Origin: Callorhinchus milii
Taxonomy: Eukaryota
Assembly (NCBI RefSeq): GCF_018977255.1
Contig: NW_024704742.1
Span: 137,950,001 to 138,014,000, forward strand
DNA: 64,000 nt
Reading direction: 5' to 3'
Shown: piece by piece, positions 1 to 64,000 of the stretch
Layout of the letters: each line of letters begins with the position of its first letter
How positions within the stretch are numbered: position 1 is the first letter of the stretch
Made by a program: the position numbers and the translations under genes
The notes under the pieces: model-generated
The model's database searches: none
What the model was told of the DNA's origin: nothing
What the model saw: the letters and a program-made list of their open reading frames with translations, nothing else

Positions 1-2459
1 GTTAACAGCAGCACCACAATAACTTGCATTTATATAGCGCCCCTCACGTGGGGGCTGTGTCCCAGAGCGTTAAGTGCCCGGATCAGGCAGGAAAAGGGGT
101 GGTTCCCTGTATCACAGCCTCTAAACCCCGTTAGCAGACCCTCAGCAGGCAATGTTCAGGTCAGCCGGGTGCCCGACACAAGTGGAAACCCATCACTGCG
201 CTTAAGAGTATCCAAACCAACTGACTCCCACTTACATAAACATCCTTCGTACACGTGAAAATGTCACTGTGTTTGCAATGCGCACTCTCTGTCTCCCGGG
301 AGGATCGCACCCGGGTTACCCAACCCCAGAGAGCACTGTACGCAGAGTGGCAAGAACAACAAAGCACTTTGTGTAGCACTTCCCACGTTGGAAGAACCTC
401 CCAAGTCGCTGGACAGTCAAGGGTTTGCGCCAAGGTTTGGGGACCCCATAGTGTGTGTTGGGGTAACTGCTGGTATCTAACCGGCTAACCCACACAGCTT
501 GCCATTGAGAGCGCTGTCTGGCAAGCTTTCCCGCTGCTTGTCCAGCGAGGACAACCCTACCAGTTAGGGCTTTGGCTTCCAGGGTTAACAGGAGCCGAGG
601 GGGAAGAATCTCAGCTCCCACTGACCGGAAACAATTTAGATTCATACACATCGGGAGGTCGTCTCCATTCACTTGATGGAGAATACAGTGATTACATCAC
701 CAAAATATCTCACGGGGCTCTGTGCAGATTCGCTGTCAAGTGGGTTCTGTGGCTGAACGCGGCAGCAATTTGCGCAGAGCAAAGGGCCACACACACAGCA
801 GTGAGATGAATGGCAATTTATCGGAGGGATTGTCGCCCACGAAACCGGGAGAAAAGAGAGAAACTCCCATCACTTTTCCCACAGATATTTAAGGACCACC
901 TTGAACGGGTAAGTCTCCATCAGCGCGGCGCTCTACCCGCTTGCTTGAGCATCAGCCTGGACTCAAGAGTTTGACTTGAGGAATCGTGTGGCTCAATGGT
1001 TAGCGCGCTCGCCTCGCAAGCCCGCGGGCCCCGAGTCCAATTCCCGCGCAGGGAGAAACCTAAGGCAAATTTCTTTCCTCGCGCTCTCCGGGCTAATGGA
1101 TGCACAGCGCTCGCTCACTTGCGCTCACGCTCTACTGCAAAGCAATGCTGTGTGATCTCACCTCTTAAGTTGCTGGGTGTTGGCAATGCGGAGTGCCTCT
1201 GGCTCACACACACGCAGTGACCCAACTGCTCGGCGCTGACACACACACACAGGCTCACATACACCTGCAATGCTGTCTGATTAGCTCGTGGGAAGTTCGC
1301 CCTCCCCCTCTCCCTCCCCGAAATAGGGACAGGCCGTTCCTCCACCAACAGAGAGCAGGGCTGGGTGTGCTGACTGAGCCTCAGCCAACAGACTGCCAGA
1401 CCCTGACGTGATGCAGCGATGAGGTGTTGCAGACCATTGGTTGCCGGCGATGAGGCTGAGACGGAGGATTCTGAGCAACTCTCTCCTCATCCAGACACAA
1501 CTTCATCATATCATCATTCCTCCCCCCCCGACCGCCCCCGACCCCCCCCACCCCCGCCACCACCACACACACAAACTGCATCTCCTTATTACATACCCCA
1601 CCCTCCCCAGTCATTCCCTCCCTCCTCCTGTGCCTCTTTTCTCCTCTCTCTCTCTCTTTCCCCTCCTGTTCCAACCCCCTCTCTTCCGCCACCCTCCCCC
1701 CACATCTCTTTGCCCACCCCCCCTCCCCACCACCACCCAAACTCTCTCTTTCCATCACCTCCAGGCCCCCCCCCAACTCTCTCGCTCTCTCTCAGTCCCT
1801 CTCTCGCGCACTCTTTCGGTCACCCCCCTTCTCTCTCCGCCCCATCTCCTCAGACCCTCAGACCCTTGGATCCCCCTCACTCTCTCTCTCTCTCTTTCCA
1901 CCCTCTCCGGGTTCACACCCTCTCCCCACCTCCTCTCTCTGTTTCCCCCCCTTTCTCTTTCCCTCTCCTCCTATTCAGCACTTTTCACATCAGCAGTGCC
2001 AGACGATGCCTATACCCCGGAGTGGCTAAATGGGTAACCAGGGATGAGGGAGGTGGGTGGGCTCAGGGCTGTCGCTGAGGGGGTGGGGTGGGAGTGGGGG
2101 TAGAGTTAGAGGACTTGTCCTCCTGCACCAAGTGATTCACAACACGAGATTGAGTACAGATGAAACAACTGCTGTTACAGAGACCATCGCAGCAGATAAA
2201 CTTGTCGCAGTGATGTCCTGTCCTGTCGGACGCTACTCTGCGTGAAAGGCGCTATATAAATGCAAGTTGTTGTTGTTATTGACGAGCTGCTGATTCATTA
2301 CAAGTTCGGGGTGAATGTTGGGTGAGGAGTGGGGGGTGAGGGGGGGGGGAGGAGAGAAAAGTCTCCACAGTTTGTCTGGAATAGCAATGGAGGGCAGGGC
2401 AACATCAACCGGCATTATACAGCACCCTCTGTGAAGGACAGCGTCTCAGAGCCCGGTGA

Positions 2460-2970
2460 GGGCGTGGGGGAGAGAGGGGGGGAGGGAAGAGAGAGGAGGG
2501 GAGGCGAGAGAGGGGGAGGCGAGAGAGGGGGGAGGCGAGAGAGGGGGGAGGCGAGAGAGGGGAGGGGAGGGAAGAGAGAGAGGGGAGGCGAGAGAGGGGG
2601 GGCGAGGGAGGGGAGGGGGGAGGGAGGGGAGGGGGCGAGGGAGGGGAGGGGCGAGGGGGGAGGGGCGAGGGAGGCGAGGGAGGGGGCGAGGGAGGGGAGG
2701 GGGAGGGCGAGGGAGGGGAGGGAGCGAGAGAGGGAGGGGCGAGGGAGGGGAGGGAAGAGAGAGAGAGGGGAGGCGAGAGAGAGGGGAGGCGAGAGAGGGG
2801 AGGGGGCGAGGGAGGGGAGGGGGGCGAGGGAGGCGAGGGAGCGAGAGAGAGGGGAGAGAGAGGGGAGGGGCGAGAGGGGGGGGGGGCAAGAGCGGGGAGG
2901 GCAAGAAAGAGGGGGTCAAGAGCGAACGAGAGGGGGCGGCGTGGGGGTAAGAGAGAGAGCGAGAGAGGGG
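2460..2970 (+). repeat. Polypurine (G/A) tract
   Basis: Direct reading. Other low-complexity tracts: 1520-1980 (C/T), 7359-7960 (C/A), 15660-15880 (G/T), 24770-25290 (CA/ACTGTC), 26520-26760 (C/T) and 36560-37520 (GT). Confidence 0.9.
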
Positions 2971-3300
2971 GAATCACAAGGACCACCGGAACCATGAAGA
3001 CCGAAAGTGAACCTCAGCCCTGAAGAGGATATACGACAATTTGCATAAACAGGAAACCTGTGTTTCCAGAGACCTCAGAGACTGATTGCACTACTTAAAG
3101 GGGCACTGCCGTCCCCAGACCCGTCCCCTTCCCCTTTAATTTGCCAAAGATTCAAAAAAACACACATAAACATCAATGCTTCGGCATTGCGGCTAAATAC
3201 ATCCAGAGAGCGGTCAGTAGACTATTTGCGGAGACAGTGAACGAATTTGAACAAGCCCCCCCCCCCAACACTACCCCCCACCCCCCCACCTGATAATTGC

Positions 3301-3628
3301 GGAGTCCTGTAGCTCAGTGGTTAGAGCACTCGCTTTGCAAGTGAGAGACCTGAGCTCAATTCCAGGCAGAGGGTGAAACCTTGGGCAAGTTTCCTTACTC
3401 CACACAGAGCCTAATAATAATCCTCCAAAACCAAAAACAATAATAAATTGGTCATTTTCAATCTACGACTGTTTGTGGGACATTGCTGTGCGCAATTGGC
3501 TGCCGCGTTCGCCCACAAATATACAGTCAATTCACTTTACAGTGTGTTCTGTGAAGCGCTTTGAGACGTCGAGAAGACGTGAAAAGCGCTATATCAAATG
3601 CAAGGAGTGTTATTATTATTCTATTATA
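3301..3628 (+). mobile_element. Young tRNA-derived SINE, full length
   Basis: Head with A box (AGCTCAGTGG) and B-box-like GCTCAATTCC (family consensus GTTCAATTCC), Deu-like core (GTGCGCAATTGGCTGCCGCG), L2-like tail ending in (ATT)n. Near-identical copies occur throughout the window. Confidence 0.9.
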
Positions 3629-4219
3629 ATGTCGCCAAACCTGTTAACATCGACTTCAACCACTGGACAGGGGGTGAGGTTTAACGTCTCACCTGACGGA
3701 CGCTGTCTCTGACAATGCGGCACTCTCTCTCCCTCTCTCCCCCCACCCAGTGTCAACCTGGACTGTGAGCTCAGTAGCCCTGATGTGGGGCTCAGCTACA
3801 CACCCCTCTGATTCAGAGACTGACTAATCCAAGCTGGCAGCGTTATATCACGCTCAGCCAGATTCCCTCAGGACACTGTGCTTAAGAAAAACACAACCAC
3901 CACATCTTAACCAATAGTAGGGGAGAGGTGAACAGAGCCCTGTGCAAAAGTAGTTAGAATTATAGTATTACAGCAAAGGTACAGCCCATTCTCCCTATCA
4001 AGTCCAAATTGGTGCTCGCTCCCCCACTGGAGCTCTCTACTCTAACCCCATTCCCCACTCATCTCCCTATACAGATTTACATTATTCTTCAAGTACTAAT
4101 GGACGTTAAAAGATTCCATGGCACTATTTGGCTAACAATTCCTTAGATAAAAAATTGATCATTCGCTTCAAGGCTGTGGGATGTTGCTGTGCCCCATTAA
4201 CCGTTAACCTACACATACC

Positions 4220-4440
4220 ATAATAATAATAATAATAATCCTTGCATTTGATATAGCGCTTTTCACGTCGGGAGGACGTCCCAACGCGCTTCACAGAACA
4301 CACTGTAAAGTGAATTGACTGTATATTTGTGGGCGAACGCGGCAGCCAATTGCGCACAGCAATGTCCCACAAACAGTCGTAGATTGAAAATGACCAATTT
4401 AATTATTGGTTTTGGTTTTTTGGAGGGATTATTATTATAT
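4220..4440 (-). mobile_element. Same SINE family, 5'-truncated
   Basis: Reverse complement of the SINE 3' two-thirds. Confidence 0.85.
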
Positions 4441-7019
4441 ACCATCTCTATATCTTACAAAAAACCTCTGGAACACTTGTTGCTACCAGAATGAAAGTTC
4501 TAGCTTTCTTTCCTCAACAACTCGCACTGCGTCTTTCACACAGGATAAAGGTCTCAAAGCTTCACAACAACTCATACTCACAACAGCAACATACATTTCC
4601 CGTGGAGTAGAGCCTCGGAGTGCTTTACAGTTACAAATCTTAAAAACAAGTGGGGAGACGGGGAGGTGACCATAGGCGCGGTTGAAGACGGTCAATGCAG
4701 AGGGATTGAGGGAGAGGGTTTCAGAGTTTTGGGGTGTAGTGCCTGGAAGCACTGTGGAGTGGAGGGCACGAGGGACAAGCAGGAGGCCAGAGCCAGTTGA
4801 GCAGTGAGTGAAGGCTTGGCCAGCAATAGAGAAGGGCCTCACTGGCCAGGGGTAGAGATGGGTGTAGAAGAACACAGATTGTGAGGAGTTAACACAGGCA
4901 CAAGGCAAAAGGCATGAGGAGAGCCACAAATCCCCATCGTGCTGGCACACAACGTCAGCCAGGCCGCTCTGCTCAATGTTAACAACACAGTACTATAATC
5001 ACCCTGGAGTTTTGTTAAACAGTTGGCACTGAGATGTGGAGGGGAAAGAACTGCTCCAAGTGCTGCTGGGCTCAGGTAAAACCCATCACGCACTTCATGG
5101 CTGCTTGTGGGATATTTCACCGCCAAAATACGCAGTCAATCCACTTTACAGTATATTCCTGTGAAGCGCTTTGAGACATCTCAACAACGTGATAAAGAAC
5201 TATATTAAATACGAGGATTATTATTATTATAATAAGAACGGCTTCTCAACAAATCTCCCTTCTGCCCTGCACTGGACTGCGAGGTCAGAGTCCCCGACGG
5301 TGGGGGTGGAAAGGAGGGGAGAAGGGTTTAAACCCAGAACTTCCTGACTACAGAGATGAGAGCGTGACAGGCTGAGCGGGGCTGGTTCCTCACAATCCAT
5401 CATAAGTGAATAAAGCTCCCCCACCGTGAGTGGGTGACGGGCGGTGAGATTAGGGTTAGTGTTATGGTGGATGACAGGATTGGGAGAACGAGACCCGTTC
5501 CTGGATGTACAGAGTCTCACTCACATCCCTCAACACTTACCTCTTAGCAGACGAGTGTGAGATGTTGCCCATGGGCTGCAGGAAAGCCGTGCAAATTACC
5601 CGTGTGTAAGCCCTCCCTGTGACCGGCCTCGCGCTCCCCTTTTTTGTACACACTAAGCGGCTTACTCTTGTGAAGAGTCGGAACATTTTCCCTCTTCCTA
5701 TCTCTGTGTGTATGTCGGGGACTGACTCTCCACTGACTGGTTCCCGTCCCCACTCTCTCTCTCTGTCTCTGTGTCTCTCCCTGTGATGTGCAAACTTAGA
5801 CAAGACAGGAGTGAGCTGAGTCTACACTGATGGGGACTGATATTTATACTGTTCTTGAGGGCAATCCCCCTCCAGAGGGGGAAAAAAAAAACCACCACGT
5901 GCCCACATACCCGTGCGTTTTGAGTTTGCAGGATTCACGATGTACGGAGCCTGTCAAAGGTTAGCAGACAGACTCCAACAAGGCACTCCGAGCAGCAATA
6001 ACACGACTCTCAGCAGTTTGGCAGCCAGCCGACAGATTTCAAAATATAACCACTGACCTTTCCCCCACTTAGTATTTTTGGGTTGGAAATATTCTATTTT
6101 TTAATTTTCCGTCACTCCCACAATGTCTCAATACCCCTGACGTCTAGTGACTGTGCAAAGCGAGGTCCCGCAAAACGCCATGAAGTGAAAGCCCAATTTA
6201 TCTGAAGGATGATACCTCTGACAACGTAGCGCTCTATCCCAGAACTGCGCGGCAGTGTCAGCCGAGACTGAGCTCAAAGTAATGTCTTGGATTTTACAGT
6301 GTTTCTCCACCTCCAGCAGCGCAGTGGTGTGTCAGTGTGGACAAGCAATGAATCAGTTAGATCAGCCAGGGTCGATCTAATACAATTTATTAATAATCAC
6401 AATAATAATCCTTGCATTTGATGTAGCACCTTATCAGATCATCGAGATGTCTCAAAGCATTGTTGACTCTTTGTGGGACATTGCTGCACACAATTGGCTG
6501 CCACGTTTCGCCCACACAAAATACAAAGTTAATTCACTTTAAAGTATACTCTGTGATCGCTTTGAGACATCTCAACAACGTGATGAGGTGCTATATCAAA
6601 TGCAAGGTTAATATTATTATTTTACTGTTATTATATTTGACTGGGCACCCGAACTGGGGGTGGAAGCTGAGTGCGGGGGTGGGGGATAGATTACCCAAAG
6701 CACAAAGAACAACTTGAGATCCAGCACTGTGATAGCTTCCCTCGGCCTCTCACGCAGGGCAATGAACCAGCAGTTAGAATTAACCGAAGAACAATATGAG
6801 TCCTTCATCAGATTGCTGACAGTTACTACACTGCCCAGCGAGTCCTTGTAAGACGTTACACGTGGTGTATTAAATTAGAGGATTCTTACTACATTGTGGC
6901 CGGGTGTGGATGTAGTTGTGTTGAACAACCCTGGGTGTTCAGGGCAGCTTGTTGCAGTCTCGGGGTGGGGGTTACGCCGGTCTCCTTGGAGCTGAACTGG
7001 CTCCAGGGTGACCTGCTTG

Positions 7020-7333
7020 GCAAAGCAGCTCGTGTACTGTCCCGCACCAGGCTTCGGACCACATCACTCCCACCCTCGCTCGCCTCCACTGGCTCCCCAT
7101 CCCCCAGAGGATTGATTTCAAGATCCTCATCCTCACCTACAAGGCCATTCACGGCCTTGCTCCCTCCTACCTCTCCAACCTACTATCCCCCTACCTACCT
7201 GCCCGTACCCTCCGTTCCTCTGGCTCCGGTCTGCTCCACGTCCCCCGCCCCAACCGCCCTACCATCGGTGGTCGGGCCTTCAGCCTCTCAGCCCCGAGGC
7301 TCTGGAACTCCATCCCCCAGTGCCTTCGCCGCT
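7020..7333 (+). mobile_element. L2 3' fragment truncated by the gap
   Basis: Same family as 29520-30720; ends at the 25-N gap. Confidence 0.85.
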
Positions 7334-7358
7334 NNNNNNNNNNNNNNNNNNNNNNNNN
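7334..7358. other. 25-N scaffold gap
   Basis: Exactly 25 N with unrelated flanks; an L2 is cut at the left edge. Confidence 0.85.
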
Positions 7359-10300
7359 CCTCCACACACCCCCCACACACACTCCCCACACACTCCACAC
7401 ACTCCCCCCCACACACCCCCCACCCCCCCCCCCCCCACCCCCCCCCCCCCCCCCCACCACACCCCCCCCACACACACCCACACACACACTCCCCCCCCTA
7501 CCACCCCACACACAACCACAACACACCCCCCCCCACACACACTCCCCCCCCACACCACACTCCCCCCCCACACCACACACCTCCCCCCCCACACACACAC
7601 CCCCCCACACACACACCCCCCCCCCACACACACACATATCCCCCCCCACACACACATCCCCCACACACACTCTCCCCCCCACCCCCCACACACACACCCA
7701 CACACACACACCCTCCCCCCCGACTCCCCCCCCCACCACACTCCCCCCCACACACTCCCCCCCACCCCACACACTCCACCCCCCACACACACCCCCCACA
7801 CGCACACTCCCCCCTCCCCACCCCCACACTCCCCCCCCCCCACACACACTCCCCCCCATGCACACAAGCACACACACTCTCCCCCACCACACACACACAC
7901 ACACCCTCATACGCACATACCCCACCCCACACGCAAACCTATTCCCCCCCATACACACACGGTATCGCCCTTATTGTATTTCAGCTGCTGTGAGTTTTAT
8001 CAGTGATTTGTGTTATAATAACCAATAATCAATAACTATTATTAATAATAGTTCTTGCATTTGATATGGCGACTTCACACATTGTTGGGAGAGAATCCAT
8101 TCGTCGCAAAAGAGTTGGACAAATATTTCAAAAGGAAAAAATGTAAAATGTAAAAGTGTTGTGGGCGCAGGGACAGAGCTTTGAGGGGTTATTCTCTATA
8201 TAAATATAAGTTGTTGTTCGGGTCTCATAGTGAGACAAGACTTATGTTTAAAGTCTCATTTGGTGGTCGGCACCACCTCTTACTCTTACATTGCGACACT
8301 GCCCCCAATCCTACGCTGCAACTGGAGCTCGAATTTACGACCTCCTGACCGGATAAGCGCAGTGCTAAATGTCAGCGCTGTTGCTGTTGTCATCACTACG
8401 GGGACCGATGTGATGTGGTTTATGGCTGTCCTGCTGAAGTGGGTGAAAAGTGATCCGTGTGACTGATAAAGCACGATGGGAGTTTGCTTTTGAAGGTCAG
8501 GTCCACTTTGTTGTGTTCAGAAAGGCCCAGTTTGTTTGCTTAACCAGTGCATTTAAAGCTTCCAGACTCTGCTGCGTCAGAAGGTTGGAGATATTTTACC
8601 TTATCTGCGAAGTGTAAGTTATTTAAAAGAATCGACTGGTTACTGATTCAAAATGTGTTGCATTTATGTCCCAGTGCTTTGGTGTTTGTGTGTAATAAGG
8701 GGCCTTTATAGTAATAGAAATTTGGTCACTTGATCCACAACTGTTATTTTTCTCATTTTTACAATAATGTTTTTATAATCTTTCATAATAATAATTATTT
8801 GACTCTATCCACGACTGTTTGCGGGACTCTGCCGTGTTTCGCCCACAAAATACACAGTCAATTCACTTTGCAGTCTATTCTGTGAAGCGCTCTCAATTGC
8901 GTGATAAGGCGCTACATCAAATGCAAGGATTATTATTATTGATCAAGTCGGTCACTATTTTTAATTTATTCGGATAAATTAAATAAAAACCCTCTGGACC
9001 TTTTCGTTGCGGCATTGTCAGAGTTTAACATCAATGAGAAGTTAAACTGAGGTCCTGTCTGCCTGTGCAGGTGGATGTTAAAGATCCCAATACACTGTTT
9101 ATAAAGAGATTTCTTCCAGTTTCCTGCCAACAATCCTCCAGATAACATTGGTTGATCAACTCATGTCTGTTTATGGTTCAGCATATTAGCATGTGCAAAA
9201 TTGGCTGTGAAGTGCTTTGAGACTATCTAAAGGATGTGATAAGTCACTATATTCAAATGAAAGGTTTATTATTTGTTTTTTCTCTTAAATAACCATTTGT
9301 GATTTGCTCCGCATCCTAACAGCTCTTTGTATAGAAGTCAGAGCTTTCATCCCTCTGGGACGTCCTGCTGCCGTGAAAGGCGCTATACAAATGTCATTTG
9401 TTGTTGTGGTTTCTTGGTACTGCTAAAATACTGAACGTAATTGGGAAACACCAACAACCCGGGGTTGGGGGTGGGGAGGGGCGGAAGGTGGTTGGGGGTA
9501 AGGAAGGAAGGTGTGGGGTGGGGGGGAGATGCTGCTGTTGAGCAAAGCCAAAGAGAAGGTACTGAAAAGTAGAGCGAGAGAAGGCAAGCGGAGCTCCGTG
9601 GAGTTGGGGGTGGGAGGGGGTTACTGGCTGAAGACATACTTATATTGATGATTGGACAGAGGGAGAAACAATAACAAAAGACATTTACACAACGTCGCTG
9701 TGAAGCGCTCTGAGGCTCCATCCGGCGTGGAGGGCGCTATATAAATCCAAGTTGTTGTTGAGTGTGTGTCCGTGAAGGGTGATGGAGCCGAGGTATGGAG
9801 GCGCTGACGGGAGCCAAGCAGGAGAGCCTCGGTCCTGTTGACATTCAACTGTAGAAAGTTAGCTCTCATTCCAGGACTTGATGTCTGACAGGCGGTCTAT
9901 GAGCTCAGCAGTGGTCCTGGAGTCGAGGGTGGAGCGGGTGCCATCCGCACGCAACTGTGCCTCTCCTCCTGCCCTCCCCCCCTCCCCCCTTCACCACCAT
10001 CAACGATGGTGGCAGTGGAATCAGTTAATGGTTAATATAGTGATCTTTGCTCATGCTGCCCTTTCACCTACGTTCCTCTCTTGGTTGGTTGAGGTCAAGG
10101 TAAATGGGTGACGGTACACACTCTCTGTAAATACCATTTTTGTGGAGGTCTTTGTTTCTGCGGACTTTGTGCCACTTATCTGTTCGAGAGCCTGGAAAAT
10201 ATTTGAAGTGCAATTGGTTTGGGGGTTGGGGGGGGGAGGGAATGGGGCCTGGTTATCCCAGCGCTTTTGTACGCCCTTCCGGGATGATAGGCACTGTGCA

Positions 10301-10574
10301 TATTTAATTTGTTGTTGTTGTTATTGAAGTTGATGGTATCGTTCTTAAAATCAGTTGATACACTGTCGCTCTCGGAGTGTGGGATTGACCGGAGATGTTA
10401 GATATAGCTTCCTGCTGACAGTTGAAGGGACCTTGACTTGTGCCGTTGCTGGTCTGGTGTTTTCCTGCTGGTTTCTCCGGCTCTTCACATTCTCTCCTCC
10501 TCCCAGCAAAAAGTTCCAGGCTGTCGTCTCGTTGTGCGTGGACGTTGCGAGAGGGAATCGGTCACCATGTTTTA

Positions 10575-10890
10575 GTGGAGTCCTGTAGCTTAGTGGATAG
10601 AGCGCTCGCCTCGTAAGAGAGAGGACCCACGTTCGATTCTCAGGCGGAACGAAACCTTGGGCAAGTTTCCTTACTCCACATGCCTCTGGTTACCTTGTAG
10701 TCGGTAGTTAGTTGATTGGTGGATCGCTTTCTGGGGGTATTAATCCTTGACTGTATGTGGGACACTGCTGTGCGCAATTGACTGCCGCGTTTCGCCCACA
10801 AAATACACAGTCATTCCACTTTGCAGTATATTCTGTGAAGCGCTTTGAGCCGTCTCAACGACGTGATAAGGCGCTGTATCAAATGCACGA
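10575..10890 (+). mobile_element. Related SINE subfamily (head with ctCGTaa loop)
   Basis: Homologous head and tail with a different central segment; another copy lies on - at about 20460-20740. Confidence 0.75.
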
Positions 10891-11850
10891 ATACCCATCA
10901 CCGTTTCCAAACCAAGCCGAGAATTTCCTGCATCCCATCTATACACGGACATCCCAGAGATTTTGTTAGACGGGAATGTGCACTCTCTCTGGAGAGGTGC
11001 ATCCTGCTTACCTAATTCCAGAAAGTACTAGATGCAGATTGGCAAGAGCCGAGGCTTGGGGTAACTGCTGGAGTCTAACCAGCTAAAAACACATAGCTTG
11101 TCATTGAGCACTACTTGTCCTGTTAGGGCTTGCAGGGTTAACAGAAGCTGTGTGGGGTTACTCCCTGCCCTGCCCTGCCCTGCCCCCAGTGACTGGTTTG
11201 CCCGATGAGCCAGGCTGGGCTGCCATCAGCAGTGCCTCGAGTACTGTGAACCCGCCTGGCTCAGGACCCGGACTAGAGACCGCCACAGAGGGCTGGCTCA
11301 AATTCCGTCACTCCGTTGCAAAACATGTCACCTCGGAGCCAGTTTCAACCCTTTAAGGAGACCCCGTTTACCTCCTCCTTGTTCACCATCGCCTCCAAAA
11401 CCTCCACTTAAAACGGCTGTTCATCACTGCCGCAGAACAGCTGCCTCATTTGTCTCCGGCACAACACTCACTAGATTTTAAATATCCCATTCTGTGGAGC
11501 GTTCTGAGGCAGTTTGCCTTTATGTGAAAGGCGCTCTGCAAATGCAAGTGGGATGGTAGACAGCTGCTGGCCTCAGAAAATCACACAGACCAGGTCACAG
11601 GTTCAGATCCCACGCTGTGCTGAGTTAGCTGATCTCAGCGAGACAGTAATTACACTTGGCCTCAGTGCCCGTGAATCAGAGAGAGGGAAAAACACTACAG
11701 AGTAATGCTGTCCTGCTTTTGCTCTGCCAGGGCAGCAGGACACGTAGGCACAGCTTCATTGTCATGCCAAGCGCTTAACCAAGCTTTGTGTGGTGTAGTG
11801 ACTGGATTTCGCAGTTGAACGTGGCAGCCAATTTGCACACAGCCATGTGG

Positions 11851-12168
11851 TGTCCTGTAGCTCAGTGGTTAGAGCACTCGCTTTGCAAGCGAGAGACCTG
11901 AGTTCAATTCCAGGCAGAGGGCCAAACCTTGGGCAAGTTTCCTTACTCCACACAGTGCCTAATAATAATCCCTCCAAAACCCAAAACAATAATAAATTGG
12001 TCATTTCAATCCACAACTGTTTATGGGACATTGCTGTGCGCAATTGGCTGTCGCGTTTCGCCCACAAATATACAGTCAATTCACTTTACAGTCTATTCTG
12101 TGAAGCGCTTTGAGACGTCGAGAAGATGTGAAAAGCGCTATATGAAATGCAAGGATTAGTATTATTAT
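11851..12168 (+). mobile_element. tRNA-derived SINE, full length
   Basis: Matches 3301-3628. Confidence 0.9.
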
Positions 12169-12509
12169 AAGCTAGTGACTGATCTGATTTGGGGGATTGT
12201 CGGCCAGGACCCCGGGAGAGAGAGAGAAACTCCCACCTCTTTTCCAATGGCGCAATGCGGATCTTTAACGTCCACCTGAACAGGTAGACAGAGGCTCAGT
12301 TTAATATCTCATCCGAGGGCAGGGCGCCTCTGACAATGCAGCTCTCCCCCAGAAGATCAGCCTAGACCAGAGCTCTCCAACACTTGGAGTGTAAGAAGTG
12401 TCCACCAAACCCCCCACCAGCCCAGGGAATCCGTGTCAAATCAATGCCATGTCTCCAGTAGATACTGAGCCGTGATACCCAGGCACTGCCATAGGTGAAG
12501 GTAAACTGA

Positions 12510-12760
12510 ATAAAGAAAAATTAATTTTTCACACAGCGAGTTGTTGGGATCTGGAATGCATTGACTGAAAGACTGGTGGAAGCCGATTCATTAACAACTT
12601 TTAACAGAGAAGTAGATACCTATTTGGGGAGGACAAGTTTGCAGGGATGTGGGGAGAGAACGGGAGAGTGGGGTTGATTTGGAAACTCTTTTCAAAGAGC
12701 CGGCACCGACACGATGGGCCGAATGGCCTCCTTCTGTGCTGTATAATTCCATGATTCAGT
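12510..12760 (+). mobile_element. CR1 3' end
   Basis: ACGATGGGCCGAATGGCCTCCTTCTGTGCTGTA 3' terminus. Confidence 0.8.
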
Positions 12761-13399
12761 GATTTGGTTGACCAACCAAAAAAGTTGGCTACCATTGGTT
12801 TAGACTGTGAGCTCAAAGTCCTGACGTGGGGCTTGTGAGGGGTTGTACGCTATACAAATGCTAGTTGTTGTTACTTGTTGAGTCCCTCAGCTCTTTTAAA
12901 AGCGGCATTGTATTGATAATAATAATAATCTTTGCATTTGATGTAGCGTCTTATCACATATCAGGATGGTTTGTGGAGAGAAAAACACAATTGCGGACGA
13001 GATGGGCCAATACACCTGTATCTGTGTTGCAACATTCTAGGATTTGCATTGAGTTCTGGTTGATCTGCCGTTGACAGGTCAGGGTGAGCGTGTCTTACTC
13101 CATGTGTAATCCTGTGCAACACACAGGCAAGGGTGAGAACTCTTCAAAATAATGCTCTAGGGCAAGAGTCCATGGCTCTTCTAAATGTCCTGACTGATCT
13201 TGTTTCTCTGTTGATGTTCCTTCACCAGCGATCCTTCACCTAGTTTCTCAATAGTAATTCATAGCTGAAGGGCCGGCTGTTTGTGTGCATGGGGACAGTG
13301 GATGGGCAGCGTTGAGCAATCACTGGCACCACAAGACTTTGGCAAAGAATGGAACAGTGAAAAATGATTACAAAGCAATGAGCCAGACTGTGAACATTT

Positions 13400-13830
13400 T
13401 TTTCCGGGTGCCTGATACATGCAGAAACCCATCACCGTGCTTAAGAGTATCCAAACCAAACTTGAGAATTTTATGCATCGCACCTACACATGGAAATTAC
13501 AGAGATAGATTGTTGGAATCGAATTTGCACTCTCTCCCTGGAGGGATACATCCGGCTTACCGAATTCCGGAAAGTATTAGGCACAGGTTGGCAAGTGCCA
13601 AGGTTTGGGGACCCCCAGACGGTGCTTTGGGGCAACTGCTAACCAGCTAAAACCACATAACGTAGATAGCCGTTGAAAGCGCTGTCTGGCAAACGTTCTC
13701 ACTGCTTTGGGACATCCTCCCGATGTGAAAGGCACGACACAAGTTGAATTTGTTGTTGTTTGTCCAGCAAGGACCACCTGCCTATTAGGGTTTTGGCATG
13801 GCTTAGGAACAGGACTACCGAGACTGCCGC
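13400..13830 (+). mobile_element. Third dispersed family, probably the 3' end of a CR1-group LINE
   Basis: Homologous copies at about 160-620, 10890-11260, 17730-17935, 26880-27060(-), 27340-27480(-) and 32830-33200(-). The frameshifted reading resembles an ORF2 C-terminus. Confidence 0.55.
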
Positions 13831-13849
13831 AGGGGGATGGCTTGATCCC

Positions 13850-15345
13850 GACATTCCTGCCAGAGTTCTGAATGACCTGCAGCTTGTGGAGGGAGGTGGC
13901 GGGAAGGCCGGCGAGGAGAGAGTTCCCATAGTCCAGCCTTGAGGTGACAAAGGCGTGACCAGGGTTTCAGCAGCGTGAGGGGTGAGGTAGTGCCGTAGTC
14001 TGGCGATGTTCCGGAGGTGATGGAAGGCGGTGCCAGTTGTGGTGCGGATGTGAGGGAGAAAGGACAGCTCAGGGTCGAACAAAACGCCGAGGTTCCTGAC
14101 TGGCTTTGAGAGGTGGAGAGTGCAGCCTTGGATGCTGATGGTGTCAGCGCCTGAGGTGCGGAGGCGCTGACGTGAGCCAATCAGGAGGGCCTCGGTTTTT
14201 CGCACGTTGAGCTGAAGAAAGTTGTCTCTCGTCCAGGACTCGATGTCGGACAGGCAGCTGTCAGGACATCGGTGGTCGTGGAGTTGAGAGTAGAGGAGGA
14301 AAGGTAGAGTTGGGTGTCATCCGCATACATGTGGAAGTTAACCCATGTCTGCGGATGATGTCACCAAGGGGGAGCATATAGAGGGTGAAGAGGAGGGGAC
14401 CGAGGACAGAGCCCTGAGGGACACCACATGAGACAGTACGGGGGGTGGAGGAGAAGCCATTCGTCGAGACAAAGTGAAGACGGTGAGAAAGGTACGACCT
14501 AAACCACTCAAGGACAGTGCCTTGAAGGTTGAGGTGGGAGGACAAGCGGTGGAGTAGGATAGCGTGGTCGACCGTATCGAATGCTGCCGATAGGTCGAGG
14601 AGGACGAGGAGACAGAGGGAGCCCTGGTCACAGATGGTCAGGATATCATTGGTGACCTTGACCAGGGCAGTTTCTGTGCTATGGGCAGCACGGAAACCTG
14701 ACTGAAGGGGTTCGAAAAGTGAATGGGTGGAAAGGAAAGAGCGCAGTTGGGAGGCGACAACTCTTTCCAGACCTTGGAGAGAAAGGGGAGGTTGGAGATG
14801 GGCCGGTAGCTTGATAGCTGCGACGCATCAAGGGAGGGTTTTTTCAGGGTGGGCGTGATGATGGCAGTTTTTAAGGGAATGGGACAGAGCCAGAGGAGAG
14901 GGACAGGTTGATGTAGTCAGATATGTGGGGCAAGAAAGTGGAGCTGGGAGATAAGGAGTGGAGTGGGGATGGGGTCAAGGGAGCAGGTGGTTGGTTTAGG
15001 GATAGGATGAGTTTGGTGACAGAGGGTGGGGAAACGGGTACAAAGTGAGTAGGGGAGGATGGGTAGGAGTCGGAGTGTGGGAGGAGGGGTGGGGGTGGTG
15101 GATGTTGGAGGGGAAGTGACCGCGGAGCGGATTCCCTTGATCTTGGATTCAAGGAAATCCAGCATCTCCTCGCAGTGAAGGTTGGAGGAGATGACCTGCG
15201 CGGGGTGGCGGGGGGGACGGAGGAGTCGGGTTGTGGTGGAAAACAGTAGCCTGGGGTTGTTCTTCGCCTCCAGGATTATCCTGGAGTAGAAGGACGACTT
15301 GGCAGCTCGTGAGATGTACCGCAGGGCGAGGAATAGCGATATCTC
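13850..15345 (-). mobile_element. L2-clade LINE ORF2 (reverse transcriptase) fragment
   Basis: Frameshifted RT motifs [52 protein letters not shown] and FHHLRNIARLR. Confidence 0.92.
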
Positions 15346-15917
15346 TGTGTCGGCCTGGCTCAGTGGTAGCGCTATCACCTCCGAGTCAGAAAGTTGTGGG
15401 TTCAAAACCCCACATCACACTTGGAATCACACGGTATAAGCTGACACACTTATGCAGCGCTGGAAGTCGTGTTGTATTCTCAGAGACACCATCCTTCAAA
15501 TGAGACATTAAGCCGACATCCCGTCTGTGCCCTGTTCAGGTGCCTGTTAAAGAACCCATGTTACTTGTTTTTTTCCCTCAGTTCTGCCCGATAATACTCC
15601 CAGATCATTTTTTTTATATGTTGCAAGATTGATGGATGCGGTTGGTGAGCGTGCGGGTGGGGGTTGCTGTAAGTGGAGGAGGGGGTGAGGTATGTGTGGA
15701 GGTGAGGTGTGTGTGGAGGTGGGGGTGATGGTGTGTGTAGGTGGGGTGGGGTTAATGTGTGCGCGCGCGTGTGGGGTGATGGGGGGTGTGGGGGGGTAGG
15801 GTGATGTGTTTGTGTGTGTGTATTTGGTGGTGGTGGTGGGGGGGGATTTTGTGTGTGTGTGTGTGTGTAGGGTGTGATGTGTTGCCCAGCAAAGCTTTGA
15901 CGCTCTCTCCTCCTCAG

Positions 15918-16019
15918 GTCACCATTTTAAGGCCCACAAAGCGGTGCTGGCCGCCTGCAGCCAATTCTTCTGTCGCTTTTTCCAGGATTTCAGGGAGGAG
16001 CCTCTGGTGGAGATTGAAG
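15918..16019 (+). CDS. ZNF131: ZNF131 BTB-domain exon (GHHFKAHKAVLAACSQFFCRFFQDFREEPLVEIE)
   Basis: Acceptor tcctcag, donor G|gtgaga, 102 nt, phase 1-1. Translation closely matches the vertebrate ZNF131 BTB segment GHHFKAHKAVLAACSKFFYKFFQEFTQEPLVEIEG as recalled. Confidence 0.95.
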
Positions 16020-16320
16020 GTGAGATGTTCGCTCGTCAGATGATATCATCATTAATAATAATAATAATAATAATGTTACATCCCATGCCGCGCCTCTCAC
16101 ATCGGGTGGACGTCTCAAAGCGCTTCACAGAATTCACCGTAAAGAGCAGTGACTGCTCGGGTGCACATCCGTGACTGTCCAGCACCTTGGGACATCCTCC
16201 CAAAGTGAAAGCTCAGGCTCCTTCTCTGTCTGTGCAAAGTGTTCAGGACTCTCTCCTTATGAAAGCCACTAAATAAGTGCAAATGATTGTAGTTAAAGCA
16301 TTTTGAGATGCCCCAGGCTC

Positions 16321-16640
16321 TTAATAATAATAATAATCCTTGCATTTGATATAGCGCTTTTCACGTCGGGAGGACGTCCCAAAGCGCTTCACAGAATATA
16401 CTGTAAAGGGAATTGACTGTATATTTGTGGGCGAACGCGGCAGCCAATTGCGCACAGCAATGTCCCACAAACAGTCGTAGATTGAAAATGACCAATTTAT
16501 TATTGTTTTGGTTTTGGAGGTTATTATTAGGCTCTGTGTGGAGTAAGGAAACTTGCCCAAAGTTTCGCCCTCTGCCTGGATTGAACTCAGGTCTCTCACT
16601 TGCAAAGCGAGTGCTCTAACCACTGAGCTACAGGACTCCA
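16321..16640 (-). mobile_element. tRNA-derived SINE, full length (ZNF131 intron)
   Basis: Reverse complement of the family; a partial copy is at 17295-17515. Confidence 0.9.
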
Positions 16641-16644
16641 CTTC

Positions 16645-17070
16645 TCAAACTCAAGATCCTCATCCTCACCTACAAGGCCATTCACGGCCTCGCTCCCTCC
16701 TACCTCTCTGACCTACTATCCCCCCCCCGTACCCTCCGTTCCTCGGCTCCGGTCTGCTCCACATCCCCCGCCCCACCGCCCGACCATCGGTGGCCTTCAG
16801 CCTCTCAGCCCGAGGCTCTGGGACTCCATCCCCAGTGCCTTCGACGCTCCTCCCTTTCCTCCTTCAAGGCCGGTCTCAAGACCTTCTCTCTGACCTTCAG
16901 CCTTCAGCTCCGCTCTCGACTCTCTTCCCCCTCCTCGCTCCCTCCTCCCTCCCCTCACCCTGACCATTTCCCCCCCCAATGCTCGGGTCCTGACCCAACT
17001 GTACAGCGCCTTGGGACGTCCTCCCGACGTGAAAGGCGCTCTATAAAAGGAATCTTGTTGTTGTTGTTCT
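16645..17070 (+). mobile_element. L2 3' end with (TTG)n tail
   Basis: ORF2 end (KILILTYKAIHGLAPSYL) and 3' tail gggacgtcctcccgacgtgaaaggcgct...(ttg)n. Confidence 0.88.
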
Positions 17071-17542
17071 TATTCTATTCTAATAATAGGATCTCTATTC
17101 TGCTCAACGTTTACTATTTTACAATTGTTATGATTGTTAATATTGTTCTTTTTGTTACTAAGTCATCATAATTGTTACTTTTGTTGGTAAAATTGTTACG
17201 AATGTCGTTAAAATTGTTACCAATGTTGGTATAATTGTTACTATTCTAATTGTTGCTAATGTTGGTATAATTGTTACTATTATTCTACTTGTTACTATAA
17301 TAATAATAATAATAATAATCCTTGCATTTGATATAGCGCTTTCACGTCGGGAGGACGTCCCAAAGCGCTTCACAGAACACACTGTAAAGTGAATTGACTG
17401 TATATTTGTGGGGGAACGCGGCAGCCGATTGCGCACAGCAATGTCCCACAAACAGTCGTGGATTGAAAATGACCAATTTATTATTGTTTTGGGTTTTTGG
17501 AGGGATTATTATTATAAGCTCTCGTTGTTGTTCTTGTCACAG

Positions 17543-17687
17543 GGGTGAGTAACCTGGCGTTCCGTCACTTGATCGAGTTCACCTACACGGCCAGGCTGAT
17601 GGTGCTACAGGAGGAGGAGGCGAGCGATGTGTGGAAGGCGGCCGAATATTTACAGATGGAGGAGGCCATTAAAGCTCTCAACAACAG
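17543..17687 (+). CDS. ZNF131: ZNF131 BTB exon (GVSNLAFRHLIEFTYTARLMV...DVWKAAEYLQMEEAIKALNNR)
   Basis: Acceptor tcacag, donor AG|gtaatg, 145 nt, phase 1-2, in frame with the previous exon. Matches ZNF131 VSKMAFRHLIEFTYTAKLM...DVWKAAEFLQM. Confidence 0.95.
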
Positions 17688-17939
17688 GTAATGTCATCGG
17701 GAGGTGTACAAACCCCTCACTCGTACATGGACAACTGCTGGACTCTAACCAGCTAAATCCACACAGCTTGGCCGTTGATGTCGCTGTCTGGCCAGCTTTC
17801 CCGCTGCTCGTCCAGTTAGGACCACCCTATCCATTAGGGCTTTGGCTGTAGGGTTAACAGGAGCTGAGGGGGAGGATTCCCTGCCCCAGTGACTGGTCGG
17901 CCCTTCCAGGTCCTACTGCTGAGCCAGGCTGGGTTATGA

Positions 17940-18800
17940 TGCAAAAAGATTGCAGCGGGACATAGATAGGCTCGGGGAGTGGGCGAGGAGGTGGCAGATG
18001 GAATTTAATGTGGGGAAGTGTGAGGTTATTCACCCGGGTAGAAAAAATAGAAAAACAGATTATTTTCTAGAGAGGGAGAGATTAGATAGTGTTAGTGTTC
18101 AGAGGGATTTGGGTGTTCGTGTACACCGGTCTCAAAAAGTTAGTTTGCAGTGCAGCAGCAACTAAGATGGCGAACGGCAGTTAGCGTTCATTGCAAAAGG
18201 TTTAGAGTACAAGAGTAGGGAAGTCTTACTGCAACTTTATAGGGCTTTGGTGAGACCGCACCGAGAGTATTGTGTGCAGTTTTGGTCCTTATTTAAAAAA
18301 GGACACACTTGCCCTCGAGGGGGTGCAGCGTAGATTCACTCGGTTAGTTCCTGGGATGAGGGGACTGACCTATGAGAGGCTGAATAAACTGGGGCTGTAT
18401 TCTCCAGAGTACAGAAGAATTAGGGGAGATCTTATTGAAACATATAAGATTCTTAAAGAGCTGATAAAGTAGACACTGAGGGTCTGTTTCCCCGGGAGGA
18501 GAATCTATAACCAGGGGTCACAGTCTGAAAATTAAGGGTCAGCCTTTTAGAACAGAGTTGAGAAAACATTTCTTCACTCAGAGGGTAGTGAACTTATGGA
18601 ATCCACTACCCCAGAAGGCTGTAGATGTCAGTCCTTGAACATCTTCAAGGCTGAGACTGATAGATTTTTAAAAAAACAGAGGGTTTAGGGGATATGGGGA
18701 GAGGGCGGGTAATTAGAGTTAGGTCTGAAGATCAGCCATGATCTTATCGAATGGCGGGGCACAGGCTCGAGGGGCTGAATGGCCTACTCCTGCTCCTGTC
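17940..18800 (+). mobile_element. CR1 LINE 3' fragment
   Basis: QRDIDRLGEWARRWQMEFNVGKCEVIH and RRIRGDLIETYKI, plus the CR1 3' UTR GATCAGCCATGATC...GAATGGCCTACTCCTGCTCCT. Confidence 0.92.
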
Positions 18801-19082
18801 TCAGTGTATCTGACAGCGATGATCTGGGTTTACTTTTCAATCCCATTTACACTGTTACACACCTCTGCTCCCCTCTCATCGTCTTCTCATCAACCCCTGG
18901 TAACAGCCTGAGTCTGTCTAAATACATCTAAACTCAAGGCCTCTTGTTCTACTGTCTCAACTGACAGCATACGGGACTCATCCCTTCCACTTACACACCT
19001 CTGGGACGTCCCCTCTCAGCTCTGTCTCTCAACCCTGAACCAGCCTGCTCTAATCATACACCTCACTGCTCTCCCTCCTAAC

Positions 19083-19350
19083 CTGGGATCAGCCTCACTG
19101 CTCTCCTCTGTCTCTAACACTGGGATCAGCCTCACTGCTCTCCTCTGTCTCTAACACTGGGATCAGCCTCACTGCTCTCCTCTGTCTCTAACACTGGGAT
19201 CAGCCTCACTGCTCTCCTCTGTCTCTAACACTGGGATCAGCCTCACTGCTCTCCTCTATCTCTAACCCTGGGATCAGCCTCGCTGCTCTCCTCTGGCTCT
19301 GACACTGGGATCAGCCTCGCTGCTCTCCTCTGTCTGTAACACTGGGATCA
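19083..19350 (+). repeat. 37-bp intronic minisatellite
   Basis: Unit ctgggatcagcctcactgctctcctctgtctctaaca, about 7 copies. Confidence 0.95.
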
Positions 19351-19567
19351 GTCTGGCTGCTCTCTCTGCATAGTCTTTAGCGCACGGGTGGCCCTTACGT
19401 TGTGATCAGAGCTGTCAGAAAAGGTGCTGCCTGACCAGACGCTATACGGCCTGAGAATGGTGTCTGGGGATCTGAACTCAGCTGTTTACCTGTTTGTTGC
19501 CGCCTCACACTGTCTTCGCGCTGTTCCCAATGTCCGCCTGACCGTCTCTGCTCCCGTTTTGTCCCAG

Positions 19568-19862
19568 GAACAAAGCTTCCTCTCCGGCCAGCAGTGCCGA
19601 GGGGGCCGGGGGAAGGAAAGCCAAGAAGCGGACCATCGCCGAGACGTCCAACGTGATCACGGAGACGCTGCCGTCCATCCAGGAGCCGGAGACGCTGGAG
19701 ATCGAGCAGGACGGCGCCGTGTTTGCGGCCCAGATCGTGGAGATCGAGGCAGCCCCCAGCGTGGGGGATGCCGGAGAGGGGCGGCCCGGGGCCGAGGAGA
19801 CGGCCAAGGCCTGCCGCGAGGTGGAGGAGGACAGGCCGGAGGGGGCAGCCGAGGCGGGAGAG
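19568..19862 (+). CDS. ZNF131: ZNF131 linker exon (NKASS...KAKKRTIAETSNVITETLPS...EAGE)
   Basis: Acceptor tcccag, phase 2 start. Motif AKKRTIAETSNVITETLPS matches ZNF131 AKKRKIAETSNVITESLPS. Donor GAG|gtcagc is inferred from the phase-0 start of the next exon. Confidence 0.85.
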
Positions 19863-20860
19863 GTCAGCAAAGTCACTGCAGCCTCTTCAGAGCTGCCAAA
19901 CACCAACATGAGACAAAAGTCAATCCCAATTCAAATTTATACACCGTCTCAGAGTCCTGGATGGGCACCTGAGCTAATGATAATAATACTAATAATCCTT
20001 GCGATGGATACAGCGCCTTATCATGTTGTTGAGACGTCTCACAAAGCGCTTCACAGGATATACTGTAAAGCAGAACAAAAACAGAAGTCGCTGGGAACCC
20101 TCAGCAGGTCAGGCAGCATCCATGGAGAAAGGAAAGTGACTCAATGTTTCAGGTCCACGACCCTTCGTCAGAACAACCCCGCCCTTTGTTTTGCATCATT
20201 AACACCTCTTTAACCCATCATCCCCCGTCCTCTACCCCATTGTCTCCTTTGTCTTCCTTGCCCTGACTCCCCCCTCCCTGTTAGCCCTTAAAAGCCTCTC
20301 CCCCTCCAGAGTGCCCCAGTTCTGACGAAGGGTCGTGGACCCGAAACGTTGACTCGTTTTCCTCTCTCCACAGATGCCGCCTGACCTGCTGAGGGCTCCC
20401 AGCGACTTGGGTTTTTGTTTCAGATTTTCAGCATCTGCAGTATTTTGTGTTTTGTTTGTACTGTAAAGTGAATTGACTGTATATTTTGTGGGTGGAATGC
20501 TGCAGCCAATTGCGCACAGCAGCGTCCCACAAACAGTCTTGGATTTTTTTTTTGGAGGGATCATTACCCCCGGAAAGCGATCCACCAATCAACTAACAAC
20601 CAGGTTCCTACTCACTGCTGATAAACAGAGGCGTGTGGAGTAAGGAAACTTGCCCAACATTTCGTCCTGCCAGGAATCAAACCCGGGTCATCTTGCTTAC
20701 GAGGCAAACGCACTAACCACTACTCTATGGGACTCTACTTACACATGTGTCTAACTCGCCACTCCTGATAACTCGTCACCCTCGTCAGTGATGAGGTATC
20801 AGGAGTATAGACTATGTTATCAGTATGTTAGTATGATAAGTGTTACTGTCTGCTCTGTAG

Positions 20861-21305
20861 GGGGAGTCGGTGGGCTCTGCATTGGCCCTGTTGGCTGACA
20901 TCACTAGCAAGTACCAGCAGGACGAGAGGGAGCGGGAGCTGGAGAAGGACGGGGAGGCGGGGGCTGCCGTGCGGGAGGTGGGGGCGGAGGCGGGGGTCCA
21001 TGTGGTCGAGGTCCTGGCTCAGGGAGACAAGCTGTTTTGCTGTGAGAAGTGCAGCCGCTCGTTCAGACTTTACTACCACTTTAAGGAGCACCTGAAGGTT
21101 CACTCGGGTGAGATCTACGCCTGTCACCTGTGTAACAAGCGCTACACAAGGGAGAGCGCCTGGAAACAGCACCTGGCCTGGCACCAGGAGGAGGAGGCCG
21201 GCAGCAAGAAGCCTCGCTGTATGCGCAAGGTCCACGTCTGCCAGTACTGCCAGAAGCAGTTTGACCACTTTGGACACTTTAAAGAGCATCTCAGGAAACA
21301 CACGG
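20861..21305 (+). CDS. ZNF131: ZNF131 exon with three C2H2 zinc fingers
   Basis: Acceptor ctgtag, donor G|gtaaga, 445 nt. Contains SALALLADITSKY, CEKCSRSFRLYYHFKEH, CNKRYTRESAWKQH and HVCQYCQKQFDHFGHFKEHLRKHT, characteristic of ZNF131. Confidence 0.96.
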
Positions 21306-22526
21306 GTAAGACACCCTGCTCCAGGTGCCGCTATGCACCCCGCCACCAGGTGGCAGCACCTCACCAGGTAAGTGGCTTCTTCCAAGCCGGATCCCGAGGC
21401 GGCCATTTTTTTCTCCTCGGAGGAGGACGATTTTTGGTTTGTGAATTTTAGCCCCGAAAATCAGGATTGAAGGTTTCTTTCTGGTTATATGTTTCCTGGT
21501 GCTGACCTGCGCAGGAATGGCCACCCAACCCCCCACCACATTGTCCTTTGGGTGAGATGGTAAACCTCACTCCCTGTCTGTCCCTGTTCAGGTGGGCGTT
21601 AAAGATCGTGTGGCACTTAATGGGAAGGAGAAGGGAGTTTCTCTTTCGGTGTCCTGGCTGACAATCCGCTAACTAAAATTGATCGTTCATTTCACGGATA
21701 TTTCTGAGATGTTGCTGTCATGTTTGCCTAAAAATACAATTTATATTTACTGTCTATAGTGACTTTCAAATAGGAAGAACGTCTCAAAGCGCTTAAAATA
21801 CACAGTCACTCCACTTTACAGTTAATCCTGCGAAGAGCTTTGAGACGTCCTCCTGACTTGAAAGGTGTTGTGTCAAACGTAAGGATTATTATGATTAATT
21901 TATAGGGGAGATTGTCAACCAGGAAACCAGGAGAAACTCCCTTCTCTGAGATTCACCCAGTAACTCCCTCTATATATAGCACAGACACACACACACCACA
22001 TGTACAGGCAGAGACGAACAAACACATGCGTGAGCAGATGGTTCCAGCCACGCCCAGTCCTGTCCGGATGTACAGATCGATTTCAAGCTCCTCACTCTCT
22101 CATGTACAAATCACTTCCTGCCCTGGCACCTCCCTACCTCTCTAACCTTACATCTTACTGTTTCACCTGCTGCCTCTGCTCGGCTGTTCTTGATCACCTC
22201 CGCTCCACCATCGGCAGCCGAGCTTTCAGCCACTAACGCCCTGAAACAGTGGAATTCTCTGCCTCAATCCCTCTCCTTTCCCATCTTCAGATAACATCCC
22301 TGTGTGAAGGGCTGTATATAAATTCAAGTTATTTTCATCGCACACAAAATCCACAGTCAATATGCTTTACTTTGAAACGTCTTGATGACGTGATAAGGCA
22401 CTGTATCAAATGCAAAGACTAGTTGATGGCGGAGGCGGTGGCTGAGGGAAGCACTGTGTGTGACTGTGTCCTGCCAGGCCTGGGGAAACGATGAACTGAT
22501 GCCCTTTTTTTCCCCTCTTGGATCAG

Positions 22527-22657
22527 GAGAGAAACCCTTCGAGTGTCCGAACTGCCACGAGCGGTTTGCGAGGAACAGCACACTGAAATGTCACCTGGTG
22601 GCTTGTCGCACTGGCGTGGGCGCCAAGAAAGGCCGCAAGAAGCTGTACGAGTGCCAG
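22527..22657 (+). CDS. ZNF131: ZNF131 zinc-finger exon (GEKPFECPNCHERFARNSTLKCHL...KKGRKKLYECQ)
   Basis: Acceptor atcag, donor CAG|gtacag, 131 nt, phase 1-0. Near identity to recalled ZNF131. Confidence 0.96.
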
Positions 22658-22974
22658 GTACAGGCGCAACCCACCCTCGCTCACACCAGCCCCCACCCTT
22701 TGGAACTCCATCCCACATTCCCTCCGCCTGGATCCTTCCCCAAGGCCCATCTCAAGACCCTCCTCTTTGACCGAGCCTTTGATCACCCTCCCTACCCTGA
22801 ACCTAATCCCCAGCTCGGGTCCAAATCTCTGACTGTCCAGCGCCTTGGGACTTCCTCCTGACATGAAAGGCGCCGTGTAAATGTAATATGTTGTTGTTGT
22901 TGAGCTCACAGTCCAGGCTGAGGCTCCAGTAATGGAGTGAGCGCCGCATTGTCAGTGAGTGATGCTGTCCTTCG

Positions 22975-23303
22975 GATAATAATAATAATAATAAGCCTTG
23001 CATTTAATATTGCGCTTTTCACATCTTCTCGATGTCTCAAAGCGCTTCACAGAATATACTGTAAAGTGAATTGACTGTATATTTGTGGGCGAACGCGGCA
23101 GTCAATTGCGCACAGCAATGTCCCACAAACAGTCGTGGATTGAAAATGACCAATTTATTATTGTTTTGGGTTTTGGAGGGATTATTATTAGGCTCTGTGT
23201 GGAGTGAGGAAACTTGCCCAAGGTTTCGCCCTCTGCCTGGAATTGAACTCAGGTCTCTCGCTTGCAAAGCGAGTGCTCTAACCACTGAGCTGCAGGACTC
23301 CAC
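22975..23303 (-). mobile_element. tRNA-derived SINE, full length (ZNF131 intron)
   Basis: Reverse complement of the family. Confidence 0.9.
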
Positions 23304-24448
23304 ATGTTAGAGATCCCTCACGGAACTATTGGAAAAGAGAATGGAGTTTCTCTCTCTCCTGGTGCCCTGGCTGACAATGTCCACTTGCTTGTTCACTTGG
23401 TGGCTGTTTGTGGGGCATTCCTGATATTTTGGTGCTTTGTTGGCGAAATGTAAAATTTCGTTCAAATTTAATTCGTCAAAAGTTTTGCGGCAGCTGATTT
23501 GCTCACAGCGAAGTCCCACAAACAGCCGTGAAGGAACGAGGGATTTTATAATAAATAATAATAATAATCCTTGCATTTGATATAGCACCGTATCACGTGG
23601 TTGAGACGTCTCAAAGCGCTTCACAGAATATACTGTAAAGTGAATTGAAGGTATATTTTTGTAGGTGAAATGCGGCAGCCAATTGCACATAGTTGTGGAT
23701 TGAGGGATCAAATTATTATTATTTTTTAAATTTGAAGGGATTATTATCCCCGGAAAAGCGATCCGTCAATCGACCAACAGCTACTTACTGTTAGGTAAAC
23801 AGAGGTGTGTGGAGTAAGGAAACTTGCCTATAGTTTCGCCCTGTCCGGGAATCTTTTAACGTCCACCTGAACAGGGCTCAGACGGGGAGTTCGGTTTAAC
23901 CCCTCACCCGAAGGATGGGTTTCTGACAATGCGGCGTTCTCTCCCCCCAGCGCTGTGCATCAGTCTGGTCTGTGAGCTCATTAAGACCTCGAACCCACAA
24001 TGTTCTGACTCGGAGTCGAGAGCGCGAGGTGCCGAGCCAGGCTGACGCACAACAAACTCTTTCAGGGATTGTGAAGCAGTGGGAGTGACAACAACAACAA
24101 CTTGCATTTACACAGCGTCCCTCACGCAGGCAGCGTCCCAGAGCTTGGCAGTGGCGGAACACGATTCAGAGCTGGGGGAGGGGGTGGCGACCGTAGGCAC
24201 GGTGGAAGAGGAAGGTCTTCAGGCGTGACCTGAAGATGGGGAAGGAAGGGGCAAGGCGGCGGGATAGAGGAAGAGTGTTCCAGAGTTTCGGGGCCTAGTG
24301 GCTGAAAGCGTGGCCACCGATGGTGGAATGGAGGGGACGAGAGACATGCAGGGAGTCGGTCGAGCAGATAGTGGGTTGGGGAGGAAGCTCGGAGAGGGAG
24401 GGAGGTGACCCAGGTGGGGTTTGACTGATTGCTGTCTGCTCTCGGCAG

Positions 24449-24748
24449 GTTTGCTGCAGTGTCTTCCCGAGCTGGGACCAGTTCAAGAGCCACCTGGCGG
24501 TGCACACGGGGGCCAAGCCCAACCATTGCACTTTGTGTGACATGTGGTTCATGCGCCCGGGCGAACTGCGGCAGCACCTGAGGGAGGTGCACGGCCTGGC
24601 ACAGCTCGAGCCAGAGGCTGAACCCGAACCAGAGCCAGAGCCAGAGCCGGAGACAGACCCCGAGCTCTCCCACATCGTGGTCCCCATGGAGCTGATCGAA
24701 GCTGAAGCTGTGGCCGGCGAGACCGTCATCGAGCAGGTCACCGTGTAG
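24449..24748 (+). CDS. ZNF131: ZNF131 last coding exon (VCCSVFPSWDQFKSHL...CTLCDMWF...EP repeat...VTV*)
   Basis: Acceptor cggcag, phase 0, two zinc fingers matching ZNF131 SWDQFKDHL and KPNHCTLCDLWF, then TAG at 24746-24748. Confidence 0.9.
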   Translation, partial: VCCSVFPSWDQFKSHLAVHTGAKPNHCTLCDMWFMRPGELRQHLREVHGLAQLEPEAEPEPEPEPEPETDPELSHIVVPMELIEAEAVAGETVIEQVTV

Positions 24749-26151
24749 CGACCATCACCGGCAAGAGCAGCCACGCACTGTCACACTCACCCACACTGTC
24801 ACACTCACAGTCACACACACACACTGTCACACTCACTCACACTGTCACACTCACCCACGCTGTCACACTCACTCACACTGTCACACTCACCCACACTCTC
24901 ACACTCACTCACATATTCACACACACTGTCACACTCACTCACACTCACACTGTCACACTCACTCACATTGTCACACTCACCCACACTGTCACACACTCAC
25001 ATTGTCACACACTCACACTAACACACTCACTGTCACCCTGACACACTCATTCACTCACTCACTCACTCCCTGACACGCTCATTGGCACACTGTCCCACGC
25101 TCAGTCACACTGTCAGCCACGCATGTTCACACATACTTGATCTCACACACACTGACACGTCAGGTCCCCACACATCCAACCACTCACTATCTCATACACA
25201 CACACACTCTCTCACACACACATATACACATACTCACGCACTCTCTCTCACACACACACACACATACATACACACACGCACTGTTTCTTTCTAACCCACA
25301 CATGCACAGACGCACATTGCCCAGTATCCTGGGCTGGTATCGTGGTACCAGCCGGACAAAACGCCCTTTGCCAACCTGCCAAGGACCAGGTGACAAAGAG
25401 CAGCCCCTGAAGTTGGCACTTTGTTTCTCGGATCCCCTCCCCCCAAGTCGGTACTTACTATTTCAACTTGTAGATTTATCTGGATCTTCGTTGAATGGAA
25501 ACGTTGATGTGAGATGGCTATCGCTGTCATTGCCAACTGTGACACTCGTCCCCCCCGACTGAGAGAACAGCAAAGACTCCCCCCCGGACACGGACACAGA
25601 GACCCTCTGAACTCTCGCCCCCCACCCCACTGTTCTCAGACTTTAGCACTTGCTGACCACAGAGTTCAAAGCCACAGCATTAACACGGAGGAAGGGAGAC
25701 CAGGAGAGCGAGATCTGCATGGCTCATGGCAACTGAAAGACTGGCTCCCCTCCCTCACTCCTCACTGTGCATTTCCCTAGTCTTCGTTCTTCACTCCTCG
25801 CCCTCTCTCCTCGCCCTCGCTCTGACCCTGAAGAGGACCAGCTGAACTCAATGCCCCACAGGACGGACGTGCTGAGGACAGGTGAAGATGTCAGAGCGCA
25901 GACCTCTGCAGAGACTCCCACCCCCCAACCCCCCACCACCACCACCACCGGTGTGCTCGGAAGCAGAGTCTGACTGTTCTCTGTGCTGCACTCAGTCTGA
26001 GCGAGGGGTGGGGTGGGGGGGGGTTTAGGGGAGGGGGGTTGTGGACTCTGGTGCAGTTCCTGGACCCAGTGGACATTCCACTCCACCATCACTGATGTTT
26101 GTACATATTAAGAGGGGTTCAATGGCAGTGAAACCCACCAACCAGCCTGTG

Positions 26152-26157
26152 AATAAA
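26152..26157 (+). promoter_or_regulatory. Candidate polyadenylation signal for ZNF131
   Basis: First AATAAA I noticed downstream of the stop codon; no transcript support. Confidence 0.25.
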
Positions 26158-27479
26158 AACAGCGATTGGTATCTAGACCACAGGGTCCCGCACACACTTT
26201 GTGTGTCAAATACACATTCACACCTTTATTATGGCTTGTAATGCAAGTTAAAGCCTCAGCCATTCACATGTTCATCTCTGGGACAGATAGTTCTGGGTTG
26301 TTCTGGGTTTGAGTTCCTCCCAGACTGGGAACTGAGCTCAGTCCAAGCTGATGCTCCAGTGCAACGATGAGGGAAGAGAGAGAAAGAGACGCATTGTAAA
26401 AGACGCCGTCCTTCAGAGGAGACGTTAAACCGAGCTCCCGTCTGCTTGTTCAGTTAATCCTCCAGATAAAATTGATCATTCGCCTCACTGCTGTTTGTGG
26501 GATGTTGATGTGCGCAACCCTCTCCCTTCGCCTCGCCCCCTCTCCCTCCGCCTTGCTATCTCTCTCCCTTCGCCTCACCCCCTCTTTCCCTCCGCTTCCT
26601 CTCTCCCTCCACCTCCCTCTCTCTCTCCCTCCACCTCCCCCCCCCACTCCCTCCGCTTCACCACGTCTCCCTCCGCTTCTATTCCTCCGCCTCGCTCCTT
26701 TCCCTCCACTTCTCCCCCCCTCTCTCCCACCTTGTCCCCTATCCCTTGCTCCTCGCACTGAGGAGGGTTGCGTAGCACTGAGACCCGTCATTCAGCTCAG
26801 AGTTTGTGCCTGTGTTTACACCATGTAAGTCCTCTCCTGAACCCCTCCAGCCCCTTCCCTCTCTGTGAGCAAGAAAAGGACCAATCATTTGGTAAACATG
26901 TTTTAGAAAGCTGAACTGGCTCCACAGTGAAGTGCTTGGCAACTGTGCCGGTCTCCAGTCCGGTTCCAAAGCCAGGCAGGTCCGCAGTATTCCAGGGCAC
27001 CCACTGCCCGACCTGAGCTCCCCCTCAGCTCCTGTTAACCCTACAGCCAAAGCCCTATCGCGTTTCTACAGTTTGTACAAAAAAACTGTCTTCGGAATTT
27101 CTGTGTGATCTTCAATAATTAGCTAATTATTAATCAATGCCGCATTATTGATTAATAATACTTTGGTCACTCAATCCCCGGCTGTTGGTGGGACGCTGCT
27201 GGATGCAATTGGCTGCTGCGTTTCGACCACAAAATACACAGTCAATTCACTTTACAGTGCATTCTGTGAAGCGCTTTCAGAAGTCTCGAAGACGTGATAA
27301 GACGCTGTATCAAATGCAACGATTATTATTAGGGTGGTCCTTCCTCGCTGGACAACCACTGGGAAAGCTTGTCAGACAGTGATATCAATGGCCAGCTATA
27401 TGACTTCACCTGGTTCGTCTCCAGCAGTTATTTCACACTCTGGGTCTGGCCATACTGTGCCTATTACTGTCGGGATCAG

Positions 27480-28300
27480 GTAAGCACGGTGTGCTCCTGG
27501 GGAGAGAGTGCACGTACGTCATGGATCCCAACATGAACCACGACTTCTGGATGTTTCCCTTTCCCCCCTGTAAAATGTTTTGCACCAATCCTGGCACCAG
27601 GGAGGCAACATGCCACGCGAGTCACGTCATTGGTTGCAGAAACGTCTCTCTACTTTCACCAGTGTGTCCCCAATTGCATTGACACTCTTCCCTGTGTTCC
27701 TCTGGGCATCCATTGGTTTTTGACTCCTCTCCCCAGACGTGTCATCACCCTGACTGGTATTCAGTACAGAGAACCGCTTTGCGAGTGCCACACTCAGGAG
27801 ATTCCTACACTGTCCGTGCCCTCTTCCTACCAGGCCAGGTGGTCAACCACTCGCTCTCCTCATGAACCCTCTGGCTGTGGGGTGACCACCTCCTGAAACG
27901 TTCGATCCATGAACTCTTCAGCCTCCCGTATGCTATGCAGTGGCACCAGCCTCTCCCAGAGCTCAGAAACCCTGAGCTCAAGCTCAAGCAGCCGGAGGAG
28001 GCACTTCCACACACGTGTCTATCCAGGGCAAGCAAAATATCCTGGAGTTCCCACATGGCACACATTGTGCATTCAACCGGTCTGAGCTGCCCTGCCATAT
28101 TCCCAGACATGTTTTTTTTACAATGTTAATAAAACTTACATATTTTATAATAATGCACCTCTTTCCCCCTCTGCACAGAATTCCCACTCTCACCAAATTC
28201 CTAAACAGATTTCTCACTCGGTTCCACCTCACTCAGTTCCCGCCTCGCGCTGCTGGGCTGTCTGCTCGTTTCGTAAGGTTCTGCCCTTATCTCTTTCTTC
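27480..28300 (-). mobile_element. CR1 5' region: degenerate ORF1 (zinc-finger plus esterase-like)
   Basis: MAGQLRPVECTMCAMWE...HVC followed by frameshifted IGDTLV..ERRFC...PEVVVHVGIHD, like the CR1 ORF1 SGNH domain. Confidence 0.7.
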
Positions 28301-28734
28301 TGTTGCTAGGTCCACAATGTGTTACTTCCCTTAATCTTAACCCTGTTTTTACTGCTCTGATACTTCTTATCACAGTTTTTTTTAGAAGGCCTTTCTTTGT
28401 TCAGGCCAATCATTTGGTTGTAGGTTCCTGGTAGCTTTGTCTAATGTCTGGTACTATCTTCATGTTTTTCCGAACTGCCAGCTATGTGCCTCACACACGC
28501 ATTCCTCTCTTTATTACAACGCCCAGTGTTCTAGCCGAAGATTCCCCCAAAACAATAATAATAAAACATGGCCCCAACTCAAACCATCTTTTGCAGAGCC
28601 TCCGCACACCACTTAACACCTTTAAAATAGGGCCTTTAATATGCAGCTTGGAAAGGTAGAATTGGATAGAATCATGGAATCATACAGCACAGAAGGAGGC
28701 CATTCGGCCCATTGTACCTGTGCCAGCTCTTTGG

Positions 28735-29460
28735 AACAACGACAACAACAAGATTCCATTTATAGAGCGCCTTTCACATCGGGAGGACGTCCCAAGGCGC
28801 TGTACAGTTGGGTCAGGACTCGAGCATTGGGGGGAAATGGTCAGGGTGAGGGGAGAGAAGGGAGGGAGTGAGGAGGGGGTAGAGAGTCGAGAGGGGAGCT
28901 GAAGGCACCGTCAAAAAGAAAGGTCTTGAGACCGGCCTTGAAGGAGGAAAGGGAGGAGGCGAAGAAGGCACTGGGGGATAGAGTTCCAGAGCCTCGGGGC
29001 TGAGAGGCTGAAGGCCCGGCCACCGATGGTAGGGCGGTTGGGGCGGGGGATGTGGAGCAGACCGGAGCCAGAGGAATGGAGGGTACGGGCGGGTAGGTAG
29101 GGGGATAGTAGGTCAGAGAGGTAGGAGGGAGCGAGGCCGTGAATGGCCTTGTAGGTGAGGATGAGGATCTTGAATTCGATCCTCTGGGGGATGGGGAGCC
29201 AGTGGAGGCGTCCAAGGGTGGGAGTGATGTGGTCGCGGTGTCTGGTGCGGGACAGTACACGAGCTGCAGAGTTCTGAATGACCTGCAGTGTGGAGGGAGG
29301 GCCGGGAAGGCCGACGAGGAGAGAGTTCCCATAGTCCGGCCTTGAGGTGATAAAGGTGTGGACCAGAGTCTCAGCCGCGTGAGGGGTGAGGTAGTGCCGT
29401 AGTCTGGCGATGTTCCGGAGGTGATGGAAGGCGGTGCCAGTTGTGGTGCGGATATGAGGC
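28735..29460 (-). mobile_element. L2 3' fragment
   Basis: ORF 28911..29471: FHHLRNIARLRHYL...LHWLPIPQRIEFKILILTYKA. Confidence 0.9.
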
Positions 29461-29519
29461 CAATTGCGCACAGCAATTTAACAAAATGTTAAGTAATTAT
29501 TACCCCCGGAACTCCACAA

Positions 29520-30720
29520 ATGGCTTTTCCTCCGGCTCCCGCACTGTCTCGTGCGGTGTCCCTCAGGGCTCTGTCCTATGTCCCCTCCTCTTCACCCTCT
29601 ATATGCTCCCCCTGTGGTGACATCATCCGCAGACATGGGGTTAACTCCCACATGTATGCGGATGACACCCAACTCTACCTTTCCTCCTCTACCCTCAACT
29701 CCACGACCCCCGATGTCCTGACAGCTGCCTGTCCGACATCGAGTCCTGGACGAGAGACAACTTTCTTCAGCTCAACGTGCGCAAAACTGAGGCCCTCCTG
29801 ATTGGCTCACGTCAGCGCCTCCACACCTCAGGCGCTGACACCATCAGCATCCAAGTCTGCACTCTCCACCTCTCAAAGCCATCAGGAACCTCGGGGTTCT
29901 GTTTGTCCCTGAGCTGTCCTTTCTCCCTCACATCCGCACCACAACTGGCACCGCCTTCCATCACCTCCGGAACATCGCCAGACTACGGCACTACCTCACC
30001 CCTCACGCGGCTGAAACCCTGGTCCACGCCTTTGTCACCTCAAGGCTGGACTATGGGAACTCTCTCCTCGCCGGCCTTCCCGCCACCTCCCTCCACAAGC
30101 TGCAGGTCATTCAGAACTCTGCAGCTCTTGTACTGCCCCGCACCAGACACCGCGACCACATCACTCCCACCCTCGCCCTCGCCCTCACCTTCGCCCTCAC
30201 CCTCGCTCGCCTCCACTGGCTCCCCATCCCCCAGAGGATCGAATTCAAGATCCTCTTCCTCACCTACAAGGCCATTCACGGCCTCGCTCCCTCCTACCTC
30301 TCCGACGTACTATCCCCCAACCTACCTGCCCGTAGCCTCCGTTCCTCTGGCTCCGGTCTGCTCCACGTCCCCCGCCCCAACCGCCCTACCATCGGTGGCC
30401 GTCAGCCTCTCAGCCCCGAGGCTCTGGAACTCCATCCCCCAGTGCCTTCGCCGCCTCCTCTCTTTCCTCCTTCAAGGCCGGTCTCAAGACCTTTCTCTTT
30501 GACCTTCAGCCTTCAGCTCCTCTCTCGACTCTCTACCCCCTCCTCTCTCCCTCCCTTCCCTCCCCTCACCCTGACCATTTCCCCCCTCCTCGCTCCCTCC
30601 CTTCCCTCCCCTCACCCTAACCATTTCCCCCCTGCTCGGGTCCTGACCCAACTGTACAGCGCCTTGGGACGTCCTCCTGACGTGAAAGGCGCTCAATAAA
30701 TGGAATGTTGTTGTTGTTGT
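29520..30720 (+). mobile_element. L2 3' 1.2-kb fragment
   Basis: [10 protein letters not shown] motif, C-terminal ORF2 and (TTG)n tail. Confidence 0.92.
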
Positions 30721-31884
30721 AATCACTAACTGTAGGGCCTCACATTATGTTTATGTTGTCGGAAAATCCTGAGAGAAGAGAGGTGTCAGGTGGTGTGTGG
30801 AGGCTTTGGAAGGAGATGGTTTGAGTCGGGGCTGTGTTTCTTTTCTGTCAACAACAAAATGACGTGTAAAGCGCCTTTCACATCCCGAGTCGCTGGACAG
30901 TCAGAGTTTCTGACCCGAGCTGGGGGTCAGGATCGGGGAGGGGGCAGGGCAGGGGGGAAGCAGGTTGATCGAAAGCACCGTCAAAGAGGAGGGTCTTGAG
31001 ATGGGTATTGAAGGAGGCAACAAAGCGGAGGGACTGAGGGATGGAGTTCCAGAAGGGGGGGTTTAGAGTGGTGGAAGGCCCATACGCCAATAGTGGGGTG
31101 AGCGAGGCGAGGGCCGTGAATCAGGCCGGAGCCCGCTGAGGGGAGAGAGCGAGCAGGATGGTAGGGGGGAGCAAGACCATGGAGGGTCTTGAAGACGAGG
31201 ACCAGGATCTTGAACTGTATCCTCTGTGTGATGGGAAGCCAGAGGAGTCGGGCAAGGATGGGGGTGATAGGTTCACGGAGCCTGGTGAGGGAGAGGACAT
31301 GGGCTGCAGAGTTCTGGATGATGTGTGGAGGGAGGAGTTGGGGAGGCCGACAAACAGGGAGTTTGCATAGTCGAGGGTCGATGTAATGAAAGCTTATCCG
31401 AGGGTTTCTGCAGTCTATGGTGTGAGCCAATGGCAGACCCGGGCGATGTTGAGGAGGTGGGGGAAGGCAGAGCGGGTCATGGCACAAATGTGGGGTAGAA
31501 AGGATAGTTGAGGGTCGAACAAGACGCCAAGGTTCTGGACTGGCTCAGTGAGGTGAAGTGTGCAACCATGGATGGTGATGCTGTCAGCGCCTGAGGTGTG
31601 AAGGCGACGGGTTTGACGATTTGATAAGGTGCAGTCAGATCTGCTGATGGACCGTTATGTTCGATTTAAGCCTCGTGCCTTCAGCAGCACATACCTGAGC
31701 TTTAAGGGAGTGGAGGTGACTGGTGTACAATGGTGACATATGTGAATAGGAGACAGTTCTGAGCACCAGACGTTGCAGAATCACAAGATGTCATTACTTC
31801 CTCCAGCTGAATGACAAGAGGAAACAGCAATCTTTATCCATACACCACAACGTGGAACGTTCAATAGCCACAGTCCATTGCTTT
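30720..31884 (+). repeat. Segment duplicated in inverted orientation at 57813-59032
   Basis: Unique flanks and the embedded L2 fragment match in reverse complement. 29459-29511 also matches about 59487-59539. Confidence 0.95.
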
Positions 31885-31895
31885 TAATTTGGAGA

Positions 31896-31907
31896 GAAAG
31901 AGGAACT
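31896..31907 (+). promoter_or_regulatory. PU.1/ETS-type site upstream of receptor gene copy 1
   Basis: GAAAGAGGAACT, a purine-rich PU-box, about 45 nt before the ATG at 31953. Paralogous site GAAGAGGAAGTG at 46671-46682. Confidence 0.45.
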
Positions 31908-31952
31908 CATTGCCAGTTCAGCATTGAGAGACACTCAAGTTGGACACCGACG

Positions 31953-32013
31953 ATGCTGCCTTTCTGCTTTTGGTTTTCCAGCGTCCTCCTGTGGGGCACA
32001 ACGCAGACTTCTG
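31953..32013 (+). CDS. Siglec-15-like receptor copy 1, signal-peptide exon (MLPFCFWFSSVLLWGTTQTS)
   Basis: ATG, 20 mostly hydrophobic codons, phase-1 donor G|gtatgt. Paralog at 46730. Phase matches the V exon at 33851. Confidence 0.8.
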
Positions 32014-33354
32014 GTATGTACTCCCCATCCTCACATTGCTGTACCCCATCACCCCCATCCTCGCCCGACTGCACTGTATTCTCTTCTTTGCTTGTCAGCC
32101 TCCCCAACTCCTCCAACACAGGCTGCAGATCATCCAGAACTCTGCAGCCCGTGTCCTCTCACAGACTGGGCTCAGCAACCCTGTCACCCCCATCCTTCTC
32201 ATCACATAGAGGATACAGTTCAAGATCCCGGTCCTCACCTTCAAAGCCCTCCATGGCCTTGCTCCACCCTACCTCTGCAACCTCCTGACCCCCCTACCAT
32301 TCTGCCCACTCGCTACCCTCAGCGGGCTCCAGTCTGCTTCACGTCCCCCGCCTCACTCGCCCCACCCTTAGCGGACATGGCTTTCTGCCACTCTGCTCCA
32401 ACCCTCTGGACTCCATTGCGCAGTCCTTCTGCCTCGTCCCCTCCCTCACCACCATCAAGATCCATCTCAAGATCCTCCTCTTAAACCCTGCTGTTGATCT
32501 CTCTGCTCCCTCCCCTGCCCTCCACACCCCCGAATCCCAACCCCCAACTCGGGTGGAATCTCTGTCTGTCCAGAGCCTTGGGAAATCCTCCTGACGTGAA
32601 AGGCGCATTACACATGTCATTTTGTTGTTGTTATTCCGGTCTGTAGGTGCGAGGTGGGTGGGGGGGGGGGGTGTGGGGGGGGCTGGTGGGTGGGGGGGTT
32701 TGGGTGGGGGGGGGAGTTCGGAGATGTCACAGCAATGTGATGAGTTGCTATATCAAATGCAAGGATTATTATATATTATAACCGGTTACAAGGTGACACT
32801 TAACAATGCAGCCCACAGTTTGTGACGGTCTCCAGACCGGGTCCTGAGCCAACCAAGTCCACAATACTCCACAGCGCTGTTGATGACAGCACAGTCCAAC
32901 TTGGCTCATTGGCAGGACCTGGAAGGGCCGACCAGTCACTGGGGGCAGAGAATCCTCCCGCTCAGCTCCTGGTAACCCTGCAGCCAAAGCCCTCATGGTT
33001 AAGGTGACCCTACCTGGACAATTATAATAATAATCCTGGCATGTGATATAGAAAGCTGGACAGTTAGCGCTCTCAATGGCAAGCGATGTTGGTTTTAGAT
33101 GGTTGGACTCCAGCAGTTACCCCAAAGTACACTCTGGGGTCCCCAAGCCTTAGCTCTTGCCAACCTGTGCCTAATACTCTCCAGAATTAGCTAAGCTGGA
33201 TGTGTCCCTGCAAACTTGTCCTCCACAAATAATTATCTCCTTCTCTCTTAAAAGTTGATATGGAATCGGCTTCCCTCAGCCTTTCAGGCAATGCATTCCA
33301 GATCCCAACAACTCGCTGTGTGGAAACATTTCTCCTCCCCTCCTCTCAGTTCCT

Positions 33355-33810
33355 TTGTGTGTGTTGGGTGTCTGTGTATGTTTGTGTGTGTTGGGTGTCT
33401 GTGTATGTTTGTGTGTGTTGGGTGTCTGTGTATGTTTGTGTGTGTTGGGTGTCTGTGTATGTTTGTGTGTGTTGGGTGTCTGTGTATGTTTGTGTGTGTT
33501 GGGTGTCTGTGTATGTTTGTGTGTGTTGGGTGTCTGTGTATGTTTGTGTGTGTTGGGTGTCTGTGTATGTTTGTGTGTGTTGGGTGTCTGTGTGTGTTTG
33601 TGTGTGTTGGGTGTCTGTGTATGTTTGTGTGTGTTGGGTGTCTGTGTATGTTTGTGTGTGTTGGGTGTCTGTGTATGTTTGTGTGTGTTGGGTGTCTGTG
33701 TATGTTTGTGTGTGTTGGGTGTCTGTGTATGTTTGTGTGTGTTGGGTGTCTGTGTGTGTTTGTGTGTGTTGGGTGTCTGTGTATGTTTGTGTGTTGGGTG
33801 TCTGTGTGTC
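33355..33810 (+). repeat. 27-bp GT-rich minisatellite upstream of V exon A
   Basis: Unit gtgtgtgttgggtgtctgtgtatgttt, about 17 copies; a shorter paralog is at about 49170-49380. Confidence 0.95.
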
Positions 33811-33850
33811 TGTGTGTATGTTTGGTTTCAATGTGTCTCTGCCCACACAG

Positions 33851-34240
33851 TATTCTCGCACAGCGGATGGACAATGATCGTCCCGGACGAGGTGACGGCT
33901 GAGAACGGGGCGACAGCCATTATGTCCCTCTGGTTCTCTCACCCAAATAGCCATTACAGCGGTGACATCACGATCATATGGAGGAGAGATAACAAGGACC
34001 TGATCAGCTTTCAGTGCTCCGGGGACAGCGCAGCTCAGGGTCGGCCCCGCAAGTGTGAGACCCGGAAACCGAAGCCCGGGGGCGAGCGGTACCGGCTGCT
34101 GGGGGACCCCTGGCATAACAACGCCGCACTGATGATAGACCCCGTGAGCAGTGAGGACCAGGGGGGGTATCTGTGCCGAGTGGAGCTTAACATCGATGGG
34201 CAACAGTTTGATTCCCCCAACACCGAGCTGTCAGTGACAG
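33851..34240 (+). CDS. Siglec-15-like V-set Ig exon A, copy 1
   Basis: Acceptor cacacag, donor G|gtgagg, 390 nt, phase 1-1, open. WTMIVPDEVTAENG...FSHP.HYSG.IT.IWR...FQC...C.T...RYRLLGDP..N...YLCRVE aligns with the Siglec-15 V domain (WSMQVPPEVSAEAG...FTHP.HYDG...RFRLLGNP..N...YFCRVE), including the F-strand Arg. Confidence 0.88.
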
Positions 34241-34496
34241 GTGAGGAGACCGGTGTCTGTGCTGCTCTGTGACACAACAACCCGTCGCTGACCCCCCCCC
34301 CCCCACCCCCCCAAACCCCTACAATTGGCTCCTCTTCAGATATCTAACCAATTCCCTCCTGAAACCTAACCGGGATCCTCCCTCAACCCCCACTCCCAGC
34401 CGGGCATCTCACAACGAATCATAGAATCTTACAGCACAGAAGGAGGCCATTCAGCCCATCGAGCCTGTGCCACCTTTTTGAAAGAACTGCCAACAA

Positions 34497-35390
34497 ATCC
34501 CACTCCCCCGCTCTTACCCCAACTGGTCCCACTCCCCCGTACTTACCCCAACTAGTCCCACTCCCCCCCCCACCCCAACTAGTCCCACTCCTCCGCTCTT
34601 ACCCCAACTAGTCCCACTCCCCCGCTCTTACCCCAACTAGTCCCACTCCCCCGCTCTTACCCCAACTAGTCCCACTCCCCCGCTCTTACCCCAACTGGTC
34701 CCACTCCCCCGCTCTTACCCCAACTAGTCCCACTCCCCCGCTCTTACCCCAACTGGTCCCACTCCCCCGCTCTTACCCCAACTAGTCCCACTCCCCCCTC
34801 TTACCCCAACTAGTCCCACTCCCCCGCTCTTACCCCAACTAGTCCCACTCCCCCGCTCTTACCCCAACTAGTCCCACTCCCCCGCTCTTACCCCAACTAG
34901 TCCCACTCCCCCCGCTCTTACCCCAACTAGTTCCACTCCCCCGCTCTTACCCCAACTTGTCCCAGTCTCCAATTCTTACCCAAACTAGTCCCATTCCCCT
35001 GCTCTTACCCCAACTAGTCCCACTCCCCCACTCTTACCCCAACTAGTCCCACTCCCCCCACTCTTACCCCAACTAGTCCCACTCCCTCACTCTTACCCCA
35101 ACTAGTCCCACTCCCCCGCTCTTACCCCAACTAGTCCCACTGCCTCGCTCTTACCCCAACTAGTCCCACTGCCCCCTCTTACCCCAATTAGTCCCACTAC
35201 CTCGTTCTTACCCCAACTAGTCCCACTCCCCCGCTCTTACCCAAACTCGTCCCACTCCCCAGCTCTTACCCAAACTAGTCCCACTCCCTCACTCTTCCTC
35301 CAACTAATCCCACTCCCCCGCTCTTATCCGAACTAGTCACACTCTCCCCTCTCTTACCACAACTGATCCCACTCCCCCACTCTTACCCCA
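34497..35390 (+). repeat. 29-bp minisatellite (cccactcccccgctcttaccccaactagt)n inside a CR1 3' end
   Basis: Period of 29 measured directly; about 30 units by length. Confidence 0.95.
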
Positions 35391-37539
35391 CAGCCCTGCA
35401 CATTTTTCCTGTTTAAGTACGTATCCAATTCCCTTTTGAAAGCTATTATCGAATCTCCTTCCTTCACCCTTTCAGGCCGTGTGTTCCAGACCATAACAAC
35501 TCTATTAAATCTCCCCTTAACCTTCTCTGCTTTAAGGAGAATAATCCCAACTTCTCTATTCTCCCCACATCCCTGGTATTCTTGTGAAGCTCCTCTGCAC
35601 CCTCACCAGGCACTGACATCCTTCCTAAAGTCTGGTGCCCACAATTAATACTAATAATAATAATCCTGGCACACTGTGCACAATTGGCTGCCGCAAAATA
35701 CACAGTTAATTCACTTTACAGCATATTCAGTGATGGGCTTTGAGATGTGATAATACTCATATTAAATGCAAGGATTATTATTTGATGTCTTCGAGACGTC
35801 TCAAAACGCTTCACAGAATATACTGTAAAGTGAATTGACTCCAACTGAGGCCATTAGTAAAGATTCAAGATAACTTCCTTACTTTTATACTCTGTGCCTC
35901 TGTTTAAGAGGTGACGGTAAACACAGTCGAAGAGGAACGTCTTGAGGTGTGGTCTGAAAATGGGGAAGGGGGGGCCAGGCGGAGAGATTGAGGGAGAGAT
36001 CCCAAAGTTTCTGGGGGTAGTGGCTGAAAGCACGGCCACCGATGGCAGATCTGTAACCGTGGGACACTCCAGGCTCACAGTCCAGGCTGGTGCCCCAGGG
36101 TAGTGCTGGGGGAGCCCTGCCATGTCAGAGATGCCGTCAGTCGGGTCAGATGTTAAGCTGAGGGCCTGTCTGTGGAGGTTAAAGTTCCCGTGAAGCTGCT
36201 CAATAAGAGACTGGAGCTTAGAAACCGAACTCCCAGCCCTGACAGTGACTCCCGGGGAAGCTGTTTGAGACGCTTTGACATTGAACAGGAAAGTTTGACA
36301 TCTTTATAAAAGTCACCTCTAAACCGTTCAACCGTGTGTCCCGGCCACTCCCTCGGCTCAGCGGGTACCGACCTGCTTCACCTCCTCCGCCCTCTCCTCT
36401 CCCCCATCGGTGATCGGCTTTCAGCCATTCTGCCCCCGGCTCCATGGAAATCCATCCCAAAGCCCCTCCGCCTCACCCATTCACCTTAAAACATTCCCCC
36501 CGACCCCATCCCTGAACGTTGCTGTATCAATGTGAACTGTATTAGAGCAGCTGCTGAGAAACTAATAATCATGTCTGTCTGTCTGTCTGTCTGTGTATAT
36601 GTTTGTCCATCTCTTTGTGTATCTGTATATATGTCTGTGTACAAGTATCTTTGTGTGCGTACTCCGTGTGTGTCAGTGTATGTAACTGCAGGTGTCTCTG
36701 TCTGTATATCTGTGTGTGTTTCTATCTGTTGAATGTGTATCTCTGTATCTGTTTGTGTCTGTGTATGTGTGTCTGTGTCTCTCTGTATGTTCTGTGTCTG
36801 CGTATGTCTGTGTATATTCTTTGTGTGTATCTCTATGTTTATGTATGTGTCTGTGCGTGTGTTTGTGTGTGTGTCTATATGTTTGTGTGTGTTTGTGTCT
36901 GTGTGCACGTCTGTATGTTGTATGTGCGATTCTGCATTCATGTGTGTTTGTATGTGCGTCTATGTGTGTGCGCATGTCAGTTGGTGTCTGTGGGTGGGTG
37001 TGCAGTTATGCATGTGGGTGGGTGTGCATGCGGGTGGGTGGGCATGCGTGTGGGTGAGCCTGTATGCGGGTGGATGGGCGTGACTGGTGTTCGTGCGGGT
37101 AGGTGGGGGTGCAGTTGTGTGGGTGTGCGCTGTTGTGCGTATGTGTGGATGCAAGTGTCTGCGTGTGTGGGTGTTCGTGTGTATGGATGTTTGTGTGTGT
37201 GAGTGTTCGTGTGGGTGTGCGCGTATGTGCACATGTGTGCGTGTGTGTGTGGGTGCGCATGCGCGCGTGCGTATGTGGGTGTCTGTGCGTGGGCGTTTGT
37301 GCACATGTGTGCATGTGTGCATGGGCATGTGTGTGGGTGCGTGTGTGTGCTTGTGTGCACATGAATGAGGGTGCGTGTGCGCGTGTGGGTGTGTGTGTGT
37401 GTTTGTGCATGTGGGTGGGTGTGCGAGTGTGTGTGTGTGTGGGTGTTCGTATGGGTGTGCATGTGTGTGGATGTATGTGCCTGTGTGCGTGTGGCTGTGT
37501 GTGTTGTGAGTGTGTGACTCTGTGTGTTTCTTCTCTGAG

Positions 37540-37893
37540 GTGTTGACACAAACCACCGCCTGGTGATGGGGACGGTGGGAGAATCGGTGATGTTGCTTTG
37601 CCCACTGCCCTCTAATGGCCCTAAATATAAACTTGTCAACGTCACGTGGGTGAGGAAGGAGCCGTACAGCCACCTGGTGACCTTCAGACAGGAGGGTGGT
37701 TCCTGGAATAGGACGGAGGGTGATGAGCGGTGTGAGCTGAGGGGGAGCGCGGCTGATGGGGACATCACACTGACAGTGAGCCGCCTGGTAACAGAGGACA
37801 ACGGCATCTACCTGTGTCTCGTGGAGGCTGAGAAGGAGAACAAGAGACTCGTGATCCAGCGGGAGATCAGGCTCCAGGTTCAGAGCTCTCCAG
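37540..37893 (+). CDS. Second V-set Ig exon B, copy 1
   Basis: Acceptor ctctgag, donor G|gtaaga, 354 nt, phase 1-1. V-set hallmarks [11 protein letters not shown] and EDNGIYLC. Confidence 0.88.
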
Positions 37894-38402
37894 GTAAGAT
37901 CCCTCTGTCTACATCCCTGACCCCAAACAACAGCAACTTGTTACAGTTACACAGCGCTTTTCACTTCAGGAGGACGTCCCGAGGCGCTGGACAGTTTAGA
38001 GTTTGCATCCTGGGGCTGGAGCCAAGAGGGGTGGAGAGCAAGGGGAATGAGGGTGGAGGGTGACTGGAGCCACGGTCAGAGAGGAAGGTCTTGAGACAGG
38101 TCTTGAAGGTTGCAAAGGAGACGGAGAGGTGCAGGGGATCCGGGACGGAATTCCAGAGGGTGGGGCAGAAAGGCTTAAGGCCTGACTGCCAATGGTGGAG
38201 CGGACAGGATGGGGGACATGGAACAAACTGGTGCTGCTGAGCGGAGTGAATGGACAATGCTCCAGTGGGGGTGTGAGCACCAGCACAGACAGGAGGGGGA
38301 GAGAGAACAGAGTAGACAGCTTCAGTGGGGAGCGAACACCAGCACAGACACGATGGGAAGGTTTCTTGGGTAGAATAACTCTGTGTTTCTTTATACCCGA
38401 AG

Positions 38403-38495
38403 GTCTGGCTGCCATCTACATTCTGTGGCTGATACCGGCGGTTAAATGTCTCTTTCTGTTGGTGATGGGGATCATTCTCGTCTGTAACACAAGAG
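38403..38495 (+). CDS. Transmembrane exon with intramembrane Lys (GLAAIYILWLIPAVKCLFLLVMGIILVCNTR)
   Basis: Acceptor tttctttatacccgaag, donor G|gtttgt, 93 nt, phase 1-1. Hydrophobic span with a central K. Confidence 0.8.
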
Positions 38496-38529
38496 GTTTG
38501 TCAATTCTTTGCTGTTTGCAGTTTAAAAT

Positions 38530-39440
38530 ACAGAAAGGAGGATAATACTCCTATTTTTAAGAAAGCAAATAAAAGTGTACCAGGAAACTACAGACCAGTA
38601 CGTTTGATGCCCATTGTGGATAAAATTATTAAGGAGACTCTTTTTAAGGATAAAATCATGGAGCATCTGGACAGAAATCATATCATAAATGATAGCCAAT
38701 ATGGGTTCATGAAGGGAAGGTCTTGCCAATATAATTTCTTTGAGAGTGTGACAAGGGAGCTGGATAAGGGTAAGGCTGTGAATGCTGTATATCTGGATCT
38801 CAGTAAGGCCTTTGATCAATTTCTCTTGAGAGGCTGGTATTGAAAGTAAAGAATGCTCTGTGGCAGGAAATAAAGCAAACCAGATGTTGGAAGGGATCCA
38901 AAGATGAATAGCAGCCGAAATAGTGGGGGATTCCCTGTCACTGTATAAATCATTGTCGAGTCTTAGAATATTGGGTACAGTTCTGGTCACCGCAGTACAC
39001 AAAGGGAATGGGAGACTGTACAGAGGAGGGCAACCGGAATGATTAAGATAATGGAGGATGATGAGGAGTGACTAAGTAAATTGGGTAAGTTCATGCTGAC
39101 AAATCAAAGATTGAGAGGAGATATGATTGATGTCTATAAGATTCCAAAGGGGCTCGACAGTGAGGAACATGACAGACTGCTTCAGGTGTCCAGAATAGTA
39201 AAACCAAAGAGCAGGGGCTGCGATTGAAGGGATCAATTCAGAACAAATCTACAGAAACACTGTTTCAGTGAGTGAAAAGTAAACCTGTGGAACAGGAAGT
39301 GTTGGTTTCTTCAAACACAGATTAAATAATTTTCTTTTGGGAAATAACATTATAGGATATAATACATAAATAGTTGAGGACATATATGCATTCCAGAAAG
39401 GGGGAAGGCAAACGAGGCATTTCATCGTCTAGATTTCTTA
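38530..39440 (+). mobile_element. CR1 RT fragment, degenerate
   Basis: SQYGFMKGRSC...VYLDLSKAFD. Confidence 0.85.
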
Positions 39441-39746
39441 TGTTATAATAATAATGACAATAATCCTTGCATTTGGTATAGTGCTTTTCACGCTACTTGT
39501 GGGCGAACCCGGCAGCCAATTGCGCAATTGCATGTTCTTAATGTGCTTAACAAATGCAGTGAAAATTCACTTGGACATTACCACAGAGCTATAGAGGTCT
39601 ATTGTGAAGGGAGGCTTGAGGAGTTGGGTCTTCAGTGCCCTGAGATGCTACGCTGTGTGGAGGACCCTATATCAGTGCAAGTTGTTGTTTTTGACTGGAG
39701 CTGAGAAGGTTAATGCGTCAGTAAATGCTTTTTCCTTTCTCCTAAG

Positions 39747-39790
39747 ATCGTACAAGATCACAAGAGCTTCAGGTGAAGGAGAACATCTGA
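39747..39790 (+). CDS. Short cytoplasmic-tail exon (DRTRSQELQVKENI*)
   Basis: Strong acceptor tttcctttctcctaag, phase 1, TGA at 39788-39790. An internal donor CAG|gtgaag is an alternative. Confidence 0.55.
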
Positions 39791-40439
39791 TAACAGAGAT
39801 CCTTCCTTCCAGTAACCCTCAGGCTGCCATCTCCCATTACAGCATTGACCTCAACAGCGACCCTTACACAGCACAATCCTGGAGGGTTACAGGCTCCTCG
39901 GTGTCCTTCCTCCCCTCCTACATGCTCACACACTCCCAACCTCCCTGCTCTACACTGTACTGCGCCAAACCTCAGGCCAGCCATGTGGTCAAGGCCTCAG
40001 GCCTCTTTGTTCCTCTCACACGGCCTACAGACACGATGCACTGCTCTCATACTGTCAGTTTATTGACCACTCACAGCCTCCAGCCCACAGACCTGTCACA
40101 GCCTCCAGCCCACAGACCTGTCACAGCCCACAGACCTGTCACAGCCCATAGGCTTCTCACAGTCTCCGAGGCACAGAAACAACAAAGGATGTGTGTCTCA
40201 TCTGTTCACAAGTCAGAAGACCAGAAAGTCAGCTTTGCACAGAAATGACCTCAAATGCTGAGAAAAAGGAACCTTAAGGAAAACAATACAGACAGGACGA
40301 TGGGCTATATTGCTAAACCAGTTGAGTTTAGATCCCCAAATGTCACACATAGGCTGTAGAGTTCTCTTGTCAAACCACACCCAGAGTATTGCAACAGTAA
40401 CTCTGGCTCTGTGTGGGCAACAGTCACCCGGGCTCTCTA

Positions 40440-40770
40440 ATAATAATAATAATAATAATAATCCTTGCATTTGATATAGCGCTTTTCACGTCGGGAGGAC
40501 GTCCCAAAGTGATTCACAGAATACACTGTAAAGTGAATTGACTGTATATTTGTGGGCGAACGCGGCAGCCAATTGCGCACAGCAATGTCCCACAAACAGT
40601 CGTAGATTGAAAATGACCAATTTTTATTATTGTTTTGGTTTTGGAGGGATTATTATTAGGCTCTGTGTGGAGTAAGGAAACTTGCCCAAGGTTTCGCCCT
40701 CTGCCTGGAATTGAACTCAGGTCTCTCGCTTGCAAAGCGAGTGCTCTAACCACTGAGCTACAGGACTCCA
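40440..40770 (-). mobile_element. tRNA-derived SINE inserted in a 26-bp minisatellite
   Basis: Family match; minisatellite units lie on both sides. Confidence 0.9.
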
Positions 40771-40779
40771 CAAGCTGCT

Positions 40780-41000
40780 CTGTGGGCAACAGTAACCCTG
40801 GCTCTGTGTGGGCAACAGTCACCCTGGCTCTCTGTGGGCAACAGTAACCCTGGCTCTCTGTGGGCAATAGTAACCCTGGCTCTCTGTGGGCAATAGTAAT
40901 TTTGGCTCTGTGTGGGCAATAGTAACTTGGGCTCTCTGTGGGCAATAGTAACTTGGGCTCTCTGTGGGCAATAGTAACTTGGGCTCTCTGTGGGCAACAG
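40780..41000 (+). repeat. 26-bp minisatellite
   Basis: Unit ctctctgtgggcaatagtaacttggg; further units at 40390-40440. Confidence 0.9.
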
Positions 41001-41099
41001 TAAATGTTCTGCTTTTGAAGTGACTGAATAAAATCCTTTATGAAAGATCACTCAATGCTCTGTGTTACTGTATCTGTAGGGCTAAGTGTTCAAGCCTAA

Positions 41100-42005
41100 C
41101 CCAAGTCTCTCTTTCTGCCCCCACCCTCAACTCCAGGACCACTGCTGTCCTGACAGACTGTCTGTCGGACATCAAGTCCTGGATGAGGGCAAATTTCCAA
41201 CAGTTGAATGTGAACAACACTGAGGCCCTCCTAATTGGCCCTCTGCACCTCAGGCTCCGGCACCATCAACCTCCATGGTTGCACACGCCAGCCAGTCAGG
41301 AACCTGGGTGTCTTGTTTGACCCTCAACTGTCTTTTCTACCCCACATTCAAGCCATGACTCGCTCTGTCTTCCCTCACTTCCGTAATATCGCCCGACTCC
41401 GCCACTACCTCACCCCTCAGGCCACTGAAACTCTTGTTCATGCCTTCATCACCTCCAGGCTCGACTATGCAAACTCATTGCTTGTCGGCCTTCCCAACTC
41501 CTCCCTCCACAGACTGCAGATAATCCAGAACTCTCCCGCACCAAACTCCGTGACCCCATCTCCCCCACTCTCGCCCGACTCCACTGGCTCCCTATCCTTC
41601 AGAGGATCCAGTTCAAGATCCTGGTCCTCACCTACAAAGCCCTCCATGGCCTCAACCCACCCTACCTCTGCGACCTCCTAACCCCTTACTAACTCGCCCG
41701 TTCCCTCCACTCAGCGGCTCCGGCCTGCTCAACGTCCCCCAACCCACCCACCCCAGCATTGGCGGGAGAATCTTCAGTCACTCTGGAAATCCATCCCCCA
41801 GTCACTCCGCCTCGCCCCCTCTTTAGCCTTCAAGTCCCGACTCAAGACTCTCCTCGTCGACCATGACATCGGCCACCCCTCTTCCCCTCCCCTTCCTTCT
41901 CTCCCCTTGACCCCAACTCGGGTGTGAAATGCTGTCCACTGTCCACGGCCTTGGGACGTCCTCTCGACGTGAAAGGCGCTATACAAATGTAATCTTGTTG
42001 TTGTT
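41100..42005 (+). mobile_element. L2 fragment, older subfamily
   Basis: ORF 41235..41681: VRNLGVLFDPQLSF...SRLDYANSLL. Related pieces at 30850-31610(-), 32090-32630, 37930-38215(-) and 58090-58900. Confidence 0.85.
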
Positions 42006-43099
42006 GTAATCTGTTGCATTTGACTTATAATTGATAACGTTTTCAGTCAAGATCTGGACCAACAGAGAAGTATGGGAATATCTGCCAAAAATTGCGGTGA
42101 TGACTGGAAATTTCCCAGGAAATTGCGGGGGGATGTTTGTCAAGTTTTGCAGAAAATTGCGGTGAGTTGATTGGTGATATTGAAGTGCATTTTACTGCCA
42201 ACCGACATTTTTTCAATTTATTGTTAAAAACTAAATGTAAGGAAATAGCACATATGTTTTTGGATGGTTGCCAAAAAAAATTAATGACTTTAACATTAAC
42301 AGGGTGGACATTTTTTTTGGCGGGGAGGGGGTGGTTTGAGGATAGACACCAGCGAGGTGAAGGGATGGGCCCACATGCAGACGCAGAGAGAAACACACAC
42401 ACAGACACAGAGTCCCACAGAGACACACAGACACAGAGAGACGCATAAGCTCACAAGACACAGAGAGAGCAACACACTCTCAGACACAGCGAGAGAGACA
42501 CTCGCACAGACTCACACACACGTGTAGAGCTCCTGTCACACAGGGCAGTGTCCTGGAGTGCTTGACAGTGGCGGAGTCTGACCCCCATCCAGGGAGGAGA
42601 GAGGGAGGAGAGAGGTGACCGTGAGCAAAATCAAAAAGGAACCTCGGTCCGATTCCCAGCAGGGGGAAACCTTGGGCAAGTTTCCTTCCTCCACACGCCT
42701 GATGATAATCCCTCCAGAAAAAAATACTAATGTGGTCACTCAATCCCCGACTGTTTGTGGGACATCGCTGTGCGCAATTGGCTGCCGTGTTTATGTCTTC
42801 TGCACATGAAGTACAGGACTGTGCAGTACTGTGTGTATATGGAAAGGATGTGCTACCATAGCTTTAATATTCATGGGTTAAACATGGTACAGACACCTTG
42901 TCTTGATATCACCAGACAGTACAGTGTTAAGCCATATAAAATCCGATTGATACATAACTTTACATAAATCCTACATGCTACAACTTACGGAAGTTTGCCA
43001 GAGCTCGTACTTTACAAAATAAATGTTATTGTCCCAACTCATCCGACTTATGTGAGTTTTACTGCGCTTTCTTTCAAATAACTTTTGTTTATTTAGAAT

Positions 43100-43680
43100 C
43101 CATTAGAATACACAGCACAGAAACAGCCCATTCGGCCCAACTGGTCTGTGCTCCACATGAGCCTCCTCCAGCCCTTCCTCAACTAAGCCATCAAGCCTAA
43201 CCTTCTATTGCTTTCTTGCTTCCTCTTAAATACATCCTCAACAACTCTTTGTGGTTGCATGTTCCTCATTCCCACTACGGTGTGTGAAGAAACTTCTTCT
43301 AACTTCCCAATTTGATCTATTTGTGATATTTTATATTGATGGCCCTGATTTTGGACTCCCCCGCAAGTGGATCCATCTTCGCTTTGCTGACCCTATCAAA
43401 ACCTTTCATCACTTTAAAGACCTCTATCAGGTCACCCCTTACCCTCCTCTTTCCAAGTCAAAAGTGTTCAAGTATGTTCAGCTTTTCCTGATAGGTGTAA
43501 CCTCTCAGTTCTGGGATCATCCTCGTGATTCTCCGTTGCACCCTCTCCATTGCCTCTACATCGCTTCTATGACGTGGGAACGAGAACTGCACACAGTATT
43601 CTAAGTGTGGTCTAACCAAGTTTCTATGGTTTACCTTAAATTCCCTGCTTTTCATTTCTATCCCATTAGAAATGAACCCC
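43100..43680 (-). mobile_element. CR1 3' fragment
   Basis: LVRPHLEYCVQF...MERVQRRITRMIPEL. Confidence 0.85.
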
Positions 43681-46480
43681 AAAATTCTCCTGGTTTACTG
43701 CCCCCCAAAACCCCCTGGCTCCTTGCTCTCTGATATCTCCGCTCTCCTCTCCTCCCTGTCCCTCTGCTCAGAAAACCTGCTCATAATGGACAACTTCAAT
43801 CTCCTCCTAAACTTCCCTTGCATCACTTCCTCAGATTTCACTGAACTCCTCTCCTCTCTAAACCTCACCCTCCACATCAACAACTGACCCACAGCCATGG
43901 CCACCCCCTCGACCTTGTCATCACACATGGCCTTGACATTTCCAACCTGTACATCACAGACAAGGCCATCTCAGACCACTTCCTTATCTCCTTCTCATCT
44001 CACATCCATCTCGCCTCCATCAAGACCTCAACCATACTTTACCACCCATGGAAAAGGCTTCCTCCCGAGACCCTCACAAAGGCCATCTCATCCTCAGACC
44101 TCCTGTCCCTCTGGCCTTCCACCCACAGTGACACTGAAGCAGCCATCAAGCTGCTCCATGATAGCCTCTCCCCCAACTTCAACTCCCTCGTCGCCCTGAA
44201 ATCCAGGACCATCACCGAACCCACCCACTGCCCCTGGTACAACAGCCATCTCTGCTCCCTGAAAACCCAAACCCAGTTGATTGAGCGCAGGTGACAGAAA
44301 ACCAGCCTCACGGTTCACCACCAGCTGTGGCTCGAGCATCGTCACCCCCACCCCCCCCCCCCCCCCGCGCCCTATCAAGGAAAAACTGCGCACTATTCAA
44401 CCATCATAATGCAGCCCAACAATAACTCCAAATCCTATTCTCCACCACCCACCACCTCCTCCATGTGCCCCTCAAGCCCCTCAATCATCACATCTAATGC
44501 CAAGTGCGAAGAGGTCACTTACCTCTAAAATTGACAAAATCCGCAAGGCAGCTTCACCCTGTCCGCCCTGTGTCGCTACCACCGCCCCCATTCCATCTCC
44601 CTCACCCACCCCGCCCTCAGCTCCCACCACGACACCCATCATTCATTCATTTGCCACCATCCCTCCCTCCTCCCTCTCATCCACCATCACCGCAATGAAA
44701 CTCACCATCAACTGCCTTGAACCCCTCTCTACCCAACTGCTGATCACCCAGATCGCCCTCCTCTAAACACTGATGGCAGACACTATTTACCGATCGTTCT
44801 CCTCAGGATCAATCCCACTCAACCTCAAAACTGCGGTCAGCACGCCCCTCCTTAAAAAACCTACCCTCGACTCCTCCAACCTCGGCCACTCCCGCCCTAT
44901 CTCAAACCTGCCCTTCCTTGCCAAAGCTCTGGAACTCATTGTTGCCAACCAACTTCACGCACACCTCTCCCTCCTTACTCGAGCCCCTCCAGTCTGGTTT
45001 CGGCCCTGACTGCCCACCGCACAGAGCCAGCACACGTGAAGGTCACAAAAGATATCCTCTCTATCTATGACTAGGGCTCCCTCTACCTCCTCGTCCTCCT
45101 GGTCCTCTCTGCCAAGTTCGATACAGTCGATCACGCCATCCTCCTCACGGCCTGTCCTCCATCATCCACCTCAGTGGGACCACACTCGCCTGGTTCGAGT
45201 CCTACCTCACAAACCGCCAGCACTACATTTCTGTAAATGTTGCCTCCACACGGTCACCTGTGTGGTAGATACCCCAATGATCCATCCTTGACCCCCTTCT
45301 CTTCCTCATCTGTACGCTCCCTCTCAGTGATGTCATCCGCAGACACAGGGGTAACTCCCAAATGTTTGCAGATGAAACTCAACTCTACTTTTCTGCCTCC
45401 AGCTGTGACCCCCCAGTCCCTGGTATTCTGTCAGTTTATCTGTCGGACATCATGAGCTGGATGATCGCAAATTTCCTGCAGTTGAACGTCAACAAGACGG
45501 AAGCCATTCTCTTTGGTTCCCACCGATGTCTTATAATAATAATAATAATCCTTGCATTTGATACAGCGCTTTTCACGTCTTCGAGACGTCTCAAAGCGTT
45601 TCACAGAGTAGACTGTAAAGTGAATTGACTGTATATTTTTGGGTGAAACACAGCAGCCGATTGCGCACAACAGTGTCCCACAAACAGTCGTGGATTGGAA
45701 ATGAACAATTTATTCTTGTTTCGTTTTGGAGGGTCTTCTCTCCCGCGGTTCCGACCTCCTCAACCTACCCGACCTGTCCTGTCCTTAAATCTCTCCGAAC
45801 CCGAGCGTGACTTAGGCGTCAGGTTCGATCCCCAGTTGTCCTTCCTCCCCCACATCCAGTCCCTGACCAGCACCGCTTTCTCCCACCTCTGCCACGTTGC
45901 CCGTCTCCGACAATACCTCACCCCAAAAGCTGCCGAAACCCTTGTCCGTGCCTTTGTGACCTCTCGGCTGGACGGCAATAACCTCCTCCTCGCCGGTCTC
46001 CCCTCCTCCAAGTCCACAAAATCCAACTCATTCAAACTCCGCCGCCCGCATTCTCACCCGCACCAAACCCCGTCCCCGATTACTCCAGTCCCGGCCAAAC
46101 CCCACTGGCTCCTGTCACGGAGCGGATCCACTTCCAGATCCTCACTCTAGTGTTTAAACCCATTCCTTCCCCTCCATCTCTCTAACCTCCTCTCCCCCCA
46201 CAGCAGTAACCGCAGCCTCCGCTCTACTGGCTCCGGCCTTCTCCGCGTCCCCGAATCCTCCACTCCACCATCGGTGGCCGCGCCTTCAGCCACTGCACCC
46301 CAAAACTGTGGAACTCCCTATCTCAACCTCTCCCCCTCGTCCCCTCCTTCCCCATCTTCAGGTCGAACCTGAAGACCTTACTTTTCGACCAGACCCACGG
46401 CACCTTCCCCCACCCCCAGGCTCGGCCTTGGGCTCCACCATTGTTAAGCTCTGAGACGCCGCCCGGCACTCAGTGAAAGG
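43680..46480 (+). mobile_element. Long degenerate L2 (endonuclease to 3' end) with a nested SINE at about 45535-45720
   Basis: APE-like LLVYCPPK...[30 protein letters not shown] and SRLDGNNLL motifs in order, with frameshifts. Confidence 0.85.
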
Positions 46481-46670
46481 TGCCACAATCAAGGGAACTA
46501 ACAAGGCCTGGACTATCTTAGTTTTGCCAGTAAGCTGGTCCTGCAGGCTGAGACCGGGTGGAATTTTGGCAGAGCGACGCAGAACGAATAGTACATTTGG
46601 CTACAAATAGCAGCGATTGGATGATGGTGGAGGGGACGAGTGTGATGGAGAACTTCCTATTTCTTCATGT

Positions 46671-46682
46671 GAAGAGGAAGTG
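46671..46682 (+). promoter_or_regulatory. PU.1/ETS-type site upstream of receptor gene copy 2
   Basis: GAAGAGGAAGTG about 48 nt before the ATG at 46730; a second ACTTCCT at about 46652. Confidence 0.45.
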
Positions 46683-46729
46683 GAACTCATTTCCAGTTTA
46701 GTGTTGAGAGACACTCACATTCGCCAGCG

Positions 46730-46790
46730 ATGCTGCCTCACTGTGTTTGGTTTGCCAGCGTCCTCCTGTGGGGCACAACACAGACTAAGG
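46730..46790 (+). pseudogene. Receptor copy 2, signal-peptide exon (MLPHCVWFASVLLWGTTQTK)
   Basis: 61 nt, donor G|gtacgt, clear paralog of 31953-32013. Confidence 0.8.
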
Positions 46791-47094
46791 GTACGTACTC
46801 CCCATCCTCACACTGTGTGTCTGTACGAGTTGGGTGTCTGTGTGTCACTGAGGGTCTGTGTATGTTTGTGGGGTGGGGGGCGCTTTGAGATGTCACAACA
46901 ATGGGATAAAACGCTATATCATCTGCAAGAATTATTATTATTATTATATAATAATGTGTCGGAGGGGGAGAAGGATCCTGAGGTGAGGAGAGGCAATATA
47001 AGCTGAAGGTAGAATCTTAAAGGGGGTGAAGGAACAGAGAGACCTGGGGGTTCATATAAGTAAATCTTTGAAGGTGGCCGGACAGGTGGGTAAG

Positions 47095-47345
47095 TCCTGT
47101 AGCTCAGTGGTTAGAGCAAGTGAGAGACCTGGGTTCAATTCCCGGCAGAGGGCGAAACCTTGGGCAAGTTTCCTTACTCCACACAGAGCCTAATAATAAT
47201 CCCTCCAAAACAAAACAATAATAAATTGCTGACTTTAATCCCCGACTGTGTGTGGGGACGCTGCTGTGCGTAATTGGCTGTTGCGTTTCGCCCACAAATG
47301 TACAGTCAATTCACTTTACAGTCTATTCTGTGAAGCGCTTTGAGG
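47095..47345 (+). mobile_element. tRNA-derived SINE, 3'-truncated
   Basis: Family match. Confidence 0.85.
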
Positions 47346-47519
47346 CATTATCTCGAGACTGGGTTCAGTTCTGGGCCCCACACTTTAGGACACTCCTGTG
47401 TCCCTTTTGTGTCGGGTCGGGCTCCCAGTCTCCGCACAGGAAGACACCTTCTTTTTTGCAGTTCTGTAGCTCAGTGGCGAGAGCACTCGCCTCGCAAGTG
47501 AAAGACGTGGGTTCGATCC

Positions 47520-48350
47520 ATAGAATCAAACAGCACAGAAGGAGGCCATTCGGCCCATCGTGTCTGTGCCGACACTTTGAAAAGAGCTTCAAATCAACCG
47601 CACTCCCCCGCTCTCTCCCCATAGCCCTGATCAACCCCACTCCCCCGCTCTCTCCCCATAGCCCTGATCAGCCCCACTCCCCCGCTCTCTCCCCATAGCC
47701 CTGATCAACCCCACTCCCCCGCTCTCTCCCCATACCCTGATCAACCCCACTCCCCCGCTCTCTCCCCATAGCCCTGATCAGCCCCACTCCCCCGCTCTCT
47801 CCCCATAGCCCTGATCAACCCCACTTCCCCACTCTCTCCCCATAGCCATACAAACTTGTCCTCCCCAAATAATTATCTACTTCTCTCTTAAAAGTTGTTA
47901 TGGAATCGGCTTCCCTCAGCCTTTCAGGCAATGCATTCCAGATCCCAACAACTCGCTGTGGAAACATTTCTCCTCACCTCCCTTTTGTTCCTTTTAACAA
48001 CTATTTTAAACCGGTGCCCTCGGGTTCCCGACCCACCGCCAGTGGGAATAGTCTCTCCTGATCACTCTATCGAATCCCCTCATAATATTGAAAACTTCTA
48101 TTAAGTTTCCTCTTAACCCTCTCTGTTCCCAGGAGAATAATCCTCACTTCTCTGCCTCTCCTGATCACTGAAGGCCCTCATTCCTGGTACCATTCTGGTC
48201 AATCTCCTTCGCTCCCTCTCCAATGCCTTGACATCCTTCCTAAAGTGTGGGGCCCAGAACTGAACCCAGTCTCTCGCTGAGGCCCCACCAGTGTTTTATA
48301 TAAAGGTTCATCATAACTTCCTGACTATTGTATTCTATGGCCTTATTCAT
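47520..48350 (-). mobile_element. CR1 3' fragment containing a 37-bp tandem array
   Basis: CR1 3' terminus at about 47520; array at 47597-47850. Confidence 0.85.
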
Positions 48351-49379
48351 AAAGTCAGGTGTAGGTGACATCAGTCAGGGTTGGAAACACTTAAGCGTGT
48401 GGATGGGTTTCCACCTGTGTCAGCTCCCCCCCACCCCACCAGCCTGTAACTCACTCTCTGGGTGGGGGTTACTCTATATATAAACCCTGAATCCCGGGAT
48501 TGGTCTCCATACTGTATCTCCCCGGTGGCCCTATTCTATGTGCTATATTCTCAGTGTTTATCATGTTACAGTCCAGGCCGACCCCACAGGGCATTGCTGG
48601 GGGAACGATCATTGTTGGAGGAGCCGTCCTTCGAGTCAGACATTAAAGCAAAGTCCTGTCTCTGCCTAAACAGACACAGACATTTATAACATCCCTCTCT
48701 ACACCCAGAGCGGGCGGGGGGCGGGGGGGAGATTCTCAGCCACAAAGCAGAGTTGACGCTGAGACCATCAGGTCTTTTATACCCGAATTGGACAGAGGCT
48801 TGAAGAGGAGGAATATTAAAGGGCGTGTGTGTGTCTGTGTGTAGGGAGGTGAGGGTGAGGGTGAAGGAGAGGGGGAGGATGGGGGTGAGGGGAGGGAGGG
48901 GGAGGATGGGGGTGTGAGGGTGAGGATGGGGGTGAGGGGGAGAGTGAGGATGAGGATGGGGGTGAGGGTGAGGGTGGGGTGAGGGCGAGGGGTGGGGATT
49001 ACACTGGGCTGAGAAAAGCACCAGCACTGGACAGGCTGCCGTCCTGTCTCTGCAGGAATCTGTGAGTTTATACAAACTGTTGGAGAAGAAACATTGTCTG
49101 ACTTTAATGCAGTGAATGTTTGTGTGTCTGTGTATGTGTGTACGTGTTGGCTGTCTATGTGTCTCTGTGTGTGTGTACATGTTTGTGTATGTTTGTGTGT
49201 GTTGGGTGTCTGTGTATGTTTGTGTGTGTTGGGTGTCTGTGTGTGTTTGTGTGTGTTGGGTGTCTGTGTATGTTTGTGTGTGTTGGGTGTCTGTGTGTGT
49301 TTGTGTGTGTTGTGTGTCTGTGTGTGTTTGTGTGTGTTGGGTGTCTGTGTATGTTTGTGTGTGTTGGGTGTCTGTGTGT

Positions 49380-50085
49380 ACCTCACCCCTCACGCGGCTG
49401 AAACTCTGGTCCATGGCTTCATCACCTCAAGGCCGGACTATGGGAACTCTCTCCTCGTCGGCCTTCCCGGCCCTCCCTCCACACTGCAGGTCATTCAGAA
49501 CTCTGCAGCTCGTGTACTGTCCCACACCATATCACTCCCACCCTCACCCTCACCCTCGCCCTCGCCCTCACTCGCCTCCACTGGCTCCCCATCCCCCAGA
49601 GGATTGATTTCAAGATCCTCATCCTCACCTACAAGGCCATTCACGGCCTTGCTCCTCCTACCTCTCTGACCTACTATCCCCCTACATACCTGCCCGTACC
49701 CTCCGTTCCTCTGGCTCCGGTCTGCTCCACATCCCCCGCCCCAACCGCCCGACCATCGGTGGCCTTCAGCCTCTCAGCCCCGAGGCTCTGGAACTCCATC
49801 CCCAGTGCCTTCGCCGCTTCCTCCCTTTCTCCTTCAAGGCCGGTCTCAAGACCTTTCTCTTCAGCTGTGCCTTCAGCTCTCCTCTCGACTCTCTACCACC
49901 TCCTCGCTCCCTCCCTTCCCTCCCCTCACCCTGACCATTTCCCCCCTCCTCGCTCCCTCCCTTCCCTCCCGTCACCCTGACCATTTCCCCCCCCCAATGC
50001 TCGGGTCCTGACCCAACTGTACAGCGCCTTGGGACGTCCTCCTGACGTGAAAGGCGCTCAATAAATGGAATCTTGTTGTTGTTGT
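49380..50085 (+). mobile_element. L2 3' fragment between the 27-mer array and V exon A'
   Basis: Family match; absent at the same site in copy 1 (33810-33850). Confidence 0.88.
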
Positions 50086-50126
50086 CTCTGTGTATGTTTG
50101 GTTTCAATGTGTCTCTGCCCACACAG

Positions 50127-50518
50127 TATTCTCGCACAGCGGATGGACAATGATCGTCCCGGACGAGGTGACGGCTGAGAACGGGGCGACAGCCATTATG
50201 TCCCTCTGGTTCTCTCACCCAATTAGCCATTACAGCGGTGACATCACGATCATATGGAAGAGAGATAACAAGGACCTGATCAGCTTTCAGTGCTCCGGGG
50301 ACAGCGCAGCTCAGGGTCGGCCCCGCAAGTGTGAGACCCGGAAACCGAAGCCCGGGGGCGAGCGGTACCGGCTGCTGGGGACCCCTGGCATAACAACGCC
50401 GCACTGATGATAGACCCCGTGAGCAGTGAGGACCAGGGGGGGTATCTGTGCCGAGTGGAGCTTAACATCGATCGGCAACGGTTTAATTCCCCCATCACCA
50501 CCGAGCTGTCAGTGACAG
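50127..50518 (+). pseudogene. Receptor copy 2, V exon A', frameshifted
   Basis: Near-identical to 33851-34240 but with a 1-nt loss in a G run (ctgctgggg|acccc, about 50377-50380), giving a TGA at 50405-50407. A homopolymer sequencing error cannot be excluded. Confidence 0.8.
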
Positions 50519-50771
50519 GTGAGGAGACCGGTGTCTGTGCTGCTCTGTGACACAACAACCCGTTCGCTGACCCCCCCCCCCCCCCCCCCAAACCCTACAA
50601 TTGGCTCCTCTTCAGATATCTAACCAATTCCCTCCTGAAACCTAACCGGGATCCTCCCTCAACCCCCACTCCCAGCCGGGCATCTCACAACGAATCATAG
50701 AATCTTACAGCACAGAAGGAGGCCATTCAGCCCATCGAGCCTGTGCCACCTTTTTGAAAGAACTGCCAACA

Positions 50772-52190
50772 AATCCCACTCCCCGCTCTTACCCCAACTG
50801 GTCCCACTCCCCCGCTCTTACCCCAACTGGTCCCACTCCCCGCTCTTACCCCAACTGGTCCCACTCCTCCGCTCTTACCCCAACTGCTCCCACTCCCTCC
50901 TCTTACCCCAACTGGTCCCACTCCTCCGCTCTTACCCCAACTGCTCCCACTCCCTCCTCTTACCCCAACTAGTCCCACTCCCCTACTCTTACCCCAACTA
51001 GTCTCACTTCCCCCCTTACCCCAACTCGTCCCACTCCACTGCTCTTATACCAACTAGTCCCACTTCCCCGCTCTTACCCCAATTTGTCCCACTCCCCCAC
51101 TCTTACCCAAACTAGTCCCACTCCCCCGATCTTACCCCAATTAATCCCACTACCTCGTTCTTACCCCAACTGATCCCACTCCCCTTGCTCTTACCCAAAC
51201 TAGTCCCACTCCCCCGCTCTTACCCCAACTAATCCCACTGCCCCGCTCTTACCCCAACTCATTCAACTGCCCCGCTCTTACCCCAATCAGTCCCAATCCC
51301 TTGTTCTTACCCCAACTAGTCCCACTCCCCCATCCTTACCCGAACGAGTCCGAGTCCCCCACTCTTACCCCAACTAGTCCCCACTCCCCCGCTCTTACAC
51401 CAACTAGTCCCACCCCCCACTGTTACCCCAATCAGTCCCAATCCCTCGTTCTTACCCCAACTAGTCCCACTCCCCATTCTTACCCTAACGAGTCCGAGTC
51501 CCCAGGTCTTACCCCAACTAGTCACACTCCTCCGTTCTTACCCCAACTAGTCCAACTCCCCCACTCTTACCCCAACTTGTCCCACTCGCCTGCTCTTACC
51601 CCAACTCGTCCAACTGCCCCTCTCTTACCCCAACAAGTCCCACTCCCCCACTTTTACCCCAATTAGTCCCACTACATCATTCTTACCCCAAATAATCCCA
51701 CTCCCCCGTTCTTAACCCCAACTGATCCCACTCCCCCCAATCTTACCCCAACTAGTCCCACTCCCCGCTCTTACCCCAACTTGTCCCAGTCTCCAGCTCT
51801 TAACCAAACTAGTCCCACTTCCCCACTCTTACCCCAACTAGTCCCACTCCCTTGCTCTTGCCCCAACTAGACCCACTCCCCCACTCTTACCCCAAGTCCC
51901 ACTTCCCCGTTCTTCCCCCAACTAATCCCACTCCCCCCACTCTTACCCCAACTAGTCCCACTCCCCCGCTCTTACACCAACTTGTTCCAGTCTCCAGCTC
52001 TTAACCAAACTAGTCCCACTCCCCCGCTCTTACCCCAACTAGTCCCACTCCCTCGCTCTTACCCCAACTAGTCCCACTCCCTCGCTCTTACCCCAACTGT
52101 CCCAATGCCCCCACTCTTACCCCAACTAGTCCCAGTCCCCGCTCTTACCCCACTAGTCCCAGTCCCCCACTCTTACCCCACAGCCCTGCA
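50772..52190 (+). repeat. Paralogous 29-bp minisatellite, longer and more degenerate
   Basis: Same unit and flanks as 34497-35390; roughly 48-50 units by length. Confidence 0.95.
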
Positions 52191-53354
52191 CATTTTTCCT
52201 GTTTAAGTACGTATCCAATTCCCTTTTGAAAGCTATTATCGAATCTCCTTCCTTCACCCTTTCAGGCCGTGTGTTCCAGACCATAACAACTCTATTAAAT
52301 CTCCCCTTAACCTTCTCTGCTTTAAGGAGAATAATCCCAACTTCTCTATTCTCCCCACATCCCTGGTATTCTTGTGAAGCTCCTCTGCACCCTCACCAGG
52401 CACTGACATCCTTCCTAAAGTCTGGTGCCCACAATTAATACTAATAATAAAGCGAGCGAGTGAGTGAGTGAGCGAGTGAGTGAGTGAGCGAACGAGTGAG
52501 TGAGCGAGCGAGTGAGTGAGTGAGTGAGTGAGTGAGCGAGCGAGTGAGCGAGTGGCTGTCAGTGGGAGGACAGAACCCATTTTCTTTTCATTCTAATTAT
52601 TAATATCTCTGGGGCTCAGTGGCTCCCGTCTCCATGTGGCTCTCGCACACTACACAACAGGTCACAGCCTCAGCGTCAGGGTGGGGGGAGCCTCTCTCTG
52701 TCCCTCTCCCCCTCTCTCTCTGTTTCTCANNNNNNNNNNNNNNNNNNNNNNNNNNNNNNNNNNNNNNNNNNNNNNNNNNNNNNNNNNNNNNNNNNNNNNN
52801 NNNNNNNNNNNNNNNNNNNNNNNNNNNNNNNNNNNNNNNNNNNNNNNNNNNNNNNNNNNNNNNNNNNNNNNNNNNNNNNNNNNNNNNNNNNNNNNNNNNN
52901 NNNNTCTCTCTCTGTATATGTNNNNNNNNNNNNNNNNNNNNNNNNNNNNNNNNNNNNNNNNNNNNNNNNNNNNNNNNNNNNNNNNNNNNNNNNNNNNNNN
53001 NNNNNNNNNNNNNNNNNNNNNNNNNNNNNNNNNNNNNNNNNNNNNNNNNNNNNNNNNNNNNNNNNNNNNNNNNNNNNNNNNNNNNNNNNNNNNNNNNNNN
53101 NNNNNNNNNNNNNNNNNNNNNNNNNNNNNNNNNNNNNTCTCTTTGTCTCTCTCTGTGTACGTATGTTTGTCTCTCTCTCTCTCTCTCTGTGTCTCTCTGT
53201 GTGTATGTGTGTGTCTCTCTGTCTCTCTCGCTCTCTGTGTCTCTCTCTGTATGTGTGACCCTTTCTACTTGTGTGTGTGTGTGTGTGTTCCTGTGTGTAT
53301 ATCTCTCTGTATTCAAGTGTTTCCTGTCATTAGAATTATAGATAGTTTACACTC

Positions 53355-53770
53355 TCCGTTGCCTGGCACTGACTCTCTTGCCCGCTGCCTGGCATTTGAC
53401 TCTCTCTGTTGCCTGTTACCTGGCATTGACTCTCTCTGTTGCCCGCCGCCTGGCATTGACTCTCTCTGTTGCCCGCTGCCTGGCACTGACTCTCTCTGTT
53501 GCCCGCTGCCTGGCATTGACTCTCTCTGTTGCCCGCTGCCTGGCACTGACTCTCTCTGTTGCCTGTTGCCTGGCACTGACTCTCTCTGTTGCCCGCCGCC
53601 TGGCACTGACTCTCTCTGTTGCCCGCTGCCTGGCATTGACTCTCTCTGTTGCCCGCTGCCTGGCACTGACTCTCTCTGTTGCCTGTTGCCTGCACTGACT
53701 CTCTCTGTTGCCCGCTGCCTGGCACTGACTCTCTCTGTTGCCTGTTGCCTGGCACTGACTCTCTCTGTTG
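53355..53770 (+). repeat. 30-bp minisatellite before the FN3 exon
   Basis: Unit gcctggcactgactctctctgttgcccgct, about 13 copies; paralog at 63010-63425. Confidence 0.95.
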
Positions 53771-53782
53771 CCTGTCTGGCAG

Positions 53783-53888
53783 GAGCTGATTGTCGCTGGT
53801 CTGAAGCCGGGCACCAGATACCGTGTGATGGTGCGGGCGGGGGACGGGCGTCCCAGCCCCACGAGGGACGTAACCACGGTGACTAAAG
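53783..53888 (+). CDS. EGFLAM: Pikachurin/EGFLAM-like FN3 exon (ELIVAGLKPGTRYRVMVRAGDGRPSPTRDVTTVTK)
   Basis: Acceptor ctggcag, donor G|gtgggt, phase 0-1. Resembles EGFLAM EEVIGDLKPGTEYRVSI...GRLSSPRHVTTLSQ as recalled. May be a fragment or pseudogene. Confidence 0.7.
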
Positions 53889-54029
53889 GTGGGTACCACC
53901 TTCACCATCACCATCATCACCAGCCACTGCATTGCCATTTTGTTGTCAGCCCGGCTCCAGCCTCTGCCTCGCTCGCCTTTGGGTCAGGAGGTTGTGGGTT
54001 CGGGTCCCCACGACGTGTCCAGAATCAGC

Positions 54030-54350
54030 TCGAAGTCCAGACTCCGACGCACCAGCTCAGCGCTGGGAGGGGGGAGGGAGCGCGGGGAGAGAGAGAGAAA
54101 AAGGAAGAGACGCATCATCATAGATGCCGTCCTTCAGATGAGACGTTAAACCCCACTCCTCGTCTGTCCCTGTTCAGGTGGACATTAAAGATCCCGCAAC
54201 CCTGTCGGGAACAGAGAGAGGGATTTCTCTCTCTCTCTCTCTCTCTCCCCCCGTGTCCTGGGCAACAATCCCGCAGATAAAACCGCTGGTTCGTGTCATG
54301 GCTGTGTGTGGGACGTCGCTGTGTATAGATTACAGTAATTCCCTGTGAAG
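54030..54350 (+). mobile_element. Older Deu-domain SINE (SacSINE1-like)
   Basis: GATGCCGTCCTTCAGATGAGACGTTAAACC...GTTCAGGTGGACATTAAAGATCCC resembles the DeuSINE core. Further degenerate copies at about 3660-3840(-), 12190-12370(-), 15350-15600, 23850-24050(-), 26330-26520 and 63690-64000. Confidence 0.7.
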
Positions 54351-54589
54351 TGCCTTTGAGGAGTTACAGCTGCTGCTGTTTACAAGAAGGGTTTCCGGCC
54401 CCAACTTGGGTGTTCACTCTCCAGCGTCTTGGGATGTCCTCTCGACATGAAAGGCGCTGTGTAAATTTCGCTCACGAAATACACAATCACTGCACTCTAC
54501 GGTACATTCTGTGAAGCGCTTTGAGATGTCTCGACGAAGCAATGAACGCTGTATCGCATGGTTTATATTATAAATGCGGTTGGTGTTGT

Positions 54590-55690
54590 TGGTATTGATG
54601 TTGTTGTTGTTGATGTTGTTGTTTATGTTGTTATTGTTGATGTTGTTGTTGATGATGTTTTTATGTTGATGATTTTGATGTTGATGTTGTTGACAGTGAT
54701 GTTGATATTGATGGTGATGTTGTTGTTGTTGGTGTTGGTGTTGATGTTGATGGTGATGTTGTTGATGGTGATGTTGTTGATGTTGTTGATGGTGATGTTG
54801 TTGTTGATGTTGTTGATGGTGATGTTGTTGTTGATGTTGTTGATGTTGATGTTGTTGTTGATGTTGATGTTGATGTTGATGGTGATGTTTGTTGTTGATG
54901 GTGATGTTGTTGTGATTGTTGTGTTGTTGATGATGTTGATGGTGATGTTGTTGTTGTTGATGGTGATGTTGTTGTTGATGGTGATGTTGATGGTGATGTT
55001 GTTGTTGATGCTGTTGATGGTGATGTTGTTGTTGTTGATGGTGATGTTGTTGTTGTTGATGGTGATGTTGTTGTTGATGGTAATGTTGTTGTTGATGGTG
55101 ATGTTGTTGTTGTTGATGGTGATGTTGTTGTTGATGTTGTTGATGGTGATATTGTTGTTGTTGTTGATGGTGATGTTGTTGTTGATGATGGTGATGTTGT
55201 TGTTGATGTTGTTGATGGTGATATTGTTGTTGTTGATGGTGATGTTGTTGTTGTTGATGGTGATGTTGTTGTTGATGGTGATGTTGTTGTTGATGGTGAT
55301 GTTGTTGTTGTTGATGGTGATGTTGTTGTTGATGTTGTTGATGGTGATATTGTTGTTGTTGATGGTGATGTTGTTGTTGATGTTGTTGATGGTGATATTG
55401 TTGTTGTTGATGTTGTTGATGGTGATATTGTTGTTGTTGATGGTGATATTGTTGTTGTTGTTGATGGTGTTGTTGTTGATGGTGATGTTGTTGTTGATGG
55501 TGATATTGTTGTTGTTGATGGTGATGTTGTTGTTGATGGTGATGTTGTTGTTGTTGATGGTGATGTTGTTGTTGATTTTGTTGATGGTGATATTGTTGTT
55601 GATGGTGATGTTGTTGTTGATGGTGATGTTGTTGTTGTTGATGGTGATGTTGTTGTTGTTGATGGTGATGTTGTTGTTGTTGTTGTTGTT
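54590..55690 (+). repeat. (GTT/GAT/GGT)n trinucleotide-derived low-complexity tract
   Basis: Direct reading; explains most of the spurious 457-aa ORF. Confidence 0.95.
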
Positions 55691-55805
55691 GATGGACCTT
55701 TGCTGCTGGGAGGTCAGAAGACGGCTGAGGGTTCCGTGGTATTCACCTGAAGGACCAGCGTTTCAGGCCCCGAGTAAAATGGCCTCCTTCCCGGTGTGTT
55801 CACAG

Positions 55806-55941
55806 ATCACTGCCGCCCGCCTGACCCCCCCTCGCGTCCCGAGGCCGTGGCCATGTCTGACGTGGAGGTGGCGTTGGCCTGGCGACCAGGAGCCAGCCCA
55901 GGGAGCTCGCCATTACTGTACTACACAGTGAATTACACTCG
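55806..55941 (+). CDS. EGFLAM: Pikachurin/EGFLAM-like FN3 exon (DHCRPPDPPSRPEAVAMSDVEVALAWRPGASPGSSPLLYYTVNYTR)
   Basis: Acceptor ttcacag, donor CG|gtgagt, 136 nt, phase 1-2, in frame with 53783-53888. Resembles EGFLAM DSCLPPAAPQQP...[29 protein letters not shown]. Confidence 0.75.
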
Positions 55942-56899
55942 GTGAGTACAAGACTGACCGACATCCAGTGTGAGAGACTGACGCGTGTTAGTTGATGGGC
56001 GGATCGCTTTCCGGAGGTAATAATCCCTCAGAGAAAAAATTTGGCCACTCAACACCACGTCTGTTTATGGGTCAATACTGTGCGCAATTGGCTGCCGCGT
56101 TTCGCCCACAAAATACGCAGTCAATTCACGTATACTCTGTGTGTATATTCCCTGAAGCGCTTTGAGGCGTCTCAACGAAATGATAAGGCTTTGGTTGCAC
56201 GGAGTTTTTCGAGGAGAATCGTCCGGAAAGACTTCACGAAAAAAGGGTACGGATGGTGGTCGCAAGCGTTGGCTTGGCCGCTCAGGCCTCCTGCGCTGGT
56301 TAGGATGAACCGAGCCATTGACTCTCCCAACGGACTGAGTAGTTCAGGCCAACTGTGCCCTTGCAACAAAAATTTTCCTCCACACCTAACCCTGTTCGGT
56401 CACGTTGAGTCAGAGAAGTTTCCGTAAGCATTTGCAGGACAGTGGAAGGACTGAAGAACGAGGGGGACAGTTACAGTCGGCCAAGTAGGACAACCCCTGG
56501 AGCAAGATGGAAGTCTTAAGGTTTTGTGGGCAGTGGATTTGATGTTGGCGGAGGCTTTGAGAGCAATAGATCTCAGAGACTTGAACGGTTCTCTGTCTGA
56601 CTGAGCAGTTTGCCACAAGACCACAGGTCTATCCATCGCTGCTACAAACGAGATGAATGAACTCTTCTCCAGCTGCGCCCTCAACTCTCTGCCTTTCATT
56701 GACAAGTCTCCTGAAAGGGAAAGAGTTGAGAGCTCAAGAGTTGAGTTGGAGAAAGATACATTCTGCCATTATTTGTGAACTTTAATGCTGTCTCGACCTA
56801 CCATCTTGAACCATACACACTTGGGGGAAACAGCAGAGTTAACTTGCGCAGGTTGGGATTGATCAAAGTGAGTGAATATCCTATTTTAGTGAGAGAGAA

Positions 56900-56931
<32 letters not shown>

Positions 56932-57074
56932 ATTGGTCCGAATTGAAACGAGAGAGCTGTCCTGTTCTGTTCTGTTTGATTTGGTTTAGTTAACAAGGGA
57001 ACAATCGCACCTTTTAAACAAGAACGTTATTTAAACCAGTCTTTGAGAAAGCAGCCTTTGTTGTAATAAAGAAC

Positions 57075-57079
<5 letters not shown>

Positions 57080-57107
<28 letters not shown>

Positions 57108-57292
57108 CCTTGCATTTTGATATAGCGCTTTTCACGTCGGGAGGACGTCCCAAAGCGCTTCACAGAACACACTGTAAAGTGAATTGACTGTATATTTGTG
57201 GGCGAACGCGGCAGCCAATTGCGCACAGCAATGTCCCACAAACAGTCGTGTTGAAAATGACCAATTTATTATTGTTTTGGGTTTTGGAGGAT
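57080..57292 (-). mobile_element. tRNA-derived SINE cut by the assembly gap
   Basis: Family match that ends abruptly at the 25-N gap. Confidence 0.85.
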
Positions 57293-57317
57293 NNNNNNNN
57301 NNNNNNNNNNNNNNNNN
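57293..57317. other. 25-N scaffold gap
   Basis: Exactly 25 N; a SINE is cut at the left edge. Confidence 0.85.
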
Positions 57318-57812
57318 TTTCTCTCCAAATTAAGAAATAGAAGTTCTCCGTCTGCTCCCCCCCTGCCACCCCCCACCCCCCCACCCCCCAATTAGCATCA
57401 TTCATAGCCATGATCACACTGTCACACTGCGCTGGAGGATATTCTATTTGTGATCACTGATGCTGACACCACCCCAGCCAGCGAGCAAACCACATGTGGG
57501 GTGTGGAACCACGATGAAGAGGTTGTGCCCACAGCCCCGGCTGTGTGTCACTCTGCCGAAATCCCACCCGGTCTGAGCCTGTGAGACCACCTCACTGTCA
57601 GATCTAAGATAGCGCCAAATTGTGGAAAGTTCTTCAATCCCGGCTTGAAGCCGAGCGAGCGGGTTTGAATGGAAGTGAATCACGTGATTTAATTCAAATT
57701 GCAGTTCCGGTGTCTGTCGTTCAACAACAACATTACATTTGGACAGTCGCTGATTTGGACCTGAGTTGAGGGTCAGAATAGGGGAGGGGGGGAGGGGGAG
57801 TACATTTGCTTG

Positions 57813-59032
57813 AAAGCAATGGACTGTGGCTATTGAACGTTCCACGTTGTGGTGTATGGATAAAGATTGCTGTTTCCTCTTGTCATTCAGCTGGAGGAAG
57901 TAATGACATCTTGTGATTCTGCAACGTCTGGTGCTCAGAACTGTCTCCTATTCACATATGTCACCATTGTACACCAGTCACCTCCACTCCCTTAAAGCTC
58001 AGGTATGTGCTGCTGAAGGCACGAGGCTTAAATCGAACATAACGGTCCATCAGCAGATCTGACTGCACCTTATCAAATCGTCAAACCCGTCGCCTTCACA
58101 CCTCAGGCGCTGACAGCATCACCATCCATGGTTGCACACTTCACCTCACTGAGCCAGTCCAGAACCTTGGCGTCTTGTTCGACCCTCAACTATCCTTTCT
58201 ACCCCACATTTGTGCCATGACTCGCTCTGCCTTCCCCCACCTCCTCAACATCGCCCGGGTCTGCCATTGGCTCACACCACAGACTGCAGAAACCCTCGTA
58301 TACGCTTTCATTACATCGAGCCTCGACTATGCAAACTCCCTGTTTGTCGGCCTCCCCAACTCCTCCCTCCACACATCATCCAGAACTCTGCAGCCCATGT
58401 CCTCTCCCCCACCAGGCTCCGTGACCCTATCACCCCCATCCTCACCCCCACCAGGCTCCGTGACCCTATCACCCCCATCCTCCCCCAACTCCACTAGCTT
58501 CCCATCACACAGAGGATACAGTTCAAGATCCTGGTCCTTGTCTTCAAGACCCTCCATGGTCTTGCTCCCCCCTACAATCCTGCTCACTCTCTCCCCTCAG
58601 CGGGCTCCGGCCTGATTCACGTCCCTCGCCTCTCTCACCCCACTATTGGCGTATTGGCGTGTGGTCCTTCCACCACTCTAAACCCCACCTTCTGGAACTC
58701 CATCCCTCAGTCCCTCCGCTTTGTTGCCTCCTTCAATACCCATCTCAAGACCCACCTCTTTGACGGTGCTTTCGATCAACCTGCTTCCCCCCTGCCCTGC
58801 CCCTCCCCGATCCTGACCCCCTGCTCGGGTCAGAAACTCTGACTGTCCAGCGACTTGGGATGTGAAAGGCGCTTTACACATGTCATTTTGTTGTTGTTGT
58901 TGACAGAAAAAGAAACACAGCCCCGACTCAAACCATCTCCTTCCAAAGCCTCCACACACCACCTGACACCTCTCTTCTCTCAGGATTTTCCGACAACATA
59001 AACATAATGTGAGGCCCTACAGTTAGTGATTA
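57813..59032 (-). repeat. Inverted copy of 30720-31884 (5' flank of receptor copy 1)
   Basis: Reverse-complement near-identity; this copy has an extra ~37-bp tandem duplication near 58405-58480. Confidence 0.95.
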
Positions 59033-59135
59033 GCACTGGGCTCACAAGGGAGATGACCAGGGTCTGGTTCCCGGGTGGGGGAAAACCTTAGGCAAGTTTC
59101 CTTACTGCACTGTTTACCAGCAGTAAGCAGGAAAG

Positions 59136-59455
59136 TGGAGTCCTGTAGCTCAGTGGTTAGAGCACTCGCTTTGCAAGTGAGAGACCTGAGTTCAATTCCA
59201 GGCAGAGGGCGAAACCTTGGGCAAGTTTCCTTACTCCACACAGAGCCTAATAATAATCCCTCCAAAACCCAAAACAATAATAAATTGGTCATTTTCAACC
59301 CACGACTGTTTGTGGGACATTGCTGTGCGCAATTGGCTGCCGCGTTCGCCTACAAATATACAGTCAATTCACTTTACAGTGTGTTCTGTGAAGCGCTTTG
59401 GGACGTCCTCCCGACGTGAAAAGCGCTATATCAAAATGCAAGGATTATTATTATT
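59136..59455 (+). mobile_element. tRNA-derived SINE, full length
   Basis: Family match. Confidence 0.9.
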
Positions 59456-60089
59456 AAAGTGGTTGATAGTCAATTGGTGGATCACTTTCCGGGGGTAATA
59501 ATTACTTAACATTTTGTTAAATTGCTGTGCGCAATTGGCTGCTGTGTTCGGCCACAAAATAAACAGTAAATCCAAATTACAATATATTACGATGCGCTTT
59601 GAGATGTTTCAGTGATGTGATGCGATGCTGCATCAAATGCAAGAATTATTATTAATGTTATTGTTATCAATTTTTGTTGTTGTTGTTGAATTATCGACAC
59701 CAGAACTGTGATTTGAATGACAGTGAGCGATTCACACGGCCATTTAAACAACTCTCCGGAGTAAAAGCCTGACCGTGATGTTGAACAGGTGCTCAAAAAA
59801 CACTGGGTTACTGTTACCAAGAAACTTTCCCCATCACTCCCCCACTGGAGCTCTCTACTCTAACCCCATTCCCTGCTCTCTATCTCCCCATCGTGTCTGT
59901 GCTGGTGCTCACTCCCCCACTGGAGCTCTCTACTCTAACCCCATTCCCTGCTCTCTCCCCATCGTGTCTGTGCTGGTGCTCACTCCCCCACTGGAGCTCT
60001 CTACTCTAACCCCATTCCCTGCTCTCTCCCCATGGTGTAAAGGCTGTTTTGATATTGTGGGGTCAGGGATGTGGACAGAGGGATCTTAC

Positions 60090-60443
60090 CTGGAGAGCTC
60101 TGAACCTGGAGCCTGATCTCCCGCTGGATCACGAGTCTCTTGTTCTCCTTCTCAGCCTCCACGAGACACAGGTGGGTGCCGTTGTCCTCTGTTACCAGGC
60201 GGCTCACTGTCAGTGTGATGTTCCCATCAGCCGCGCTCCCCCTCAGCTCACACCGCTCATCACCCTCCGTCCTATTCCAGGAACCACCCTCCTGTCTGAA
60301 GGTCACCAGGTGGCTGTACGGCTCCTTCCTCACCCACGTGACGTTGACAAGTTTATATTTAGGGCCATTAGAGGGCAGTGGGCAAAGCAACATCACCGAT
60401 TCTCCCACCGTCCCCATCACCAGGCGGTGGTTTGTGTCAACAC
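60090..60443 (-). pseudogene. Receptor copy 2, V exon B', inverted
   Basis: Reverse complement of 37540-37893 with intact splice sites and three substitutions (D>N, I>T, Y>H in the DxGxYxC motif). No intact transmembrane exon was recognised downstream. Confidence 0.8.
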
Positions 60444-61649
60444 CTCAGAGAAGAAACACACAGAGTCACACAGACACACAACACACACAGCCACACACAC
60501 ACTGACATACAACACACACAGCTACGCACACGCAGACACCAACACACACAGCCACACTGACACACTTATCACATCTCAAATCCCATCACTGAATATGCTG
60601 TAAAGTGAATTAACTGTGTATTTTGCGGCAGCCAATTGTGCACAGTGTGCCAGGATTAGTGCAGGACAGAGGACCAGAGCAGAATAATACCTTCACATTT
60701 GTCCCAGCACCTTTCAGAGCGATTCATAAGGTTTGCTGTAAAGTGTAGTGACTGTGTGTTTTATGGTCGAAATGTGGACTGCGAGCTCGGAGACCCCGAT
60801 ACGTGGGGCTCGAACCCAGATCCTCCTGACCCAGGAGGTGAGAGAGCAAGAGGTCGAGCCTCAGGCTGACCTGGGAGGGTGGGGGAGTTGCTGGGAACGC
60901 GTGGCTGTGTGTGTGTGTGTGTGTGTCTGTGGGTGGATTTGTGTGTGGGTGTGCGGGTGTTTGTGTGGGTGTGTGTGAGTGTGGATGTAACTGAGCCATC
61001 AGTGTTGGTGTGAGGCTGAGGCAATATCTAAGTATTATCTGGGGGTACAGTGTATAGTTTGGGGCACGTCATGTCAGGAGACTGCCAGGATGGTGGCAGG
61101 TGAACGAGATGGACCTTGGGCTTCGTTCGCCTGCAAATCCTTATGATCTTACGTAGTATTTCACACAATACTTACAAACTCCTCGGCTCCGCTCAGATGC
61201 TTCTGTCAGGACAAAAACACAAACAATTCGAGTTCAAGTTCATCTGCAGTCTGTGGTCAGCAAGTCAAACCCTCCCCACAGCGAGTGAGGGACATAGGGG
61301 GGCTCCAGTGTCAAGAGATCGCACTCCCAACCCCTCACCCCACCACCACCACCACAATCTACACCACCTACACAGTCACTTCACGGTGTCTCGCTGTCTC
61401 TACCTCACATCTTCCCCATTGTGAGAAACAGGCTGATAATAATAATAATGCATACGGTATATGTAAAATCATAATTATTTGGTCACTCAATCCGCGACTG
61501 TTTGTGGGGACGCTGCTGTGCGCAATTGGCTGCCGCGTTTCGCCCACAAAATATACAGTCAATTTACTTTACAGTACATTCTGTGAAGCGCTTTGAGACG
61601 TCTGAACGACGTGATAAGGCGCGTATCAAATGCGAGGATTATTATTATT

Positions 61650-61865
61650 TTTCTATCAGTAAAAGTGCCATTGAGAAACAACACCACAATAACCTGGGAT
61701 TCACAAATGCAAACAGACAGGACAATAATCTGTAACAGATCAGGTACTACAATAAAGAATCAAATAGATTGTACATGTGGTGTTATTGATGCGGTTATTA
61801 TCTCAAGTGATTACAATGTGAAAGATAAGGAACTGGAGAAAATCAGAAAATATAAATTGAACGCA
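61650..61865 (+). mobile_element. Fragment of a restriction-like endonuclease domain from an R4/Dong-type non-LTR retrotransposon
   Basis: ITWDSQMQTDRTIICNR...VIDAVIISSDYNVKDKELEKIRKY matches the pattern LWD..IQTDR.I.HNRPD...IIDIA.P.D.NV..KE.EKI.KY. Confidence 0.75.
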
Positions 61866-62078
61866 GCCGTGTGTGCCGGTGGAAAACAAACAGAGTTCCA
61901 ATAATCATCAGTGCAACTGGTGCAGTTAATAAAACTATTTTTCTTATTATTATAATTATTATTATTTCACTCTGGGATGCACGGACATGTAGGTGGTTTG
62001 GATACTCTTAACAACATGTGCCAGACGTGTTGTTACAGCTCAAACTTAATCAACTGGTTGCCACGTGTTTGCCCACAG

Positions 62079-63882
62079 AGCGAGCGAGTGAGTGAGTGAG
62101 CGAACGAGTGAGTGAGCGAGCCAGTGAGTGAGCGAGCCAGTGAGTGAGCGAGCCAGTGAGTGAGCGAGCGAGTGAGTGAGCGAGTGAGTGAGCGAGCGAG
62201 CGAGTGAGCGAGTGGCTGTCAGTGGAAGGACAGAACCCATTTTCTTTTCATTCTAATTATTAATATCTCGGGTTCAGTGGCTCCCGTCTCCATGTGGCTC
62301 TCGCACACTACACAACAGGTCACAGCCTCAGCGTCAGGGTGGGGGGAGCCTCTCTCTGTCCCTCTCCCCCCCTCTCTCTCTGTTTCTCATGTATATCTTC
62401 CGTTGTGTTTGTGTTTGTGTGTGTCTTTNNNNNNNNNNNNNNNNNNNNNNNNNNNNNNNNNNNNNNNNNNNNNNNNNNNNNNNNNNNNNNNNNNNNNNNN
62501 NNNNNNNNNNNNNNNNNNNNNNNNNNNNNNNNNNNNNNNNNNNNNNNNNNNNNNNNNNTCTCTCTCTGTATATGTNNNNNNNNNNNNNNNNNNNNNNNNN
62601 NNNNNNNNNNNNNNNNNNNNNNNNNNNNNNNNNNNNNNNNNNNNNNNNNNNNNNNNNNNNNNNNNNNNNNNNNNNNNNNNNNNNNNNNNNNNNNNNNNNN
62701 NNNNNNNNNNNNNNNNNNNNNNNNNNNNNNNNNNNNNNNNNNNNNNNNNNNNNNNNNNNNNNNNNNNNNNNNNNNNNNNNNNNNNNNNNNNNTCTCTTTG
62801 TCTCNNNNNNNNNNNNNNNNNNNNNNNNNNNNNNNNNNNNNNNNNNNNNNNNNNNNNNNNNNNNNNNNNNNNNNNNNNNNNNNNNNNNNNNNNNNNNNNN
62901 NNNNNNNNNNNNNNNNNNNNNNNNNNNNNNNNNNNNNNNNNNNNNNNNNNNNNNNNNNNNNNNNNNNNAGTGTTTCCTGTCATTAGAATTATAGATAGTT
63001 TACACTCTCCGTTGCCTGGCACTGACTCTCTTGCCCGCTGCCTGGCATTGACTCTCTCTGTTGCCTGTTACCTGGCATTGACTCTCTCTGTTGCCCGCCG
63101 CCTGGCATTGACTCTCTCTGTTGCCCGCTGCCTGGCACTGACTCTCTCTGTTGCCCGCTGCCTGGCATTGACTCTCTCTGTTGCCCGCTGCCTGGCACTG
63201 ACTCTCTCTGTTGCCTGTTGCCTGGCACTGACTCTCTCTGTTGCCCGCCGCCTGGCACTGACTCTCTCTGTTGCCCGCTGCCTGGCATTGACTCTCTCTG
63301 TTGCCCGCTGCCTGGCACTGACTCTCTCTGTTGCCTGTTGCCTGGCACTGACTCTCTCTGTTGCCCGCTGCCTGGCACTGACTCTCTCTGTTGCCTGTTG
63401 CCTGGCACTGACTCTCTCTGTTGCCTGTCTGGCAGGAGCTGATTGTCGCTGGTCTGAAGCCGGGCACCAGATACCGTGTGATGGTGCGGGCGGGGGACGG
63501 GCGTCCCAGCCCCACGAGGGACGTAACCACGGTGACTAAAGGTGGGTACCACCTTCACCATCACCATCATCACCAGCCACTGCATTGCCATTTTGTTGTC
63601 AGCCCGGCTCCAGCCTCTGCCTCGCTCGCCTTTGGGTCAGGAGGTTGTGGGTTCGGGTCCCCACGACGTGTCCAGAATCAGCTCGAAGTCCAGACTCCGA
63701 CGCACCAGCTCAGCGCTGGGAGGGGGGGAGGGGAGCGCGGGGAGAGAGAGAGAGAAAAAGGAAGAGACGCATCATCATAGATGCCGTCCTTCAGATGAGA
63801 CGTTAAACCCCACTCCCCGTCTGTCCCTGTTCAGGTGGACATTAAAGATCCCGCAACCCTGTCGGGAACAGAGAGAGGGATT

Positions 63883-63914
<32 letters not shown>

Positions 63915-64000
63915 CCCCCGTGTCCTGGGCAACAATCCCCGCAGATAAAACCGCTGGTTCATGTCATGGCTGTGTGTGGGACGTCGCTGTGTATAGATTA
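62079..64000 (+). repeat. Segmental duplication, direct copy of 52451-54332 (runs off the window)
   Basis: See the partner feature. Confidence 0.95.
63436..63541 (+). CDS. EGFLAM: Duplicate of the EGFLAM-like FN3 exon at 53783-53888
   Basis: Same 106-nt exon and splice sites within a direct duplication. Confidence 0.7.

Follow-up and report, generated by a model that had tools for sequence, protein, structure and literature searches.

The window, meaning the whole stretch of 64,000 nucleotides of Callorhinchus milii DNA that was analyzed, raises the question of whether a candidate receptor gene lying 3' of ZNF131 is an intact and activating relative of Siglec-15, and what kind of relative it might be. 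Siglec-15 is generally regarded as the conserved activating Siglec; it is treated as ancient and purely activating, and drugs against bone disease and cancer are aimed at it. An earlier reading of the letters alone, here called the sequence-only reading, had proposed an intact Siglec-15-like receptor with two V-set domains, V-A and V-B, encoded by five exons.

Gene structure and predicted protein

The exons were re-derived from the sequence, and the five that had been proposed to join in frame do so, with GT-AG introns and every junction in phase 1. The coding sequence joined from the plus-strand interval 31953-39790 is an open reading frame of 313 amino acids with no internal stop, and all ten splice dinucleotides of the five-exon model are canonical. 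The features of the gene and its upstream neighbor are as follows.

15878..24745, + strand: ZNF131 (BTB and zinc-finger exons), upstream neighbor, exons 100% identical to C. milii A0A4W3GQ24, which identifies the species
31953..32013, + strand: exon 1, 61 nt with the start codon and a hydrophobic leader (MLPFCFWFSSVLLWGTTQTS), 3' junction in phase 1
33354..33826: minisatellite in intron 1, 27-bp unit, 17.6 copies, ending ~25 nt 5' of the exon 2 acceptor
33851..34240, + strand: exon 2, V-A, Siglec-15-like V-set domain (aa 21-150), AG acceptor and GT donor
34490..35390: minisatellite in intron 2, 29-bp unit, 31 copies, also present in copy 2
37540..37893, + strand: exon 3, V-B, second V-set domain (aa 151-268)
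38403..38495, + strand: exon 4, stalk plus a transmembrane helix (about aa 272-296) that has Lys283 at its center
39747..39790, + strand: exon 5, 14 residues of tail (DRTRSQELQVKENI) and TGA

The start codon has an A at -3, the exon 1 donor is GTATGT, and the leader aligns with those of elasmobranch family members. The transmembrane and tail exons follow the V-B exon at distances of 0.5 and 1.9 kb and have good splice sites; exon 5 is preceded by a polypyrimidine tract and an AG acceptor, and its stop codon (TGA, 39788-39790) is followed immediately by TAA. One exon encodes each module, as in Rhinoraja and Leucoraja, and a skate orthologue locus (L001) has the identical plan of leader, V-A, V-B, transmembrane and tail exons; agreement of this kind is well beyond chance. 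Searching the window with those C. milii proteins that contain a C2 domain turned up no C2 exon, and no ITIM-tail exon was found there. The gene is unannotated as a whole: a collection of 5.8 billion proteins contained no whole-gene match and yielded only an Ensembl model, restricted to V-B, of a paralogue that is 94% identical.

The predicted product is a type I membrane protein composed of the leader, V-A, V-B, a transmembrane segment containing Lys283 and a tyrosine-free tail. An AlphaFold model of the whole protein (pLDDT 80, pTM 0.72) consists of two V-type sandwiches and a transmembrane helix, with the helix spanning 270-312, and a Foldseek search with the predicted structure gave tandem-V proteins as best matches. 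The second domain had been called V-set, and the Pfam V-set match to aa 157-264 (E = 2.5e-25 with the whole protein as query), together with the nine-strand sandwich of the AlphaFold model, identifies V-B as a true V-set domain. It contains Cys171-Cys243, W187, N-glycosylation sites at N184 and N207, and an extra, unpaired Cys215. V-B falls within the elasmobranch V-B clade (support 99), scores 91.5 bits against the family V-B profile and 42 or less against other groups, and shares with the family the motif VTW(M/V)RK(E/D)PYxH(I/L)VTFR. Among solved structures, the V-B profile best matches pIgR D4 (62 bits, E = 3e-16), followed by the Siglec-15 V domain (50.9 bits).

The central transmembrane lysine noted by the sequence-only reading is present in the motif IPAVKCLFLL, with Lys283 in the middle of the helix. 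The wider motif (I/L)Pxx(L/V/M)KxLxL(L/F)VM is common to the activating family members P0014, P0005, P0032 and P0033, being conserved in those of Rhinoraja, Pristis and Narcine and in C. milii LOC103174418, and the segment also aligns with the Siglec-15 transmembrane segments of frog, bird and lungfish. By hand count, it is 67% identical to that of LOC103174418, the last 16 residues of which (tail ...CKTQDSRRL...) start in a similar way (DSRR). The short tail had been described as lacking an ITIM; the 14 residues of exon 5 include no tyrosine, and consequently the tail has no ITIM, ITAM or ITSM.

The V-A domain

The sequence-only reading had advised a homology search with the assembled coding sequence, and the best PDB sequence match is human Siglec-15 (7zoz, E = 5.9e-16, aa 25-137). 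The V-A profile scores 7zoz at 82.7 bits (E = 1.7e-22), all other structures being at 1e-11 or weaker, a margin of 11 orders of magnitude in E-value, and V-A itself scores 97.8 bits with the osteichthyan Siglec-15 V profile and 44 with the profile of other Siglecs. An exhaustive HMMER search ranked the chondrichthyan family first and, directly behind it, Siglec-15 of other vertebrates (mammals, birds, frog, coelacanth, lungfish, sturgeon and teleosts). In the phylogenetic tree, likewise recommended by the sequence-only reading, one branch (95/73) separates all Siglec-15-like V domains, V-A included, from other Siglecs. By profile and by tree, V-A groups with Siglec-15. It lies nearer the osteichthyan Siglec-15 profile than the elasmobranch V-A family profile, which gives 82 bits; the AU test did not reject a grouping with the elasmobranch V-A domains (p-AU 0.31), yet the tree did not recover that clade, and AU testing singled out no one placement for V-A.

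Assignment of V-A to the CD300/TREM/pIgR type was considered and rejected, pIgR scoring ~36 bits with the V-A profile against the 82.7 of Siglec-15. Among the 30 of the 150 top-ranked matches that were looked up by name, none had a CD300 or TREM name, and one family member had a pIgR-like label.

The diagnostic residues of V-A are W27, Leu47, Cys76, Cys89, Cys129, Arg130 (in CRVE) and F140. The F-strand arginine claimed by the sequence-only reading is Arg130, which in YLCRVE aligns with R143 in the YFCRVE of human Siglec-15, an essential arginine whose role has been described (PMC10264397). Human Siglec-15 contacts its ligand through Arg, Trp and aromatic side chains, the remaining contacts being backbone carbonyls. 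Arg130 and W27 are retained, the equivalent of human Y154 is a phenylalanine (F140), and the equivalent of Y87 is not conserved. The C'-C'' pair (human C95-C104) is kept as Cys76-Cys89 (FQC...RKCE), with near-invariance (at least 90%) of both cysteine columns across the aligned family. The canonical B-strand cysteine (human C64, partner C142) is replaced by Leu47 (SLWF vs PCTF), so that Cys129 is unpaired and the core B-F disulfide cannot form, in contrast to every Siglec-15 orthologue inspected and nearly all family members, in which this disulfide is conserved. All other Ig core residues are kept, and the AlphaFold strand order fits an A-to-G arrangement that includes C' and C'', with the B and F strands predicted confidently. 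The description of the gene as intact thus stands for its reading frame only, because the canonical disulfide cysteine has been lost.

Neighboring copies, the chondrichthyan family and alternative explanations

Parts of further copies lie downstream in the window.

46730..46790, + strand: copy 2 leader exon (MLPHCVWFASVLLWGTTQTK), 61 nt, phase 1, GT donor
50127..50518, + strand: copy 2 V-A exon, about 98.5% identical to exon 2
60090..60443, - strand: V-B exon belonging to another copy or to a rearranged one, flanked by N gaps

A G run in the copy 2 V-A exon is shortened by 1 bp, which causes a frameshift and may be an assembly error; this exon also has a 3-bp insertion and five substitutions, all of the latter nonsynonymous. 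The inverted V-B exon differs at three of 354 nt, again all nonsynonymous and including Y to H in YxC, and no transmembrane or tail exon for this V-B copy was found in the window. The neighboring copy is fragmentary. The V-exon substitutions between copies (8N:0S) give no sign of purifying selection since duplication, though eight changes are too few to distinguish neutral from diversifying evolution (P about 0.1). Both window copies have leucine at the B-strand cysteine position, and consequently this change predates the duplication. The loss of the cysteine, the fragmentary neighbor and the exclusively nonsynonymous differences had escaped the sequence-only reading.

The suggestion that the V-V form represents a lineage-specific family is upheld by its distribution across chondrichthyans, and the window gene is, by domain homology and shared motifs, a member of this chondrichthyan-wide V-A/V-B family. 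Its members are known only as automated models, mostly "uncharacterized", or labeled 'A33 antigen-like', 'sodium channel beta-2-like', 'pIgR-like' or 'CD33-like'. Examples are Rhinoraja longicauda LOC144592311 (XP_078252965), Leucoraja erinacea LOC129695285, Pristis LOC127572469/127572805, the Pristiophorus 'cell surface A33 antigen-like' protein and the Hemiscyllium 'Siglec-15 isoform X1'. The family includes activating members with the transmembrane lysine and inhibitory members with ITIM or ITIM-like tails. The V-V gene of the window starts at 31.95 kb, on the same strand as ZNF131, which ends near 24.7 kb; in Leucoraja, ZNF131 (12.161-12.177 Mb) is followed on the same strand by LOC129695285 (12.104-12.136 Mb). 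Microsynteny from ZNF131 to the V-V gene is therefore conserved with skate. SIGLEC15 and ZNF131 share a chromosome in the frog Gastrophryne, 29 Mb apart; the human genes are on chromosomes 18 and 5. Siglec-15-like identity, as originally proposed, holds for V-A; the gene itself is not simply "the" Siglec-15, since C. milii encodes V-V-C2 proteins with a lysine-containing transmembrane segment, which makes the window gene a C2-less side branch of the cluster.

The explanation that we favor, with somewhat better than an even chance, is that this is a real and apparently intact C. milii type I receptor gene, an activating member of a V-A/V-B family that derives from Siglec-15, is specific to chondrichthyans and forms a tandem cluster 3' of ZNF131. 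It rests directly on exon structure, domain homologies, conservation of residues and of the transmembrane lysine motif, distribution and synteny; expression, surface transport, glycan binding, adaptor identity and cell type are inferred. After cleavage of the leader, the membrane-distal V-A would display the Siglec-15 ligand face, with strand-F Arg130 engaging the sialic-acid carboxylate and W27 and F140 providing aromatic contacts. V-B would substitute for the C2 domain as a stalk-like second V domain. Lys283, midway through the membrane, is predicted to pair with an Asp in the membrane span of a dimeric signaling adaptor such as DAP12, DAP10 or FcR-gamma, the tyrosine-free tail of 17-18 residues being presumably unable to signal alone. 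Binding of a ligand would in turn activate cells of the myeloid or lymphoid lineage, and ITIM-tailed relatives from the same family or cluster, such as LOC103188797 in C. milii, may provide the counterbalance.

It is improbable, in our judgment, that the gene is instead an intact-looking but nonfunctional or decaying recent tandem duplicate in a birth-and-death cluster, its product unexpressed or unfolded after loss of the V-A disulfide. Such decay would account for Leu47, the unpaired Cys215 in V-B, the 8N:0S divergence, the frameshifted neighbor with its inverted V-B exon and missing transmembrane and tail exons, and the lack of a whole-gene annotation. It fits poorly with 313 open codons over five canonically spliced exons and with retention of the other Ig core residues, Arg130, the C'-C'' pair and the transmembrane lysine. 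The cysteine change is older than the duplication, and the first copy shows no further decay; Narcine P0013 and P0028 lack the same B-strand cysteine (LPFHF) and are modeled as full receptors. Ig domains are able to fold without the disulfide, and the B and F strands of V-A are confidently predicted.

It is comparably unlikely that the receptor is functional and activating but that its V-A has lost sialic-acid binding and recognizes a protein or other ligand, like several Siglec-like receptors that keep the fold. In its favor are loss of the Y87 equivalent and of the disulfide bracing the binding sheet, divergence of a kind typical of ligand-driven diversification, and variation of the CRVE position in the family (CNIL in P0004, CHV in P0010 and P0022, CSL in P0014). 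Zebrafish Siglec-15, moreover, bound glycans weakly (PMC7226832). Against it, Arg130, W27 and the aromatic residue at Y154 are exactly the side-chain contacts of human Siglec-15. There is very little probability that the five exons do not form one transcript, V-A and V-B being spliced elsewhere or secreted and the transmembrane and tail exons belonging to another unit: the cluster is rearranged and has assembly gaps, but the exon order, phases and domain order are those of the skate genes, the transmembrane and tail exons lie close 3' of V-B, and the window offers no alternative C2 or ITIM-tail exon.

Comparison with known receptors

If the chondrichthyan genes descend from Siglec-15, the oldest jawed-vertebrate lineage would have diversified it in three ways, by adding a second V domain, dropping the C2 domain and making ITIM-bearing counterparts. 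A broader proposal, to which we give clearly less than an even chance, is that chondrichthyans turned the conserved activating Siglec-15 lineage into a fast-evolving paired tandem cluster of V-V-C2 and V-V genes, an independent invention parallel to the CD33-related Siglecs of mammals, in which the window gene is functional without the canonical V disulfide. The family could serve as a natural series for asking which parts of the V domain sialoglycan binding needs (Arg130, the C'-C'' loop, the core disulfide) and how old the pairing of transmembrane lysine and adaptor is. For annotation, the locus flags an unannotated gene and a mislabeled family beside ZNF131; the gene is useful for comparative immunology, though ordinary in kind.

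The closest counterparts are the elasmobranch V-A/V-B receptors, which share the domain order, exon plan, orthologous V-B and ZNF131 neighbor, and in their activating forms the transmembrane lysine motif; identity to the window protein is just 27-38%, and nearly all of them keep the B-strand cysteine that is Leu47 here. The V-V-C2 proteins, C. milii LOC103174418 (XP_042192165, formerly 'PREDICTED Siglec-15') and the ITIM-tailed LOC103188797, Mobula 'Siglec-15' and Heptranchias 'Siglec-12-like', combine a Siglec-15-like V1 with a V2 that is akin to V-B, its clade being sister to that of V-B (support 89). Activating/inhibitory pairing occurs among them too, the activating form having a nearly identical transmembrane lysine segment and a short tail. 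They differ in possessing a Siglec-15-type C2 domain between V2 and the membrane, absent from the window, and in a V1 lacking the C'-C'' cysteine pair that V-A keeps.

Siglec-15 itself (human Q6ZMC9, PDB 7ZOZ; teleosts to mammals) has the same N-terminal V-set signature (GW-M-VP, FxHP..Y.G.IT.IWR, RY/FRLLG(D/N)P, YxCRVE), F-strand arginine, extra C'-C'' pair and central transmembrane lysine, and likewise no ITIM. Its second domain is a membrane-proximal C2-set, whereas that of the window gene is V-set; the window gene has also lost the B-strand cysteine, does not conserve Y87, has a much shorter tail and sits in a tandem multigene cluster with inhibitory relatives, Siglec-15 being generally seen as a conserved activating Siglec. 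In the frog, synteny with SIGLEC15 is only loose. Resemblance to pIgR/CD300-type V domains is confined to V-B (pIgR D4); V-A is not pIgR-like, and the gene has neither the architecture nor the function of pIgR. The mammalian CD33-related Siglecs form a fast-evolving tandem cluster with related ectodomains, in which paired receptors (Siglec-5/-14, Siglec-11/-16) have either an ITIM tail or a charged transmembrane segment that recruits DAP12. The chondrichthyan family follows the same pairing logic from a different lineage, V-A not being CD33-like (39.7 bits against 82.7 for Siglec-15), and with a V-V rather than V-C2n architecture; its origin would be independent.

The window gene and its two V domains

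The receptor gene was re-derived from the raw sequence, and the resulting model reproduces the five in-frame phase-1 exons, and the end coordinate, of the sequence-only reading.

Exons of the receptor gene (copy 1)
31953-32013 (+), exon 1, leader
33851-34240 (+), exon 2, first V-set domain (V-A)
37540-37893 (+), exon 3, second V-set domain (V-B)
38403-38495 (+), exon 4
39747-39790 (+), exon 5

There is a GT...AG at each intron and phase 1 at each junction, and the joined CDS comprises 313 codons without an internal stop, with a TGA at 39788-39790. The encoded protein starts with a hydrophobic leader, followed by two Ig domains and a hydrophobic segment at approximately aa 272-296, with Lys283 at its center as had been claimed. 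The cytoplasmic end consists of 17-18 residues with zero tyrosine, in agreement with the short, ITIM-lacking tail expected from the earlier reading.

Pfam recognizes V-set sequence, most strongly over aa 157-264, where 105 of the 109 model positions are matched. AlphaFold2, using a 15-sequence family alignment as input (mean pLDDT 80, pTM 0.72), predicts a helix at 270-312 and two sandwiches of at least nine strands each, at aa 20-150 and 157-265, with a strand count and order that fit a V-type fold with C' and C''. Foldseek matches to the whole model are tandem-V proteins (scFv, pIgR, CD226 and CD33), which supports the tandem-V fold only and does not discriminate between families. The proposed V-V architecture is therefore real. 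No C2-like exon was found in the whole window with C2-containing C. milii relatives as queries, and a search of the window for a hidden C2 exon or an exon encoding an ITIM tail found neither.

Introns 1 and 2 are filled by large minisatellites at 33354-33826 (27-bp unit x 17.6) and 34490-35390 (29-bp unit x 31), which have been duplicated along with the receptor gene and are also found at 49.1-49.4 kb and 50.77-52.4 kb. Intron 2 additionally contains approximately 1 kb of (GT)-rich low-complexity sequence (36.56-37.53 kb) reaching the exon 3 acceptor. In intron 4, an ORF fragment at 38520-38830 (+) with the reverse-transcriptase-like motifs PIFKK..NYRPV.L..., YGFMKGRSC and AVYLDLSKAFD looks, by eye, like a LINE remnant.

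Receptor copies and neighboring features

Other features of the window
15878-24745 (+), ZNF131 (ZBTB35), multi-exon, exons 100% identical to C. milii A0A4W3GQ24
46730-46790 (+), leader of copy 2, a fragmentary second receptor copy; only 84% identical to the copy 1 leader
50127-50518 (+), V-A exon of copy 2, approximately 98.5% identical, with one base missing from a G run and a 3-bp insertion
60090-60443 (-), further V-B exon, on the opposite strand and flanked by N gaps
57810-59032 (-), 94-99% copy of the 5' flank (30720-31887), following the V-B exon at 60090-60443 in an inverted block
13.7-14.2 kb (-), 28.9-29.5 kb (-), 29.8-30.5 kb (+), 41.2-41.7 kb (+), 45.7-46.15 kb (+) and 58.2-58.6 kb (+), interspersed repeat flanking the receptor copies
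52.6-53.9 kb and 62.3-63.6 kb, near-identical block pair, each holding a long tandem array as well as masked runs of N

Upstream of the receptor gene and on the same strand lies ZNF131, whose BTB pieces are at approximately 15.9 and 17.5 kb, its linker at 19.4-19.85 kb and its zinc fingers at 20.87-21.3, 22.5 and 24.45-24.75 kb; the full identity of its exons to the C. milii protein marks the window as elephant-shark DNA. Copy 1 is the sole complete receptor unit within the window. The disparity in copy 2 between a leader with 84% identity and a V-A exon with 98.5% identity suggests a mosaic or a gene conversion product. No TM or tail exon for the V-B at 60090-60443 was found in the window. 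Since the inverted block lies between N gaps, the inversion may be genuine or may reflect a contig placed in the wrong orientation. The interspersed repeat contains an ORF reading ...FDP(E/Q)LSFLPHI...F.HLRNIARLRHYLTP.AAETLVHAFITSRLDY.NSLL.GLP..., and the tandem-array ORFs of the 52.6-53.9 and 62.3-63.6 kb blocks read ...SLCCPLPGTDSLCC..., with translations identical at the start; this pair is a further duplicated segment.

The V-A exons at 33851-34240 and 50127-50518 differ by five substitutions (N>I, R>K, G>R, Q>R, D>N) and the V-B exons at 37540-37893 and 60090-60443 by three (D>N, I>T, Y>H). All eight are nonsynonymous and none is synonymous (P about 0.1, not significant), a pattern that would fit relaxed or diversifying selection, with too few changes to decide.

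Predicted ligand-binding residues and functional state

In the Siglec-15 structure, disulfides link C64-C142 and C95-C104, sialic acid is held by a salt bridge from R143 and by CH-pi contacts from W44 and Y154, and Y87 is a hydrogen-bond donor (PMC10264397). The window gene retains W27, Cys76-Cys89, Cys129-Arg130 and, at the Y154 position, the aromatic F140; the conservation of Arg130 upholds the F-strand CRVE arginine of the sequence-only reading. The Y87 equivalent is absent and, a graver departure, the C64 equivalent is Leu47 (SLWF vs PCTF). Leu47 is common to both copies and is therefore not a sequencing slip but a change that predates the duplication; the B-strand Cys is also absent from two Narcine members of the family. 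A further cysteine is present in V-B at aa 215 in exon 3 (DERCELRG) where elasmobranchs have Tyr (NRYEL), and the C. milii paralogue P0001 also has Cys there. Cys215 and the unpaired Cys129 could potentially provide two free thiols in the ectodomain.

The reading frame, every splice site and every core residue other than the C64 equivalent are intact in copy 1. We lean toward a working activating receptor in which sialic-acid binding is probably retained. A working receptor with an altered ligand, for which the missing Y87 and C64 equivalents would have to be set beside the retained Arg130, W27 and F140, appears unlikely. It is similarly improbable that copy 1, with its open frame and intact splice sites beside the nonsynonymous differences between the copies, is a recently dead copy. 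As a working activating receptor, the protein would bind a sialylated ligand through Arg130 of V-A, with V-B acting as a spacer between V-A and the membrane. An adaptor of the DAP12/DAP10/FcR-gamma type, bearing an Asp and an ITAM or YxxM motif, would be recruited by Lys283, since a tail that lacks tyrosine cannot signal alone, and ITIM-tailed relatives would act as opponents.

A chondrichthyan family and its relation to Siglec-15

Among 5.8 billion proteins searched by a word-based method, none matched the gene as a whole; the only matches were a 172-aa, V-B-only C. milii Ensembl model (94% identical) and V-V proteins of Pristiophorus and Pristis (32-38% identical). An exhaustive HMMER search with a V-A profile, followed by name look-ups, detected the family in sharks (Heterodontus, Mustelus, Heptranchias, Pristiophorus, Hemiscyllium, Chiloscyllium) and in rays and skates (Narcine, Rhinoraja, Leucoraja, Hemitrygon, Amblyraja, Pristis), labelled 'uncharacterized', 'A33 antigen-like', 'CD33-like', 'sodium channel beta-2-like', 'pIgR-like' and once 'Siglec-15 isoform X1'. 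Activating members (proteins P0014, P0005, P0032, P0033 and the V-A-only P0022) have a TM Lys within (I/L)Pxx(L/V/M)KxLxL(L/F)VM and a short tail, and the window gene is of this type. In inhibitory members (P0009, P0167, P0017, P0012, P0003, P0015, P0026) the TM carries no charge, and the long tail repeats the SCTYAx(I/L) motif and ends in a (V/I)xYAAV ITIM. The Rhinoraja and Leucoraja loci share the one-exon-per-module plan of the window, with tandem repetition. As in the window, ZNF131 is followed downstream by a V-V gene on its own strand in Leucoraja, where the distance is approximately 25 kb, and orthology of the locus therefore extends across roughly all Chondrichthyes. No record was found of the genomic placement of the C. 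milii or Heptranchias paralogues. For cartilaginous fish, no description of V-V or paired receptors of Siglec-15-like type was found in the searchable literature, nor anything relevant on Siglecs or DAP12 (TYROBP). The family so far consists of automated gene models only, inconsistently named, with no whole model for the C. milii gene. The interest of this gene, for comparative immunology and for glycobiology, is moderate.

With the whole protein as query, the best solved structure is human Siglec-15 (7zoz; aa 25-137, E = 5.9e-16), with pIgR and CD33 at approximately 1e-9. A four-sequence V-A profile matches Siglec-15 at 82.7 bits (E = 1.7e-22), followed by JAML at 1e-11 and CD33 and Siglec-5/-8 at 1e-8 to 1e-9. 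When HMMER V-A matches are ranked by best single-domain score, the elasmobranch family is on top (113-225 bits). A second chondrichthyan family comes next, at 56-90 bits, in company with Siglec-15 of mammals, birds, frog, coelacanth, lungfish, sturgeon and teleosts, and TIM proteins and Siglecs of the sialoadhesin-, MAG/CD22- and CD33-like kinds score approximately 30-38 bits. Against group profiles, the window V-A scores 97.8 bits with osteichthyan Siglec-15, 82 with elasmobranch V-A, 68 with the second family and at most 44 with others. A branch (95/73) of the ML tree sets all Siglec-15-like V domains apart from other Siglecs and the lamprey group, which together with the 7zoz match bears out the Siglec-15-like character proposed for V-A. 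No exact placement inside this set can be preferred, since AU tests reject none of the three clades (elasmobranch V-A, p = 0.31; second family, 0.29; osteichthyan Siglec-15, 0.26). Measured against Siglec-15, the window gene agrees in the V domain, the Arg, the C'-C'' disulfide and the transmembrane Lys, and departs in the C2 domain and the B-F disulfide.

Tight synteny with SIGLEC15 was not found. There is just a loose linkage in one frog, Gastrophryne carolinensis (CM051234.1; loci L004, L005), where SIGLEC15 at 629.6 Mb and ZNF131 at 600.7 Mb share a chromosome and an orientation with 29 Mb between them, possibly as the remnant of an ancestral linkage, tight in chondrichthyans. An origin of V-B as an internal duplicate of V-A is not supported: the two are approximately 32% identical, yet the V-B profile scores 38 bits with the Siglec-15 V and 39 with butyrophilin-type V. 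The closest solved structure to V-B is pIgR D4, with Siglec-15 second.

A two-V form occurs in the salamander Pleurodeles (P0027), and the nearest non-gnathostome relatives of this V type are lamprey (Petromyzon) proteins (P0047) labelled 'Siglec-12'. In the lungfish Protopterus (P0006, P0019), one protein of 1128 aa carries seven Siglec-15-type V domains in tandem, and a 'Siglec-15 X2' is V-V-C2-TM(K) like C. milii LOC103174418, but with both V domains of Siglec-15 type. In the second family, C. milii LOC103174418 (formerly 'PREDICTED Siglec-15') is V1-V2-C2-TM(K)-short tail and LOC103188797 is V1(x3)-V2-C2-TM-ITIM. In both, the C2 and TM can be aligned with Siglec-15 of lungfish, frog, bird and mammal, and the V2 forms the sister group to V-B. 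The LOC103174418 TM, MLWLMPAAKCLFLLVIGIVLLCKTQD, is 67% identical to the window TM by hand count. The window gene is most economically read as a C2-less branch of a chondrichthyan Siglec-15-derived cluster, and not as the one-to-one orthologue of tetrapod Siglec-15. Its architecture is new, but the kind of receptor is already known.

Follow-up and report, generated by a model that had tools for sequence, protein, structure and literature searches.

A spare copy of a Siglec-15-like receptor gene in Callorhinchus milii is cut at a single base, probably by an ordinary rearrangement in a duplication-rich region

The window, that is, the whole 64,000-nucleotide stretch of the Callorhinchus milii genome analysed here, holds a small cluster of two-V-domain receptor genes that are Siglec-15-like by sequence similarity. 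One of them, copy 1, is a complete gene on the + strand, comprising a leader exon (31953-32013, MLPFCFWFSSVLLWGTTQTS, with a phase-1 GT donor and in frame with the next exon), two V exons, a transmembrane exon and a last coding exon that carries the stop (39747-39790). The first of its two V domains, encoded by V exon A (33851-34240) and recognized by Pfam and structure matches, is the Siglec-15-like V-set domain; it keeps the F-strand Arg (YLCRVE) and has Leu in place of the B-strand Cys. V exon B (37540-37893) encodes the second V-set domain and is 100% identical to P0001 (XP_042192193.1), and the transmembrane exon (38403-38495) was also located by protein match; in both P0001 and copy 1 the transmembrane segment is LAAIYILWLIPAVKCLFLLVMGIILVC, with a Lys inside the helix. 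The annotation of XP_042192193.1 seems to omit the leader and the first V exon of copy 1. On the promoter side of the gene lies a block (Bb, 30722-31887, +) made of a 5'-truncated L2 LINE fragment and its flank, which aligns at 98.2% identity with 59032-57810 on the - strand. Two separate LINE insertions were considered as the source of this match and rejected, because on the 5' side the 98% homology reaches past the L2 part; further upstream, on the other side, 53 bases match exactly in the same relative order, which also opposes that reading.

Siglec-15 is a conserved vertebrate sialic-acid-binding Ig-like lectin that has a transmembrane Lys and a short tail and pairs with DAP12. The exon A domain scores as V-set in Pfam (E = 2.9e-10), and its best solved match is Siglec-15 itself (7zoz_A, E = 6e-16), followed by CD33 and Siglec-5. 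The alignment with the N-terminal V-set domain of 7zoz extends over ~110 residues, with WxMxVPxEVxAE, FxHPxxHYxG, RxRLLG(D/N)P and Y(L/F)CRVE in common. As in Siglec-15, the F-strand Arg is kept (YLCRVEL versus YFCRVEF in 7zoz), and the transmembrane segment of copy 1 has a Lys and is followed by a short tail; sialic-acid binding and adaptor pairing are both putative. In contrast to Siglec-15, the second domain has a V-set score (E = 1.3e-14), not a C2-set one, and its best solved relatives are the V domains of pIgR and CD4, with no alignment to 7zoz domain 2; Leu takes the place of the B-strand Cys in exon A and in its counterpart A' of copy 2 (AIMSLWF versus AVLPCTF); and the genes belong to a multigene family, the elasmobranch members of which include proteins with ITIM-like tails (P0005). 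Elasmobranch homologues retain the B-strand Cys, and those of Pristiophorus and Pristis have the A and B domains in a single protein, and the contiguous A-B arrangement is therefore ancestral. A search of the literature on Siglec-15 in cartilaginous fish found nothing useful.

Copy 2 is an older paralogue of copy 1, with identity of ~82% at the leader and 99-100% over the V exons. Its leader exon L' (46730-46790, +, MLPHCVWFASVLLWGTTQTK) lies in a segment (46670-46815) whose identity to copy 1 is only 82.6%. V exon A' (50127-50518, +) differs from exon A by five substitutions, a 3-base insertion and the loss of one base from a G5 run, the last of which is a frameshift and possibly a CLR consensus error; V exon B' (60090-60443, -) has an open frame and three substitutions, namely D to N and IY to TH, the latter removing the YxC tyrosine. 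All eight of these V-exon substitutions (8/8) change the amino acid. The + half also has a TE insertion (49379-50085) and, in the intron between A' and B', a 29-base minisatellite of 1414 bases (50766-52180) versus ~900 in copy 1. Because the minisatellite length differs, the TE insertion and the leader exon are its own and all of them lie within the contig of copy 1, the + half represents a separate locus; on these grounds, with the leader at 82%, we rejected, for this half, the reading of all of copy 2 as a copy-1 haplotype. The - half is likewise distinct, owing to a 1.67-kb deletion and the eight substitutions: after 92 bases of homology (35661-35752) it is without 1.67 kb of copy 1 (35753-37418), then resumes at 37419 and continues through exon B'. 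Thus, the sequence-only reading, which had the - half continuing to B', was right about the destination and had passed over this absence. Beyond B' there is an intron remnant (j', 59797-60089, -) with a 71-base tandem repeat, and homology to copy 1 ends ~15 bases short of the acceptor of the transmembrane exon. No transmembrane exon for copy 2 was found on either strand of 52451-64000, nor a transmembrane or tail exon for it in the window. Recent duplication with homogenisation, truncated copies, amino-acid-changing V-exon substitutions and a multigene make-up with charged-transmembrane and ITIM-like members are features shared with the KIR, LILR, PILR, CD300 and teleost NITR clusters, from which the present family of predicted receptors differs in its Siglec-15-like first domain and in its holocephalan lineage.

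The two halves of copy 2 part at a site that is intact in copy 1, a (TAA)4 run (35650-35672, +) where copy 1 reads ...ACTAATAATAA up to 35660 and TAATCCTGGC... from 35661. Copy 2 reads ...ACTAATAATAA/AGCGAGCG... on the + strand, which is junction J1 (52450/52451), and ...CCTGCAC/TAATCCTGGC... on the - strand, which is J2 (60659/60658). Leftwards from 52450/35660 the + half matches copy 1 over 288 identical bases, the final 270 of which (52181-52450, ending at J1) correspond to 35391-35660; rightwards from 60658/35661 the - half matches over 77 identical bases, within a segment D' (60567-60658, -) that has J2 at its end, aligns over its 92 bases with 35661-35752 (98.9%) and contains a 5'-truncated SINE. 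The two blocks abut on copy 1 with zero gap and zero overlap, and the TAA count across the cut is 3+1 in the halves versus 4 in copy 1. The single-base cut with no base lost or shared, as first claimed from the sequence, is therefore borne out. If two independent block ends fell anywhere in ~4.7 kb, we estimate the chance of exact abutment at ~2e-4. The unique segments flanking the cut are 98.4-100% identical to copy 1, and the 100% identity beside it, a point against a real event, leaves a choice between a very recent origin and an artefact. Neither junction has microhomology, the partner being a microsatellite at J1 and unique DNA at J2. The cut had also been assigned to the (TAA)n tail of a SINE remnant, but the run is not clearly such a tail: it sits between a fragment of a different repeat and a SINE, 5'-truncated and in + orientation, whose start is 6 bases past the cut. 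Junction-spanning open reading frames (108 aa at J1, 41 aa at J2) had no exact match in public assemblies; such frames are rarely called genes, and the result is hence uninformative.

From 52451 on, the DNA joined to the + half duplicates in direct orientation the stretch that starts at 62079, in agreement with the sequence-only reading, and it begins exactly at a (GAGC/GAGT)n microsatellite. We denote this duplicated segment X. Its first copy, X1, together with an adjoining segment 'g', occupies 52451-57292 (+) and includes the microsatellite (52451-52555), masked N blocks and a 30-base minisatellite, 52451-54332 being the part that copies 62079-64000; the second, X2 (62079-64000, +), runs past the window end. 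Between J2 and X2 lies U (60659-62078), a single-copy segment of 1420 bases with a - oriented SINE that starts 24 bases from its left end, so that the partner ends of J1 and J2 (62079 and 60659) both come from one 1.4-kb neighbourhood. X holds fibronectin-III-type exons belonging to a neighbouring gene: a half-domain exon a in X1 (53783-53888, +; also in X2 at 63436-63541) that is 100% identical to P0022, and an exon b in 'g' (55806-55941, +) that matches residues 69-114 of P0022 and has AG and GT splice sites. Neither receptor exons nor a palindrome centre were found in 54332-57292, just two fibronectin-III-type exons, SINEs and an 18-39-base tandem array. Indels dominate the differences between the X copies, an alignment of X1b with X2b over 1033 columns having 2 mismatches and 7 gap events; compared by eye, the first 175 bases past the microsatellite also contain a few differences of a kind other than simple homopolymer indels. 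The large N blocks (52730-53137 and 62429-62968) are crossed by no exon and are in register, with the same visible islands and anchor-to-anchor distances of 606 versus 599 bases. Thus, their flanks are collinear in both X copies, and J1 is not at a contig end.

A scaffold gap of 25 Ns (57293-57317) separates the two halves, and J1 and J2 lie inside contiguous sequence on opposite sides of it, as had been noted. The flanks of the gap are not continuous: the left one is a SINE cut mid-body and the right one a cut copy of the start of the copy-1 5'UTR. The latter belongs to the start of a third gene unit (57318-59032, -), which consists of a second Bb block (Bb', 59032-57810), a 475-base segment 'h' and, up to the gap that cuts it, 15 bases from the start of the 5'UTR (57332-57318); segment 'h' is partly homologous to the promoter region of copy 2 (57612-57544 versus 46513-46581). 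The - half of copy 2 runs on into this 5' end, and the history of the locus must therefore have had more than one step. The assembly was built from PacBio CLR reads with FALCON and HiRise, using Chicago and Hi-C scaffolding, and the contig bounded by the two 25-N gaps measures ~50 kb versus a genome contig N50 of 1.6 Mb (PMC8302630); the region is badly assembled relative to the rest of the genome. The opposite orientation of the halves accordingly holds for the sequence as scaffolded and depends on a join across 25 Ns that is not continuous.

Two reciprocal junctions from one cut, with nothing lost, resemble a simple balanced inversion, but two direct copies of X occur (from 52451 and from 62079 on) and a simple inversion is therefore insufficient, as the sequence-only reading had argued; the inverted block, moreover, contains the scaffold gap. 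Parallels are found in complex inversions with duplicated sequence at a breakpoint, whether replication-based or end-joining, DUP-INV or palindrome-related, which share the two reciprocal junctions, the inverted block and extra neighbour copies at one junction; the breaks here are in microsatellites. The locus differs from the staggered-break kind in that the X copies are direct and not inverted, and from complex inversions in general in that the joins have no microhomology and a third junction is not visible. Both models first proposed, inversion of one arm of a prior inverted duplication and a templated insertion at the break, are compatible with these data. The claim that an inversion-type event split the gene stands as far as one break between the V exons is concerned; 'split' overstates it, given the 1-base deletion in A', the missing transmembrane and tail exons and the end of homology just before the transmembrane exon. 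Overall, the first interpretation is partly supported.

We lean towards a genuine inversion that followed a double-strand break, was accompanied by duplication of X and disabled an already non-functional copy. The V-exon region of copy 2 would recently have been homogenised with copy 1, by gene conversion or a young duplication. In the sequenced animal, a single double-strand break in the (TAA)4 of the intron between V-A' and V-B' would then have been blunt end-joined to a pair of nearby ends: the left half (L' and A') to a copy of X, a neighbour-gene fragment with fibronectin-III-type exons that starts in (GAGY)n, and the right half (B' and the third-unit start), in reverse, to U, the 1.4 kb that precedes the other X copy. 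Two histories are the simplest: either the block from D' onward was inverted with a templated direct duplication of ~4.8 kb of X at the left junction, or an X-U-X palindrome already existed and the second break of the inversion fell where its arm meets the spacer; in both histories the third junction, or the remainder of unit 3, would be hidden at the 25-N gap. The outcome would be the fragmentation of a spare, already crippled receptor copy, with no function gained. The junctions, duplications and gene anatomy are observed, whereas the sequence of events, the mode of repair and the equation of the contigs with true DNA are inferred.

False duplications and misjoins beside gaps are known from long-read assembly-quality studies, and a less probable though still plausible reading is that the real copy 2 is continuous (L'-A'-B', then unit 3), and that FALCON, HiRise or gap-filling errors amid duplications of 98-100% identity created the second X and at least one of the junctions, through an unpurged haplotype, chimeric ends of contigs or the double assembly of a single locus. 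The build method points this way, since the lamprey genome made by the same method had haplotype sequence left in its primary assembly (PMC8302630), as do the short contigs in a duplicated cluster bracketed by 25-N gaps. The mostly indel differences between near-identical X copies astride a scaffold gap resemble CLR noise on one locus assembled twice, and contig 2, to the right of the gap, begins just 3.3 kb from J2 at a point where identity to the copy-1 5'UTR begins, a typical repeat-induced assembly break; both speak against a real event, as does the need for a pre-existing palindrome or a three-junction event with one junction unseen. A software contig break would likewise give zero loss or gain at the cut. 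However, misjoins in overlap assembly fall in shared repeats, where the switch point would be hidden, and here unrelated sequences abut with no N and no shared bases, so a repeat-mediated misjoin is disfavoured. Two independent chimeras would be needed at the same base, both with partners from a single 1.4-kb neighbourhood, which favours a local event in vivo over random chimeric reads. The X copies are not at overlapping contig ends, X2 beginning 4.76 kb inside contig 2, and false duplication by such overlap would leave J1 and J2 unexplained, since artefacts of this type give no base-exact reciprocal junctions between unrelated sequences. A scaffolder break and rejoin would have left Ns, which both junctions lack, and in the first 175 bases past the microsatellite X1 and X2 differ beyond simple homopolymer indels.

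It is unlikely that the junctions are real and only contig 2 is wrongly oriented or placed, which would leave the halves on the same strand around a large insertion running from X to an inverted X and an inverted U. The non-continuous gap flanks leave orientation to proximity ligation alone, D'-B' falls on the + strand once contig 2 is flipped, and an exact cut is expected of an insertion site; yet the insert would have no target-site duplication, its ends neither look like those of a TE nor match each other, U at one end only makes it asymmetrical, and Hi-C orientation is usually reliable for a long contig. An enzyme-directed cut in the intron, by RAG-type inversional recombination, a DNA transposon or a Helitron, we regard as scarcely credible. 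The gene does encode V-set domains, the precise joins resemble signal joints, there is a heptamer-like CACTGTG at 11 bases 3' of the cut, and the cut falls between A and T inside TAA repeats, Helitrons targeting A/T and Harbinger elements TAA. The junction letters nevertheless led us to reject all of these, whether RAG signals, Helitron ends or a Harbinger-type or other duplication at the cut: the heptamer stands apart from the cut and has no nonamer at 12- or 23-base spacing, the ends (AGCGAG... and ...CCTGCAC) are not TC...CTRR and have no terminal inverted repeats, and the TAA total equals that of copy 1, leaving no TAA duplication.

Taken with the surrounding duplications, the rearrangement is probably real but ordinary, and none of these findings overturns current understanding; the elephant-shark reference is unreliable here for copy number and gene models. 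If the rearrangement is real, the leader and the Siglec-15-like V exon of copy 2 would now lie upstream of two intact fibronectin-III-type exons on the same strand, and the phase-1 acceptor of exon b fits the phase-1 donor of A'. A nascent V-set/fibronectin-III chimeric gene, conceivable if the A' deletion is a sequencing error, seems very improbable; it would be exon shuffling caught soon after the event in an immune-receptor cluster. Cartilaginous fish apparently have a Siglec-15-like multigene family with charged-transmembrane and ITIM-like forms. If the inversion is real, this family would provide, in an early-branching jawed vertebrate and next to an intact paralogue that keeps the uncut site, a very young, base-exact case of duplication, gene conversion and inversion breaking spare immune-receptor copies.

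The second copy of the receptor gene (copy 2) is cut at a single base, and no base is lost or shared between its two halves; on this point the letters are as the sequence-only reading had described them. Read directly across the uncut site in copy 1, the complete paralogue (35660|35661), the sequence is ...CCCACAATTAATACTAATAATAA|TAATCCTGGCACACTG...; the + strand half of copy 2 is the same as copy 1 up to 52450 and then continues as AGCGAGCGAGTGAG..., and the reverse complement from 60658 downward reads TAATCCTGGCACACTG..., preceded by ...GTCCTGCAC. Identity to copy 1 is exact for the 288 bases that lead up to the cut and for the 77 bases that follow it, and the unique segments beside the cut are 98.4-100% identical to copy 1; by our reckoning, two independent homology blocks would abut exactly by chance in about 1 of several thousand cases. 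The claim that the - strand half matches copy 1 from 35661 stood in part: the match does resume and run through exon B', but its initial stretch (D', 60567-60658, - strand) is only 92 bases long, 35753-37418 of copy 1 is absent and the resumption falls at 37419. The cut had also been placed in the tail of a SINE, which is not demonstrable for the (TAA)4 run, flanked by a fragment of another repeat and by a 5'-truncated, + oriented SINE that starts 6 bases past the cut.

Identity to copy 1 varies strongly along copy 2, the + strand half of which was compared over 46670-52450 with 31890-35660 of copy 1. It is only 82.6% in the region 46670-46815 around the leader (46730-46790, + strand), 93-94% in the segment 47851-47994, 99.3% around exon A' and 100% over the last 270 bases before the cut; past the cut it is 98.9% in D', stays at 98.4% around exon B' and drops to about 80% in the intron remnant. 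This rise and fall suggests, from sequence comparison, that copy 2 is an older paralogue whose core was homogenised recently, by gene conversion or through a young duplication. Since the cut falls within this homogenised tract, it probably postdates the homogenisation. Exon A' carries five substitutions, a 3-base insertion and a 1-base deletion in a G5 run, which is a typical site of CLR consensus error; exon B' has an open frame, in which D has become N and IY has become TH. None of the eight substitutions in the A' and B' exons is silent. Homology of copy 2 to copy 1 stops about 15 bases short of the TM exon acceptor, and neither side of the cut has a copy-2 TM exon (the membrane anchor) within the window. 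The two copies also differ in their repeats: an intronic minisatellite with a 29-base unit occupies about 900 bases in copy 1 (34490-35390) and 1414 bases in copy 2 (50766-52180), another with a 27-base unit lies at 33354-33836 and 49120-49379, and copy 2 alone carries an inserted L2-like repeat of a dispersed kind (49379-50085).

Beyond exon B', the - strand presents in order two SINEs, a 53-base match, a block (Bb') with a counterpart on the promoter side of copy 1, a 475-base segment and the start of a 5'UTR at the 25-N gap (57293-57317). Bb' (59032-57810) shares 98.2% identity with that counterpart, the promoter-side block, which consists of a 5'-truncated L2 fragment and its flank, and the 475-base segment is partly homologous to the copy-2 promoter region. 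The 53-base match is exact (59487-59539 against 29511-29459), lies upstream of the promoter-side block in both units and is separated from it by different transposon insertions in copy 1 and in this unit; because it lies beyond the L2 block, the duplication reaches further 5' than that block. The stretch 57318-59032 (- strand) thus forms the beginning of a third gene unit that follows the B' fragment in tandem and is cut by the gap, and the locus therefore has a history of several steps. At the right flank of the gap, the - strand sequence ends in TAATTTGGAGAGAAA, the 15 bases that open the 5'UTR region of copy 1 (31885-31899), so that the right-hand contig breaks at the point where its sequence turns identical to copy 1; at the left flank, the gap interrupts the body of a SINE, whose head lacks about 115 bases relative to 16322-16641. 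The two flanks are discontinuous, and the order and orientation of 7359-57292 relative to 57318-64000 therefore depend solely on scaffolding.

As had been noted before, the sequence that begins at 52451 (X1) repeats, in direct orientation, the one that begins at 62079 (X2). X1 starts exactly with a (GAGC/GAGT)n microsatellite, and the two copies are 96% identical over the first 280 bases and 99.8% identical over the following 1 kb. Both contain a half-domain fibronectin-III-type exon on the + strand (53783-53888 and 63436-63541), and the next such exon lies in the stretch after X1 (55806-55941, + strand); good splice sites flank both exons, and their sequences agree fully with P0022 (UPI0004571975), an older, partial protein model of C. 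milii whose first 33 residues match nothing in the window. X thus belongs to a neighbouring gene on the + strand, which one of the X copies duplicates in part. The segment between the - strand half and X2 (U, 60659-62078) is single-copy within the window, and a - oriented SINE starts 24 bases past its left end. Upstream of the receptor cluster lie exons of a BTB/POZ and C2H2 zinc-finger gene (15878-24745, + strand; Pfam BTB E = 4.7e-08, several zf-C2H2 matches). The N blocks of X1 (52730-52904 and 52922-53137) line up with those of X2 (62429-62968): both leave the same islands, TCTCTCTCTGTATATGT and TCTCTTTGTCTC (17 and 12 bases), visible at equal offsets, and common anchors are spaced 606 and 599 bases apart in X1 and X2, respectively. 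The Ns therefore stand for real bases within otherwise collinear sequence, and these blocks look like masked or uncalled bases rather than scaffold gaps; no exon crosses them. The left junction (52450|52451) had been placed inside contiguous sequence, and a gap test bore this out, since it is not a contig end.

The odds lean slightly towards a real rearrangement with the structure as scaffolded. Misjoins in overlap assembly sit within shared repeats; here, unrelated sequences adjoin at the junctions without Ns, shared repeat or microhomology. An artefact would need two chimeras that break at the same base, with both partners drawn from one 1.4-kb neighbourhood, and private structural markers on both halves set them apart from copy 1. 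A misassembly is nevertheless a possibility of some weight, if an unlikely one: the contigs are very short for IMCB_Cmil_1.0, a scaffold gap separates the X copies, whose differences are mostly indels, the right-hand contig ends at a repeat boundary, and identity to copy 1 beside the cut is 100%. The assembly was built from 68-fold PacBio CLR reads with FALCON and scaffolded from Chicago and Hi-C data by HiRise (PMC12952989; PMC8302630), and a lamprey assembly built in the same way is reported to have retained unpurged haplotype sequence (PMC8302630). That the junctions are real and only the contig orientation is wrong, as the discontinuous flanks of the 25-N gap would permit, appears improbable.

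If the rearrangement is real, one break at the (TAA)4 site would have yielded a left end that was ligated to the left end of X, and a right end that was attached in inverted orientation to the left end of U-X. Because the two partners belong to one locus and both face left, the product needs two copies of X. This could have arisen by inversion of the block beginning with D', together with a templated direct duplication of X at the left junction, of at least 3.5 kb and up to 4.8 kb, whose third junction would be hidden at the gap; alternatively, an inverted duplication X-U-X may have existed earlier, with the second break falling at its border of arm and spacer. The blunt joins suggest end-joining, and since both breaks carry microsatellites, the sites may have been fragile or stalled. 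Neither RAG-type joining nor insertion of a transposon or Helitron was retained as an explanation, as their defining features are absent at the junctions. The event belongs to a known class: complex inversions that are accompanied by duplication and arise in duplicated gene clusters. The split of copy 2 is confirmed as an observation, and its earlier interpretation as an inversion-type rearrangement other than a simple inversion is partly supported.

Copy 1 assembles as a complete phase-1 gene of five exons: a leader exon (31953-32013, + strand), V exon A (33851-34240, + strand), V exon B (37540-37893), a TM exon with a Lys (38403-38495) and a last exon (39747-39790). The C. milii protein XP_042192193.1 (P0001) matches exon B, the TM exon and the last exon at 100%. 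Its start is a Met within exon B, with an intact, in-phase leader exon and V exon A upstream, both with splice sites, and the model probably misses the first 150 residues. In homologues from Pristiophorus and Pristis (P0004-P0006) a single protein contains both domain A and domain B, which therefore belong to one gene. Domain A is Siglec-15-like (7zoz_A, E = 6e-16) and keeps the sugar-binding Arg on the F strand, and domain B is a V-set domain; in domain A of both copies (33851-34240 and 50127-50518) the B-strand Cys is replaced by Leu, and elasmobranch homologues keep the Cys. The gene groups with Siglec-15 in its first domain, conserved Arg and TM lysine, whereas the second domain and the B-strand cysteine do not fit. 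A Lys in the TM segment and a short tail are seen in P0001 and P0007, and P0005 (like P0007, an elasmobranch homologue) combines a TM segment with an ITIM-like tail (VIYAAV). These Lys-TM and ITIM-like members suggest, at the level of sequence, that cartilaginous fish may possess a family of paired activating and inhibitory receptors.

The biological consequence of the split is small, because the fragmented copy is a spare one and was already crippled. The finding is mainly of use because it flags this part of the reference and draws attention to a Siglec-15-like family that is unannotated.
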